Shown here: piece by piece, positions 1-44,496 of the stretch | How positions within the stretch are numbered: position 1 is the first letter of the stretch | Layout of the letters: the number at the start of each line of letters is the position of its first letter | Assembly: GCA_965369365.1 (NCBI GenBank) | Contig: CBDUQO010000001.1 | Span: forward strand, 1 to 44,496 | Length of the DNA stretch: 44,496 nt | From: an uncultured Methanosarcinales archaeon | Lineage (GTDB): Archaea; Halobacteriota; Methanosarcinia; Methanosarcinales; Methanogasteraceae | Direction of reading: 5' to 3' | The notes under the pieces: model-generated | Told to the model about the DNA's origin: nothing | Database searches by the model: none | What the model saw: the letters and a program-made list of their open reading frames with translations, nothing else | Program-made: the position numbers and the translations under genes

Positions 1-55
1 CCACAACCGGATGCGGAACTGACGGCACGGCCCTTTCAGTACTCAGGGAGGCAAA
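1..55. repeat. Terminal overlap: bases 1-55 are identical to 44442-44496 (circular closure or terminal redundancy of the contig)
   Basis: Direct comparison of the first and last 55 bases; the capsid reading frame is continuous across the join. Confidence 0.95.
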
Positions 56-479
56 GAAGCAGATCAAAGGATCTCGCACAACGGGCGGATTCGCGGCTGA
101 CACGGTCCTCATGACCAGCGACTTCGAAGAGGATCTTCTGCTGAACAACAACCTGGCTTATGCGAGTTATGCGGGCGGTTCTGAGGCTATCCGCAGCGGA
201 ACTCTGCCAACACGCCTGCTCGGCATGAAGTGGATGATATCTGACAACGGATCTCCCACCGTTGACGGCAGCAATCCCTGGGAGTACGGAAGCAACAACG
301 ATGTCGGGGCGATCGTGATGGAGGCAAAGCGCGGGTGCGGCGTTGCTATGCGCAGAGACCGGACTGTGAAGAAGTTCGAGGACATTACACGAGAGCTTCA
401 GACGATCACGGTTACGATGCGGGCAGACGTTAATTATCTGCACGCCGACGCCGTCGCAAAGTGTAATTGGCTAACCTAA
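3..479 (+). CDS. Major capsid protein, C-terminal part (continuation of 43805-44496; whole gene about 371 aa on the circle)
   Basis: Open frame from base 3 with no start. It is in frame with 43805 once the 55-bp overlap is removed. It sits after protease/scaffold and decoration genes. Stop TAA at 477-479. Confidence 0.8.
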   Translation, partial: TTGCGTDGTALSVLREAKKQIKGSRTTGGFAADTVLMTSDFEEDLLLNNNLAYASYAGGSEAIRSGTLPTRLLGMKWMISDNGSPTVDGSNPWEYGSNNDVGAIVMEAKRGCGVAMRRDRTVKKFEDITRELQTITVTMRADVNYLHADAVAKCNWLT

Positions 480-508
480 GAGGGGGATCACCCCTCTACT
501 TTATTTTT
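479..508 (+). terminator. Hairpin plus T-tract after the capsid gene
   Basis: gagggg-gatca-cccctc stem-loop directly after the stop, then actttattttt. Confidence 0.5.
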
Positions 509-745
509 ATGCTCACATCTGGCTCTGAGAAATGGCTCCATCATGCTTATGAGGGTGACCGCCGTGAGGCACTCAGGGACTCCAGGCGATTCACCGACGC
601 AGAACTCGACGATCTCGGCGTTGATCGGATACGCGGCCGCGGGGTGAACGATCCGAAAACATATCTGATCGATACAAGCCCGATCGATCCAAATAGCGAT
701 TCGGGGGGTGTGGTCGATATTCGAACGATTCCGGGGCATGATTAG
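509..745 (+). CDS. Hypothetical protein (78 aa)
   Basis: First ATG after the capsid terminator; the listed ORF start at 467 overlaps the capsid stop and hairpin. Ends TAG, immediately followed by an in-frame TAA. Confidence 0.45.
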   Translation: MLTSGSEKWLHHAYEGDRREALRDSRRFTDAELDDLGVDRIRGRGVNDPKTYLIDTSPIDPNSDSGGVVDIRTIPGHD

Positions 746-787
746 TAACACAGTAACTACAATAAAGGCAACACCGAGGACTTAATA

Positions 788-1066
788 ATGAAATGGATTA
801 TACTATTGATCTTATTGGCGTTTGTTAGTGGCGCAAGTGGTGGGGATGGAGTGGTAACGATTCCAAGCGGAACTTGGTTCTCCACTTTCCTGATTGGCTC
901 AGACATCATGACGGTCACAGAAATAAAAGCGTCAATGAGTGCCAGCGGACTCGATCCGTGGGGTATATATCGATGGGTCGGCACGGGATATGCAACTACT
1001 GGCGAGGTCAAACCATGTGAGGGGATCGTGGTTTACTGCAATAACACAGGCGGATGGTCGATATGA
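788..1066 (+). CDS. Small secreted protein (signal peptide MKWIILLILLAFVSGASG)
   Basis: N-terminal hydrophobic signal sequence; ATGA overlap with the next gene. Confidence 0.6.
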   Translation: MKWIILLILLAFVSGASGGDGVVTIPSGTWFSTFLIGSDIMTVTEIKASMSASGLDPWGIYRWVGTGYATTGEVKPCEGIVVYCNNTGGWSI

Positions 1067-3078
1067 AAAATATACTAATACTAATTTTTGTAATACTGAT
1101 GATGGTGAGTACAGCAGGAGCAGCAGAGCACTACTTAGCCACAACGGGCAGCGACGGAAACGGAGGCACATCGCTATCAGACGCATGGCTTACACCATCC
1201 TATGCAGTAGCTCAGATCGCAGCAGGTGATACTCTGTGGGTTGTGGACGGGCTGTATAATGAGCCTAACACCTTTGAGGTCGAGGCACATCAATTCGGGA
1301 ACACCACGCACTGGACGAAGATCATAGCGTATAACGGAACGCCAGTGTTTGACGGCGGTGGTGCGCTGACAAGGGGTATGAAGATCGGTGAGTCGCCTGA
1401 TCCACACTACAATCCGGGATACGTACACTTAGAAGGGCTAACCTCAAAATCGTATGGCATCGGGATAATATACGTCGAGCGGGTAACGGATGTAACAATC
1501 ATCAATTGCTCGTTTGAAGATTCCCTGGTCGGTCTACCAACGTGGCGGTCTCTGATGGATCTCGGCGACGCTGTACGAAATATCACGATAACCGGGTGCA
1601 ATTTCAATGACACCGGCAATTTCGGTATAAACCTTATGGGCGACCGCAATAATACGGATGGTGTTGATACGGAATCCTACAATATCATAATAGATAATTG
1701 CTACTTCGAGAACACGACAAATCATGATGCCTTACAGATCGGAAATTATGCGTACAACATTACAGTGTCGAACAACACGTTTGTAGATTGCTATGGAGGG
1801 GCTGGAACGTATTTTCATGAGATTGACGATCAGCCGAACCGCCAGACAGACATCTCGATCCGAGACAACATATTCACGAACATGAAACATTATGCGATAT
1901 TCGCCGCGGGGATGCATCACTCGATTATCGAGAATAATATAATAACCAATACGGGCGCCTCGGCGTTTGTGGTATGTTATTATGCTAATAACGTCTTGAT
2001 ACGGAACAATACCGTTATTAATGCATCACGAATGTATGATGATAATGTCGCATCCCGCCCAAATATCGATCTGATTTTTGAGGATAATATCTATGATACC
2101 AGGCGAACGTCAGAAGACTATTATGGACGGGGTGGTGGAAAGCTCACAATCCGAAACGATGCACATAAATCAAGTTACCGCGTTGAGATCAGGGCACAGG
2201 AGCGGGACGCTTATGCGATCTTTGAGCACGACGACGGGCGGCTTATGCGGCGGGGTAGCTTCACAAATCCTTCAGGATCTAATTGGTCTATAACAGAATT
2301 AAGAAATTACCCACTTTTGAGTAATTATACAGTGTTTTCAAACGATTCACGGCTATATTGGGATGCATATACCTACAATACGACAGCAAAGCCACAAAAC
2401 GGATACCTATATGATGCCTCGGTGGTGAGTGAATCAACACCAGGAGCCGACGGGATGAATGTGTCACTGACGAGCAGCACCACAGACAACCCAACCCGGG
2501 TAACCTCACTTATGCAGAGACCCGACCAAACATATAACGTGTTGGTGGGTGGCAATCTCGTAGGGAGATGGGTATCTGATGCGAATAAGATCATGAAGTA
2601 TCAGCATAATGCGCCCTGGAGCGGATCCACAGTATTCGAGTTCGCTTGGCACTCTACTGAGGGATATTCAGGAGCGCCAGACGCAAAGAACCTCGAATAC
2701 ACTGCTGGTCCGGAATGGGTCAGGCACACATGGGAAGCAGGTGACGGCATCATCACCGATTCCTACAATGTGAACGTAAACGGAACATGGTTTAATGGCA
2801 CGACCGATACATATTTCCTCGACGAGACCGTTCCAGAACTTGGCTGGTCGGACATCCGAATATTCGGGTACAACAACACTCTCGGTCTCAGCCAGTTCGA
2901 CGAAACGAATAGTGGGCAGTCACTACAGATACCCTGGGCAGTGTCAATCTATAAGGCGTACTACAACAGCACCGACCTAATATATATCACGGCGTTGGAA
3001 AACCATACGAACCTATTTACCAGGCGCATAACGGAAGCAGACAATGTATGCACATTTTCAATGCGGGTGACACTATGA
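1063..3078 (+). CDS. Secreted right-handed beta-helix (pectate-lyase-fold) protein, sequon-rich
   Basis: Signal peptide, then AEHYLATTGSDGNGGTSLSDAW..AQIAAGDTLWVVDGLYNE, the typical N-terminus of parallel beta-helix repeat proteins. Repeated N-x-I-x-x-N/C segments and many N-x-S/T sites. ATG at 1063 overlaps the previous stop. Confidence 0.7.
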   Translation: MKNILILIFVILMMVSTAGAAEHYLATTGSDGNGGTSLSDAWLTPSYAVAQIAAGDTLWVVDGLYNEPNTFEVEAHQFGNTTHWTKIIAYNGTPVFDGGGALTRGMKIGESPDPHYNPGYVHLEGLTSKSYGIGIIYVERVTDVTIINCSFEDSLVGLPTWRSLMDLGDAVRNITITGCNFNDTGNFGINLMGDRNNTDGVDTESYNIIIDNCYFENTTNHDALQIGNYAYNITVSNNTFVDCYGGAGTYFHEIDDQPNRQTDISIRDNIFTNMKHYAIFAAGMHHSIIENNIITNTGASAFVVCYYANNVLIRNNTVINASRMYDDNVASRPNIDLIFEDNIYDTRRTSEDYYGRGGGKLTIRNDAHKSSYRVEIRAQERDAYAIFEHDDGRLMRRGSFTNPSGSNWSITELRNYPLLSNYTVFSNDSRLYWDAYTYNTTAKPQNGYLYDASVVSESTPGADGMNVSLTSSTTDNPTRVTSLMQRPDQTYNVLVGGNLVGRWVSDANKIMKYQHNAPWSGSTVFEFAWHSTEGYSGAPDAKNLEYTAGPEWVRHTWEAGDGIITDSYNVNVNGTWFNGTTDTYFLDETVPELGWSDIRIFGYNNTLGLSQFDETNSGQSLQIPWAVSIYKAYYNSTDLIYITALENHTNLFTRRITEADNVCTFSMRVTL

Positions 3079-4448
3079 AGTCTATCATCATCTGCATACT
3101 TGTTATGCTGTGTGCCGCAGGCTCTGCGCAAGCAATCATCGTAGCGGAAGACGACTTCAACAGGGCAGACAACACGGACATAGGACCAAAATGGTACGAG
3201 GAAGCAAATAATTATGAAATACAGAACAACACTCTGTTTTTCAGGAATGAATCTTCTGCGGCAGTCATCAACCAGAACGTTTCGATTGGCCAAGGCAACT
3301 ATGTGATCGAGTTCACGTATTACGACCTGAACGAAAGTGTCAGCATAGCGAGACTGATGATCCATTTTTACGCACAGTCATACACATCGAGAACAGAATC
3401 GATGGTGATTCAGTTGCGCGAAGCGAACAACTACGCACTCGCGTATTGGGGCAACGGATCCTACACGGGATCAACCCTTAGCGGGATAAGGCTGACAAAC
3501 AACACAGTGTACAAGTTCGATATCACAGGTGACAACGTCACAATCTATCAGAACAATTCTATGGTGGGGTACCTGGAGGCGTGGAGTGATAAGTGGAGCA
3601 ACGGCACAGTAGGCTTCGCGTGTGATGACGCAGCGGGAGCGATAGCACTGGACGACTTCTCTGTAGACGGCGAGGGCATTTCTCCGACAATAATATCGTC
3701 AGCACCACAAGGAAATATCTATCCGGAGGTGGCGGGAACGCATACCTTCAACGTCACGATTAACAAGACCGTGGGGTGTGTGTGGTACGTCAACGGATCA
3801 CTCGCAGAAACAGATCAGGAATCTACAGAACATGCTTACACAAACGATTCTTTAGCTGGCGGCTGGTGCAACGTAACCGCTTACGTAGCTGATATCTTCG
3901 GAAGCGATGCAAAAACGTGGATCTTCGAGGTCGGGGCGGACTCTATAACGTTCATAGTCCTGCAAGACACACCGACAAACCAAACCACCATAGCAGAATG
4001 GGATGTGGTCCGGATCGGGTCGAACGTAACCGAGTGGTCGTATAACCAGTCGGTTTCCGTGGCTGGTTGGACTTATAGTATGCGGTTCGAGAATGGAACC
4101 CATATTGTGAACCATACAGCGGCTTATACCAATGAAACGCTGTTGTTCAATTGGTCGCCGCTGCTGCCAATCGGGATCTATTATATTGATGCTAAAACGC
4201 CAGACTTGACCGCACCGGCGAACCAATATTACATGTATAATAATTGGTCAACGGATCATACGTTCGCACAGATCGCTGCAAAAGAGAGTAACGATGTTAT
4301 ATACTCATGGTACAACCATACAAGCTTTCTGCACGAGTCGTATTATGTTGGCAGAGCCTACAATGCGGATAAGATCGTTTCGATGAACTGCTCAGTATCC
4401 TGCTTCTTCGATGCGGAAACGATAATACAAGTTACGCCGAGGACATGA
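3075..4448 (+). CDS. Secreted sequon-rich protein, possible lectin/LamG-like N-domain
   Basis: Signal peptide MKSIIICILVMLCAAGSAQA; DDFNRADNTDIGPKW motif; many N-x-S/T sites; ATGA overlaps on both sides. Confidence 0.55.
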   Translation: MKSIIICILVMLCAAGSAQAIIVAEDDFNRADNTDIGPKWYEEANNYEIQNNTLFFRNESSAAVINQNVSIGQGNYVIEFTYYDLNESVSIARLMIHFYAQSYTSRTESMVIQLREANNYALAYWGNGSYTGSTLSGIRLTNNTVYKFDITGDNVTIYQNNSMVGYLEAWSDKWSNGTVGFACDDAAGAIALDDFSVDGEGISPTIISSAPQGNIYPEVAGTHTFNVTINKTVGCVWYVNGSLAETDQESTEHAYTNDSLAGGWCNVTAYVADIFGSDAKTWIFEVGADSITFIVLQDTPTNQTTIAEWDVVRIGSNVTEWSYNQSVSVAGWTYSMRFENGTHIVNHTAAYTNETLLFNWSPLLPIGIYYIDAKTPDLTAPANQYYMYNNWSTDHTFAQIAAKESNDVIYSWYNHTSFLHESYYVGRAYNADKIVSMNCSVSCFFDAETIIQVTPRT

Positions 4449-5143
4449 TGATGAAACATATTATTCTGATACTGCTGGCATTATTTGTGGTTGCGGGAAC
4501 AGCCGCCTCCACGATACCTGCCATCGAAGAGGATAATTACGCCATTATTGTGCTCGTGTGGAGCAACGAGACCGGGGCATTGGAAGAAAACGTAAAGGTG
4601 ACATTCGGGGGCACCCATACACTCACGACCGCAGGCGACGGATCTGTAGTATTCAACACCGCAAACATTCCGGGAACCGCTGACCGCTCATCCATCTCGG
4701 TGAGCTGCAAATATGGAACAAAACAAGCACCGATAATTTACACCACCCGGGGAGAACGTAATTGGGGTACGGCGGTAACGTTCAACGAACCCAGCGAGTA
4801 TGACGCAATGACGATTCTTGCAGCGATGGGATTTGCAGCCGTCGCACTGGGTGGCGGAAGATACCTATTACGAAAGAAAAATACAGGAGATACTGATACT
4901 ATGACAGATGAAACAACAACCACACCAACAGAAGAAAAACCCACCGGATCTAAACTGATGCGGGACTTTGGAGTAAGAGCGCTGTTTGGCACAATAACAT
5001 TGCTTGGGTACATCGTCATCACAACCATCGCGGTACTGTCCGGAACGGGTGAGATGGTCGGAACAATCACAAACTGGTACATGCCGCTGATCATGGCGAT
5101 CGTCGGGTTCTACTTCGGAGGCTCCACGGCTATCAGGAAATAG
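4445..5143 (+). CDS. Membrane-anchored protein: signal peptide, small beta domain, three predicted TM helices, Thr-rich linker
   Basis: MMMKHIILILLALFVVAGTAAS; hydrophobic stretches AMTILAAMGFAAVALGG, ALFGTITLLGYIVITTIAVL and PLIMAIVGFYFGG. Confidence 0.6.
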   Translation: MMMKHIILILLALFVVAGTAASTIPAIEEDNYAIIVLVWSNETGALEENVKVTFGGTHTLTTAGDGSVVFNTANIPGTADRSSISVSCKYGTKQAPIIYTTRGERNWGTAVTFNEPSEYDAMTILAAMGFAAVALGGGRYLLRKKNTGDTDTMTDETTTTPTEEKPTGSKLMRDFGVRALFGTITLLGYIVITTIAVLSGTGEMVGTITNWYMPLIMAIVGFYFGGSTAIRK

Positions 5144-5155
5144 GGGCAAGACATC

Positions 5156-5737
5156 ATGATGCCAGGACCGCCCGCAGGACCCATCTCGCCGTATCACATC
5201 TTTGTTACGGCGGTTCACAACTCCGGCGGGTCTGCTGTAAGCGGTGCACAGTTCACCCTGAAAAACACCACCAAATCGACACAGACAATCGCAACAAGCA
5301 GCGAATCAGATAGTAATATAGTGCTTAATGTGGCGGATTGTGGTGCGTGGGATAATGGCGACGGCATCGAACTTGAGGTGAGTTTCGGCACAGAAAATAA
5401 GACCGAAACAACCACCGTCGATACGGTAACCCACCCAGCGGGGTGGGAATTTGGGCTGATCGTTCTCGAGATAACGAGTGTTGATGTGGCGATGGTGCTT
5501 TCGATGTCACAAGACATTGGAAACGCCGCAGCACGCCACGTCGGTGCGGAGCTGACGCTGGCGCAGTTCATAGGGGTTGAGGATGGTAGTCCTACGGACG
5601 CCGCACTATCTCTTCCCGTAGTGCAATCGGTCACATTCACTGCCACGAGCATCGTCGTTGGCGTTATTACACCCCCCGGGCGAACAGTATACATAACAGC
5701 AGAAACCAGAACACCACACGGAGGATATAATACATGA
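5156..5737 (+). CDS. Hypothetical protein (193 aa), structural-module position
   Basis: Long ORF, ATG start, ATGA overlap with the next gene. Confidence 0.5.
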   Translation: MMPGPPAGPISPYHIFVTAVHNSGGSAVSGAQFTLKNTTKSTQTIATSSESDSNIVLNVADCGAWDNGDGIELEVSFGTENKTETTTVDTVTHPAGWEFGLIVLEITSVDVAMVLSMSQDIGNAAARHVGAELTLAQFIGVEDGSPTDAALSLPVVQSVTFTATSIVVGVITPPGRTVYITAETRTPHGGYNT

Positions 5738-6249
5738 CAGACGGAATCAAAACAATGATCGCACTCACCGACCATTTCGAGGTCGAGTGCCATGACAAAT
5801 ATGGGACGCTCAAGTGGAGGGATACCATCGATAATCTTGTAGTGAACGTAGGACTTGACGACGTACTCGACAAGTATCTGCGGGCAAGCATGCACACTTC
5901 AGAGCATTACGTCGGACTCACAGACGGAACGCCGACGCCAGCCGCCGGAGATACAATGACATCCCACGCAGGATGGGTGGAGGTTGTCGCATACGCAGAA
6001 GCCGCCAGGCAGCTCGCGCAGTGGGGGGCAGTATCGGGGCAGAGCGCCAATAACAGCGCCAATAAAGCAGTGTTCACGATCAATGCAGACGCCACGACAC
6101 TCGGCGGGTGTTTTCTGTGCACAAACAGCGCAAAAAGCGGGACGGCGGGAACCCTCTACGGCGTGGGAGCCTTCAACGCAGGAGACAAGACCCTCGATGC
6201 GTCCGACCTGCTGAACGTAACGGTTACGGCGAACGCCTCTGCAACCTAG
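5734..6249 (+). CDS. Hypothetical virion-module protein (171 aa)
   Basis: Long ORF translationally coupled to its neighbours; no motif I can name. Confidence 0.5.
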   Translation: MTDGIKTMIALTDHFEVECHDKYGTLKWRDTIDNLVVNVGLDDVLDKYLRASMHTSEHYVGLTDGTPTPAAGDTMTSHAGWVEVVAYAEAARQLAQWGAVSGQSANNSANKAVFTINADATTLGGCFLCTNSAKSGTAGTLYGVGAFNAGDKTLDASDLLNVTVTANASAT

Positions 6250-6253
6250 AGCC

Positions 6254-6526
6254 ATGGAACGATCTTTCGTGAAAGACCCGGCGGCAATCCTGGATTATGC
6301 GTTCGACTGGACCGCATGGCTTCAGTTGGGGGAGGCGATCATCAGCCACGTGGTCACGGCGGCTACGGGGATTACGAAAGACGGTGATAGCGAAAACGCT
6401 GGGGTGGTGACTGTGTGGCTGTCCGGAGGTCTTCCGGATCACCGCCATATCGTTACATGCCAGATCACCACAAACCTCGACCGAACCGAGGAACGCAGCA
6501 TGAGAATAATGTGTATGGAGCGATGA
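6254..6526 (+). CDS. Hypothetical protein (90 aa)
   Basis: ORF with KDPAAILDYAFDWTAWL N-terminus; coupled to the connector gene through an ATGATG overlap. Confidence 0.5.
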   Translation: MERSFVKDPAAILDYAFDWTAWLQLGEAIISHVVTAATGITKDGDSENAGVVTVWLSGGLPDHRHIVTCQITTNLDRTEERSMRIMCMER

Positions 6527-6897
6527 TGTACTGCGCTGTCGAAGAACTTATTCGCCTGACAAGCTCAGAACTGCCGCGCTTGACTCTTGAAGATATTATA
6601 GATCAAGCAGACCGGAGGATTGTAGGACGCCTGACAAAAATGGATGTGGGGGTGCCGACCTCCGATGACGTTCTAAAATCCGCATCACTTCAGCTATCGC
6701 AAGCAAGCGTGTTAGCTCATCCGGATAGTGCCCAGATCGCCTCAAGCGTGAAGCTTGGCGACATAACGATCCAGAAGGGGGATGTGGGTGGCACCATCGC
6801 CACGCTCGAAGCCCACGCATGGGCGCAGGTCGATAACTATGTCCTGCGGCATGGACGCGATGCGGCATCGCGGTTCTATTTCCGGAAGGTGAACTGA
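6523..6897 (+). CDS. Head-tail connector / DNA-packaging adaptor (gp6-like)
   Basis: MMYCAVEELIRLTSSELP..LEDIIDQADRRIVGRL N-terminus, typical of head-tail connector proteins. ATG at 6523 overlaps the upstream stop. Positioned before the head-closure gene. Confidence 0.6.
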   Translation: MMYCAVEELIRLTSSELPRLTLEDIIDQADRRIVGRLTKMDVGVPTSDDVLKSASLQLSQASVLAHPDSAQIASSVKLGDITIQKGDVGGTIATLEAHAWAQVDNYVLRHGRDAASRFYFRKVN

Positions 6898-7070
6898 TGA
6901 GCGATAACAAGACGGCGATTGTCACCATCCTGCTTATCACCACCGTATTAGCCACCACCTCGTACTTATCAGGCGTGGCATCCGAGACCCTGATAATGGG
7001 GCTTTCGAGCGCAGGGATAGCGGCAGTAGCTGGACTTTCCGGCTACGAGGTTGGGAAAAACTCATCATGA
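6897..7070 (+). CDS. Unlisted 57-aa two-TM mini-protein
   Basis: My own translation: MSDNKTAIVTILLITTVLATTSYLSGVASETLIMGLSSAGIAAVAGLSGYEVGKNSS. Start overlaps the previous stop (TGATG) and its stop overlaps the next ATG (ATGA), filling the gap exactly. Confidence 0.5.
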   Translation: MSDNKTAIVTILLITTVLATTSYLSGVASETLIMGLSSAGIAAVAGLSGYEVGKNSS

Positions 7071-7414
7071 CATTTAAACGACGCATCACGCAGTATGGGG
7101 AACCCGTGCAGATATGGGGTGCGTCCACCAACACAGACGAACTCGGAAACCCTATAAGCATCTGGGATATCGACAAAGATACTTTTATAGGCGTTGTTAT
7201 GCGCCCCACTGCCAGCGATGAGCGGTTTGGCGGTGGGCGGGTGGCGAAAGCAGACAAGAAACTGCTCGCCCCTCACGACGCCAATATTATTGCAGGGGAT
7301 CGGCTTGAGATCGACAGTATAATGTACGATCTCCTTGGTCTTCCGGCAGACTGGGAGATGAAGCTATCAGGGCGAGTGCAACACCTCCAAATATTCCTTA
7401 GGAGGGTTTTATGA
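7067..7414 (+). CDS. Head closure / head-tail joining protein
   Basis: 115 aa, positioned between the connector and the gp10-family gene; coupled overlaps. Confidence 0.55.
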   Translation: MTFKRRITQYGEPVQIWGASTNTDELGNPISIWDIDKDTFIGVVMRPTASDERFGGGRVAKADKKLLAPHDANIIAGDRLEIDSIMYDLLGLPADWEMKLSGRVQHLQIFLRRVL

Positions 7415-7758
7415 CCTCCGTATCAGTTACAGGGGCGGATAAGGTGGCTGCGAACCTTGCCAAAGCCGCCGTGGCGATAGAGGCGGCGGTAGGCGATGCG
7501 GTGACAGAAGCCGCCACGCTGGTTGAGCGAGAAGCAAAGATGATCGTACCGGTGGACACGGGTCGCCTCCGGAGCAGCATAACCGCGGATGAAAAGGAGC
7601 CGCTACACTACGAGGTCGGGACGAACGTAGAGTATGCTGGAAAGGTCGAGTTCGGTAGTGGGTGGCAGGGTGCACAACCCTACCTGGGTCCTGCGCTTGA
7701 GATAGCCAGGTCTCGGTATCCCGATATAGTTAGAGCTGGGGTGCGGAGCGAACTATGA
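7411..7758 (+). CDS. HK97 gp10-family tail-attachment protein
   Basis: IVPVDTGRLRSSIT and NVEYAGKVEFG motifs, characteristic of the HK97 gp10 family. Confidence 0.8.
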   Translation: MTSVSVTGADKVAANLAKAAVAIEAAVGDAVTEAATLVEREAKMIVPVDTGRLRSSITADEKEPLHYEVGTNVEYAGKVEFGSGWQGAQPYLGPALEIARSRYPDIVRAGVRSEL

Positions 7759-8159
7759 TCTCGATACTAAAAGCGTTCCGGGATGCACTGGCTGCAGAAC
7801 CCGCTGTTTCCGCTCTGGTTCCGGCTGATAATAGCTATGCAGGGCTACGAGATGAGAAAACGCGCCTTCCCGCCATCGATGTTTTTGGGGTGTCAGTGGT
7901 TATGGAAAACCTGGCAGGAGCGAGGGTAGGGGGGATATTTGAATCGTCTGAGGTGATTCAGGTCTCGATCTACAGCCGAGCGGCAGATGCGTCACAACTG
8001 ATATCCGACGTGGTGATCAACACGTATCTCGGAGATAATGCGGCCCTTAATGCGGCGGGCATAAAACTTATTACGCTCATCAACAAAGTAGAGATGAGGG
8101 AGAAAAACATTAGCCATATCGCTTTGCGGTTCAGATATGGCTATCACATGACAATATAA
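7755..8159 (+). CDS. Tail completion / terminator-like protein
   Basis: 134 aa directly upstream of the major tail gene; the assignment rests mainly on synteny. Confidence 0.5.
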   Translation: MISILKAFRDALAAEPAVSALVPADNSYAGLRDEKTRLPAIDVFGVSVVMENLAGARVGGIFESSEVIQVSIYSRAADASQLISDVVINTYLGDNAALNAAGIKLITLINKVEMREKNISHIALRFRYGYHMTI

Positions 8160-8175
8160 AAGGAGATGCATAAAC

Positions 8176-8895
8176 ATGGCAACAATAGTCGGATCGGATA
8201 TCCCGTCGGGAGAGCAGGTAAAATGGTGGATGGGCGGCGCAGAGGCGACGATGGTGCAGGAAACGCTCACCCCCTCCGCGCAGATAATTACCCTGTCGAA
8301 AAAAGCAGAGTATGGCAGCGTGATCACGGTAGACTTGAATGGGTTGCGCACCGATGAGATGCTCGAACTTGATACAACAGCACCCACCGACGCAACAGAA
8401 GCCACGGGAACGTCGTTTGTGGACATCGGCAGCACGACCGGAGATATTGTTGCATATTACATCGATATCGACACATCCGCCCTCGTACAAGTAATGGCGT
8501 GCAAAGATGTGTCGTCCGGGCTGAGCATGGACACAAAAGAGACCGAGGTGCATGGACAGACGCAGAAGCTTCAGAAGGTGGGGGCAGCCGTGCGGACCGC
8601 ATCACTCGAAGAACTCGACTACGACGATAATCTGGTTGGAGCGCTCTTCGGCGACAGTATCGCCGATTCACCGAGCGCGGGGATGCGGAAATGGACCGAT
8701 AACATATCTGCCGCTAAGAAAATCTCTGCACTCGTTGGGAAACAGTATAAGGACGGCGTCCTCATCAAGAAATGGTACCTTATGGGGTGCCAGGTCGCAA
8801 AGATCGATAGCACATTCCCGACTGCGGATTATTACTCGAAACAGATGGATCTGCTTGTTGACTACATGGTTACCGCCACGATGGTGCCGAACTGA
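8176..8895 (+). CDS. Major tail protein (candidate)
   Basis: 239 aa immediately before the G/T chaperone pair and the tape measure. Confidence 0.55.
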   Translation: MATIVGSDIPSGEQVKWWMGGAEATMVQETLTPSAQIITLSKKAEYGSVITVDLNGLRTDEMLELDTTAPTDATEATGTSFVDIGSTTGDIVAYYIDIDTSALVQVMACKDVSSGLSMDTKETEVHGQTQKLQKVGAAVRTASLEELDYDDNLVGALFGDSIADSPSAGMRKWTDNISAAKKISALVGKQYKDGVLIKKWYLMGCQVAKIDSTFPTADYYSKQMDLLVDYMVTATMVPN

Positions 8896-9323
8896 TGCCA
8901 GAATACCCCACAAATCCTGATATCGAGAGGCGGCGATCCGAACGACTCGCCAAAGATGCGGCAGCGCATGCAGAGGGGCTCACGGTCGCAGAGCGCCTCA
9001 CCCGGAGGGCTAAAGAGCAGATCGTGGAGCTCAAGCTCACTGATGAGGGTGGAGAGTTCATAATCTGCATGCGGCAGCCAACTCGGGCAGAGATGGAATC
9101 GCTTCAGAGCACGCAGGAAGCGATAAAAAACGATAGCACGTATGATGAGGCTAACGATGAGCTGTGTACTATGCTCGCACACCTGTGCACCGACGAGAGC
9201 CTAACATACGAGTTTTGGCATGAAGGCGCGTACAGCATGGCCGACCTGATCGAGATTATAACCAAACTGTTTGCATCACTCGTTGGCCGGGTGAAAGCCG
9301 CACAATCCTTTCGCGCAAACTGA
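8895..9323 (+). CDS. Tail assembly chaperone (G-like)
   Basis: 142 aa acidic protein directly upstream of the tape measure; an overlapping downstream frame runs up to the tape-measure start. Confidence 0.6.
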   Translation: MPEYPTNPDIERRRSERLAKDAAAHAEGLTVAERLTRRAKEQIVELKLTDEGGEFIICMRQPTRAEMESLQSTQEAIKNDSTYDEANDELCTMLAHLCTDESLTYEFWHEGAYSMADLIEIITKLFASLVGRVKAAQSFRAN

Positions 9324-9465
9324 TGCAGGACAAGGACTCTTCCAACTGTGCGCAGAGATGGGGAAACTGCCCCACGAACTCCAAACATGCACTGATGACG
9401 AGTTCGAGTATCTGAAAGCGGCATGGAACGAGAAAACCAGGCGGGACGATGAAGGGCGCAGGTAA
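9295..9465 (+). other. Alternative (+1) frame extension of the chaperone (T-like part); no own start codon
   Basis: The frame is open from 9295 to TAA at 9463-9465 and reads ..FAQTDAGQGLFQLCAEMGKLPHELQTCTDDEFEYLKAAWNEKTRRDDEGRR. It overlaps the G stop and ends 7 nt before the tape-measure ATG. Confidence 0.4.
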
Positions 9466-9472
9466 ATAGATA

Positions 9473-11173
9473 ATGGCTATCGGATCACTCGGAAAACTGT
9501 TTGTAGAGATCTCCGCCGACACTTCGGAACTTGATTCCGGACTGGACGGGGCTGAAAAACGCATATCAGGAATAGGGGCGAAGTTCCAGAAATCGGGGAA
9601 GGCGATCGGTGCGGGCATGGCGATAGCAGGAGTTGGGATGATGACGCTCACAAACTCCAGCATGAAAACAAACGCCATTCTTGGAACCACCGCACTACAG
9701 CTGGGGGTAACAAAAGAAGAGATGAGAGGGCTTGCGCTTGAGACTGCAAACGTGACGTTCCCCCTCTCAGAAGTTACGGCGTCTTTCGATCTCCTGACCC
9801 GAGCAGGGATGACTAATGCCGACCAAATAAGCGTAACCGCAACAGCGTTTGACACGCTGGGCGATGCAATCGGAATACCTGCTAGCGAGGTGACCCGCTC
9901 GCTTATCCCAGCGTTTAATGCGTTTGGAATGCCGCTCGAAGACGCTGCAGCCCACACGGACGCATTCACACACCTGATGCGAAACACCACCGTAGAACTA
10001 TCCGATTTTTCGAGTATGCTCAATTATCTTGCGTCCGATCTCGGGACTATGGATATTAGCATGGTGGAGAGCGTTGCAGTTATGGAAGCCCTCGCCGCCA
10101 GTGGGGTGCAAGGATCGGCAGCCACACGAGAATTTCGCACGGCAGTATCCGAAGCAGATGGTGATGTCGAAAAGTTTTACGAGGCACTTGGACTCACGGC
10201 GGAAGAGGTGGCGATCTACACCGGCAATATCGAAGCGGCAGACGGAATGACTCAGCAGTTTGCAGACGCGCAAAACGCGCAATTCACGACGCTTGATAAA
10301 ATCAAACACTCGTTGTCCGAAGCAACGCTGAGTTATGGATCTCTTCTTGAGCCTGTGGAGGCGTTGGGGCCGATCATGACTACGTTGGGGCCGATCATGA
10401 TATTGGCAAGTACTATGAACTATGCACATGCGGCGAGTGCATGGGCGGCAGTCAGCCCATATATAGCTATTGCGGCACCGATTATCGCGGTGGTTGCGGT
10501 GCTGTATATCCTCGAAAAGAAGTTTGGGCTTATCACAAAAGTAATTAATATAGTGACCGACGCGTTGGAGCCGTTGGTAGAATGGCTCGCAAGGGCGATA
10601 CCCAGTGCCATCAAAACCACGGTGGAGTTTGTCAGCGGGTTAGGGGATAAGCTATTATTTGTTCTCGGACCGATCGGGGCGATGGTGTACGCATTCAAGC
10701 ACTGGGACGAGATCGTAGCGATAATCAGCGATGTGTTTAAGAGGGTTTTTTCTTTCCTGATGAACCTTGACAGGGAGTTTAAGAGGGCTGGGTGGAATCT
10801 TATGGTTGCGTTTGCGAACGGCATCATAAAAGGTATATCGAAAGCCGTGGACGCCGTTAAGAGCGCTGTCGGAAAAGTGCGGGATTACCTGCCAGGGTCT
10901 GATGCGAAGATTGGACCTCTTTCAGATCTCACCGCATCCGGAGCCGCCCTGATCACGACTTTCGAGAAAGGCATCGCTTCAAGCAGCGGAGATCCCGGGG
11001 CGGCGTTCGCAGCCGCTGCGCCACAGGTACCGGGGGCTGCCAGCGATAACCGGAATTACCAGAGCAGCGTAAGTATGGGTGATATTAGCTTATCATCCAA
11101 TTATAATTTCGAGTCGCTTATGGCCGATATAAACCGGTATCAGGCGACACAGCGAACACAGCGAGGTGTGTAA
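9473..11173 (+). CDS. Tail tape measure protein
   Basis: 566 aa, Ala/Gly-rich helical N-half, central hydrophobic segments, position after the G/T pair. Confidence 0.8.
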   Translation: MAIGSLGKLFVEISADTSELDSGLDGAEKRISGIGAKFQKSGKAIGAGMAIAGVGMMTLTNSSMKTNAILGTTALQLGVTKEEMRGLALETANVTFPLSEVTASFDLLTRAGMTNADQISVTATAFDTLGDAIGIPASEVTRSLIPAFNAFGMPLEDAAAHTDAFTHLMRNTTVELSDFSSMLNYLASDLGTMDISMVESVAVMEALAASGVQGSAATREFRTAVSEADGDVEKFYEALGLTAEEVAIYTGNIEAADGMTQQFADAQNAQFTTLDKIKHSLSEATLSYGSLLEPVEALGPIMTTLGPIMILASTMNYAHAASAWAAVSPYIAIAAPIIAVVAVLYILEKKFGLITKVINIVTDALEPLVEWLARAIPSAIKTTVEFVSGLGDKLLFVLGPIGAMVYAFKHWDEIVAIISDVFKRVFSFLMNLDREFKRAGWNLMVAFANGIIKGISKAVDAVKSAVGKVRDYLPGSDAKIGPLSDLTASGAALITTFEKGIASSSGDPGAAFAAAAPQVPGAASDNRNYQSSVSMGDISLSSNYNFESLMADINRYQATQRTQRGV

Positions 11174-11174
11174 A

Positions 11175-11528
11175 ATGGAGCCTATCACAATCGAAGAAAT
11201 GATGATCTTGCCACGGCGCCACTTTGTAGGGCGCATGGGGGCATGGATAAAGATGTTTAATGGCGGGAATCTCTTAGAACTTGATAGCCCGCTCCACTGC
11301 CCCCTGCACCGGTGGGTTGTGCACAACGATAAAAAATGCAACAAAGAACTCGTTGCAAACACTGCCACGTGTCCCCTATGTGGCAATCCGTGCTGTCCGG
11401 ATTGCCAGAACCACAAAGTCGAAACCATCTCACGCGTTACCGGCTATCTAAGCGTGGTTTCGGGGTGGAACGAGGCGAAGAAACAGGAATATAGGGATCG
11501 GGATCACTATGAGCTGGAGGGGCGCTAA
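11175..11528 (+). CDS. Stand-alone NrdD C-terminal-like domain (Cys cluster plus glycyl-radical loop)
   Basis: TCPLCGNPCCPDC..ETISRVTGYLSVVSGWNEAKKQEY resembles the Zn-ribbon and RVxGY glycyl-radical loop plus the following N-x-G-K-x-x-E segment at the C-terminus of class III ribonucleotide reductase. ATG at 11175 follows the tape-measure stop. Confidence 0.6.
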   Translation: MEPITIEEMMILPRRHFVGRMGAWIKMFNGGNLLELDSPLHCPLHRWVVHNDKKCNKELVANTATCPLCGNPCCPDCQNHKVETISRVTGYLSVVSGWNEAKKQEYRDRDHYELEGR

Positions 11529-11971
11529 TGGGTGCGGGAACGTCCCCGGCCATATTCTCAGGCGACGCCACCAACCACGACGCTCTTGTATTCGGGAACG
11601 GGGGGGCGCAGACGGGTTTCTTTTTCATTGCACTAGAAACAGGAATCTATTTCGATGGCATCCGGCTTGAGAACCCCACCCCATTCTGGGAAGACCGATC
11701 GCCAATAATAAAAGCGACTGAACTGCTCAGCGGGGGGGTATCGGTACAGAGCTCGCCCGAAGGACATGTAAGGCCTCTGCGGGTGTCGTTTGTGTGTCAA
11801 ACATCGACACATGGCAACATCTCGGCATTGTTGGCTAAGATTGGTGGAAAATATCGGCTACAGATAGATGAATTTGGGTACAGCGGCTGTTATATCAGTT
11901 CTTTCCGAGAAAATGAATGGTACCCCGGCGAATTCGAGTATATTATCTCGTTCATACAGGACACAACATGA
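11528..11971 (+). CDS. Distal tail protein (candidate)
   Basis: 147 aa between the tape measure / NrdD-like gene and the large tail-tip protein; TAATG and ATGA overlaps. Confidence 0.45.
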   Translation: MGAGTSPAIFSGDATNHDALVFGNGGAQTGFFFIALETGIYFDGIRLENPTPFWEDRSPIIKATELLSGGVSVQSSPEGHVRPLRVSFVCQTSTHGNISALLAKIGGKYRLQIDEFGYSGCYISSFRENEWYPGEFEYIISFIQDTT

Positions 11972-13959
11972 CTCTTGATATCGCTGACTATAAAACCGAG
12001 TCGTGGACAGTATCGAAGAGTATTACAGACGCTCTGTGGGTGTTGTCTGCTAAGATAGACCGGCATAACTCCCCCGCGTTCGTCGAGCAGATACAAGCAT
12101 GTTGTAATGATCATAATAATGCACCACATACGCGGTTTGTCGGAATCATACCGACAACCGATATTGTGATCGCTACCGTATCAGACAAATCACAAATCAC
12201 CGGGTACGACCAAGCATGGTACCTAACTGTGCAATATGTCCCCGCAGACGAGCGCATTGTGGCGGAGGATGTGAATCCATCCGACACAATCGGGGCGTTG
12301 CTTGGTGGCACATCGTGGGCTACAGCGACAGGCATCAAGCCCCATCAGATCAACACTGTGGCGGTATGGGAAGATATTAAGAAGCCATTTGAGTTCGGCG
12401 ATCGATGCACGCGCTGGCAGGCGATACAAGAGATATGTGATTATTGCAATTTCGTGTTTGTGGTGAAGTGGCATGATGATGCCGGAACATGGGTTCCTTC
12501 GGCGTATTTCATACACGAATTGGATATCGACGACCCGACGAATGGTCTGAATATCCCGGATGCAACAACAATCACAAACCCAGACCCAAACATGGTATCG
12601 GGGGTGCTTGTGACGGACTCACCCGCACACAAGTATAACCGGGTTATGGTATCCGGATATGATGCCACCACAAATTCCTACATATATGCTACCGCCGAAA
12701 CCGCCGCGGTGGTGGCAAATACAGAGATTCCTATCGAATATGTGTGTGCCGACGCTGCGATCATGTCCCAATCAGCCGCGGGCGGGCGGGCGCAAGAGCT
12801 CCTTGACTTTTTTCAGGACTCTGCAAAGATATACTCGGTGCGATTCATGAAAAGGATGGATCTCGAACTATATCAGAAGATTATTTTTTCAGGATATAGT
12901 AAGATCGAATCTGATGTGATGCGCATCACGAAAATAACGTACTCGAAACAATCAGTATCGGACATAGTAACGATCGAATTCTCAAAAGATCAGGCAATAC
13001 AACAGCTTCGGCGGCTGGATCGTGCGGTGAATCCGGATTACGTTTCCGGATCGCAAGACCTGATAAACGCAGATCTTGCGGAGGTGGGTCTGATCGATGT
13101 GTTTGATATGCCCATCGCCAGCGGATCGATGGCGGACGATCTCTGGACTACAAATGAGGCATATGTGCAACTATTCTCGCCTGCCCCACTGTGGATGCAG
13201 GGGTGGAGTGTGGACGGCGCAAGCGGGGTGCGAGGACACGCAGGGGCGGACTTTTCGTTATGGGGTGCTGCCGGAAGTCAAGAAGCCGAGGGGATTATCG
13301 AATTCTTGCGGTGGCATAGCTATGACCCAGGGAAGGTCGTGAATCAATACATCGAGATTGAGCAACCGATCCACATCAACAATACGCCTTTCCCAACAAT
13401 ATATTTTGATATCGACACGTCTAAGCCCACATTCATACAGGCAACCACATCGCCGTCGTGGAAAGAGCTTTCTGTGTCGGTGGCAGGCGATTCCATGTTT
13501 TCCTGTTATGTGGTGGGCGGCGATACCCCAAATACAACGTTTTGGACAGATATTAGAACATCGTCAAATATAATAGTGGGAAATCGTATAATGGGTTGGG
13601 ATAATGATGACCTTGTGTTTTGGGATAATGCGACCGGACGCAAGACGCTTTCAGAGCTCGCGTCGGCTGGTGAGATCCCCGAGTACGACGGACTCACGAA
13701 CCCCCTCACCACGCACTTGAATATGGGAGGGCACGACATCAATAACTGCGATGATATCGAGTGTGATGACATCGAGTGTGATGACATAATTATGAACGGG
13801 CGGAATTCCACGATCTATGGGGTTGGGTCTGTCGTATTCACACCGCGCACCTCGTACCCCACACGGGTACCTGGGCGGCTGTGGTACGACAGCGACGACA
13901 ACGAAATGAAATTTTGGGATGGGTCATACTGGCGCAGACTCGTAGCAATAGCAGAGTAA
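11968..13959 (+). CDS. Tail-tip / baseplate hub protein with fibre-like C-terminus
   Basis: 663 aa. ATG at 11968 overlaps the upstream stop. The C-terminus carries LNMGGHDINN, a DDIEC tandem repeat and GRLWYDSDDNEMKFWDGSYW fibre-type motifs. Confidence 0.65.
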   Translation: MTLDIADYKTESWTVSKSITDALWVLSAKIDRHNSPAFVEQIQACCNDHNNAPHTRFVGIIPTTDIVIATVSDKSQITGYDQAWYLTVQYVPADERIVAEDVNPSDTIGALLGGTSWATATGIKPHQINTVAVWEDIKKPFEFGDRCTRWQAIQEICDYCNFVFVVKWHDDAGTWVPSAYFIHELDIDDPTNGLNIPDATTITNPDPNMVSGVLVTDSPAHKYNRVMVSGYDATTNSYIYATAETAAVVANTEIPIEYVCADAAIMSQSAAGGRAQELLDFFQDSAKIYSVRFMKRMDLELYQKIIFSGYSKIESDVMRITKITYSKQSVSDIVTIEFSKDQAIQQLRRLDRAVNPDYVSGSQDLINADLAEVGLIDVFDMPIASGSMADDLWTTNEAYVQLFSPAPLWMQGWSVDGASGVRGHAGADFSLWGAAGSQEAEGIIEFLRWHSYDPGKVVNQYIEIEQPIHINNTPFPTIYFDIDTSKPTFIQATTSPSWKELSVSVAGDSMFSCYVVGGDTPNTTFWTDIRTSSNIIVGNRIMGWDNDDLVFWDNATGRKTLSELASAGEIPEYDGLTNPLTTHLNMGGHDINNCDDIECDDIECDDIIMNGRNSTIYGVGSVVFTPRTSYPTRVPGRLWYDSDDNEMKFWDGSYWRRLVAIAE

Positions 13960-13971
13960 CACGTAACACTT

Positions 13972-14226
13972 ATGACTAAAAAACTAACCACGCAAGAAGA
14001 GCCGAACCCGGACTATAAATCGCAAGACATTGTGCCGGACGTATCCCCCCTGCTGCTGCGACAGCGGACGCTCAAAGACCAAGTCAGCCAGATCAATCAG
14101 AAGCTGAACGATCTGCGGCAACAGCGGGCGCAAGTAGATAGCGTGATCCGAGCAGGCGAGCTACAAGCAGCAGGCATCGCGGGCGCCCTGAACGAGATCG
14201 AATATCAGATGAACACGGTGGAATGA
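13972..14226 (+). CDS. Coiled-coil small protein (possible fibre assembly factor)
   Basis: 84 aa with a Q/L-rich heptad-like stretch, between the two fibre-type genes. Confidence 0.45.
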   Translation: MTKKLTTQEEPNPDYKSQDIVPDVSPLLLRQRTLKDQVSQINQKLNDLRQQRAQVDSVIRAGELQAAGIAGALNEIEYQMNTVE

Positions 14227-14229
14227 ATC

Positions 14230-15642
14230 ATGGCATACCACGACACCAAACAGGCAGCAGTCGATCCGGATAACCCCGGACCAACCGAACAGATACCATA
14301 TTCGGAATGGAACACTATGGTGGAAGATTTCCGACGGAAGATCCATGAGATCGCTGTCGACATCACGGCGTTAGGGGACGATAAGATACTAGTATACAAA
14401 GCGGCATCCGCATCGTTCGTATTCGAGGTGGTGAACGCTATTTCAGCCCTGAACAACCTGTCCGATGTCACTATATCTGGAGTCCCTGCAAACGATGAGG
14501 TTCTCGCATACAGCATGGCAGCAGGCAAGTGGATCAATCAGACAGCGGCAGAGGCGGGGCTAGCTACGAGTACAGACCTGGCAGCACACCTCCCACTGGC
14601 GGGGGGGACCATGTCCGGTGATCTGAACATGGGGGACCATGACATAGTGGGACTGGTCAACATCGGCGCACAAATTACGGACGGTATATGGTGTGCACCA
14701 CCCTCGGGAATTCCTGCGATAGCATTGGCGCGCACGCCATACGCATTTGAGGCGTACGCTGATGCGAACATGAATGCGCACAAGATTGTAGATATGTCGG
14801 ATCCAACCGATGCACAAGATGCGGTCACGAGGCATTACACAAGCACACACCTGCTAGAGAAGGTGGTAACGCTATCGTTTCTTGATGGTTATGGTATGGT
14901 ATACCGCACTGCATCAGGCAGGTTCGAGATGGAGGATATGGGTGGTGGGGGCGCGGCTGGGTTCCCTGTTGTCGACACGACTGCAATCATAAAGGGCAGC
15001 GGCGACGGAACTAAACTGATGAGATTTGAGGTAGATGGGATCACTACAGGCGTTACCCGGGTGATGGCGATTCCGGATAAGGATATTACCTTGTGTGACA
15101 CCGCAGAAGTTATGCTGCTGTCGGGCACACATGCGATGTCCGGTGATCTGGCTATGGGGGGCAATGACCTCTTGGCGCTGGGCAACATCCGGGCACAACA
15201 CCCGACTGGGATAGAGTGCGACTTTGCATCAGGAAGTAGCGCAATATCGTTAGCATGCAGCACATACGCATTCGATGCGCATGCGAATGTGGACATGGGC
15301 GGCAATTATATAATGAATTGCAGGGGCGTAATCCCGACCGCGCCAACGACGCTAACAATTTCGGCGGGAACGGTGTCGAGTGCCAAGGCAATTCACACAA
15401 TAGACACGGAACTTAGCAGCGCAACCGACGATCTGGACTCAATCGGCGGGTATACGAGTTACGTGGGTCGGCAATTGATTATCATGGCGGAAGATTCTGC
15501 GAGGACTGTAGTGTGTAAGGACGGCACCGGAAACTTGCGACTGAACGGAGATATGAGCCTGGACAACGTTCACGACACGCTGTCGTTAATATGGGACGGA
15601 ACAAGCTGGCTCGAGACGGCGAGATCGAATAATAGCGCATGA
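14230..15642 (+). CDS. Tail fibre / receptor-binding protein
   Basis: LNNLSDVTISGVPANDEVLAYSMAAGKWIN, GDLNMGDHDIVGL and NMNAHKIVDMSDPTDAQDAVTRHY motifs, typical of phage fibres. Contains an internal duplicated module. Last gene of the late operon. Confidence 0.7.
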   Translation: MAYHDTKQAAVDPDNPGPTEQIPYSEWNTMVEDFRRKIHEIAVDITALGDDKILVYKAASASFVFEVVNAISALNNLSDVTISGVPANDEVLAYSMAAGKWINQTAAEAGLATSTDLAAHLPLAGGTMSGDLNMGDHDIVGLVNIGAQITDGIWCAPPSGIPAIALARTPYAFEAYADANMNAHKIVDMSDPTDAQDAVTRHYTSTHLLEKVVTLSFLDGYGMVYRTASGRFEMEDMGGGGAAGFPVVDTTAIIKGSGDGTKLMRFEVDGITTGVTRVMAIPDKDITLCDTAEVMLLSGTHAMSGDLAMGGNDLLALGNIRAQHPTGIECDFASGSSAISLACSTYAFDAHANVDMGGNYIMNCRGVIPTAPTTLTISAGTVSSAKAIHTIDTELSSATDDLDSIGGYTSYVGRQLIIMAEDSARTVVCKDGTGNLRLNGDMSLDNVHDTLSLIWDGTSWLETARSNNSA

Positions 15643-15652
15643 ACTGCGTTGT

Positions 15653-15700
15653 GGTAGTGCCGCCATATCCCTGCGGCACCACCCACACAGAGTCTTTTTT
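15653..15700 (+). terminator. Imperfect hairpin plus T6 after the fibre gene
   Basis: ggtagtgccgc / gcggcaccacc arms followed by agtctttttt. Confidence 0.5.
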
Positions 15701-15789
15701 ATGCAGCGCGTGCCCGTGTAGACACGACCCTATGTTTTGTCGTTGGTTGCGATCGCATCGGCGTGGTTCCTCCATACGCGACAACCAAG

Positions 15790-15834
15790 TTGTGTAACTA
15801 CCGCACAGGTCACAATGGTTACGTAGTTACACAA
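15790..15834. promoter_or_regulatory. Inverted repeat TTGTGTAACTAC-N21-GTAGTTACACAA (candidate operator)
   Basis: Perfect 12-bp arms. The same 10-bp core recurs as an inverted pair at 24676-24719. Confidence 0.5.
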
Positions 15835-15915
15835 TACTCGAGTACCTGCGTGCACAAAAACTGGTTTGTTTTGTATTTAGCGGCAGGTCAGGAGATATTG
15901 CACACACGAGAGTGA

Positions 15916-15927
15916 ACTATATATACT
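15916..15927 (+). promoter_or_regulatory. TATA-box-like element (actatatatact) heading the replication operon
   Basis: AT-rich TATA-like sequence in an otherwise non-coding 550-bp gap upstream of 16196. Confidence 0.35.
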
Positions 15928-16195
15928 ATGAGCACACATGACATAGTATGCAAGGGCTTGCCATCTACGCATATTACCCCATGCATCACCGGACGTGAAA
16001 ACACATGAATAAAAATAAGACATACAACACGAAAGAAGAGCTTAGAGCTGCATTCCCAAGCATCGCCCGGGAAGAAGCAGAGAACGGATCTGCGTTTTGG
16101 CATGAATTCGGCGCAGACTTTGAGGGATGATCATGAGGCGGGATGCAAGCACGTAAGCAGAAGAAACGAAAACAGCACCAAAAGAGGAACTGAAA

Positions 16196-17170
16196 ATGGA
16201 AAAAACAGAAGACGTGAAAAGAGTGGTAGAAGAGGTGGAGGCGGCTGGCGCCACCGATGTAGATACGGAATATGTGGCAGAGAAACTCGCAAAACTTAAG
16301 ACGTTTCGCGTAACAGGGATTGAAGCTATCCGCAGCGTGGTAAGCGGAATCTTGTCCTCGCAAGGCATCAAGCGAGCGAAGGGTGTGGCGCGAACCAACC
16401 CGCTGCTGTCCGTCGAGCAGATCGATGCACCAGACGTCTGGTGCAACATCAGAGTGAAGGTAACGCAGTTGTGGGACAGCGATAAGGACAGTATCAGGCA
16501 GATCGGGCTGCTTGGTGATGAAACCGGTGTGATGAAGTTCGTGAGCTGGGAAAAAGCCAACCTGGCGCTTCTCGAGGTGGACAAGTGCTATTCCATCGAG
16601 AACGTGGTCACAAACGAATATGATGAGCGTTTTTCGGTGGCATTCACCAAGAATACTCGGATAATGCCGATCGATGAAGATCTCGAGATCGGATTTGCTA
16701 CCGTTGAGTATTCCGGCATCCTCGTATCGGTGCAGAAAGGCTCAGGGCTTATTAAGCGGTGTGTGTTGTGTAATCGTGCAATGCAGCACGGAGAGTGTAA
16801 AGAGCATGGGCGAATCGAGGGTGTGCATGATCTCAGGATCAAGGCGGTACTTGATAATGGAATCACCACCAAGAATGTCCTGCTGAGTCGAGAGCGCACG
16901 GAGGAACTTACTGGCATCAATATGGAGGATGCTGTTGCCATGGCGACAGAGGCACTTGATGCTGAAGTGGTTGCGGAACAGATGAGCCGGGCGATCATGA
17001 TGCGAGAATATGAGGTATCCGGGCAGGATATGAACGGAACAATCCTCTCTACGAGGATTGTCGAAACAAATAATCCGATACTGAAAGAAGATGTTGAATC
17101 GCTGCTCAAGGAGGCCAGATTCAATGAACCACGGGTTGACGATTTCAGAAAAAAGATGTTGGAGGTATGA
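16196..17170 (+). CDS. rpa: RPA-type single-stranded DNA-binding protein (OB fold plus zinc finger)
   Basis: WCNIRVKVTQLWDSD..IRQIGLLGDETGVMKFVSWEKA OB-fold signature and the CVLCNRAMQHGECKEHG zinc finger, as in euryarchaeal RPA. Confidence 0.8.
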   Translation: MEKTEDVKRVVEEVEAAGATDVDTEYVAEKLAKLKTFRVTGIEAIRSVVSGILSSQGIKRAKGVARTNPLLSVEQIDAPDVWCNIRVKVTQLWDSDKDSIRQIGLLGDETGVMKFVSWEKANLALLEVDKCYSIENVVTNEYDERFSVAFTKNTRIMPIDEDLEIGFATVEYSGILVSVQKGSGLIKRCVLCNRAMQHGECKEHGRIEGVHDLRIKAVLDNGITTKNVLLSRERTEELTGINMEDAVAMATEALDAEVVAEQMSRAIMMREYEVSGQDMNGTILSTRIVETNNPILKEDVESLLKEARFNEPRVDDFRKKMLEV

Positions 17171-17174
17171 TATT

Positions 17175-17750
17175 GTGGCAGGATATAAGAGAGAAATTGC
17201 ATACAGGTTGTTTGCACACGAACTGAAAAACACCGATATAGTACTTGATAGGGACGATACTGACCCATACGCACCGCAGTACGTTATGACGCCGACCGGC
17301 GCGAAGGTTAGCAGGGTGCTGGTCATCGGGACGCTGACCGAGATTGAGGACATCGGAACAGATGCAGAGTATTGGAGAGCGAGGATACAAGACTCCACCG
17401 GCGCATTTGTGGCGTATGCGGGGCAGTATCAGATCGGTGCGGCGCGGGTACTTAGTGAGGTTGAGATTCCAGAAATCCTTGCAATGGTGGCGAAGATAGC
17501 CGTATACGCCCCAGAAGGCGGCGGGACAATACTATCCCTCAGACCAGAGACCGTGTCAGTAGTTGGTGCGGCGGCGAGGGATCAGTGGATATACCAGACC
17601 GCAAAACAAACGATAGATCGGATAAGGGCGTTCGAGGCGAGCAACCCAGACACTATTGAGGGCATGAAGCCATATCGGCAGATGGTGCGGGATGCATTCA
17701 CAGGGATGGACTCGGACGAATTGTTTGTAGAAACCGCACGGGGGGAGTAA
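17175..17750 (+). CDS. rpap: RPA-associated protein (Rpap, COG3390-like OB-fold partner)
   Basis: REIAYRLFAHEL, PTGAKVSRVLVIGTLTEIEDIGTDAEYWRARIQDSTGAFVAYAGQYQ match the conserved core of archaeal rpap genes that sit downstream of rpa. GTG start at 17175, 8 nt after GGAGGT. Confidence 0.75.
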   Translation: MAGYKREIAYRLFAHELKNTDIVLDRDDTDPYAPQYVMTPTGAKVSRVLVIGTLTEIEDIGTDAEYWRARIQDSTGAFVAYAGQYQIGAARVLSEVEIPEILAMVAKIAVYAPEGGGTILSLRPETVSVVGAAARDQWIYQTAKQTIDRIRAFEASNPDTIEGMKPYRQMVRDAFTGMDSDELFVETARGE

Positions 17751-17752
17751 TT

Positions 17753-18085
17753 ATGATGTACCCCGTGTTTGGCGATGCGCCTGCCCTCAAGATGCTTGAC
17801 TGGATGATCGGGAATCAAGAATTCGATCATCCGCTCAAAGAGATTGCAGACGGCGCAGAGATCGCCATAAGCGTGGCAAAGCGCAACTTTGAGCCATTGA
17901 TACGACATAATGTAGTTAAGATCACCCGAACGATCGGTAAGGGCAACGAGGACATGTATGTCCTCGACCTCCAGAACCGCTGCACAAAGGCGATCGTCGA
18001 CTTTGACAAGCGGATCACACAATGCTGCAAATCCGAAGAGGAAGCGCCCCCCGCGCCGATTGAGATCTTACCTCCGGAGATATGA
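17753..18085 (+). CDS. Winged-helix DNA-binding protein (candidate)
   Basis: 110 aa; LDWMIGNQEFDHPLKEIADGAEIAISVAKRNFEPLIRHNVV resembles a wHTH. Confidence 0.45.
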   Translation: MMYPVFGDAPALKMLDWMIGNQEFDHPLKEIADGAEIAISVAKRNFEPLIRHNVVKITRTIGKGNEDMYVLDLQNRCTKAIVDFDKRITQCCKSEEEAPPAPIEILPPEI

Positions 18086-18086
18086 T

Positions 18087-18251
18087 ATGAGAACACGGCA
18101 ATGCTCTGGCGACAGTTGCCAGAGCGGTGTTTGTCACGAGATGGTGGCAATACAATGTAATAGCTGCGATATTGTATTTTTAACGATGGTGAATGGTGAG
18201 ATGGTGACTTGCCCACATTGTGGGGCAACCGATACGATTGTTTTGGAATGA
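18087..18251 (+). CDS. Zinc-ribbon mini-protein (54 aa)
   Basis: CSGDSC..C, CNSC and CPHCG cysteine pairs; ATG 2 nt after the previous stop. Confidence 0.5.
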   Translation: MRTRQCSGDSCQSGVCHEMVAIQCNSCDIVFLTMVNGEMVTCPHCGATDTIVLE

Positions 18252-18326
18252 GGTATATGTTTTAAGTTCTGCGCGACCAATGCAGTACTGGCGCTTTTGG
18301 TTGTCATTCAATCGCGTCCACGTCCG

Positions 18327-18372
18327 CATGACATGGTGAGTGGGGCACCGTGTCATGTACCCATTATTTTTT
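18327..18372 (+). terminator. Hairpin plus T-tract ending the rpa operon
   Basis: catgacatggtg / caccgtgtcatg arms with one G-U pair, followed by cccattatttttt. Confidence 0.55.
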
Positions 18373-18448
18373 AGTAGATTGTTTTGGTATTATTGAAATT
18401 TGATATATCGCCCGGTGGTATCTGAGAATAGTGAAAGGGGTGATTATG

Positions 18449-18642
18449 TGTGTCAATTGTGTCAAGATCGGGTGAAAACGATAGCGGTGAGGGGTATTCG
18501 TGTGTGTCAAGATTGTGTCGAGATTGTGTCAATTGACACAATCTCAAATAGTCGCCCTTTAGAAAAAACTTGACACACAATTGACACACAATTGACACAC
18601 TAAAAACGATAGCAGTAGATGGTATTGACACAATTGACACAA
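18449..18642. repeat. Iteron array (candidate replication origin): 11 copies of TGTGTCAA/TTGACACA in mirror-image blocks around a 26-bp perfect palindrome
   Basis: Forward copies at 18449, 18458, 18503, 18514 (variant) and 18525. Reverse copies at 18533, 18570, 18581, 18592, 18625 and 18634. Palindrome gagattgtgtcaattgacacaatctc at 18520-18545. AT-rich tracts on both sides. Confidence 0.7.
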
Positions 18643-18795
18643 AAAATTCACAGCCCCCACACAGTTTTTTGTGTTTTTTGATATGACTTATCGTTTACAA
18701 GAGTTATAATTTAGATATTATAGTGTTAATGCGAATATTTTTAGCATACAGATGGTACCAGAGGGTATATATGCTATTAACACTAATGATATATT

Positions 18796-18990
18796 ATGGA
18801 AATGAATACCTATAAAGAAGATAGCATGAGCCCCGACCATCCTATTGAAACAAAGACGTACGTAACGGCGAGAGTGTCGGTCATAGACTCGCATAAAATA
18901 GATCTTCTGGTTGCAGCAGGACACTTCACAAATCGCAGTGATGCCCTGCGCGAAGCAATCAGGGACCTTATCAGATCGCACGCAGAGTGA
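18796..18990 (+). CDS. Ribbon-helix-helix (CopG/NikR-N-like) DNA-binding protein
   Basis: TARVSVIDSHKIDLLVAAGHFTNRSDALREAIRDLI fits the RHH beta-alpha-alpha pattern. The promoter region contains the inverted repeat tagtgttaat/attaacacta. Confidence 0.7.
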   Translation: MEMNTYKEDSMSPDHPIETKTYVTARVSVIDSHKIDLLVAAGHFTNRSDALREAIRDLIRSHAE

Positions 18991-19005
18991 CGGAGATCAT
19001 AACAC

Positions 19006-21156
19006 ATGAGCTCCTCTTCTATCACAGACGAAATGACTGATCACTACGAGCGTTATAAGGGATATTTTGAAAACAATGAACCTGTATATCTTTCCATCGT
19101 AAATGACATCCTGTCGGACAAAGGAGAGCATCGCAGAAAATTTAAAAAAATATTTAGCTTAGCACGGCTCGAATTTCTGAACACCACCACGACCCCGGAT
19201 TATTTGGGTCTGTTTAATGGCGCCTCCGGATACGTCGACGATTCGATCAAAGCCCAACAATCCCGGCTCAAGCGGTTGGGAGTACTGGATGCCCAAGGGC
19301 TTTTCAAAGAGTCTTTTTTTCAGGAGTATCTCAAGAGGTATGACGATATTCAATCGAAAAAGAAAATTTTGAAGGCAGTGAAGGGGGACAGCACGTTTTT
19401 CGAGGATCAGACCGTCGCCGCTGAGTACGATTACCTGAATACCATGGACGTTATTCGAAAAACCCCCACCACGATCTACCATCTTCCGAATCTTCCAGTA
19501 ACCACTCTTAATTATTTCGACACCAAAAAGATCCAGATAATCAAGATGAATCATGTTGGCGGCAACCCGGTCGTTCAGTTGCCGCTGTCGTACCATTATC
19601 GCTGCAACAAGTGCAAAGACGAGGTGGATATGTCGTTCGATGTAAAAAACGTTCCCTGTGTGGACATGGATTGTGGGGGGGCGATGGTGCGCGTGAAAGA
19701 TAAGGACATCGTGCGCCCTGTATACGCCTCCCGGGTAGTTACCGATGACGCGAATTCTATCTCAATTATCTCGCTTACCGAGATCCCGCAGGGGGAGTTT
19801 ATCGGGGCGGCGTTTCTATGCAAAAACAAAACTGATTATTATCTTTTCATGATTGCTACTGAGGATATTGAGCCGACCAGCAGCACAATCACAATCACCC
19901 CAGATCGGCACGCTATATGGCAGATCATTGAGCAGATCGATCTGCTACACGACACACTAATCCATACACACATCGATGGCATGGATTGGTACAAAGCCGC
20001 CATCCTGCTCGCATACCTGGCGAATCGGAAGGGCAGGGTGAGCACAAACGTGCTCATTGTTGGAGGCCCCGGGGTGGGAAAAACATCGACGCCACGGCTC
20101 TACGCGGCAACTCTGACGCCGCAGCAGAAAGTGGTCGACTCGATGCAGCTCACCGGACCCGGACTGCATGGGTCAATGACTCAGATAAAAATTGGCGATA
20201 GCACTGTCATGGTTCCCGAAGTGGGCTTTCTTGCGCGGTATCAGCTCGTGGTAATCGATGAGCTTCTTGAGAATCGCAATAGCTTGATGCCACAACTGAA
20301 ATCCGCCCTCCTATCATCTACGATCAGCAGAGAGGTTGCGGGGAATCGGACGCAGACCCCAAAGTATGCAACCGCCATCGCAACATCGAATCCAATCCCC
20401 TCCGTACTCGTGGAGCAGCTTAGGTGGATGAATAAGTGGCTTGAGGCCGGCGACGGCACTTGGGACTATTCCGATGATCCGGCGAAGGATGCTATGATCG
20501 CCGAGTGGACGCTTCGGGGGCTTGAGTGGCGTACCGGGCAGACTCTTGCAGACATGGATCGCTACCCGCTTCTGTTTTTCGTGACTGACTCGACCGAGGA
20601 TGTGTCGGCGCACGAGTTAGGCGGAAGGGATAATGAGATCGACGACATGCGACTATCCAAACTGCTATATAATGCGGACATAAACGAGTATTTTAGTTTT
20701 TGTGGCAGGATACACGTGGATTGGACCCCCCATACTGGCAGGGTCATAGATCTTGTGCGCGAATTGATGGCGCATGATAAGATCCATTCGAAAAAACGCC
20801 TCGCGCAAAATATAACGCTGATGCTGCAACTATCAGCACAGATAAACGGCAGGGCGAACCTAACCGATGACGATTTCGCTTTTGTGCGCGAGCTCTGGTC
20901 TAAGACCTGTGAATGGCTTGACGTCGAGGAACTGCGTCACACCGAGGGCGGATATCTGACCCGATCGGGCGATTGGACTATTGAGCGCATCAAGAATGAG
21001 ATCCACACGTACATGCGACAGTGCGAGGGCGTGTCACGGTATCACCTGACGCCGACCGGATTCGCTATGATCGCTGCAAAGTTGGAGGATGCGGGTGCAC
21101 CGGCGGATTTGATTGCCGACACGATAGAGCATTACCGGGCGAACCCAAATCAATGA
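19006..21156 (+). CDS. MCM-like AAA+/P-loop replicative helicase candidate
   Basis: N-terminal C4 zinc ribbon (CNKC..CVDMDC) followed by an OB-like segment. Walker A GGPGVGKTS, Walker B LVVIDELLE. Adjacent to the origin. Canonical MCM motifs are divergent. Confidence 0.55.
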   Translation: MSSSSITDEMTDHYERYKGYFENNEPVYLSIVNDILSDKGEHRRKFKKIFSLARLEFLNTTTTPDYLGLFNGASGYVDDSIKAQQSRLKRLGVLDAQGLFKESFFQEYLKRYDDIQSKKKILKAVKGDSTFFEDQTVAAEYDYLNTMDVIRKTPTTIYHLPNLPVTTLNYFDTKKIQIIKMNHVGGNPVVQLPLSYHYRCNKCKDEVDMSFDVKNVPCVDMDCGGAMVRVKDKDIVRPVYASRVVTDDANSISIISLTEIPQGEFIGAAFLCKNKTDYYLFMIATEDIEPTSSTITITPDRHAIWQIIEQIDLLHDTLIHTHIDGMDWYKAAILLAYLANRKGRVSTNVLIVGGPGVGKTSTPRLYAATLTPQQKVVDSMQLTGPGLHGSMTQIKIGDSTVMVPEVGFLARYQLVVIDELLENRNSLMPQLKSALLSSTISREVAGNRTQTPKYATAIATSNPIPSVLVEQLRWMNKWLEAGDGTWDYSDDPAKDAMIAEWTLRGLEWRTGQTLADMDRYPLLFFVTDSTEDVSAHELGGRDNEIDDMRLSKLLYNADINEYFSFCGRIHVDWTPHTGRVIDLVRELMAHDKIHSKKRLAQNITLMLQLSAQINGRANLTDDDFAFVRELWSKTCEWLDVEELRHTEGGYLTRSGDWTIERIKNEIHTYMRQCEGVSRYHLTPTGFAMIAAKLEDAGAPADLIADTIEHYRANPNQ

Positions 21157-21256
21157 GCGCAGATTTCCGCCTATCCCACTCGATAGCCAGGATAATTGTT
21201 TAGACAAGTTTATATACTATGCGTGTGCATGGTATATTATAGGTATAAGGGCGTGA

Positions 21257-21847
21257 ATGGACAATGACAAGAATATTGATAAGCAAGATACCGGATGGCG
21301 CAGACATGAATTACATAATCGACTGCATACATCGAATCACCAGCAGCGACATCGACATCGAGCAGATACCAGAGGCACCATGATTTTCCAATGTATAAAG
21401 AGGGGGATGATGATGGTGAATAAGCCGTGTCTGTTGTGTGGGCAGCCGGATAATATCAAGGCAGAAATCGTCCGGCGAGCGCATATTATGCACTATGCAG
21501 AAATTGTCGACTGGTTGCACGAACAGGGTATACCCGCGACGTGGGGCCAGGTTCGGTATTTCGTCAGCAAATATGATGTGCCGAGCCCGCAGCAATCAAT
21601 CTCGCCAGTGACGGGGTATAATAACCAACTGCGAACTTATATTGATGCGCTTATCGTATATGATAAGCCAACGTTCACGATTAATAATCTGCGGTTACGC
21701 GGACCTTCGTGGTCCGTCGTCACCCGTCGCATGCACGAGGCGGGACTTATTGAGCCGATGCGAAAATACTCGCCGATACGGTGGAGTGTTCTTGCATCGA
21801 AAGATGAAATAAGCGCGTTCATGGAGGCAGAATTATGCAAAAAATAG
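21257..21847 (+). CDS. Hypothetical DNA-binding protein (start uncertain)
   Basis: TTTATATA-like box at about 21208. CLLCG motif and helix-rich C-half. Overlaps the SNF2 gene start. Confidence 0.4.
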   Translation: MDNDKNIDKQDTGWRRHELHNRLHTSNHQQRHRHRADTRGTMIFQCIKRGMMMVNKPCLLCGQPDNIKAEIVRRAHIMHYAEIVDWLHEQGIPATWGQVRYFVSKYDVPSPQQSISPVTGYNNQLRTYIDALIVYDKPTFTINNLRLRGPSWSVVTRRMHEAGLIEPMRKYSPIRWSVLASKDEISAFMEAELCKK

Positions 21848-23511
21848 GATTGTCTGGGGTGGCGATCCCTGATCCAAAGCCCACCGAGCAGAAAGACGAA
21901 ATCATCCATCTCGTAAGTTTTAAGAGCGGGATGATCGGTGTAAATGCGCCCTTCGAAGAAAAAGATCGATGCAAAGCTCTGTCTACACGCAGATGGGAAA
22001 AGCCGTATTGGGTGTGCCCGGCATCAATCATCGAAGAGGTCGCAACGGCGTTCGCAGATGGTGTGCAGAGTGACGGATTCAAACGTGTTCTTGCCGAGCA
22101 GCACGACAACGCAGCTCCCCGCCCAATACCCACAAACCTCGATCTCGGCAATTTCGGGAACGGAAAAACCATGATGCCATATCAGTTAGAGGGGGTGGCA
22201 AAAATCCTTAGTATGGATATAAAAAGTCTGGTAGCGGATGAAATGGGGCTGGGTAAAACCGTAGAGGCTTTGGCGGTGCTCGCAGTCATGCCAAAGATGC
22301 GACCGGCAATCGTCGTGTGCCCCGCATCCCTGAAACTTAATTGGGAACAGGAGGCAAACGCGTGGCTCGAGACCGATGAAAACATCTTAGTAGTCAAGAA
22401 CGGCAAGGCAAAAACGATAGCCGAGGACGTCAGCATCGTGATAATCAATTATGAGGTACTGAAAAAGTGGCTCCCGGAATTGCAGAAAATGGGGCCGCAA
22501 ATACTGATACTCGATGAGAGCCACGCAGTCAAGAACCCCAAAGCAGCCCGCAGCAAAGCCGCAAAAGAGCTCGCCAGCACAACGCCCCACCGATTACTCC
22601 TAACCGGAACCCCGGTATTGCATCGCCCATCAGACATCCGAAACCAGCTTGAGATCATCGACCCCATTTCATACAATAAGGCGAACTGGTTCTCATGGCA
22701 CATGAAGTATGCTGATGCGAAACAACTCCATTTCGGAAGAAAATCGGTTTGGGACTTTTCTGGCGCATCAAATCTTGATGAACTTGCCAAGTCCCTCGAA
22801 CCAATCATGATCCGACGCACAAAAGCAGAGGTGTTGCCGGAACTACCCGCAAAGCGCCGGACAACCGTCCTCATCCCGATCGACAACCGGAAAGAGTATG
22901 ATAGGGCAAACAAAGAGTTTGCAGACTGGATCACAGACCTGAAAGGTGATGCCGCTTCATCTGCTTTGAACGCAGAGCAGATAGCAAAGCGAGAATACCT
23001 GAAACAGTTGGCGATTCAGGGCAAGATAAAAGAATCCATCGCGTGGATTGATAATTTCCTTGAGTCCGGCGAGAAACTGATCGTTTTCGCTACACACAAA
23101 GCCACGGTTCATGCGCTTGAGCGGCAATATGGAAACATTGCCACGAAAGTGGTTGGTGGCATGTCCGCAGATGCTAAGAACGCTTCTGTAGAGGCATTCC
23201 AGAACGATCCAAACGTCAGATTATTTATCGGAAATATTCAGGCGGCTGGCGTCGGCTACACCCTAACCGCCGCGTCTCATGTAGCGTTCTTGGAACTTCC
23301 CGATGGTCCGGAGATGATCAAGCAATGCGAAGACCGTGCGCACAGGATAGGGCAGACAAACGCCGTAAACATATATTTCTTGCTTGCAGAGCGAACGATC
23401 GATTCGCAAACATCGTCGATGGTGGACCATAAAAATGGAATTATAACCCATATCACTGGCGACGGCGCAGGACAGGGCTTTAATCTGTTTACATTCGTGA
23501 AGGGGGTGTGA
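21835..23511 (+). CDS. SNF2-family helicase/translocase
   Basis: PYQLEGV, DEMGLGKT, ILDESHAVKN, LLLTGTPVLHRP and the C-terminal helicase motifs QCEDRAHRIGQ. Confidence 0.9.
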   Translation: MQKIGLSGVAIPDPKPTEQKDEIIHLVSFKSGMIGVNAPFEEKDRCKALSTRRWEKPYWVCPASIIEEVATAFADGVQSDGFKRVLAEQHDNAAPRPIPTNLDLGNFGNGKTMMPYQLEGVAKILSMDIKSLVADEMGLGKTVEALAVLAVMPKMRPAIVVCPASLKLNWEQEANAWLETDENILVVKNGKAKTIAEDVSIVIINYEVLKKWLPELQKMGPQILILDESHAVKNPKAARSKAAKELASTTPHRLLLTGTPVLHRPSDIRNQLEIIDPISYNKANWFSWHMKYADAKQLHFGRKSVWDFSGASNLDELAKSLEPIMIRRTKAEVLPELPAKRRTTVLIPIDNRKEYDRANKEFADWITDLKGDAASSALNAEQIAKREYLKQLAIQGKIKESIAWIDNFLESGEKLIVFATHKATVHALERQYGNIATKVVGGMSADAKNASVEAFQNDPNVRLFIGNIQAAGVGYTLTAASHVAFLELPDGPEMIKQCEDRAHRIGQTNAVNIYFLLAERTIDSQTSSMVDHKNGIITHITGDGAGQGFNLFTFVKGV

Positions 23512-23517
23512 GCGGAA

Positions 23518-23910
23518 ATGGTTCAAAATCACGTTGTAATTTCGTTTGGGCTACCGAGCCAGAACGAAGTGATAAAAATATCAAAGAAACACTGGTCTGC
23601 TTATGCGGCGATGAAGAAGAAGAACACATCTCTAGTACAAGCTCTTCTGATTGAGCAGGACTGCATACCCCCCGAACCCTACAAGCGCATAGACCTGGAA
23701 TGTGTGTGGATCGAGGCAGGGCGCATTAGGGACCCGGACAATATCATGTGCGGAGGGCTCAAACCCATTTTTGATGCGATGGTGACGAAAGGCGTCATCG
23801 TCGATGATTCTATAAAACATGTGAATCGCATCACATCGACCTTCGAGAAGGGGAAAGAACGTGCTGTAATCGTGAGGTGGAGCGAATGCGAAGCGGAGAC
23901 GCAATCATGA
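23518..23910 (+). CDS. rusA: RusA-like Holliday junction resolvase
   Basis: RDPDNIMCGGLKPIFDAMVTKGVIVDDSIKHV matches the RusA catalytic-core pattern. Confidence 0.7.
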   Translation: MVQNHVVISFGLPSQNEVIKISKKHWSAYAAMKKKNTSLVQALLIEQDCIPPEPYKRIDLECVWIEAGRIRDPDNIMCGGLKPIFDAMVTKGVIVDDSIKHVNRITSTFEKGKERAVIVRWSECEAETQS

Positions 23911-24017
23911 ACAAGCGAGGGTATTTCGTGACGGCGGGTGTCTGTGATGGCGGGTTCGCCGTCGTCGCCCACACAGCAAAAGAAGCGAGGATCAAGGATC
24001 GGTTACGTAGCAAGTGA
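23907..24017 (+). CDS. Unlisted 36-aa ORF
   Basis: ATGA overlap with the rusA stop; MNKRGYFVTAGVCDGGFAVVAHTAKEARIKDRLRSK. Confidence 0.3.
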   Translation: MNKRGYFVTAGVCDGGFAVVAHTAKEARIKDRLRSK

Positions 24018-24112
24018 GAGTGTAGTAACCTTTTATTAAATACAGACTGTGAAGTGTGTGCTATTTTGGTAATCATTTCCCGTTCGCTTCACAGTCTACC
24101 CCCCTCTTGTGA

Positions 24113-24667
24113 TCATTTGCAGAGCCGTTCAAACTCGGCAGCGGTAGGTCCTCGCCCTATATCTCTATAATCTCTGAGCGCCATTTCGAGACGGATTATC
24201 TTCTTGGCATCTTTGATAGCGTTCTTTTTGAGGTCTGCCAGGTGCTGCGCGGTCGACTTGCGTCGGTCTTCTAATATACTCGTCTCAAAACTATCTTTTT
24301 GGGGTGGGGGTTCAATTGATTTGGTGGCGTCTCTTTTTGTGCGCAGGGTCAGACCAATTGATCGCAGGTAGTTTTCGGTTTGGCGGCGGGTTGCGTGCAG
24401 ATCCATTTCCTCAAGCATTCCTTGAATGCGCTTGATGCCATACCCCATCCGGTATGCTTTTCGGACGTGAGAATCCATGTCTGCTTGAGACTCATAATTA
24501 TTGAGTGGGCTGTTCTCTATGCGGGTGGCGGCTCTATAGCTACGCGATCGCAACGTCCTGCCGTCGCTGTTGCTATCGCATCGCACGCACACAACCTTAC
24601 CCTCTATGTAGGTGTGTTCGTAGTCATATTCATGTCCTTTTATGTGGTGAGTTTGTACCGAAGTCAT
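24113..24667 (-). CDS. HTH-containing regulator candidate (only sizeable minus-strand gene in the core)
   Basis: GYGIKRIQGMLEEMDLHATRRQTENYLRSIGL helix-turn-helix. Start taken at the ATG at 24667, which lies about 28 nt from a TTTATATG box on the minus strand. Confidence 0.5.
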   Translation of the reverse strand: MTSVQTHHIKGHEYDYEHTYIEGKVVCVRCDSNSDGRTLRSRSYRAATRIENSPLNNYESQADMDSHVRKAYRMGYGIKRIQGMLEEMDLHATRRQTENYLRSIGLTLRTKRDATKSIEPPPQKDSFETSILEDRRKSTAQHLADLKKNAIKDAKKIIRLEMALRDYRDIGRGPTAAEFERLCK

Positions 24668-24675
24668 GGTTATTA

Positions 24676-24719
24676 TTGTGTAACTTGTGCCCATATAAAC
24701 CTGTCGCATAGTTACACAA
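24676..24719. promoter_or_regulatory. Inverted repeat TTGTGTAACT-N24-AGTTACACAA bracketing a TATA box
   Basis: Same core as at 15790-15834; ccatataaa (24691-24699) lies between the arms. Confidence 0.55.
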
Positions 24720-24767
24720 CATGGACAACATTAATAATGGTTACCCGATATAACTCTAAGTTGCCCC

Positions 24768-25331
24768 ATGCAAGAACAACCGCGCCACGCCGCCGCCTAC
24801 ACGTTTTATAGGGATATGCCGAAACGAAGTTACCGGGTGGTGGCCCAAAAGTGCGCTGTTTCGGAAACGTCCGTGAAAAAGTGGGCGAAGGCGTTTAAGT
24901 GGCAGGATCGTATTGTTTTGTGGGATCGAGCAATACACGAAGGCATACAAGACGCCTCGATAGCGGCGGTGGTGGAAACCCGAATAAAAGAGATAGAACA
25001 GCTTGATCATACATATCGAGAGATCGAAGATCTCAAGCCACTTATTTTTTCGGCGCTTGATACATGCTCATCAAAAGACCCCAAGACGGGGGGGCGCAGG
25101 ATAGAGGTAATCCCCCAAAACACACAAGACATGACCGCCCTCTATAATGCATTATCTCGCCTCAACACCACTCAGATCAAGATTATCGAGGTTGAACGCA
25201 AGATCCGAGGCGAGCCGGACGAGGTTGCGGTGACCGGCACCGTGCACGTTTCGTTAAGCGAAACACTCAAAGAATATGAAAACATCATTACAAGAATCTC
25301 TGAAGGCGATCCGGCTAAAAACGATTGTTGA
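24768..25331 (+). CDS. terS: Terminase small subunit (candidate)
   Basis: N-terminal HTH (SYRVVAQKCAVSETSVKKWAKAF), coiled C-half, directly upstream of and overlapping terL. Confidence 0.6.
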   Translation: MQEQPRHAAAYTFYRDMPKRSYRVVAQKCAVSETSVKKWAKAFKWQDRIVLWDRAIHEGIQDASIAAVVETRIKEIEQLDHTYREIEDLKPLIFSALDTCSSKDPKTGGRRIEVIPQNTQDMTALYNALSRLNTTQIKIIEVERKIRGEPDEVAVTGTVHVSLSETLKEYENIITRISEGDPAKNDC

Positions 25332-26601
25332 CACCATCCTGAACAACCCCTATATCCCACACAAACCCACAGATAAACAGTTCGAGTTTTTATTTTATTC
25401 GGATGTGCTCGAGGGGTTCTACGGTGGTGCTGCCGGCGGCGGGAAGTCGGACGCTCTTCTGGCGGCGGCTCTTCAGTTCGTACAACTACCCCGGTACTCT
25501 GCAATGTTGTTGCGGCGGACTTATGCGGATCTATCTTTGCCGGGGGCTCTGATGGATCGAGCGCAGGACTGGCTAGCCCCCACTGATGCAAAATGGCATG
25601 CTGATACGAAAACATGGGCGTTCCCATCCGGGGCGACAATCACGTTCGGCTATCTGGATCATGAGCGCAGCAAATACCGATATCAGGGGTCTGCGTTCCA
25701 GATGATCGGTTTCGATGAGGTAACTCAGTTCACCGAGCCCATGTATCAATATCTGTTTTCTCGGCTTCGCAGGCTTGAAGATTCTCATATACCGTTGCGG
25801 ATGCGGGCGGCGTCAAATCCGGGTGATGTTGGCCACGATTGGGTTAAGCGCCGGTGGATATTGCCTACATCAACCGAACTTGCGGCTCATAACCGTTTTT
25901 TCGTTCCTGCGTTCCTTGAAGATAACACATATCTTGATAAGGGGTCTTATGCTGCTGCGCTTGACCTGTTAGATCCCATCACGCGGGAGCAGTTGCGGCA
26001 CGGCGATTGGGATATAAGCGTCAGCGGCGGCATGTTCGAGCGCACATGGTTTAATATCGTTGAGCAGGCGCCGAGGGGTGGTGCGGCGGCGCGGTTTTGG
26101 GATCTTGCAGCGACCGAGGCGAAAGCGGGCAGCGACCCGGATTGGACGGTTGGGGTGTTGATGGTGCATCATGGCGATTATTATTATGTGCGGGATGTGG
26201 TGCGGGTCCGAAAAACTCCGGGGGATGTGGAGGCGATCATCATGCATACCGCACAGGTGGATGGGCTCGTAACAAAAATCTATATGGAGCAGGAGCCCGG
26301 ATCATCTGGCAAGGGCATGATACATACATATTCGAAACTTCTTGCAGGATATGCGTTCTATGGAATCCCTAGTAGCGGCTCTAAGTCGGTTCGTGCACAG
26401 CCCCTTAGTGCCGCATCATCCAGGGGGGCTGTGCGGGTCATGGCGAGCGGATGGACGAACGATTTTCTGTCTGAGCTTGAGCGATTCCCAAACGGCGATC
26501 ATGATGATCAGGTCGATGCTGCCGCCGGCTGTTATAATATGTTGACGGCAGGAGCCGATCCATCAAGATTCCGGATGGCCGGCGCAGAACGCCGATGGTA
26601 A
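25276..26601 (+). CDS. terL: Terminase large subunit
   Basis: Walker A GGAAGGGKSDA, Walker B-like MIGFDEVTQF, ASNPGDVGHDWV, C-terminal nuclease DHDDQVDAAAGCY. Confidence 0.9.
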   Translation: MKTSLQESLKAIRLKTIVDTILNNPYIPHKPTDKQFEFLFYSDVLEGFYGGAAGGGKSDALLAAALQFVQLPRYSAMLLRRTYADLSLPGALMDRAQDWLAPTDAKWHADTKTWAFPSGATITFGYLDHERSKYRYQGSAFQMIGFDEVTQFTEPMYQYLFSRLRRLEDSHIPLRMRAASNPGDVGHDWVKRRWILPTSTELAAHNRFFVPAFLEDNTYLDKGSYAAALDLLDPITREQLRHGDWDISVSGGMFERTWFNIVEQAPRGGAAARFWDLAATEAKAGSDPDWTVGVLMVHHGDYYYVRDVVRVRKTPGDVEAIIMHTAQVDGLVTKIYMEQEPGSSGKGMIHTYSKLLAGYAFYGIPSSGSKSVRAQPLSAASSRGAVRVMASGWTNDFLSELERFPNGDHDDQVDAAAGCYNMLTAGADPSRFRMAGAERRW

Positions 26602-26636
26602 AAAAAAGAAAAAGGTTCGTCGAGACATGGGGGAAC

Positions 26637-26948
26637 TCATGCCTCTACTATCTCAAGACTGGCACCCTCTTGCACAAGAGCATCGAACTTCTGAAGCGTA
26701 TTGTCTCGGTCACGCAGAACGACGACCTTAGAGACTCCAATAGGACCTACGCCAAGCCGCCTAGCAGTCTTCATGTGGGCGAACTTAAGCTTGACCTCGA
26801 TATCGACGATATCAACAAGCTCATAGCCGTTGTTATCGTGTGTGATTGTGCTGACTCCTTTCAGCACGACGGCGATGGTCCGCTCACCAGCATGAGTATC
26901 CGTGATCTTAGAGACGATTAGACTTGATTCGATAGACTGACCAGCCAT
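26637..26948 (-). CDS. Hypothetical protein (103 aa), downstream partner of the RHH gene
   Basis: Protein-like translation on the minus strand (MAGQSIESS..); GGGGGTG 6 nt upstream; A-run terminator on the far side. Confidence 0.5.
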   Translation of the reverse strand: MAGQSIESSLIVSKITDTHAGERTIAVVLKGVSTITHDNNGYELVDIVDIEVKLKFAHMKTARRLGVGPIGVSKVVVLRDRDNTLQKFDALVQEGASLEIVEA

Positions 26949-26972
26949 CCTACGCACCCCCGCTTCTGGGAG

Positions 26973-27146
26973 TCATGAGGCAACCTCCAGGCGAGGCGGG
27001 ACCTGCCCGACAACGACGTTCCTGATGTATGCTGATGTGGTGATCCCGCTATCACGAGCGGCAGCCTCGATCATAATAAAGGTCTCAGGCTTAAATCTAA
27101 CAGTCTTCAGTCGAGTATATAAGGTTTCTTCTTTGTTGTTTTCCAT
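26973..27146 (-). CDS. Ribbon-helix-helix protein (antitoxin/MobC-like); start uncertain, could extend to 27266
   Basis: LKTVRFKPETFIMIEAAARDSGITTSAYIRNVVVG is a typical RHH beta-strand plus two helices. Confidence 0.6.
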   Translation of the reverse strand: MENNKEETLYTRLKTVRFKPETFIMIEAAARDSGITTSAYIRNVVVGQVPPRLEVAS

Positions 27147-27292
27147 TGTATCGCGTCCTGAAGCCACGGAACCCTTATATCCCACAATGCGCATCTGCAC
27201 AGGGGAGCGGGTTTCGCTATGCAGGTTGATCTCCTGCATGGCTCCATACTCTGAAATGTACCACATTGCATATAAGCTTTGTGTTACAACTT

Positions 27293-27484
27293 GATTGCAC
27301 GGCGGGGATGATCTCTGCCGGATACAACATCATTCCTGCAAATAAGCAAGTAATGGACGGCATCAAGAAAGTGAAGACCTACCAACTACATCTTCACAAC
27401 GAAAGCACGAACGTGATCAAGGAAATCCGGACATACAAATGGCGGCAGGACAAGAACAAGGACATTCCCAGAAAAAAGAAAGAA
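27293..27484 (+). pseudogene. Relic of the C-terminal nuclease region of a second, different-family terminase large subunit
   Basis: Translation ISAGYNIIPANKQVMDGIKKVKTYQLHLHNESTNVIKEIRTYKWRQDKNKDIP follows the G-x-N-V-x-P-A-x-K..GI..L..Y.I.I...S.NLIKEL..Y.W..DK pattern of PBSX/Terminase_3-type TerL. It has no N-terminal ATPase part and is cut off before the NH..DA.RY motif. Confidence 0.5.
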
Positions 27485-27793
27485 TCAGTCGCGAACCCAA
27501 CGATCCCCCTCCGGGTCGATCAGGTCGCGACCGTCTATGGTGAGTGGCACGATAACTCCAAGAAACTCCACCTTCAGTAGCACAACACCGTCCCGGATGC
27601 TGTAGCGGCCAAATGCGCCACCACCGCCATGTGCCTCATCACTGAGCATTTCATACTCACCATTTTGCAGGTAGAGTATGCCGTCATCTACCCTGCAGCG
27701 GTATGTCCCCTCTGCAAGGTCATCCTTATCGATGCACCCGCAGAGATGCACCGCGAGCAGAACCATCAAGAGCCCGATTGTTCTTTGTTTCAT
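27485..27793 (-). CDS. Lipoprotein (lipobox HLCGC)
   Basis: MKQRTIGLLMVLLAVHLCGC signal peptide with a lipobox cysteine; ATGA overlap with the upstream gene. Confidence 0.65.
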   Translation of the reverse strand: MKQRTIGLLMVLLAVHLCGCIDKDDLAEGTYRCRVDDGILYLQNGEYEMLSDEAHGGGGAFGRYSIRDGVVLLKVEFLGVIVPLTIDGRDLIDPEGDRWVRD

Positions 27794-27975
27794 GATATAT
27801 CAACCCTTATCGTCAGTATTTCAGTCTCATCGTCGAACTCTGCGCGGTAATCATGATCAGCATCTTTAGACAGCGGAAAGTATTTAGTCATTGCATCGCT
27901 GATTCGTTGCTTGAAATAGAACGTCCGCCCTCGGTGTAACTTAGAGCACGAGCATGTTTGAGATGTTACTGTCAT
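27790..27975 (-). CDS. Small hypothetical protein (first gene of the minus-strand cassette; start uncertain)
   Basis: ORF coupled to the lipoprotein gene; C-terminal YRAEFDDETEILTIRVD resembles the start of DUF2283-type small proteins. Confidence 0.35.
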   Translation of the reverse strand: MTVTSQTCSCSKLHRGRTFYFKQRISDAMTKYFPLSKDADHDYRAEFDDETEILTIRVDIS

Positions 27976-28018
27976 GGTTAATTGGTGGCCATAACTACTA
28001 TATAAATGTTATCTATCG

Positions 28019-28052
28019 ATATAGGATTACAAAAGTTTATATAGGATTACAA
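28019..28052. promoter_or_regulatory. Divergent promoter region: direct repeat ATATAGGATTACAA x2 (20-bp period) overlapping a TTTATATA box
   Basis: Copies at 28019-28032 and 28039-28052. tttatata at 28035-28042 is about 25 nt from the ATG at 28067. A second TATA-like actatataaat lies at about 27996. Confidence 0.6.
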
Positions 28053-28066
28053 CGAACATATAGCAC

Positions 28067-28432
28067 ATGAAGTTGCTATACACACTTCTAATGGTGACAA
28101 TGCTTTTGTGCAGCATTGGGATAGTAAGTGCCGCAAACGACGTAGACATGTCCAAAATGGTAGACATGGAGAAAGTGAAAACAAACGCCATGAGCTTCTG
28201 GAGCGACATCGCTGACGTGGGATATCTGGTGCTGGGCTCAGCTCTGACAGTATGCTTATTGATAATCTTTGGTGTTGCTGTAAGCGGTGCGGGAAACTCT
28301 GCGCTCGGGGGGAAGGGCAGGGATGCAAACGCGACGAATGAAGGGAGAAAAAGTATGGCCGACGCGGTCTACGCTATCGTTGGGTTGGTCGTTGTACTGC
28401 TTGTAATTGCGGTAGTTGCGAGGATGCTGTGA
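28067..28432 (+). CDS. VirB2/TrbC-like pilin candidate
   Basis: Signal peptide ending IVSA/AND, amphipathic helix, hydrophobic helix, basic loop GGKGRDANATNEGRK, second hydrophobic helix. This is conjugative-pilin topology. Confidence 0.45.
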   Translation: MKLLYTLLMVTMLLCSIGIVSAANDVDMSKMVDMEKVKTNAMSFWSDIADVGYLVLGSALTVCLLIIFGVAVSGAGNSALGGKGRDANATNEGRKSMADAVYAIVGLVVVLLVIAVVARML

Positions 28433-29376
28433 GTACAGCATCCACCCTGGTTTTTTTTTTGGTTTTATTTTCTATGAGTAACGCGTCTGCATGGGGCAGC
28501 CCGTTTGACATCAAAAACGAATCGTTTTTCGATGGTGATTGGGAGATTGCAAGTGAGCATGGCAACCCAGTCAAGAATGTAAAAAGCAATGCTCATATCC
28601 GTGCATGGATCGACATCATAGGATTCGATAACGAAAGCATCATCAACGGAACTCGTTATGTTAATGGATCTCCTAAGGATTTTGCGATCGTTCGGCGAGA
28701 TGCGTGGCATACCTCGGTTAGTGGTGTGGTCGTTTCGTTTACGACTACCTATGCCGGTGTTTACGATGGAAACAACACGACGACTGCATCGCAAACAACA
28801 AATTTCCATTGGAAATACAAAGTACATACCCTATATGGATCCCATTGGAGGCACGTCTACGAAGGGCCGTTGACTGTTTCATACACGGCAGAGTCGCCAG
28901 AAACATTCAACAACGCCATCGATGGGTATGAAATAACGATAGTATCTTACAACAACTCGGTTACACCATACACACTGATCTGCACTCCAGATCGATGGAA
29001 CATAATTAAAACAACCATTGAATATAAAAATAACCTAACCCACTGGCATAATCAGACTGGATGGGTGGCGGTAAACGACAGAAAAACAGAGCATGTAGAG
29101 TTCTTAAATGCATCGCAATGCATCGCAGACAGCGCAAACATGCTCACCAGAAGGGCCGGCTACACAGTCATAAACGAAGCGCCATTAAACTGGTCGCTGT
29201 TAGATATCTGTGTGTATACCCCGTATGCCACCCACCAAAACCCTGCCTTAAACATAACAGTGATCAACAGCAAACCACTGGATTATGTGCAGTGGGAGGT
29301 TATGATTATATTTTTAGCAGTTCTCGGGGCGTTCATCATTATGTCATATTCGCTGTTGCGGAGGGTGCGATTATGA
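28429..29376 (+). CDS. Surface glycoprotein candidate (signal peptide, sequon-rich ectodomain, C-terminal TM anchor)
   Basis: GTG start overlapping the previous stop (GTGA). STLVFFLVLFSMSNASA signal peptide, many N-x-S/T sites, C-terminal WEVMIIFLAVLGAFIIMSYSLL followed by RRVR. Confidence 0.6.
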   Translation: MSTASTLVFFLVLFSMSNASAWGSPFDIKNESFFDGDWEIASEHGNPVKNVKSNAHIRAWIDIIGFDNESIINGTRYVNGSPKDFAIVRRDAWHTSVSGVVVSFTTTYAGVYDGNNTTTASQTTNFHWKYKVHTLYGSHWRHVYEGPLTVSYTAESPETFNNAIDGYEITIVSYNNSVTPYTLICTPDRWNIIKTTIEYKNNLTHWHNQTGWVAVNDRKTEHVEFLNASQCIADSANMLTRRAGYTVINEAPLNWSLLDICVYTPYATHQNPALNITVINSKPLDYVQWEVMIIFLAVLGAFIIMSYSLLRRVRL

Positions 29377-30356
29377 AGTATATAATTTTAATGTTAATAC
29401 TGCTGTTGGCGCTTGTGCCCGTTTGTAGTGCGGGTCTCGCGGACCTAAATCCACTTACAGCAGGCGCAAACATGATCGCAAACGGGATCGACAAGTCTAT
29501 CACGAACGTGGCCGATAGCCTGATGGACGGGTTTGGATCGACAAATGTATCAGCAAACACGATAGGTTCCTCAGATCCGCCATCAGTCACAAACATGATC
29601 AAGGGATTTGCGACGTGGACGGTATCGCCGTTTCAGTACGCTATAGTAATCAAAATAATGGGTCTGTCACTATGCTGTGCAATATTATTCTTGTTCACCT
29701 ACGCACTCCTTGGGGCCGCGTATGTTGCTATGAGCCGGATGTCCAGCAAGAAGATGGACCTGTTCCATTACCTCATGAACTCAAATTCGGGGCACAGGGC
29801 GTTCCAAAATTATGGACAAAACATAGTTGTGGGCTGCATTGCGATGACATTTATGGCGTGGGGCGTGTTCATGACGCTGCTTCTATCAAAGGTTCTGAAG
29901 ATGATGATCATGGATGGGATTGCTGATGCGATATCCCCCTCACTCGCAACGGTGTCAGTATTATATCTTGCGATGGCTCTGATGTGGGTACTCGTCGCGG
30001 TATTCTTTGGGATCTCCAACATTATTATCTGCTTGACAGCGGCTCTTTCGTTCCTCTTAGGGGCGTTGTATGCATCAGACCGCACGAGACACATCACTGT
30101 AGCATGGATGGATTACTTCTTCGGGATGGTGTTGATGCAAATATTTGTGATACTCGTTGTGGCTGTTGCGGTTGGCGTAATACTCGATATCAAGGCGACA
30201 ACCGCAGGGGGACTTCTGTTCGCAAGTAATCCTATGGCAGAGTTCTCTATGTATGCTGGACTCATTGCGTTCGTGCTGATCGGATGTATATACTTCGTAA
30301 TCGGGAAAGCCCGGGTCATTAAGGTCGGGAAAAAAGTCATAAAGTTGGTGGTATAA
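29373..30356 (+). CDS. Polytopic membrane protein, VirB6/TrbL-like candidate
   Basis: ATG at 29373 (ATGA overlap). Signal peptide MKYIILMLILLLALVPVCSA, then at least six hydrophobic helices. The listed 431-aa ORF start at 29061 lies inside the previous gene. Confidence 0.5.
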   Translation: MKYIILMLILLLALVPVCSAGLADLNPLTAGANMIANGIDKSITNVADSLMDGFGSTNVSANTIGSSDPPSVTNMIKGFATWTVSPFQYAIVIKIMGLSLCCAILFLFTYALLGAAYVAMSRMSSKKMDLFHYLMNSNSGHRAFQNYGQNIVVGCIAMTFMAWGVFMTLLLSKVLKMMIMDGIADAISPSLATVSVLYLAMALMWVLVAVFFGISNIIICLTAALSFLLGALYASDRTRHITVAWMDYFFGMVLMQIFVILVVAVAVGVILDIKATTAGGLLFASNPMAEFSMYAGLIAFVLIGCIYFVIGKARVIKVGKKVIKLVV

Positions 30357-31177
30357 TGAAACAAATAAACTCTAAACAAACAGGAAAGGGACTAATGTCC
30401 CCATTACAGACCGCCGCATCGCTTGTCCTAGTGTCTGTATGGGCGCTGGCAGTAGCCGGATCGTACCTTGTAGGACTGAACATCTACATCGTATTGGTGA
30501 TCATGGTTGTGATGGCAATCGGGGTTATGGGGATATTTATCACAGCAATCTTAGACAAGACGGTGTTCTATCGGCACGTAACGTACATACTATATTTACT
30601 GCGGTTTTGTCGGGGAATGACAAAGATACACTCGTATGCCCTGCCACTCGACAAGCTGAAGCAGCATGTCCCGATAGAGAGAGTCCATGATGGTGGGCTT
30701 ATCGAGTACTCTGAAAAGCGATATGGGATCCTCTGTAAGTATGATCCACCTCAGATATCGAAGACAGAGTACCCAGCATATCATGCACAGATGGCGAAGA
30801 TAGCCAACGCAATCCCTGCAGGAGTTGAGGTATCATTTCATTTCTACAACAAAGTAGATTACGCAAACCCACTCGCAGAAACAATCTTGTCATCGATGAA
30901 TACGGAAGGAAAGACACAAGCGCAAAAGGAACACCTGCATGGAATGTATGAGTACGCCACAGAATCTGAATTAGCACAGGCAACGCCCGATTACTTAATA
31001 TCAATCAAGCTGGGGAAATTTAGCACGGTGAAACTGGCAATGCTATCATATCAGTTCGCAGTCCCGGGACTGCTAAAGTCGATGAGAGAGCGGGGAATCT
31101 ATGCAAACCAACTCATCGGCGAGAATGAAATCGCTATAGAACTTCGCAACTTTGCAATAATGGAGAAGTATCAATGA
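30356..31177 (+). CDS. Membrane hairpin plus soluble domain, VirB3 / VirB4-N-domain-like candidate
   Basis: Two TM helices, then LPLDKLKQHVPIERVHDGGLIEYSEKRYGILCKYDPPQISKTEY, which resembles the N-terminal region of Gram-positive-type VirB4 proteins. Coupled on both sides. Confidence 0.4.
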   Translation: MKQINSKQTGKGLMSPLQTAASLVLVSVWALAVAGSYLVGLNIYIVLVIMVVMAIGVMGIFITAILDKTVFYRHVTYILYLLRFCRGMTKIHSYALPLDKLKQHVPIERVHDGGLIEYSEKRYGILCKYDPPQISKTEYPAYHAQMAKIANAIPAGVEVSFHFYNKVDYANPLAETILSSMNTEGKTQAQKEHLHGMYEYATESELAQATPDYLISIKLGKFSTVKLAMLSYQFAVPGLLKSMRERGIYANQLIGENEIAIELRNFAIMEKYQ

Positions 31178-33690
31178 GACTATTATCGCGGATTAGAGGG
31201 AAGAAAGCACAGCATAAGAAGTATGCCAAAGACGCCGAAACTGACAGACAGAACGAATGGTGGAGCATCACACGGAAGATTCTACCACCAACTATCACAG
31301 AAACGCACGAACACCTGTCATTAACTGATGACACCTTCGTCAGTTGCATCGTGGTGGGTGTGCCGGAGTTTGACACCCCCGGATACTCTCGGACGATTGA
31401 CTCTGCATACCTTGGAGATCTACTTAGCACGGTGAAAAACAGGTGCTTCATCGGATATTCCTTCGCAATATCACCATTTGGGCAGGCACACTCTAACAGA
31501 GCTTTGGAAGATGCAGAGTTCAGAAATGTGCAGGATCAGATGGATGATATGGATACCAACTCGTTAGGACGGATCAAAAACAAGACAGGATTCATCGCGA
31601 CGGATATCAAAGACGACCAGAAAGCCGTCCATGACCAGACTGCAAAACAGTTCGACACCGCTTGCATCATCACTATCCGGGCGGATTCGATAGCCGAGTT
31701 GAATGCATCCCACAGCCAAGTAACCAGCATACTTGACAGGAACTTGGTTGGGTGGACTCCAGCCGAAGGTAAGATGCTTGAGACGTACAAGTGTGCCCAG
31801 CCATGGGGGCGGATAACCCCTCTGGCACGGGTAGACTGCACATCTGCACAAGTTGCATCACTACTTCCGATGCAACGACTTGATAGCCGTACCGCGATAT
31901 CCGGTATCTGGTTCGGCAATCAGAAGACCGAGAACCCCTCAGATCGCGGTAAGCCCGTCATGGTAGATCTGTCGGCATTATCGGTTGAACATGGGCTGGT
32001 CTTCGGACCGTCGGGCTCAGGCAAGACTGCGTTTCTTATGGTTGCATCGATGAGAGCACACGATCAAAATAAATACCGCACCGTATATCTGACTGTGAAG
32101 GCTGACGCTGGGACGCAGTTTAGGAACGTCCCAGCGCATTATAAGGAGCTCGGAAACGTCATAGATCTTGGGATAGGTGAAGGGAAATCTGTGATCAATC
32201 CTCTGCAGATTGTGTACGATGCAACGACGCTGAAGGGCACAGATGCAGAGTATCTGCGCATCTATCATAAGCATAAGATGATCGTTGCCGCATTTTTCGA
32301 CACGTTCTTGAAGACTGGACTCACCGACAATCAAGGACATTACCTCGACCGTACCCTCAATGAGATATACGAAAAATATGACATGATCTCACTATCTTCT
32401 GAGAGAATCGTATGCCATCCGGAGAAGTGGGGTGACGGCGAGAACTTCCCAACGATCCATGAACTGCGAAAACTGTGGAAAGAAAACATGGCCGGCAGTC
32501 TTGGACGCCTGAAAGAGTCGGCAGAATCGCTGTACAATCGAACGGGGAACCTGAGTAAGATCGGGGCCTACTCATATATCAACAGTCGATCCACCGCTGA
32601 TTTTTCAGCAGACTACATCGTAGTTGATCTGTCCGGACTCGACAAAGGCATCCAAGACGCTATGAGCACGCTTGTAATCGACCTGATCGGTGCAAGATTC
32701 AACACCGATGCGAAGCGAAAAACAATGCTCATCATCGATGAGGGAGTAGCTTTTTCGTACAACGAGGCACGCCAGAGTTTCATCTCGAATGCATATACTA
32801 TGGGGAGAAGTGGGCAGATCACGGTGGTAATGTCGTTCACAGACCCCGGAAACATCAGCACGAGCTTCGCTACAATGCTGCAAACGAACTCAACATGGTC
32901 TTATATATTTGGGAAAGGGTTGGATGTAGCAAGCGTCGAATACCTGAAAGAGTTCTTCCGGCTGGATGAAGGCGACACGCAGGAACTGGTCACATCGGAG
33001 ATTGGTGGGGGGCTGTTGGTGCTTGGCACTCAGAAGATTCCGATCTATCTGAAGATCACTGATCAAGAGATGGATATACTGAAGGGTAGAAATAATGCGC
33101 CGGAAAAAGCTTCGTCCAGTGGTGCTTTGATGCTGTTGGAATCTGTGTCAGAACTGGTGCAAGAGCAGGGATTCTGCCTTGATGAGTGGGTTGAGGATCC
33201 AAACCCGAAGGTAATGAACGACCTTGGTTATGTGCCGCATCTTGTGCAGCGAGTCGATGCGAACGGCAAGGCCAAGGCATGGGTTCAGGCGGACATAATA
33301 AGGGACGGGATGATCTACAATCAGACATTAGAGCACTATAGCTCTGTAATAATGATTGCAGGACGACTGTTACAATCCGGATTTGAGGATGTGTCAGTGA
33401 ACCACTTCGATAAGGAGGATGTGCGGGCGACGTTTGCCGGGAAATCCTACTCATTTGAGTACGAACGGCAAGGGTCGCACACAGAGAAGCAGCTTGAGAC
33501 CAAGTGCAGAAAGCTTGAAAGCACTAACAGCCGATGCTTTTTTGTGTGTCAAAAGAGCTATGAAAAGTTCGTAGCGAAAGCGGTTGGAGCCCACAATACG
33601 TGCACCCGTGGAGCCTCCTTCAAAGGGGCGATCGATGCGGTTTTGAACGAATACAATTCAGACAAAAAGGAGGACAAAACAAATGAGTAA
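31174..33690 (+). CDS. VirB4/TraC-class conjugation-type ATPase with a C-terminal extension of about 180 aa
   Basis: Walker A FGPSGSGKT, Walker B KTMLIIDEGVAF, DLSGLDKGIQDAMSTLVIDLIG and GGGLLVLGTQKIPIYLKITDQEMDIL blocks in VirB4 order; size 838 aa. Confidence 0.75.
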   Translation: MRLLSRIRGKKAQHKKYAKDAETDRQNEWWSITRKILPPTITETHEHLSLTDDTFVSCIVVGVPEFDTPGYSRTIDSAYLGDLLSTVKNRCFIGYSFAISPFGQAHSNRALEDAEFRNVQDQMDDMDTNSLGRIKNKTGFIATDIKDDQKAVHDQTAKQFDTACIITIRADSIAELNASHSQVTSILDRNLVGWTPAEGKMLETYKCAQPWGRITPLARVDCTSAQVASLLPMQRLDSRTAISGIWFGNQKTENPSDRGKPVMVDLSALSVEHGLVFGPSGSGKTAFLMVASMRAHDQNKYRTVYLTVKADAGTQFRNVPAHYKELGNVIDLGIGEGKSVINPLQIVYDATTLKGTDAEYLRIYHKHKMIVAAFFDTFLKTGLTDNQGHYLDRTLNEIYEKYDMISLSSERIVCHPEKWGDGENFPTIHELRKLWKENMAGSLGRLKESAESLYNRTGNLSKIGAYSYINSRSTADFSADYIVVDLSGLDKGIQDAMSTLVIDLIGARFNTDAKRKTMLIIDEGVAFSYNEARQSFISNAYTMGRSGQITVVMSFTDPGNISTSFATMLQTNSTWSYIFGKGLDVASVEYLKEFFRLDEGDTQELVTSEIGGGLLVLGTQKIPIYLKITDQEMDILKGRNNAPEKASSSGALMLLESVSELVQEQGFCLDEWVEDPNPKVMNDLGYVPHLVQRVDANGKAKAWVQADIIRDGMIYNQTLEHYSSVIMIAGRLLQSGFEDVSVNHFDKEDVRATFAGKSYSFEYERQGSHTEKQLETKCRKLESTNSRCFFVCQKSYEKFVAKAVGAHNTCTRGASFKGAIDAVLNEYNSDKKEDKTNE

Positions 33691-33856
33691 CAGAACAAAG
33701 AAGACAAAAGTACAAAAGCATTCATCGAAGATGCTTTTGGCAGCTTTCAGCCCAGTCGGAGCACCGAGAGAGCCAGAACGCAGACGGTACTTACCTTTAT
33801 ACTTTGGGCGAGCGAAGGCGATGAGCGAGCGAGGGGGTGAAAACCATGTCGGGTGA
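33683..33856 (+). CDS. Unlisted basic 57-aa ORF
   Basis: ATG overlapping the end of the ATPase gene; MSNRTKKTKVQKHSSK.. is highly basic. Confidence 0.3.
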   Translation: MSNRTKKTKVQKHSSKMLLAAFSPVGAPREPERRRYLPLYFGRAKAMSERGGENHVG

Positions 33857-33965
33857 ATCAAAAGCATGTGAATCCTGTGGGATACGCAAAGACGTGCATA
33901 GGTGCACATGGCGAGTCAAGACGATGTGGCTATGTCCTTCATGCAAGAGAGCATGGGGCGGATGA
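33846..33965 (+). CDS. Unlisted 39-aa zinc-ribbon ORF
   Basis: MSGESKACESCGIRKDVHRCTWRVKTMWLCPSCKRAWGG with CxxC..CxxC. Confidence 0.35.
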   Translation: MSGESKACESCGIRKDVHRCTWRVKTMWLCPSCKRAWGG

Positions 33966-34171
33966 ACGGAATGGAGATGGCTCTGAGATTTGTTGCAGGT
34001 GGTGATGCTGCTCCCTGCGGTTACACTGATCGGGTATTACTTTATTGGGCCGACTGTTTATACGGGGCAGTTACGGTCCACCGCGAAGTTCAGCGTGTAT
34101 GCGCTATCGACGACGTTCGTATTTCGGATTGCGTTTTACTACGCACAGACCATCATGAACGATTGCATTGA
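33962..34171 (+). CDS. Hypothetical 69-aa ORF (frame ambiguous; an alternative membrane-like frame runs 34005-34184)
   Basis: ATGA overlap with the previous small ORF favours this frame; the alternative frame encodes a two-TM-like peptide. Confidence 0.25.
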   Translation: MNGMEMALRFVAGGDAAPCGYTDRVLLYWADCLYGAVTVHREVQRVCAIDDVRISDCVLLRTDHHERLH

Positions 34172-34196
34172 TAGGTATTACTAGAGGTATATAATT

Positions 34197-34433
34197 ATGA
34201 CCGAAAAGAATATGAAACCAACAAACCTTACGAACTCAGATATGGTCAGATTCAGGGAATTTAGGAAGACAGCAACGATATGGGCTGGACATATTCCAAT
34301 ACCCTTCATAGTCGAGACTCTCGAAGGAACATTTGAGGGCAAGGCTGGCGACTGGCTGGCAGAAGGGATCGAGGGAGAACGTTACATCATCGATGATGCA
34401 ATCTTCAGGAAGACATACGAAGAGGTAGTCTGA
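34197..34433 (+). CDS. PGDYG-domain-like small protein
   Basis: VETLEGTFEGKAGDWLAEGIEGERYIIDDAIFRKTYEEV follows the T-x-EG..(P)GDY/W..G..GE.Y....F...Y pattern. Confidence 0.5.
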   Translation: MTEKNMKPTNLTNSDMVRFREFRKTATIWAGHIPIPFIVETLEGTFEGKAGDWLAEGIEGERYIIDDAIFRKTYEEVV

Positions 34434-34931
34434 ATGCCTGGTGATGCGGCGCATGTAAAGTCGGCGAAGTTCGTCGCGGTGATCGGCGCAGTAATACTGT
34501 TCGCGCTGGGCTGGGACCCTATCCATATCGTGGCTACTGCTGCGCTGTTCATGTTCAGTGTGATGTTCTTGAGCCCCGACCTCGATCTACCGGGCACCGA
34601 GCCCATGCAGCGATGGGGCGCACTCCGCTGGGGCTGGCTGATGTTCGAGAAGCGCATCCCTCACCGCAGCCCGTGGTCGCATGGATGGATTCGCGGATGG
34701 CTCACAATCCAAGCAAACTTTTTAGCGATCCTGGTATTGATCCTTGTATTTTTGAGGCTGTGCTGGATACCGCTGATCGAGCCGCTGATCGCGCAAGGGA
34801 ACGAGATCATTGATGAGTTGCTGATGTTCCACTTTTCGACAGAGGTCATAACAGTATTAATCTGGTGGGTGTGCGTGAGTGCGGCGGCACACTGGCATCA
34901 CAAGATCCTTGACACTTTCACGAGGAACTGA
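34434..34931 (+). CDS. Membrane metal-binding protein, DUF2227/COG2389-like
   Basis: FLSPDLDLPGTEPMQRWGALRWGW..PHRSPWSHGW motif block plus flanking TM helices. Confidence 0.5.
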   Translation: MPGDAAHVKSAKFVAVIGAVILFALGWDPIHIVATAALFMFSVMFLSPDLDLPGTEPMQRWGALRWGWLMFEKRIPHRSPWSHGWIRGWLTIQANFLAILVLILVFLRLCWIPLIEPLIAQGNEIIDELLMFHFSTEVITVLIWWVCVSAAAHWHHKILDTFTRN

Positions 34932-34932
34932 T

Positions 34933-35136
34933 ATGAACGTAATCAACCTCGTGAACATCGTACTGAAATACCTGACAACAAGGAGGCAAACAATGAAAAC
35001 AAAGAACGTATCTCGGAGACGAACCGCGGTAGCCACGGCAACGGCGGTGTGTGGGGCATGCGGCGGTGAGGTCTGTGATGCGAACTCTAGAACCCATCTC
35101 CGCGTATGTTTCAGATGTGGGCGCAAGGTGCAGTAA
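34933..35136 (+). CDS. Zinc-ribbon mini-protein (67 aa)
   Basis: CGACGG..CFRCG; ATG 2 nt after the previous stop; last gene before a strong terminator. Confidence 0.45.
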   Translation: MNVINLVNIVLKYLTTRRQTMKTKNVSRRRTAVATATAVCGACGGEVCDANSRTHLRVCFRCGRKVQ

Positions 35137-35145
35137 CGCCAGCGA

Positions 35146-35183
35146 AGCCACGTAATAATTACGTGGCTTATATTCTTTTTTTG
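35146..35183 (+). terminator. Strong hairpin plus T7 terminator ending the 28067-35136 operon
   Basis: aagccacgtaat-a-attacgtggctt (12-bp perfect arms), then atattcttttttt. Confidence 0.75.
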
Positions 35184-35300
35184 GATGATATTGTTTGTGT
35201 GCTAAACAACAGATATACTTATATACATTAAGCACACAGTAGTATATTGCAACACCGAACTGTTGCAGGACGTGACTGAACCCTGACCGAAAACACACAA

Positions 35301-35477
35301 ATGCAGAAAACCCGCGCATACGCAACACACAAACACCAGCAGGGATGTTTGCACTCCTGGGGGGGTGGGATTGAGATATCCCCCACTGTCTCTACATTCG
35401 AGGACATTCTCGACGAATTGTGGAAGCGACAAGAAGTCGAGATCCCCGCACCCCAATTATGCGGGGGGTGCATATGA
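35301..35477 (+). CDS. Unlisted 58-aa ORF (Cys/His-containing)
   Basis: First ORF after the TATA-like acttatatac at about 35217. It begins a chain of ATGA-coupled ORFs: 35301-35477, 35474-35557, 35554-35811. Confidence 0.3.
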   Translation: MQKTRAYATHKHQQGCLHSWGGGIEISPTVSTFEDILDELWKRQEVEIPAPQLCGGCI

Positions 35478-35553
35478 ACTTTAGCGACGACTCGAAGTTG
35501 CAGGAAAATTACTTCGGGCTGACAGCCCGGGGATGGATTATGGGGACAGTGCT

Positions 35554-35811
35554 ATGAAAAGAATATTGGTCCCAGAACTTCGAAATTTGGGAGTGCGTTT
35601 TCTAACGAACGCCCCATCAGATAGTTGGATCATGTTTGGAGTCGCCGTGCGGGAATTCCATGTGATCCATGACGGGCAGGAGAAGATCCTGCAGGCAGTT
35701 GGAGAAGAACTGTATAGAAAACTACAGAAATTCGCACCAATTGCGGGCAGAAATCTATTGGTGCAGAAAGCCGGGGGCTATCACGTTAGACCTCTGCAAA
35801 CTCAGCCCTAA
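35554..35811 (+). CDS. Hypothetical protein (85 aa; alternative start 35533)
   Basis: The ATG at 35554 overlaps the stop of the preceding mini-ORF. Confidence 0.45.
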   Translation: MKRILVPELRNLGVRFLTNAPSDSWIMFGVAVREFHVIHDGQEKILQAVGEELYRKLQKFAPIAGRNLLVQKAGGYHVRPLQTQP

Positions 35812-35824
35812 GGAGTTGAGAATA

Positions 35825-36187
35825 ATGAACATAATAATAAACTTTAGCCACCCGCTCAGCAAGGTGGCAACGAATCAGCTCGGGAACCCGAAAATAGAGA
35901 ACGTCCGGGTTCAGATCAATCTAAGCGCCCCGGTTGCGCCACAGATCGAAACAATCATCGAAGAGATCAAGACCCCGCTCGATGGCACGGTCGCCGGACT
36001 TGCGATAGTCCTACCAGGAATGTCCGAAGCCGCTGCATACGTTCTTGCAGCACTGCACGGGAGGATGGGGACGTTCCCGACGATCGTTCCACTGAGGCGG
36101 AACGATGAGAGGGGGATCTTCGGGATTGCGGAGGAGGGAGCAACATCTCTCGAACGCATTCGGCAGGACGGGAGGATGAAAAGATGA
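35825..36187 (+). CDS. Small alpha/beta (minimal Rossmann-like) protein
   Basis: AGGAG 9 nt upstream. MNIIINFSHPLS beta-strand/loop start, IVLPGMSEAAAYVLAALHGRMGTFPTIVPLRR second strand-helix-strand. The listed start at 35669 overlaps the previous gene. Confidence 0.5.
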   Translation: MNIIINFSHPLSKVATNQLGNPKIENVRVQINLSAPVAPQIETIIEEIKTPLDGTVAGLAIVLPGMSEAAAYVLAALHGRMGTFPTIVPLRRNDERGIFGIAEEGATSLERIRQDGRMKR

Positions 36188-36468
36188 GAACGAGCATAAC
36201 AGTCGCCTGCGCCAAGGTGACCGCGGAGCTCAAGAGGAGCGGTAAAGATGTATTTTCGGATAGAGATATCCGAGCTGCCCTGACGAAAGCCGACCGCCAA
36301 TCAGCGACATCGATGCTTAATTATATGGGCAGGACGGGATACCTGGTTGAGGGGGGGTTCCTTGCCCGAACGGTTGACGGGTATGAACTATCCGACACAT
36401 CGATGAGAACAGACAGGTTTGTCGTTGACGTGGCGGTGAAAAACCCAGCTCTTCGCATGGAGGTATAA
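36184..36468 (+). CDS. Winged-helix-like small protein
   Basis: SDRDIRAALTKADRQSATSMLNYMGRTGYLVEGG resembles a wHTH; ATGA overlap. Confidence 0.45.
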   Translation: MRTSITVACAKVTAELKRSGKDVFSDRDIRAALTKADRQSATSMLNYMGRTGYLVEGGFLARTVDGYELSDTSMRTDRFVVDVAVKNPALRMEV

Positions 36469-36470
36469 TT

Positions 36471-36602
36471 ATGATAAATAAGATATATTGCCCACGATGT
36501 GGGGCAAGAATAGATGAAGATGAATACGATCCATACGACGATGCGGGATCGTGGACCTGCGTCAACTGCGGAGCACCGTTGCCCTCAAGGATGGGGGGAT
36601 AA
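36471..36602 (+). CDS. Unlisted 43-aa zinc-ribbon ORF
   Basis: MINKIYCPRCGARIDEDEYDPYDDAGSWTCVNCGAPLPSRMGG; GGAGGT upstream; followed by a GGGGGG-ATAA-CCCCC hairpin. Confidence 0.45.
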   Translation: MINKIYCPRCGARIDEDEYDPYDDAGSWTCVNCGAPLPSRMGG

Positions 36603-36680
36603 CCCCCTCCTTTTCCTAATCCGCACGATGCACACGTGCGCTGACGAGCCGTAAGGCGGCGAAATTAGGAGGCTACAACC

Positions 36681-36872
36681 ATGGATAAATCACAACTAAG
36701 GGCACGACGTAGAGGCATGAACACAGCAGAGATGCTGCAAGACATGAGCGACAAGGAGCTGGCAAGAAACGCAAGGCGAGGCGGGCAGATGGCAATCGAA
36801 GAGCAGGACGAGTTCCACAAGAACAACAAACCGGCACCACGTCCACTTCCGGACCCGGAGCTGGACCAATGA
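36681..36872 (+). CDS. Small protein carrying the MSDKELARNA(R/K)(R/K)GG module
   Basis: AGGAGG 6 nt upstream; shares a 32-nt identical DNA stretch with 37920-37951. Confidence 0.5.
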   Translation: MDKSQLRARRRGMNTAEMLQDMSDKELARNARRGGQMAIEEQDEFHKNNKPAPRPLPDPELDQ

Positions 36873-37120
36873 TGGCAAGTATAAAAGGATACCGAGATAT
36901 CCTAAATTTCTCGGACGACTTGGAGATGTGTGAATCCTATTTCGGACTAATCGCACACGGGAAGACCTTTTTCGTGTCACGCTTCATAAACGTGAATGAG
37001 GGAAAGGTGGTCAAATATAAGTTGACCAAGTCTGAAGCAGTAGAGATCCAGAAGGACTGGAAAAAAGTCGGAAGGTCTGAATGGTTCTTCGAACGATGGA
37101 TACATGGGAAGGTGACATAG
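36869..37120 (+). CDS. Hypothetical protein (83 aa)
   Basis: ATGA-coupled ORF. Confidence 0.45.
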   Translation: MMASIKGYRDILNFSDDLEMCESYFGLIAHGKTFFVSRFINVNEGKVVKYKLTKSEAVEIQKDWKKVGRSEWFFERWIHGKVT

Positions 37121-37184
37121 AAAAGGGCACTCACAGCCCTGCAAAGCTATCAGAATCGATCTACCAAGCCGGTACAGCACGCAC

Positions 37185-37239
37185 AGACGTAGCCGGTAGT
37201 CCGACACTTCAGGGGGGTGAACCCCCCTGGACATCAGAC
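37185..37239 (+). repeat. 55-nt intergenic repeat, copy 1 (contains a G6-TGAA-C6 hairpin)
   Basis: agacgtagccggtagtccgacacttcaggggggtgaacccccc is identical in both copies, followed by a 3-nt difference and then the shared acatcagac. Confidence 0.9.
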
Positions 37240-37273
37240 GTACAAACCCTACAATTTTTTGGAGGAAACAATA

Positions 37274-37426
37274 ATGAACACATGTCCAGATCAGAAGAAC
37301 GAGAAAGCTGTATACGAATCCGCGGTATACAGAGGAAAGCACGACACGCAAGAATATGTGATTCGGGCGTTAACATCGGCACTACAGCAGTTTAAGCCGC
37401 TGACCACCATGGAGATCGAAGAATGA
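37274..37426 (+). CDS. Hypothetical 50-aa protein
   Basis: ATG with GGAGG 9 nt upstream; the listed GTG start at 37217 lies inside the repeat hairpin. Confidence 0.4.
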   Translation: MNTCPDQKNEKAVYESAVYRGKHDTQEYVIRALTSALQQFKPLTTMEIEE

Positions 37427-38010
37427 ACGTGAGTGGCGACATCACGAGTTTTGCACCGAAAGAGGGCTACATCTGCGATGCCAAAAAGCACAAGAAGGCA
37501 TTCACAGAAAAATACGACTTCAGATTGGTCTCACCAGGGTACTTCCTTTGCGTCAATGGGGACAACGCATACGCTATCTCGGAGTACGCCGGGAAAGTGG
37601 GATGCGGCTGCGAGGACATGACCTATCGATGTCCGGGCGATGAGGTCTGCAAGCACTTGATCGCATTCCTGAACCTGGATGAGTACCCGCTCAAGCCAAT
37701 CGACGACGAGCACCGGAATGCACTGAAGGCAGCAGGCTGGACCGGGACAAAGTTACACCCACCGAAGAACGTACAAGCGACAAAGCAGGATGTACCAGAA
37801 CAGAAGCGGAAGCAGCCGAACATCCACGATCCGGAGAGAAAGCCAACGCAAAAAGCCAACAAGCGGGCAGAGACAAAGCAGAACTACGCGGGGAAAACAG
37901 CAGAGCAAATGGTCAGAGCCATGAGCGACAAGGAGCTGGCAAGAAACGCAAAGAAAGGCGGAGTAGCAGCGATAGCAGAAGTGAAACGAAGAGCAGCAGA
38001 GGAGGAATAG
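37423..38010 (+). CDS. SWIM zinc-finger protein with a C-terminal MSDKELARNAKKGG module
   Basis: CGCEDMTYRCPGDEVCKH fits the SWIM CxCxnCxH signature; basic linker; C-terminal module shared with 36681-36872. Confidence 0.65.
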   Translation: MNVSGDITSFAPKEGYICDAKKHKKAFTEKYDFRLVSPGYFLCVNGDNAYAISEYAGKVGCGCEDMTYRCPGDEVCKHLIAFLNLDEYPLKPIDDEHRNALKAAGWTGTKLHPPKNVQATKQDVPEQKRKQPNIHDPERKPTQKANKRAETKQNYAGKTAEQMVRAMSDKELARNAKKGGVAAIAEVKRRAAEEE

Positions 38011-38014
38011 GAAA

Positions 38015-38188
38015 ATGGAATCAAAAGAGAATCGATATGCAGGAATGGACAACGTAGAGGTTGCGAGGAATGCGAAGGGGGAGTATAGCTGGAAAGTCAA
38101 GCTATACTTCGGAGACCATCAGGAGATCGAAGGCATAATCGCAGATCTGAAGAGAACGGATCTGCGATTGAAGGAGGAGTTCCTATGA
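38015..38188 (+). CDS. Unlisted 57-aa ORF
   Basis: MESKENRYAGMDNVEVARNAKGEYSWKVKLYFGDHQEIEGIIADLKRTDLRLKEEFL; its stop overlaps the next ATG. Confidence 0.4.
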   Translation: MESKENRYAGMDNVEVARNAKGEYSWKVKLYFGDHQEIEGIIADLKRTDLRLKEEFL

Positions 38189-38394
38189 GTTTCATGGACG
38201 ACATAGACAAGGGACTACAGAAGATGGAAGGCGACGAGAAGGTGAAGAGTGCAAGAGAGAACGCCTTCATCGATATGACGTGCGTGAACTGCGGGAATGA
38301 AATCAGGGTGCACAAGATGCGGGCAAAGCATGGATCCATCCAGTGCCCATGCTGCAAAGTGCAGATCGTGATGATGCGAGGTACACCGCAATGA
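38185..38394 (+). CDS. Zinc-ribbon mini-protein (69 aa)
   Basis: CVNCG..CPCC. Confidence 0.5.
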   Translation: MSFMDDIDKGLQKMEGDEKVKSARENAFIDMTCVNCGNEIRVHKMRAKHGSIQCPCCKVQIVMMRGTPQ

Positions 38395-38407
38395 GGAACT
38401 GTTGCAG

Positions 38408-38644
38408 ATGGCGAAGGCGAGCATGAACTAGGGAAAAGATTATTCGGCACACGTCGAAAAAGCACGCAGTGAGGTTCACAACGAGATATTCGATCAGGTC
38501 GGATGTTGCAGAGATTTACACAGGCTGGAAGACCGGGAGTTCAACACGGCACTAAACAAAGCAATAGAAGACTTAATGTATGTGGATAGTGTGGCGGTGT
38601 GTGGTGCAAACATTACAACACCAATGCGGAGAATGATGGGCTAA
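38408..38644 (+). CDS. Candidate 78-codon gene interrupted by an in-frame TAG at 38429-38431
   Basis: ATG 10 nt after GAGGA. MAKASMN-TAG-GKDYSAHVEKARSEVHNEIFDQVGCCRDLHRLEDREFNTALNKAIEDLMYVDSVAVCGANITTPMRRMMG. The 70 codons after the TAG contain no ATG/GTG/TTG until near the end. Confidence 0.3.
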
Positions 38645-38679
38645 GTATCAAGAACATTGCCCTCCGGGACGGATCACCA

Positions 38680-38734
38680 AGACGTAGCCGGTAGTCCGAC
38701 ACTTCAGGGGGGTGAACCCCCCAGAACATCAGAC
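38680..38734 (+). repeat. 55-nt intergenic repeat, copy 2
   Basis: See 37185-37239; same orientation, 1495 bp downstream. Confidence 0.9.
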
Positions 38735-38809
38735 ATGGTAATACATAGTAGTAGTGAGGAAGGGCGCGTAGCGGCGACGAGACGAACGACGGCGAAACTG
38801 ACCCGGTAA

Positions 38810-38836
38810 GGGGTGTAACGCCCCGATCTTTTTTTT
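38810..38836 (+). terminator. Hairpin plus T8 ending the small-gene block
   Basis: ggggtg-taa-cgcccc followed by gatctttttttt. Confidence 0.6.
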
Positions 38837-38850
38837 CTGAGGGGATACAC

Positions 38851-38859
38851 CTATATAAT
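38851..38859 (+). promoter_or_regulatory. TATA box (ctatataat) of the late operon
   Basis: About 26 nt upstream of the portal ATG, which implies a leaderless or very short-leader transcript. Confidence 0.5.
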
Positions 38860-38880
38860 CATAATCTGAGTATCATACCT

Positions 38881-40086
38881 ATGTTTGACAGATTCAAGTT
38901 TCGGCTTCTTGATGCGCTCGGCGGAAAGCCGAAGACCCGAGTAAGCGTCGGGGGGTCTGACAAAGACTTGTTTGGCGTGAACCGCGGGCGTAACCCTGCA
39001 CAGCTCAAAAAACTACGAACAATCTATGAGCAGGGCGGCATTGTGGCGGAGGCGCTTGATTGCTACCCCATATTTGCGTTGCGAAGCGGCTGGCGGCTGG
39101 AGGGGGAAGATCAGAACCTGAAAGATGCTGTATATGATTTCCTCGTGTCGCCGAGTATCGATATCGATGCTGCGATGAAACAACTCGAGACCGATGCGGT
39201 CGTGTTTGGCGATGGGTTCGCAGAGACTGTGTATGGGCGAGGTGGGGATATTGTAGGGTTGTTACCTCGTGCATCAGATACGTTCTCGGTACTTCATGAT
39301 GCGGCGGGGGACGTGATCGGATATGAGCAGCGGATATCAGATCATGTCACCGATTATACGACAACCCTAAATCCCGAACAGATAACGCGACATACCCTGC
39401 TGGGTCTCGGCGGAAGTGTGTACGGGGTTAGCCTGGTCCAGCGGGCTTATGATGATATTATACGAGACGCCATCACGACAGAAGGGATCGCGACGGGAAT
39501 CAAGCGCCACGGCACGCCGAAGTTTCATGTACGGGTTGGGCAACCCGGGGAGCTGATACCACAGGATGTGATCGATGACATCAAAAAAGAGTTTCAGAAA
39601 CTCGAAGCCAAAAACGATTTCGTCACTAACTACGACGTCGCCGTAGACGGGCTTGATGCCGGCGGTGTGCAGAACGTGAAAGAGTATGCCGACGTTTCCG
39701 GCGTCCGGGTGCTCGGTGCGCTGGGAGTCCCCTCGGAGCTGGTCGGCATCCGGCAAGGCACTACCGACAACACGGCAGTGAGCCGCATCGACACGTTCAT
39801 GGCAAAAATCGGATGGCACCAGCGACGGCTCGAGAGGTGTATCAAAATAAATGTGATCGACCGATTCACCAACGACCCCGGATCGGTGGTCATGGTATTG
39901 AATGATGCCAGCCCCAAAGACGAGGCGGCAAAGGCAGCATGGATCTCGGACATACTGAAAGCAACGTCGATTGATCCGTTCGCAATCCTGCCGCGGGATT
40001 GGGTGCAAGAACAGTTCGGCATCAATCCGGATGCTTATGATGCTGACGAAGAGAATCTGCCACCAGTCATCGATGAAGATCTATGA
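38881..40086 (+). CDS. Portal protein
   Basis: 401 aa, first gene of the late operon, immediately followed by a MuF-type gene; acidic C-terminus. Confidence 0.75.
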   Translation: MFDRFKFRLLDALGGKPKTRVSVGGSDKDLFGVNRGRNPAQLKKLRTIYEQGGIVAEALDCYPIFALRSGWRLEGEDQNLKDAVYDFLVSPSIDIDAAMKQLETDAVVFGDGFAETVYGRGGDIVGLLPRASDTFSVLHDAAGDVIGYEQRISDHVTDYTTTLNPEQITRHTLLGLGGSVYGVSLVQRAYDDIIRDAITTEGIATGIKRHGTPKFHVRVGQPGELIPQDVIDDIKKEFQKLEAKNDFVTNYDVAVDGLDAGGVQNVKEYADVSGVRVLGALGVPSELVGIRQGTTDNTAVSRIDTFMAKIGWHQRRLERCIKINVIDRFTNDPGSVVMVLNDASPKDEAAKAAWISDILKATSIDPFAILPRDWVQEQFGINPDAYDADEENLPPVIDEDL

Positions 40087-40135
40087 AACTTGCCAACATA
40101 ACCCCTGTAATTTCGTGTCGGCAACGCACTGCAAA

Positions 40136-41911
40136 ATGATCAAACTATCAAAAATAACCCGGAAAGACCCGACACACACAAGGACCCTTCGAGGATCTTA
40201 CCGCCGTGACATATTGAAACTGTTCAGGTCGTACCGGCGAGACGCCTTGCTGGCGCTCAAGCAATCAGATGTTTCAACGTCTCGAATGTTGGCGGCTGCA
40301 AATATTGATATGATCGGTCTCGATGAAACCCTTCGGGGGCTTGGTGCGGAACTGATCGGGAAGGGTGGGGCGATCACCTCTGCTCACGCGGTCGCAAATT
40401 ATACGGCGGGAGCAGGTTTTGGAACAAATCACCTTAAGCGGATCGGAGTCGAGGCAGTGATCGGAGAAGGTCCTGCGGATTGGAGGGCAATTGATGCGCT
40501 GAAAGTTCGGAACCTCACGGCGCTTAGGGGGGTGACTGATGAGCTGAATAAGCAGATCATCCGGGAGTTGTCGGATGGAGTCCGGCTTGGGGAGTCTATG
40601 CCGAAACTCGCCGCACGGCTCACCGATCGCGTGGATCACATCGGCAAGACCCGTGCGGCGACGATGGCACGCACCGAGACGATCACCGCATTCAACCAAG
40701 GCGCAGAACTCAGATATGCGCAGGCTGGCATTACAACGGTGGAGTGGCTATCGGCGCACGATCCGCCGCGGGTGTGTGAGGAATGCCTGGCTCTCGATGG
40801 AACAACGTTCAGAGTCAAATCTAACCACCCTCGCCCGCCGGTGCACCCAAATTGCAGGTGCACCGTCATACCGGTTATAGGGAAGCCAAAGCTCATATCG
40901 AAAGAGGATTCGGTGCAGAACCTCGTTGAGAATATCAACACAGCGCGAGATGGTGGCACGGTTGCACGGCGGGAGTTTGGGGCAGTGCGAAAGTGGAATG
41001 CTGGGTGGCGGGACGACATCCGGATGGGTGTCAAGCTTGCCCCAGAAGAGATGCATAAGGCGTGGACGGGTAAGGCGGCATCGGTTGCAGATCTCAAGAA
41101 CATGCGGCTTGTGCTCGCAGATGCGGAACGCAAGAAAGCGCATTTTCTCACAAAATCAGAACTTGCCATGCTCGGCAAGTGGGGCAAGAAAAAGGGGTTT
41201 TCCGACAAGATCGCGAAAGAGATCGCATTATCGGAGAAGCTCAACAAGTACGATCTTGAGCTTGATGACCTGCTGATGGAATTGCGGGCGATAAAGAAGG
41301 GTCGGCATATCGGGCTTGATGCGGCAACAAAGAAATATGAGAAACGGGTATGGAATCGCCCAGGCGAAGAACTTTTCATTATTGACCGGAATGGACAGAA
41401 GGTGTACACTGCCTCGTCGTCTGATCGTGGCTTAGCGGGCTTCGCAGACACAACCGGAGAGGCTCGTGGTGGCGTGATCATGATGAACCAAGCTGATGGT
41501 AGGTTCATCATGATTGAGGACTACGTGAGGCAAGGGGCAAAACTCGGGGTTGGCGAGGTGCGCATGGTGGGTTATGATAAGGTGTACATCATCCGGAATA
41601 CTGGGAAGTGGGATGAGAAATATTACTCTGAGGTGGTGCGACCTGCATATCTGAAGGAGCGGCGAGATCTCAAGGCACAACTCATCGCAGCAGATCAAGA
41701 ATCGAAGATCGACACGGGGTGGTTCGACTGGCAGGTATGGAAAAGAACTGCTGCGAAATGTGACAAGATCGAGTATGATGAGGCACGACCCGCGTCACTC
41801 ACCAAGCCGAAAACAAAAACGGTTCATGAGATTGCGGAAGAGCGCAGTATTCGCCAGCAGCGAGAAGAGAAGCGGCTAAAAGACATTCTTAAGAAGATAG
41901 CAGGAGGATGA
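40136..41911 (+). CDS. MuF / SPP1 gp7-like head morphogenesis protein with a long C-terminal extension (start uncertain: 40073 or 40136)
   Basis: RAATMARTETITAFNQGAELRYAQAGITTVEWLSAHDPPRVCEECLALDGTTF..PPVHPNCRCTVIPV is the MuF core, followed by about 300 further residues. Confidence 0.8.
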   Translation: MIKLSKITRKDPTHTRTLRGSYRRDILKLFRSYRRDALLALKQSDVSTSRMLAAANIDMIGLDETLRGLGAELIGKGGAITSAHAVANYTAGAGFGTNHLKRIGVEAVIGEGPADWRAIDALKVRNLTALRGVTDELNKQIIRELSDGVRLGESMPKLAARLTDRVDHIGKTRAATMARTETITAFNQGAELRYAQAGITTVEWLSAHDPPRVCEECLALDGTTFRVKSNHPRPPVHPNCRCTVIPVIGKPKLISKEDSVQNLVENINTARDGGTVARREFGAVRKWNAGWRDDIRMGVKLAPEEMHKAWTGKAASVADLKNMRLVLADAERKKAHFLTKSELAMLGKWGKKKGFSDKIAKEIALSEKLNKYDLELDDLLMELRAIKKGRHIGLDAATKKYEKRVWNRPGEELFIIDRNGQKVYTASSSDRGLAGFADTTGEARGGVIMMNQADGRFIMIEDYVRQGAKLGVGEVRMVGYDKVYIIRNTGKWDEKYYSEVVRPAYLKERRDLKAQLIAADQESKIDTGWFDWQVWKRTAAKCDKIEYDEARPASLTKPKTKTVHEIAEERSIRQQREEKRLKDILKKIAGG

Positions 41912-41912
41912 T

Positions 41913-42011
41913 GTGAGCGGCAGGTTTGCGGCTTGGTTTATCGGTCTGAGCACGGGTATAGCCATCACGGTTGCGGGGTATTATCTCGGAGTGTTGCTTT
42001 CGCGGTGGTGA
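41913..42011 (+). CDS. Unlisted 32-aa single-TM peptide
   Basis: GTG 5 nt after AGGAGGA; SGRFAAWFIGLSTGIAITVAGYYLGVLLSRW. Confidence 0.3.
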   Translation: MSGRFAAWFIGLSTGIAITVAGYYLGVLLSRW

Positions 42012-42107
42012 TGATGTGAGTGGATAATGGGGGAGGCTATAAATAGCAGCACGGTAAAAAGATAGTTTGTAACCTCTTTGTGTTCCACGACACCACACAT
42101 CAAGGGT

Positions 42108-42383
42108 TCATTCCATCCCCAAAGAATCGGCGAGGTTTTCTGTTTCCTCGCCGGTGCCTCTTTTGGTTTTTCGGGTTGTTTCTGGCTTATCGGATTCTGT
42201 GATTCTTGGAGCCGCTTTCGTGGCGGTTAGCTCATCAAGCCGTTCTATTATTAGCTGCCTGGCTGTGCGGCTTGGTACGGCGGCAGACAGTTTCTCTCGT
42301 TTTCTCGATTCGGAAAGTAGCTTGGCGTATGCTTGGTGCGGCAGCTTTACGGTGAATGAGAATGTTCTTTCTATGGTAGACAT
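42108..42383 (-). CDS. Ribbon-helix-helix regulator, antisense to the late operon
   Basis: MSTIERTFSFTVKLPHQAYAKLLSESRKREKLSAAVPSRTARQLIIERLDEL has the RHH pattern; basic tail. Confidence 0.6.
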   Translation of the reverse strand: MSTIERTFSFTVKLPHQAYAKLLSESRKREKLSAAVPSRTARQLIIERLDELTATKAAPRITESDKPETTRKTKRGTGEETENLADSLGME

Positions 42384-42426
42384 TGCTTTATAATGTTTTG
42401 TATTGCTTTATAATGTTTTGTATTAC
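42382..42426. repeat. Tandem 20-bp repeat ATTGCTTTATAATGTTTTGT x2 plus a partial third copy, in a divergent promoter
   Basis: Copies at 42382-42401 and 42402-42421. Each contains tttataat. The first copy overlaps the RHH start codon. Confidence 0.9.
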
Positions 42427-42472
42427 TTTTAGTTACATGCATTAATAATGACTGCCGGATACAGTAAGGAGT

Positions 42473-43375
42473 ATGGCTCATAACCCACCAGACGGGCTGG
42501 AAACTGCCGAATTGTCGTTTGGTTCCATCAACAAAATCACCGACGCCCCCAACGGCGACACAATCTTCCATGGAGTTACCCTCCTCGCAGAGGGTACCTG
42601 GGCAGACGGATATAGCGAAACCCCTACGCAGTACACGGGTAATGATCTCGAGAAGATGCGTTTTGAGAAGATGACCATGAAGATGGATCATGACATCTTC
42701 GGGACGCTGCCCATCACAAACGAGATCGGGGTCATCGAAAACCCATCGTTTGTGCGAGATCCAATCGCGAAATGGTTGGGCGACGTTCGAATATTCCCAA
42801 CCCAAAACGGGACCGACACTGCAATCCTCCTGCGAAGGGGGCAGATCACGGACATATCGAGCGAACTTTTTTTGAAGCCGGTCACGAATTCGAAATCCAA
42901 AACCGTGATGGCTACCGACATGATATTTATGGGTGCAGCGACCGTACGGCAGGGCGCATGCACAATATGCAAATTCAACGAAGGAATCACCATGACAGAC
43001 GAAAACGACCCGAAACAAAACACTCCCGAAGAAGGCGAAAAGACCTCTACTGATCCCGACATTGCTGCACTTGAGGCGGCAGTCCAGGTAAAGGAAGCGA
43101 TGAACGCTGCACACATAGCAAACGAGCTCAAGATCGCACACGCTACGATCGCAGAACTCAAAACAGCGAACACCGCACTCGAAGCGAGGCTTATCGCACT
43201 CGAAAAAGACACTCGTGTGAAGGAACTTCAGAAGAAGCTCGACGTAATGGCGAGCACGCCAGTGGTGCACACAGTCGTATCATCCGGGGCCACGGCTCCT
43301 GTTGCGGCGCAGGCGGTTGAGCTGGATAGCGGAGGTTTTGAGGCGTTCGCGGCATCCGATTTCGCGGAGGACTAA
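42473..43375 (+). CDS. Prohead protease (S78-like) fused to a scaffold-like coiled coil
   Basis: MKMDHDIFG..IG and ITDISSELF resemble the His and Ser blocks of the HK97-type protease. The C-terminal Ala/Glu/Lys coiled coil precedes the decoration and capsid genes. Confidence 0.55.
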   Translation: MAHNPPDGLETAELSFGSINKITDAPNGDTIFHGVTLLAEGTWADGYSETPTQYTGNDLEKMRFEKMTMKMDHDIFGTLPITNEIGVIENPSFVRDPIAKWLGDVRIFPTQNGTDTAILLRRGQITDISSELFLKPVTNSKSKTVMATDMIFMGAATVRQGACTICKFNEGITMTDENDPKQNTPEEGEKTSTDPDIAALEAAVQVKEAMNAAHIANELKIAHATIAELKTANTALEARLIALEKDTRVKELQKKLDVMASTPVVHTVVSSGATAPVAAQAVELDSGGFEAFAASDFAED

Positions 43376-43377
43376 AT

Positions 43378-43803
43378 ATGGCACTAACAGCGATGCCGGC
43401 AATTCGAAACGTGCTAGAATCCGGCAACACAATACTTAGTCTGGTTGCGGGGGCAGTGTTGCTCCCCGGACAGGCAGTAGAAGCGGCAGCAACAGGTGTA
43501 TCCGGGCAGGTAGTTCCGGGAACCGGAGCAAACGCACCGATCGGGGTGGCGCTTTACGGCGCAGGCATCGGAGATCCGGTAGCGATTGCCGCGGTCGGAT
43601 GCGTTGCCGTGGTTGCGACCGAAGAAGACATAGACGCCGGCGACCAGGTGAACGTACTTGCAGCAGCAGGCGGAACCCCCGATGGCGGGCTGGTTGGCGT
43701 TGCGTCGGGAGTTGAGTATGTTCTCGGAACGGCGCTTGATGACATAGCGGCAGATAGTACGGGCAGGGTTCTGATCGCTCCATCCATGAGGGGAGGTACC
43801 TAA
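43378..43803 (+). CDS. DUF2190-like head decoration protein
   Basis: Gly/Ala/Val-rich 141 aa with GVALYGAGIGDPVAIAAVG..AGDQV..GTALDDIA pattern, directly before the capsid gene. Confidence 0.6.
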   Translation: MALTAMPAIRNVLESGNTILSLVAGAVLLPGQAVEAAATGVSGQVVPGTGANAPIGVALYGAGIGDPVAIAAVGCVAVVATEEDIDAGDQVNVLAAAGGTPDGGLVGVASGVEYVLGTALDDIAADSTGRVLIAPSMRGGT

Positions 43804-43804
43804 A

Positions 43805-44496
43805 ATGAAGGAAATAACGGTAGACCCGATGAGTCATCGACCGGTTGACTCCAGACATGAGCCGCACGCAAGGCTTCTTTCGAGCATTCTTGAGATTGCA
43901 CGCATCGATCACAGCGGGGAACGTCTCGGAAGCCGGCAGAGGCGCGCACTCCTAAGCCGCATACCTGCGGAGATGGGTTCCAGCAAGATCGATGATTTCA
44001 TGAGCAGCGACCCAACCGCAGATAGGTACCAAGCAAGACAGCTCTTGCTCACCGAGGCAATCGAATCAACCAGCATCGTTCAGGAACAAGTACTCCGGAC
44101 GGTTATTGCTGGCGCTGAGAAGTTCCAGATAATTAGGGACGCAGGGGTTGCATGGTACGCTACAAAATCAAACGCTCTCCGGGTACCGCTTGGGGAGGCA
44201 AGGCGGAACGCCGACATAATCGCCGAGGCCGCGGAGATCAAGGGCAGAACCCAGGATTATGAGCCACGAGACTTCTCGATCGTGAAATACGGGTCTCGCC
44301 CGGATATCAGTTTCGAGATGATCGAGGATGGTATGGTCGATGTGGTTGCAGAAGAGGTCTTCTATGCCGGTGCGGCTGTTGAGAACAGACTGAATTACGA
44401 GGCGTTCACCGCTCTGGCAACGAATGCGGGCAAGTCCACGACCACAACCGGATGCGGAACTGACGGCACGGCCCTTTCAGTACTCAGGGAGGCAAA
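43805..44496 (+). CDS. Major capsid protein, N-terminal part (runs off the window and continues at 56-479)
   Basis: ATG at 43805, 2 nt after the previous stop; open to the window end; frame continuity checked across the 55-bp overlap. Confidence 0.8.
   Translation, partial: MKEITVDPMSHRPVDSRHEPHARLLSSILEIARIDHSGERLGSRQRRALLSRIPAEMGSSKIDDFMSSDPTADRYQARQLLLTEAIESTSIVQEQVLRTVIAGAEKFQIIRDAGVAWYATKSNALRVPLGEARRNADIIAEAAEIKGRTQDYEPRDFSIVKYGSRPDISFEMIEDGMVDVVAEEVFYAGAAVENRLNYEAFTALATNAGKSTTTTGCGTDGTALSVLREA
44442..44496. repeat. Second copy of the 55-bp terminal overlap
   Basis: Identical to bases 1-55. Confidence 0.95.

Follow-up and report, generated by a model that had tools for sequence, protein, structure and literature searches.

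The stretch of DNA analyzed here (the window, 44,496 nucleotides in all) begins with a direct terminal repeat. Because its first 55 bases recur identically at its far end (Table 1), the window constitutes a complete genome of about 44.4 kb, either circular or terminally redundant. The genome is that of a tailed archaeal-type virus and encodes, in addition to the replication and packaging proteins listed in Table 1, an SNF2 helicase and a MuF-like protein. At the locus under study, an open reading frame of 117 codons plus a stop, which we refer to as the mini-NrdD gene, follows a tape measure protein (TMP) gene at a distance of 1 nucleotide and is itself overlapped by the start of a conserved gene for a 147-residue protein. 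Its translation agrees exactly with the description given by an earlier, sequence-only reading of this DNA.

Table 1. Features of the viral genome and of the mini-NrdD locus (positions in the window)
Feature	Position	Strand	Remarks
Direct terminal repeat	1..55	.	Identical to 44442-44496
Tape measure protein (TMP) gene	9473..11173	+	PF10145, E = 1.5e-15, and several TMP PHROGs; stop codon 11171-11173
GAGGTG Shine-Dalgarno-like motif	11163..11168	+	6 nt 5' of the ATG, within the last TMP codons; read from the sequence
Mini-NrdD gene	11175..11528	+	Stop TAA 11526-11528; 117-aa protein assigned as a stand-alone NrdD glycyl-radical domain
N-terminal family-specific module, aa 1-71	11175..11387	+	Three predicted helices and conserved putative ligands; codons C42 11298-11300, C55 11337-11339, C66 11370-11372, C69 11379-11381
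Glycyl-radical domain (GRD) proper, aa 72-115	11388..11519	+	Delimited by profile searches and hhalign; C74-P-D-C77 11394-11405, H80 11412-11414, Gly90 codon 11442-11444
Conserved 147-aa gene, presumed tail protein	11528..11971	+	ATG overlaps the mini-NrdD stop codon by 1 nt (TAATG)
MCM-like helicase	19006-21156
Large terminase	25276-26601
Portal	38881-40086

The 147-residue protein has no Pfam or PHROG match, and it is encoded at the same position, with 70 to 77% identity, in four related contigs (L003 to L005 and L009). The genes that follow it have no family assignment except for weak tail-fibre and depolymerase matches in a 470-residue protein. The mini-NrdD gene had been described as wedged between tape measure and tail-tip genes; the TMP gene does lie directly upstream, while the tail-tip label reflects position and weak matches only. 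A late morphogenesis operon is an unexpected place for a gene of nucleotide metabolism or dNTP supply.

Translation of the mini-NrdD gene likely starts at ATG 11175, since homologues begin with MEPIT and the GAGGTG motif precedes this codon; GTG 11166 was set aside as a start on the same grounds. A purine-rich GGNG motif is kept upstream of the gene in five related loci. We also considered the TATA-like sequence ATTATAAT, about 70 nucleotides upstream, as an internal promoter and rejected it, as it sits in a conserved stretch of TMP coding sequence and shows no specific conservation. Scans for an internal "moron" promoter gave matches at chance level with a bacterial consensus.

The C-terminal half of the protein contains a cysteine cluster, C66-P-L-C69-GNPC-C74-P-D-C77, followed by H80, E-T-I, and the loop S86-R-V-T-G90-Y91. 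The cluster and the RVTGY motif are present at the C terminus residue for residue as the sequence-only reading gave them. The residues past Y91 are LSVVSGWNEAKKQEYRDR, and the tail of the protein is GWNEAKKQEYRDR.

Profile searches confirm that the C-terminal 44 residues of the protein are homologous, far beyond chance, to the GRD of NrdD, the class III ribonucleotide reductase (RNR). Pfam PF13597 matches residues 64 to 112 over profile positions 509 to 562 of 562 (E = 6e-12; 45.4 bits against a gathering cutoff of 26.2). TIGR02487 matches through its C-terminal end only (E = 3.8e-11; 42 bits against a whole-protein cutoff of 326), and six further NrdD equivalog models are matched only via their last ~40 positions, far under their whole-protein cutoffs. 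The PHROG NrdD families 487 and 4218 are matched as well, and the best PDB sequence match is the NrdD chain 8p23_A (E = 0.005). When compared by hhalign with an alignment of the C termini of ten full-length archaeal NrdDs, residues 72 to 115 correspond to the last 44 residues of NrdD with a probability of 99.8% (E = 1.8e-29), and the last 44 residues of mini-NrdD are 64% identical to those of Methanothrix and ANME-2 NrdD. The sequence-only reading had proposed that the product is a stand-alone NrdD GRD and that alignment to PF13597 and TIGR02487 should bear this out; both models match at the C terminus, and with the significant Pfam and hhalign scores the proposal holds.

Comparison with NrdD enzymes (the structures from T4, T. 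maritima, and P. copri, and the NrdD3 type of Methanosarcina) indicates that the shared part comprises the second zinc knuckle, the RVxGY loop, and the C-terminal helix. In mini-NrdD, the S86-R-V-T-G90-Y91 loop is followed by the conserved helix WNEAKKQEYRDR. The ten-stranded alpha/beta barrel with its finger-loop cysteine is absent from mini-NrdD, as is the ATP-cone, so that by its sequence the protein is a GRD-only homologue and not an NrdD enzyme. The metal site, putative in mini-NrdD, also differs. C74xxC77 aligns with the second knuckle of the NrdD Zn(Cys)4 ribbon, whereas the first knuckle has no homologous counterpart and is replaced by C66xxC69, four residues away, together with H80, C42, and C55 as putative ligands. 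Mini-NrdD thereby has a tight CxxC-x4-CxxC-x2-H arrangement plus C42/C55 in place of the first knuckle, H80 being specific to the family.

The N-terminal 71 residues form a module that is absent from NrdD and not homologous to it, hhalign homology beginning at residue 72. One tblastn alignment spanning 108 residues would have made these residues the end of an NrdD barrel, but it is unsupported by blastp or hhalign and was discarded. An AlphaFold2 model of mini-NrdD has a pLDDT of 83 overall, with values of 87 to 93 for residues 1 to 50, where helices are predicted at 6 to 11, 14 to 28, and 43 to 51; the GRD, at about 75 to 77, scores below the N-terminal module. Foldseek searches of the PDB and BFVD with this model returned no match at E ≤ 0.001, probably because a 45-residue GRD is too small relative to NrdD chains of at least 600 residues. 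The gene is under purifying selection: against the closest homologue (L126, 87% nucleotide identity), dN/dS is 0.23 for the whole gene, with the GRD at 0.16 and the N-terminal module at 0.28.

As had been stated from the sequence, there is no catalytic barrel: a tblastn search of the complete genome with four full-length NrdDs matched only positions 11391 to 11522, with neither a barrel nor fragments of one. A scan of all frames for the CxxxCxxC motif of NrdG and other radical-SAM proteins gave no credible open reading frame, Pfam scans of 50 window open reading frames detected no NrdG, NrdH, or integrase, and the PADLOC defence models had no match in the window. As the genome is complete, the lack of genes for an NrdD barrel, NrdG, and NrdH is genuine, and mini-NrdD is the sole RNR part that the virus encodes. 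Expression from a prophage, as a moron active in the lysogen, is unlikely given that there is no integrase.

A search of 5.8 billion proteins, grouped at 90% identity, yielded 135 clusters homologous to mini-NrdD. Almost all are short (79 to 165 residues among the 120 listed), and the listed members all carry PF13597 and are almost all without a name. In an alignment of 47 homologues with a mean column identity of 36%, Gly90, on whose conservation the sequence-only reading had staked its proposal, is invariant, along with the rest of S86-R-V-T-G90-Y91 and C42, C66, C69, C74, P75, C77, H80, K102, Q104, E105, D108, and R109. An exhaustive search with an HMM, run over 1.84 billion representatives of 50%-identity clusters, gave 1271 matches at E ≤ 0.001; none of the first 83 exceeds 208 residues, and 115 of the top 150 are no longer than 200. 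A histidine ten residues before the glycine is present in 149 of 157 short proteins versus none of 24 full-length NrdDs, and 146 of the 157 share the CxxC-x4-CxxC spacing. Similarly, in a neighbor-joining tree of a 50-residue core, no short protein falls within the clade made up of the full-length GRDs. Since both the His/Cys spacing and the tree separate them from full-length enzymes, the short proteins constitute, on these sequence criteria, one family with a metal-site architecture of its own rather than assorted truncated NrdDs.

We define the mini-NrdD family by a length of 90 to 160 residues, the pattern CxxC-x4-CxxC-x2-His, [ST]R[VI]TGY 16 residues after the last CxxC, a K-[KQ]-Q-E-x-x-D-R tail, and partnership with a GRD-less barrel. 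The window protein has every one of the sequence features, which recur in 146 to 149 of the 157 short proteins and in 0 of the 24 full-length NrdDs. A GRD-less barrel is absent from the window genome and present in two large viral contigs (L103 and L105) and in Methanomicrobiales. Searches of open-access text turned up no account of an NrdD radical domain encoded on its own, an NrdD spare part, or a split NrdD in methanogens.

In the two viral contigs, the mini-NrdD gene stands first in an RNR operon. In L103 (127 kb), a mini-NrdD gene of 134 codons (5782-6186) is followed by a gene for an 80-residue glutaredoxin/NrdH-like protein (6214-6456) and then by a 690-residue NrdD (6459-8531), which ends in GYFAFTRDITISKNEYRWRRS, exactly where the zinc ribbon and glycine loop of a normal NrdD start. 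In L105 (136 kb), a 95-residue mini-NrdD is followed by an NrdH-like protein and by an intein-containing barrel that ends in GYFAFTKDFTICNNGYRYYD; the next open reading frame resembles, by eye, a ferredoxin:disulfide reductase. The NrdH-like proteins, together with this reductase-like open reading frame, match the redox system of methanogen NrdD3.

The best 120 database matches to the L103 barrel are GRD-less without exception: all 120 lack both R[VI]xGY and CxxC in their last 90 residues, and all end 37 to 45 residues past GYFAFT with a non-conserved tail. They are NrdDs of Methanomicrobiales, including the isolates Methanoregula boonei 6A8, Methanolacinia petrolearia DSM 11571, Methanoculleus sediminis, Methanocalculus chunghsingensis, and Methanogenium. 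The M. boonei nrdD follows an NrdH-like gene, and no GRD is found within 6 kb of it in any frame. On Methanomicrobiales chromosomes, a mini-NrdD gene of about 120 codons occurs instead in a conserved synteny of deoxyhypusine synthase, pyrF, the mini-NrdD gene, (PAS), and CbiZ, in the lineages Methanoregula, Methanocalculus, Methanoculleaceae, and Methanocorpusculaceae. M. chunghsingensis has both halves (P0183 and L019).

Because GRD-less barrels co-occur with short family members in L103, L105, and Methanomicrobiales, the most likely role of the family is to provide such barrels with a glycyl radical in trans. Judged from gene content, natural split systems that use the family do exist, and its clearest role outside the window appears to be that of an obligate separate subunit. 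A trans action of the domain on an NrdD barrel thus gains support from the GRD-less barrels beside mini-NrdD genes on two viral contigs and from the GRD-less NrdDs of Methanomicrobiales; what does not carry over from these systems is the notion of a spare. The arrangement recalls the genes-in-pieces RNRs of phages, in which the polypeptide is likewise split into separately encoded parts that need reassembly; examples are the Aeromonas phage Aeh1 nrdA, split by a homing endonuclease, and the T4 nrdD intron. Unlike in those cases, the mini-NrdD split does not stem from a mobile element inserted beside the gene, the two parts are unlinked on Methanomicrobiales chromosomes, and the window virus keeps the small part only.

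Radical domains acting in trans are known from another glycyl-radical enzyme. GrcA/YfiD of E. coli and Y06I of T4 are autonomous glycyl-radical cofactors for oxygen-cleaved pyruvate formate-lyase (PFL), the latter being a phage-encoded precedent, and a review of glycyl-radical enzymes from June 2026 treats spare-part proteins as known for formate lyases only, with the other enzymes of the class an open question (PMC13450708). Mini-NrdD resembles GrcA/YfiD and Y06I in being a small stand-alone C-terminal GRD with a short N-terminal extension and without a parent barrel, and presumably in being activated by the activase of its parent enzyme. However, that parent is NrdD for mini-NrdD and PFL for GrcA, and GrcA has no counterpart to the putative Cys/His metal site of mini-NrdD. 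GrcA is, moreover, an accessory to an enzyme with its own GRD, whereas the relatives of mini-NrdD appear to be the only GRD of GRD-less barrels and so obligate subunits. The Pfam Gly_radical model PF01228 does not match mini-NrdD at E ≤ 10. By these comparisons, mini-NrdD is not a member of the GrcA/YfiD/Y06I group, despite this being its closest functional likeness.

The sequence-only reading had also called for a survey of other virus genomes and had taken the gene as a sign of a strictly anaerobic host. Related viruses do carry the mini-NrdD gene: the order TMP, mini-NrdD, 147-residue protein is kept in L003, L004, L005, L009/L091, and L126, with flanking proteins 40 to 77% identical, and in L006, whose SNF2 protein is 62% identical, the mini-NrdD gene immediately precedes that for the portal. 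It is thus retained across diverged relatives and in more than one genomic position. IMG/VR contains about 28 contigs with stand-alone family members of 47 to 150 residues in varied contexts, and in four viral contigs (L089, L090, L103, and L105) the gene has non-structural surroundings. A tblastn search of cultured phages found only the C termini of full-length NrdDs, such as that of Methanobacterium virus PhiF1, and no mini-NrdD gene. Full-length NrdD genes are present in methanogen viruses (PhiF1, L113, and L115 to L118).

Cellular relatives are found in methanogen and ANME genomes, consistent with an anaerobic host, apart from four metagenome-assembled genomes (MAGs) labelled bacterial, whose contigs we take to be mis-binned. 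The viral type of mini-NrdD is also carried by cells, as a solitary gene: it is present in Methanococcoides, where the isolate M. seepicolus LLY (WP_250869233.1) has it, and in Methanosarcinales and ANME-2 MAGs. Since the viral-type protein has its nearest cellular carriers in these groups, the host group is likely Methanosarcinales/ANME-2, whose NrdD has a radical domain of its own. For Methanosarcinales, ANME-2, Methanothrix, and Methanocellales, the recovered NrdDs are full-length and include a GRD; the full-length NrdDs seen among the closest carriers (Methanococcoides, ANME-2, and Methanosarcinales) are L063, L076, and L082, of which L082 is that of the genus Methanococcoides. Relatives of the MCM-like helicase gave no host assignment, 36 of 36 being metagenomic and the sole named one coming from a MAG labelled Thermodesulfobacteriota. 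The lone gene adjoins a peroxiredoxin gene in one cellular contig (L007) and a gene for F420-sulfite reductase (Fsr) in another (L013), neighbors that hint, weakly, at a spare-part role in oxygen damage.

Taken together, we consider it rather probable that mini-NrdD is a trans-acting radical subunit used on the NrdD of the host. The virus encodes no barrel, activase, or reductant, and these must therefore be the host's. In this model, the small protein would fold around its own zinc site or sites, and the host activase NrdG, a radical-SAM enzyme, would abstract a hydrogen from Gly90. The glycine loop would then dock into an NrdD barrel that lacks a working radical domain and generate the catalytic thiyl radical in trans. 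The viral protein might in this way serve as a spare or extra radical domain, re-arming NrdD whose own domain has been cleaved by oxygen, left unactivated, or displaced, and the re-armed enzyme could keep up the dNTP supply for viral DNA synthesis. Activation by NrdG, docking to the host NrdD, and the benefit to the virus are steps that we infer, and a GrcA-like repair of oxygen-damaged host NrdD is suggested by analogy. The access of an exogenous GRD to a full-length host NrdD is a point that counts against the spare-part reading.

Within this model, we consider the spare-part mode more probable than one in which the virus simply supplies more of a split-enzyme subunit. In the latter case, the host itself would have a split NrdD, and the viral gene would be an ordinary auxiliary metabolic gene providing additional copies of a radical subunit that may be limiting or consumable, with no repair of a full-length enzyme. 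Split systems are indeed the only context in which the family has an evident partner, and over the 50-residue core the window protein lies at a distance of 0.35 from the Methanomicrobiales proteins versus 0.54 from the nearest full-length GRD. The zinc part of the viral clade clearly groups with the short proteins (59% identity versus 25% for full-length enzymes), and its glycine tip and tail are slightly nearer to full-length enzymes (72 to 73%) than to the Methanomicrobiales proteins (67%). The N-terminal module of the window clade is helical, whereas the Methanomicrobiales proteins have extra CxxC ribbons, and the closest cellular carriers, Methanococcoides, ANME-2, and Methanosarcinales, have full-length NrdDs. 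We regard a mere extra copy as unlikely. Still less probable is a decoy or inhibitor that mimics the radical domain and titrates NrdG or blocks the barrel, stopping host dNTP synthesis for takeover or superinfection exclusion. A decoy, too, would have to keep the conserved glycine loop and tail by which NrdG and the barrel recognize the domain, and late expression would suit a function apart from genome replication. Yet the virus replicates its DNA with MCM-like and SNF2 helicases and has no RNR of its own, so that blocking the sole source of dNTPs would be harmful, and the same invariant residues occur in homologues that appear to be the sole GRD of GRD-less barrels, a point in favor of a productive role.

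The position of the gene suggests a further alternative, in which the protein is a zinc-ribbon component of the virion or of tail assembly that acts with TMP, in assembly or as an ejected protein, its NrdD-like segment having been co-opted or being delivered with the DNA. Its place right after TMP, with spacing like that of translational coupling, is kept in six related genomes, and the location in L006 next to the portal gene is again in a structural module. On the other hand, the family is also found in non-structural viral contexts and on cellular chromosomes, no tail family is among the Pfam or PHROG matches, and the Foldseek searches of PDB and BFVD were empty. A purely structural role would hardly account for a radical glycine that is strictly invariant along with its flanking residues, and we consider this explanation very unlikely. 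A last alternative is that the gene is a decaying remnant of a once full-length viral nrdD, full-length NrdD genes being present in methanogen viruses, or a chance open reading frame. This reading we reject as scarcely credible, given a family of 135 almost uniformly short clusters with its own N-terminal module, the low dN/dS, and a complete genome free of barrel fragments.

The trans-acting radical subunit that we prefer can be placed in a broader scheme, to which we would give about even odds: a two-component class III RNR in which the radical resides on a zinc protein of about 120 residues, obligate in Methanomicrobiales and some large archaeal viruses, and in which the window virus plugs a lone subunit into the host barrel. 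Mini-NrdD would then be the first portable radical domain beyond PFL, perhaps co-expressed or delivered with the tail. It is probably the first spare-part-type radical protein for an enzyme other than PFL.

The mini-NrdD family makes the spare-part question directly testable for the anaerobic RNR, and an NrdD that is naturally split in a whole methanogen order offers a ready system for following how a GRD docks into and leaves its barrel. Cultured strains are at hand for each arrangement: the GRD-less nrdD occurs in Methanoregula boonei and Methanolacinia petrolearia, both parts in Methanocalculus chunghsingensis, and the lone mini-NrdD gene in Methanococcoides seepicolus. The split also exposes an annotation problem, as both halves are named "anaerobic ribonucleoside-triphosphate reductase," which hides it. 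If mini-NrdD does act on the host enzyme, archaeal viruses may have in its gene a compact and portable auxiliary means of sustaining dNTP synthesis when the host is oxygen-sensitive.

The window begins and ends with an exact 55-nt direct terminal repeat (positions 1-55 and 44442-44496); it is therefore a complete viral genome of ~44.4 kb, circular or terminally redundant. A batch scan of 30 smaller ORFs gave one match to Gp77, a fibre-tail adaptor of podophages (E=3e-23), and one to the uncharacterised metal-binding protein DUF2227 (E=2.5e-18). The 36 relatives of the MCM-like helicase are all metagenomic, and just one of them has a name, that of a MAG labelled Thermodesulfobacteriota, so this gene carries no host signal. 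Unusually for a tailed-virus genome, there is also a membrane/ATPase block at 29061-33690, where a 431-aa protein with a weak TrbL/VirB6-like match comes first, then a 273-aa ORF, and then a P-loop ATPase of 838 aa that weakly matches FtsK/STAND.

Both large viral contigs, L103 and L105, encode class III ribonucleotide reductase (RNR) as a split operon, in the order mini-GRD (the stand-alone glycyl-radical domain), NrdH-like redoxin and NrdD barrel lacking that domain. An intein lies inside the L105 barrel, and the ORF that follows this barrel resembles ferredoxin:disulfide reductase by eye. Full-length nrdD ORFs reach 1150-1860 aa in loci L047, L068, L070, L071, L079, L085 and L087; inteins apparently account for the great lengthening of many archaeal nrdD genes. 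The viral barrels of L105, L115, L116 and L118 show this kind of lengthening too. In loci L007 and L013, where the viral-type mini-gene is a lone gene in a cellular genome, it adjoins oxidant-defence genes.

Coordinates of RNR-related features in the comparison loci and of the helicase gene in the window
Feature	Locus	Coordinates	Remarks
MCM-like helicase	Window	19006-21156	
Split RNR operon	L103	5782-8531	Viral contig, 127 kb
Split RNR operon	L105	5911-9892	Viral contig, 136 kb
Lone mini-gene with its neighbours, Methanococcoides sp.	L007	8791-10381	Neighbours: divergent peroxiredoxin, flavodoxin, MarR
Lone mini-gene with its neighbours, Methanosarcinales MAG	L013	600-3622	Neighbours: F420-dependent sulfite reductase, AsnC regulator
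Ultra-short Gly-loop ORF (example)	L124	1708-1851	
Ultra-short Gly-loop ORF (example)	L125	5971-6123	
237-aa ORF ending in Gly-loop/tail segment	L122	5392-6105	
NrdD without radical domain, Methanoregula boonei 6A8	L127	6001-8190	CP000780.1

Still shorter ORFs of 47-87 aa, consisting of the Gly loop and tail alone (PCEVYSR[IV]VGYLRPVxxWNxAKQQEFxDRKTF), occur in L119-L125, contigs with GC contents of 35 to 62%. No zinc ribbon is present in these ORFs, and there is no NrdD barrel within 6 kb of them. One possibility is that they form a second class of stand-alone radical peptides, independent of the first. Alternatively, they could be exon fragments carried by mobile endonucleases; the N terminus of the longer L122 ORF resembles a homing endonuclease.

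Separation of barrel and radical domain is also seen in cellular genomes. All 120 Methanomicrobiales-type NrdDs examined, the best matches to the L103 barrel (P0121-P0240), have neither a zinc ribbon nor the glycyl-radical motif RVxGY. The radical domain of Methanomicrobiales is instead a separate gene, located between pyrF and CbiZ (L014-L029), and a single annotation name covers both halves. Judging from these sequences, class III RNR appears to be split throughout the order Methanomicrobiales.

Follow-up and report, generated by a model that had tools for sequence, protein, structure and literature searches.

The window analysed here, a 44,496-nucleotide stretch of DNA from an uncultured Methanosarcinales archaeon, contains a region that very probably represents a reduced type IV secretion system (T4SS)-type module, forming an accessory cassette in the genome of a head-tail archaeal virus. 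This agrees in its core with an earlier note on the sequence, which had read the region as a T4SS-like membrane/ATPase operon within a complete tailed-virus genome and which is supported by the class assignments of p3, p4 and p5. DNA translocation is a possible function of this module, at a little less than an even chance. As an overall explanation we favour, with the scales about level, a T4SS-type envelope machine for contact-dependent DNA translocation, serving either the export of viral DNA or a Ced-like import.

The viral nature of the replicon is evident from its backbone, in which an HK97-type MCP, TerL, portal, MuF and tape measure were all identified, and a 55-bp terminal repeat defines a circular replicon of 44,441 bp. 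In the sister viruses L094-L096 (TerL ~48%, portal 37-39% identical), the portal gene directly follows TerL; relative to these viruses, the cassette thus appears to be an accessory insert between terminase and portal. This broken adjacency could also indicate an assembly chimera or a nested element, with the 26.6-38.9 kb block originating from a plasmid or integrative element and having been mis-joined or recently inserted. We regard this as very improbable. It would fit the lower GC content of the module (47.5% versus 51.2% outside the 26.6-38.9 kb block, a difference of 3.7 points), the maximum of tetranucleotide distance at 27-31 kb, the location of most module relatives beside replication genes, integrases and transposases, and the recorded case of a provirus nested within an archaeal ICE (PMC6563490). 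However, the contig closes on itself via the 55-bp overlap, the GC3 of the module overlaps that of the other genes, the region at 17-21 kb deviates just as much in its tetranucleotides, and neither att-like repeats nor tRNA genes nor an integrase were found at the borders of the 12.3-kb stretch. The AT-richness noted earlier by eye is only partly borne out, in the overall GC. In addition, the module is present on independent IMG/VR viral contigs, one with MuF and head-tail adaptor homologs less than 10 kb away (L007) and one with a tail-fibre-like homolog (L002).

The five open reading frames, p1 to p5 (28067-33690; Table 1), lie exactly where they had been placed before, and all four of their junctions overlap (GTGA at 28429, ATGA at 29373, TAATG at 30354-30358 and ATGA at 31174), as had been described. 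The promoter box previously noticed ahead of p1, TTTATATA at 28036-28043, is separated from the ATG by 23 nt, and the pattern TTTAWATA has just three matches across the 44.5-kb window. A divergent TTTATATA on the minus strand (28006-27999) precedes the 61-aa ORF, likewise by 23 nt. The TATA-to-ATG layout is kept in the related loci L002, L003 and L011, GGATTACAA is preserved in L002, and L003 has a homolog of the 61-aa ORF at the same position. Judged from these elements, a conserved bidirectional TATA promoter probably drives the whole gene set. The exact 13-nt repeat TATAGGATTACAA occurs twice in this region, at 28020 and at 28040, where it overlaps the plus-strand TATA box, making the two copies a candidate operator.

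Table 1. Features of the cassette and its surroundings in the window.
Feature	Position	Strand	Length	Description or basis
p1	28067-28432	+	121 aa	pilin candidate
p2	28429-29376	+	315 aa	sequon-rich, predicted secreted surface protein with C-terminal membrane anchor
p3	29373-30356	+	327 aa	polytopic protein, putative TrbL/VirB6-like channel
p4	30356-31177	+	273 aa	VirB3-like membrane hairpin and first part of VirB4 N-terminal domain
p5	31174-33690	+	838 aa	VirB4-class ATPase body and PD-(D/E)xK nuclease-fold domain
p5 residues 1-644, VirB4-class ATPase body	31174-33105	+		Walker A and Walker B
p5 residues 645-838, PD-(D/E)xK nuclease-fold domain	33106-33690	+		AF2 and Foldseek
ORF, first gene of divergent minus-strand operon	27790-27975	-	61 aa	start-stop overlap ATGA with lipoprotein gene
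Small lipobox protein, conserved sixth module member	27485-27793	-	102 aa	N-terminus MKQRTIGLLMVLLAVHLCGC
Bidirectional archaeal promoter region	27999-28052	.		two divergent TATA boxes and 13-nt repeats
DUF2227 membrane protein, frequent downstream partner of module	34434-34931	+		Pfam DUF2227
NikA-type ribbon-helix-helix protein, module membership uncertain	26973-27266	-	97 aa	Pfam, PDB
Accessory stretch between TerL and portal, contains module	26602-38880	.	12.3 kb	sister-virus comparison

More than 80 metagenomic loci contain the cassette, in three gene orders. A search for the same block in related contigs, as had been suggested, recovered it from dozens of independent contigs, with identities of 24-70%, and since the genes recur together in this way, the five-gene block is no random series of ORFs. 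p4 and p5 co-occur in 48 loci, 40 of which also contain p3; all five genes are present in 15 and the lipoprotein in addition in 12. All three gene orders leave [p3 p4 p5] and [p1 p2 lipoprotein] unbroken, and the 27 related loci with lipoprotein homologs all have p1 and p2 adjacent to it, so that p1, p2 and the small lipoprotein constitute a second sub-module accompanying p3-p4-p5. A DUF2227 gene lies near the ATPase in 12 related loci, and also in L092. While the five-gene operon itself stands, the module is thus larger, including the divergent lipoprotein operon and often the DUF2227 gene; both of these, and the nuclease-like domain of p5, had been overlooked. Most related loci are short contigs, in which the flanks of the module hold no virion genes but replication genes, integrases and transposases, a context counted against the favoured explanation.

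The assignment of p5 to the VirB4 class is backed by matches to NCBIfam VirB4 CD1110 (E 9.8e-23, 80 bits), to VirB4 in the PDB (4AG5, E 8.6e-8) and, in hhalign, to Gram-positive VirB4 (100% probability, E 1.2e-42), although no VirB4 family model gives it a score anywhere near the curated cut-off. Walker A (GPSGSGKT, residues 278-285) and Walker B (LIIDEG, 519-524) motifs are present. p5 was also considered as an FtsK/HerA-type packaging enzyme, an identity we rejected: Pfam FtsK and HerA matches reach just E 0.005-0.013, and at this weakness the VirB4 reading stands. The match to the CedB model is limited to a stretch of 83 residues surrounding the P-loop (E 3.7e-7, 29 bits; cut-off 700), and by sequence the nearest relatives are Gram-positive (MPF-FATA-type) systems rather than CedB. 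Among 50,697 deposited phage genomes, p5 homologs were not found. Residues 34-636 align to positions 213-784 of the 799-column Gram-positive VirB4 profile, leaving p5 without the first ~210 VirB4 positions, and p4 aligns colinearly to positions 19-183 of the VirB4 profile. With its N-terminal hydrophobic hairpin followed by a soluble domain, p4 has the expected topology, and its proposed identity as a VirB3/VirB4 N-domain is borne out by its fold and by natural fusions: Foldseek searches of the PDB with the AF2 model (pLDDT 75.9) returned R388 TrwK/VirB4 as all top 14 matches (probability 0.99-1.00), and p4 and p5 form one chain in L056, P0204, P0231, P0237, P0247 and P0251. Weak PrgI/TcpE matches were obtained for 5 of 37 p4 relatives; the p3 and p4 of the window have no significant Pfam or NCBIfam match. 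p4 and p5 are therefore one VirB3-VirB4-type motor, split into a membrane-anchored N-terminal piece and an ATPase body.

The C-terminal domain of p5 (AF2 model, pLDDT 90.1) is matched by Hjc resolvases with a Foldseek probability of 1.0 and an RMSD of 2.8 A, and further by DdmD, Bax1, RecU, Can2, restriction enzymes and a splicing endonuclease. Its family comprises 187 clusters among 1.84 billion representatives and sits C-terminally in all long proteins; it occurs almost only in this VirB4-class ATPase family. In the (D/E)xK motif, Glu stands in place of the canonical Lys (E762-Y-E764), rendering nuclease activity uncertain. H721, D749, E762, Y763, E764, H769 and K777 are nonetheless invariant across relatives of just 24-30% identity, which, together with the restriction to one ATPase family, speaks in favour of an active role on nucleic acids.

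Fusions of an ATPase to a nuclease are typically seen in defence systems, a point we counted against translocation. The cassette may accordingly be a moron-type device for superinfection exclusion or defence, an envelope complex whose ATPase-nuclease destroys or blocks the incoming DNA of competitors, be they viruses or conjugative elements. Although the core of p5 matches PADLOC mad8 (E 5.6e-15, 53.7 bits), and the cassette is accessory with respect to the sister viruses, lacks VirD4 and relaxase, and moves between varied backgrounds in which methylases, integrases and transposases abound, we consider this unlikely. The VirB4 matches (80 bits; hhalign E 1e-42) are far above that to mad8, none of the six partner proteins matches any defence model, and a defence role would not account for why a VirB6-like channel, a pilin-like protein, a sequon-rich surface protein and a lipoprotein are so strictly inherited together.

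These partners are mostly membrane or surface proteins. p3 has about 6-7 hydrophobic segments, in agreement with the polytopic topology described before, and is probably a protein of the TrbL/VirB6 type, an assignment that holds at the family level: Pfam TrbL is found in 12 of 48 family members (best E 1.1e-7), the window's own p3 being below significance, and hhalign against PrgH/TrbL spans 216 columns (E 2.3e-5, probability 76%). p1 has the predicted signal peptide, with an A-x-A site, along with two hydrophobic helices and a polar/basic loop between them, a topology shared by 28 homologs; its similarity to p3, in the first membrane segment of the latter, is weak (E 1.4e-4). Its proposed role as a conjugative pilin is consistent with this topology, with the context and with weak Pfam matches of its homologs (T4SS_pilin 3/28, DUF2976 4/28, TrbL 3/28), but homology is unproven, as neither the PDB nor Gram-positive pilin profiles yielded a pilin with significant similarity in sequence or structure. 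p2 carries 13 N-x-S/T sequons (4.1 per 100 aa, compared to 0-0.8 in cytoplasmic and virion proteins) and a single C-terminal hydrophobic segment, so that the sequon-rich, C-terminally anchored protein described earlier is likely an anchored surface protein, predicted to be glycosylated. Relatives have versions of 610-715 aa, whose C-terminal ~290 aa correspond to the body of p2, and in L090 and L091 precomputed Beta_helix and Disaggr_assoc domains are located in the N-terminal extension.

Such surface features could mean that the module remodels the cell surface or builds a pilus without transferring DNA, p1 forming a fibre, p2 being exported or displayed and the nuclease-like domain being regulatory or inactive; cell-cell adhesion, aggregate breakdown, receptor display or virion release would be conceivable roles. 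The pilin-like topology of p1, the many sequons of p2, the replaced catalytic Lys in p5 and the wall hydrolase gene that comes after VirB4 in Gram-positive systems are in keeping with this, as are the domains at the p2 position in relatives, which imply action on a cell-wall polymer. We nevertheless deem it unlikely as well, given the seven invariant polar residues in p5 and the fact that the known reduced pilin/VirB6/VirB4 sets, Ced and Ted, move DNA.

For the favoured machine for contact-dependent DNA translocation, one may envisage that, in an infected or virus-carrying cell, VirB6-like p3 forms a membrane conduit on which a p4/p5 hexamer docks via the p4 hairpin. The hexamer would power two processes, extracting p1 subunits to build a surface fibre or stub and moving DNA through the p3 channel, while p2, whose relatives would be beta-helix/disaggregatase-type enzymes, and the lipoprotein would deal with the cell envelope. 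At the cytoplasmic mouth, the nuclease-like domain might cut or hold DNA in place of the missing relaxase, and DNA could thus pass across the envelope of the infected cell, between cells.

Neither VirD4 nor a relaxase or integrase was found in the window, as the earlier note had stated; the missing VirD4/TraG partner was counted against the T4SS reading. Counted for it was the adjoining ribbon-helix-helix gene, which matches Pfam NikA-like PF21983 (E 2.4e-6, 28 bits versus a cut-off of 27) and whose sole real PDB match is NikA (2BA3, E 1.4e-4). In related loci, no NikA-like gene was found adjoining the module, with which it is thus not conserved.

A T4SS-type cassette with an ATPase-nuclease fusion in a head-tail virus has no counterpart in the deposited phage genomes or the literature searched. 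Phage-plasmids such as P1 and N15 are similarly tailed-virus replicons with plasmid-type functions; a review regards them and conjugative plasmids as distinct types of mobility and names no phage-plasmid with mating-pair-formation genes (PMC12282955). HerA-NurA, HerA-nuclease defence pairs and PADLOC mad8 likewise couple a P-loop ATPase of the same superfamily to a nuclease-fold module, but the HerA/FtsK-nuclease pairs are soluble and devoid of VirB3, VirB6 or pilin-like membrane partners, and p5 is clearly closer to VirB4 than to HerA. Archaeal conjugative elements lack a recognizable relaxase and carry VirB4, VirB6 and VirB3 homologs; in archaeal ICEs and Sulfolobus plasmids, VirB4 is normally paired with VirD4/TraG, often with type IV pilus genes (PMC6563490). 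Like the viral module, the systems of pNOB8-type Sulfolobus plasmids and thaumarchaeal ICEs reside on mobile elements, ones whose genes are exchanged with viruses, but those elements make no virions, whereas the viral carrier encodes a capsid, a portal, a terminase and a tail but no VirD4.

The DNA-import systems Ced of Sulfolobales and Ted of Thermoproteales (Beltran et al. 2023, PMC9905601) do without VirD4 and relaxase and combine a VirB2-like pilin with a VirB6-like channel and a VirB4-like ATPase. The viral module has the same reduced parts list and is also archaeal; the signal peptide of the TedC pilin is cleaved, as predicted for p1, and the weak N-terminal similarity of p1 and p3 parallels the CedA1/CedA relationship. 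Ced and Ted, however, are chromosomal and domesticated rather than virus-borne; a nuclease fusion has not been reported for them, and they lack counterparts of p2 and the lipoprotein. The label 'Ced/Ted-like' given earlier thus fits the reduced gene set, but does not denote family membership. From the Gram-positive MPF-FATA-type core of pCF10-like Enterococcus and Bacillus-group plasmids, formed by PrgH/TrbL (VirB6-like), PrgI/TcpE (VirB3-like) and VirB4 CD1110, the viral module differs in that no VirD4, relaxase, VirB8-like protein or peptidoglycan hydrolase was detected in it, and further in its archaeal host and promoters, the extra C-terminal nuclease-fold domain of p5 and its virion-forming carrier. 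The best sequence relatives of p5, though just 20-24% identical, nevertheless come from these systems; the order p3-p4-p5 matches PrgH-PrgI-VirB4, a small two-helix 'pilin' gene lies close by, an envelope-directed protein accompanies the viral module as well, and a Peribacillus plasmid has a VirB4 that is also split, into 227 aa and 658 aa.

The replicon that carries the module is a head-tail virus (Caudoviricetes, HK97 lineage), as the earlier note had proposed. Capsid, portal, large terminase and tail genes lie on one replicon, with Pfam matches to an HK97-type capsid protein (Phage_capsid_4, E 1.8e-9; its gene spans the contig ends), Phage_portal (E 5.6e-7), a T4-type terminase (Terminase_6C/6N, E 2.5e-16 and 1.9e-9) and a tape-measure protein (PhageMin_Tail, E 1.5e-15); a MuF protein (Phage_Mu_F) is also encoded, and among the replication genes are those of an MCM-like and an SNF2 helicase. 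The two ends of the window have 55 bp in common, indicating that the replicon is a closed circle of 44,441 bp. Cumulative GC skew rises near-monotonically along it, and the longer ORFs are mostly on the plus strand, a minus-strand lipoprotein operon and a ribbon-helix-helix (RHH) gene upstream of the module being among the few exceptions.

Several features of the viral part were recorded alongside. The SNF2 helicase attracts strong PADLOC scores for ZorD, DpdE and DrmD (E down to 3.6e-46), which probably reflect generic SNF2 similarity; the protein may serve as a counter-defence or replication helicase. The four consecutive genes directly 3' of the capsid gene encode signal-peptide proteins that are probably glycosylated and of a host-surface-binding or depolymerase type; one is a 674-aa beta-helix/NosD protein, and another, of 466 aa, has 24 sequons. 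A short way upstream of the portal gene, direct repeats occur in two pairs, the longer of which has a G6/C6 hairpin, CAGGGGGGTGAACCCCCCTG, inside its repeat unit; the repeats may represent duplicated ends of genes, terminators, or sites for pac or regulatory functions.

Positions of the module genes and of other features of the replicon
Feature	Position	Strand	Size
p1	28067-28432	+	121 aa
p2	28429-29376	+	315 aa
p3	29373-30356	+	327 aa
p4	30356-31177	+	273 aa
p5, ATPase	31174-33690	+	838 aa
Lipobox protein gene	27485-27793	-	
DUF2227 membrane protein gene	34434-34931		
TATA-type box of p1	28036-28043	+	
Oppositely facing TTTAWATA match	28006		
Direct repeat at p1, two exact copies	28020-28032, 28040-28052		13 nt
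Signal-peptide protein genes (four)	788-5143		
ORF directly 3' of tape-measure gene	11166-11528		120 aa
SNF2 helicase	21835-23511		
Direct repeat pair, 87% identity	37169-37239, 38664-38734		71 nt
Direct repeat pair, 91% identity	36740-36784, 37917-37961		45 nt

The five reading frames of the type IV secretion-like module, p1 to p5, are present where the earlier note had placed them, and the translational coupling it described extends to all four junctions, which overlap as GTGA, ATGA, TAATG and ATGA. The TATA-type box noted about 25 nt upstream of p1 reads TTTATATA and ends 23 nt before the p1 ATG, a gap that suggests a leaderless or nearly leaderless archaeal transcript. TTTAWATA has only three matches in the whole window; one faces the opposite way, and a minus-strand ORF starts 23 nt beyond it. 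The arrangement at p1 is kept in three related loci (L002, L003 and L011). Two exact copies of the direct repeat TATAGGATTACAA, 20 nt apart, flank the plus-strand box, the second overlapping it, and in L002 GGATTACAA is retained beside the TATA box. The pair looks like a candidate repressor operator, and the repressor could be the NikA-type RHH protein, whose gene adjoins the module; as a conserved partner this gene was looked for in related loci and not found.

The last gene encodes a VirB4/TraC-class ATPase. By hhalign, p5 matched four Gram-positive VirB4 proteins with 100% probability (E 1.2e-42, 558 columns), and its residues 142-629 matched the NCBIfam model VirB4 CD1110 (E 9.8e-23). Further matches were to Mbov_0397 (E 2.3e-16), VirB4_CagE (E 4.6e-8), CedB (E 3.7e-7) and the solved VirB4 C-terminal domain (PDB 4AG5, E 8.6e-8), with Walker A at 278-285 and Walker B at 519-524. 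The bit scores remain under every curated cut-off (80.3 against 325 for CD1110, 31.8 against 643 for VirB4_CagE and 29.1 against 700 for CedB), indicating that p5 belongs to a divergent lineage outside all curated equivalogs. The competing assignment raised in the earlier note, a packaging enzyme of the FtsK/HerA type, was rejected: the Pfam FtsK and HerA matches are marginal (E 0.005 and 0.013), VirB4 profiles score far better, and a T4-type terminase is present. As a separate observation, one p5 homolog (P0174, 1259 aa) is interrupted precisely within its Walker A loop (GATGSGK / ... HN / T) by an insertion of about 366 aa, past which the family profile resumes, a pattern characteristic of an intein that includes a homing-endonuclease domain; a 1020-aa protein of another related locus (L027:1194-4256) possibly has the same type of insertion.

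The alignment of p5 begins only at about VirB4 position 213, so that p5 is without the ~210 N-terminal residues that VirB4 proteins normally have. This N-terminal domain is supplied in trans by p4, whose AlphaFold model (pLDDT 75.9) has three N-terminal helices (16-38, 43-65 and 68-86) and an alpha/beta domain. The VirB4 N-domain suspected in p4 is borne out by Foldseek, in which the 14 best PDB matches by fold are without exception R388 TrwK/VirB4 (probability 0.99-1.00, 160-207 columns), followed by a sharp fall to unrelated folds; in sequence, p4 residues ~114-280 are colinear with VirB4 positions 19-183 at an E of 0.06, by itself non-significant. The two proteins form a single chain in one related locus (L056) and in five representative proteins (1,066-1,129 aa); the N-terminal hairpin is retained in three of these five (P0204, P0231 and P0237). 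The p4 gene overlaps the start of p5, and a small membrane hairpin beside or fused with VirB4 is the situation in VirB3, PrgI and TcpE, to which the p4 family has weak matches (of 37 relatives, 3 matched PrgI and 2 TcpE, with a best E of 0.0077; hhalign against four PrgI-like proteins gave 13% probability at E 0.0023). Because of the fold match, the natural fusions, the weak PrgI/TcpE matches and the gap in p5, we regard p4 and p5 as a split VirB3-VirB4. A frameshift artefact was discarded as the origin of the split, which recurs in 48 loci, usually with overlapping stop and start. A parallel appears on the Peribacillus asahii plasmid pOM18, where a soluble 227-aa protein (4303-4986) precedes a 658-aa 'DUF87' ATPase (4998-6974), apparently also a split VirB4.

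Beyond the ATPase body, p5 residues 645-838 form an extra domain with an alpha-beta-beta-beta-alpha-beta core (AF2 pLDDT 90.1), which on this model has the core fold of the PD-(D/E)xK nuclease superfamily. Foldseek matched it to the Holliday junction resolvase fold of Hjc (1HH1, probability 1.0, RMSD 2.8 A, 73 columns) and further to DdmD, Bax1, RecU, Can2/Cdn1, restriction enzymes and a splicing endonuclease (3AJV). Seven residues (H721, D749, E762, Y763, E764, H769 and K777) stay invariant even among relatives of 24-30% identity; the (D/E)-x-K motif position reads E762-Y-E764, and the invariant lysine K777 lies on the next helix. Y763, H769 and K777 could, we presume, resemble the Tyr-His-Lys triad of splicing endonucleases. 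An exhaustive profile search placed the domain family in only 187 clusters among 1.84 billion representatives, and in all its long proteins the domain sits C-terminal to a p5-type ATPase. This ATPase-nuclease architecture, together with a PADLOC mad8 match of p5, lends support to a rival explanation, in which the module is an exclusion or defence device.

No relaxase, VirD4 or integrase domain was detected in the 20 largest other ORFs of the window, in line with what had been noted from the sequence, and a Bacillus VirD4 query (phmmer, E <= 10), a search of limited sensitivity, matched nothing in the window or in loci L002-L088 and L090-L092. The nearest relaxase-type find was the NikA-type RHH protein, which is accessory-like only. 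Archaeal conjugative elements are likewise without a relaxase (PMC6563490), so its absence here does not exclude transfer.

The VirB6/TrbL-like identity proposed for p3 holds at family level: 12 of 48 members match PF04610 (best E 1.1e-7), precomputed TrbL matches exist on homologs of 44-58% identity, and the family profile aligns with PrgH/TrbL (hhalign, 216 columns, E 2.3e-5, probability 76%). The protein is polytopic, with about 6-7 hydrophobic segments. For p1, an alignment of 28 homologs and hydropathy upheld the pilin topology, in the conserved order signal peptide, short ectodomain, helix, polar/basic loop, helix. Pfam matches in the p1 family are few and weak (T4SS_pilin in 3 of 28, best E 0.0066; DUF2976; TrbL), and a PDB profile search and hhalign to a four-sequence reference of Gram-positive pilins gave no significant pilin homology. 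Its similarity to the first membrane segment of p3 is weak (E 1.4e-4; control, 0.11). Direct Pfam, NCBIfam and PHROG scans of p1 to p4 of the window gave no match, the p1, p3 and p4 profiles retrieved only spurious membrane-protein matches among PDB sequences, and hhalign of the family profiles to individual Bacillus sequences (pilin, TrbL, VirB4) was non-significant. The second protein, p2, is predicted to be a sequon-rich surface protein with a C-terminal anchor; distant relatives have Beta_helix and disaggregatase-associated domains N-terminal to the p2 body. A surface or pilus function of the module is a further rival explanation.

The module is larger than the five genes first described. 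The lipobox protein gene is present in 27 related loci and always adjoins p1-p2, and the DUF2227 membrane protein gene is often found downstream of the ATPase; among relatives there are three gene orders, with the blocks p3-p4-p5 and p1-p2-lipoprotein intact in all. In sister viruses found through the terminase (~48% identity; portal, 37-39%), the portal gene lies directly 3' of the terminase gene, while in the window 12.3 kb including the module lie between them; the cassette is an accessory one. A further, unlikely rival explanation is that the 12.3-kb stretch is an assembly chimera or a nested element. Its borders contain no att-type repeats, tRNA genes or Rfam families that might mark insertion, and the compositional difference noted by eye proved real but mild, so that strong foreignness of the module was dismissed.

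The p5 family has about 30 close members, four IMG/VR viral contigs and 80 metagenome loci; in IMG/VR, locus searches using one protein at a time (the ATPase, the portal) gave no match. The flanks of relatives mostly contain replication genes, two integrases, transposases and methylases, and virion families were not among the most frequent matches in batch scans of 104 flank proteins. Few virion genes are common to the window and its relatives (MuF and a head-tail adaptor homolog in L007, a tail-fibre-like homolog in L002). Together, the mixed flanks and few virion homologs suggest that the cassette circulates among diverse elements, some of them viral. The ORF directly 3' of the tape-measure gene has homologs (47-49% identity) adjoining the module in three related loci (L003, L005 and L011), and that of L003 has a precomputed Pfam match to NRDD (anaerobic ribonucleotide reductase). 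Homologs labelled Methanosarcina sp., Euryarchaeota or Methanobacteriota MAGs, and Disaggr_assoc domains in the p2-position genes of relatives, hint at a methanogen-type euryarchaeal host. We found no p5 homolog in 50,697 deposited phage genomes and no description of the cassette in the literature searched, where two papers (PMC12282955, PMC6563490) handle conjugative and virion-forming elements as separate classes; the plasmid relatives of p5 are Firmicutes VirB4 proteins of only 20-24% identity. VirB4-like proteins in phage records are not wholly unprecedented, since Bacillus phage G gp155 (G3MBM1) and the metagenomic Siphoviridae sp. ctHip2 (A0A8S5RVR4, annotated 'type IV transporter component') have a VirB4 N-domain-like fold (BFVD, probability 0.99), which suggests that bacterial phage genomes too may contain more such proteins than have been noticed.

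How might these parts work together? The VirB6-like p3 would form the conduit on which the split VirB3-VirB4 motor docks, mobilising p1 subunits into a surface fibre, while p2 and the lipoprotein would deal with the envelope and the nuclease-fold domain of p5 could process DNA at the channel mouth. We tentatively favour DNA translocation, in either direction, as the function of the module, at slightly less than an even chance. It is unlikely, in our estimate, that the virus passes its own genome directly to neighbouring cells through its VirB2/VirB3-4/VirB6-type channel or pilus, as a second, virion-independent route with the VirB4-fused nuclease-fold domain in the relaxase role. If true, this could serve inside cell aggregates, where virions cannot diffuse, and would amount to a genuine hybrid of virus and conjugative element that transfers DNA without a relaxase.

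Horizontal gene transfer is usually assigned to viruses and conjugative elements as its two distinct vehicles, a line that is blurred by a tailed virus stably keeping a conjugation-type envelope machine. For archaeal virology, the module would be a candidate, open to testing, for spread between cells, DNA uptake or exclusion. The wide occurrence of the cassette in metagenomes from anaerobic digesters and sediments means that it could influence gene flow within methane-cycling communities. Its split and fused natural VirB3-VirB4 forms provide a clean evolutionary series of the motor, and the fusion of VirB4 to a nuclease-like domain gives a compact hint of how relaxase-less archaeal type IV systems might process DNA, a question posed by Sulfolobus plasmids, archaeal ICEs and the Ced/Ted importers. 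Among known systems, the inner core of Gram-positive type IV systems has the same part identities in the same gene order as the module, the archaeal Ced/Ted DNA importers have the same reduced composition, and the relationship between CedA1 and CedA in Ced is echoed by the similarity of p1 to p3 (PMC9905601).
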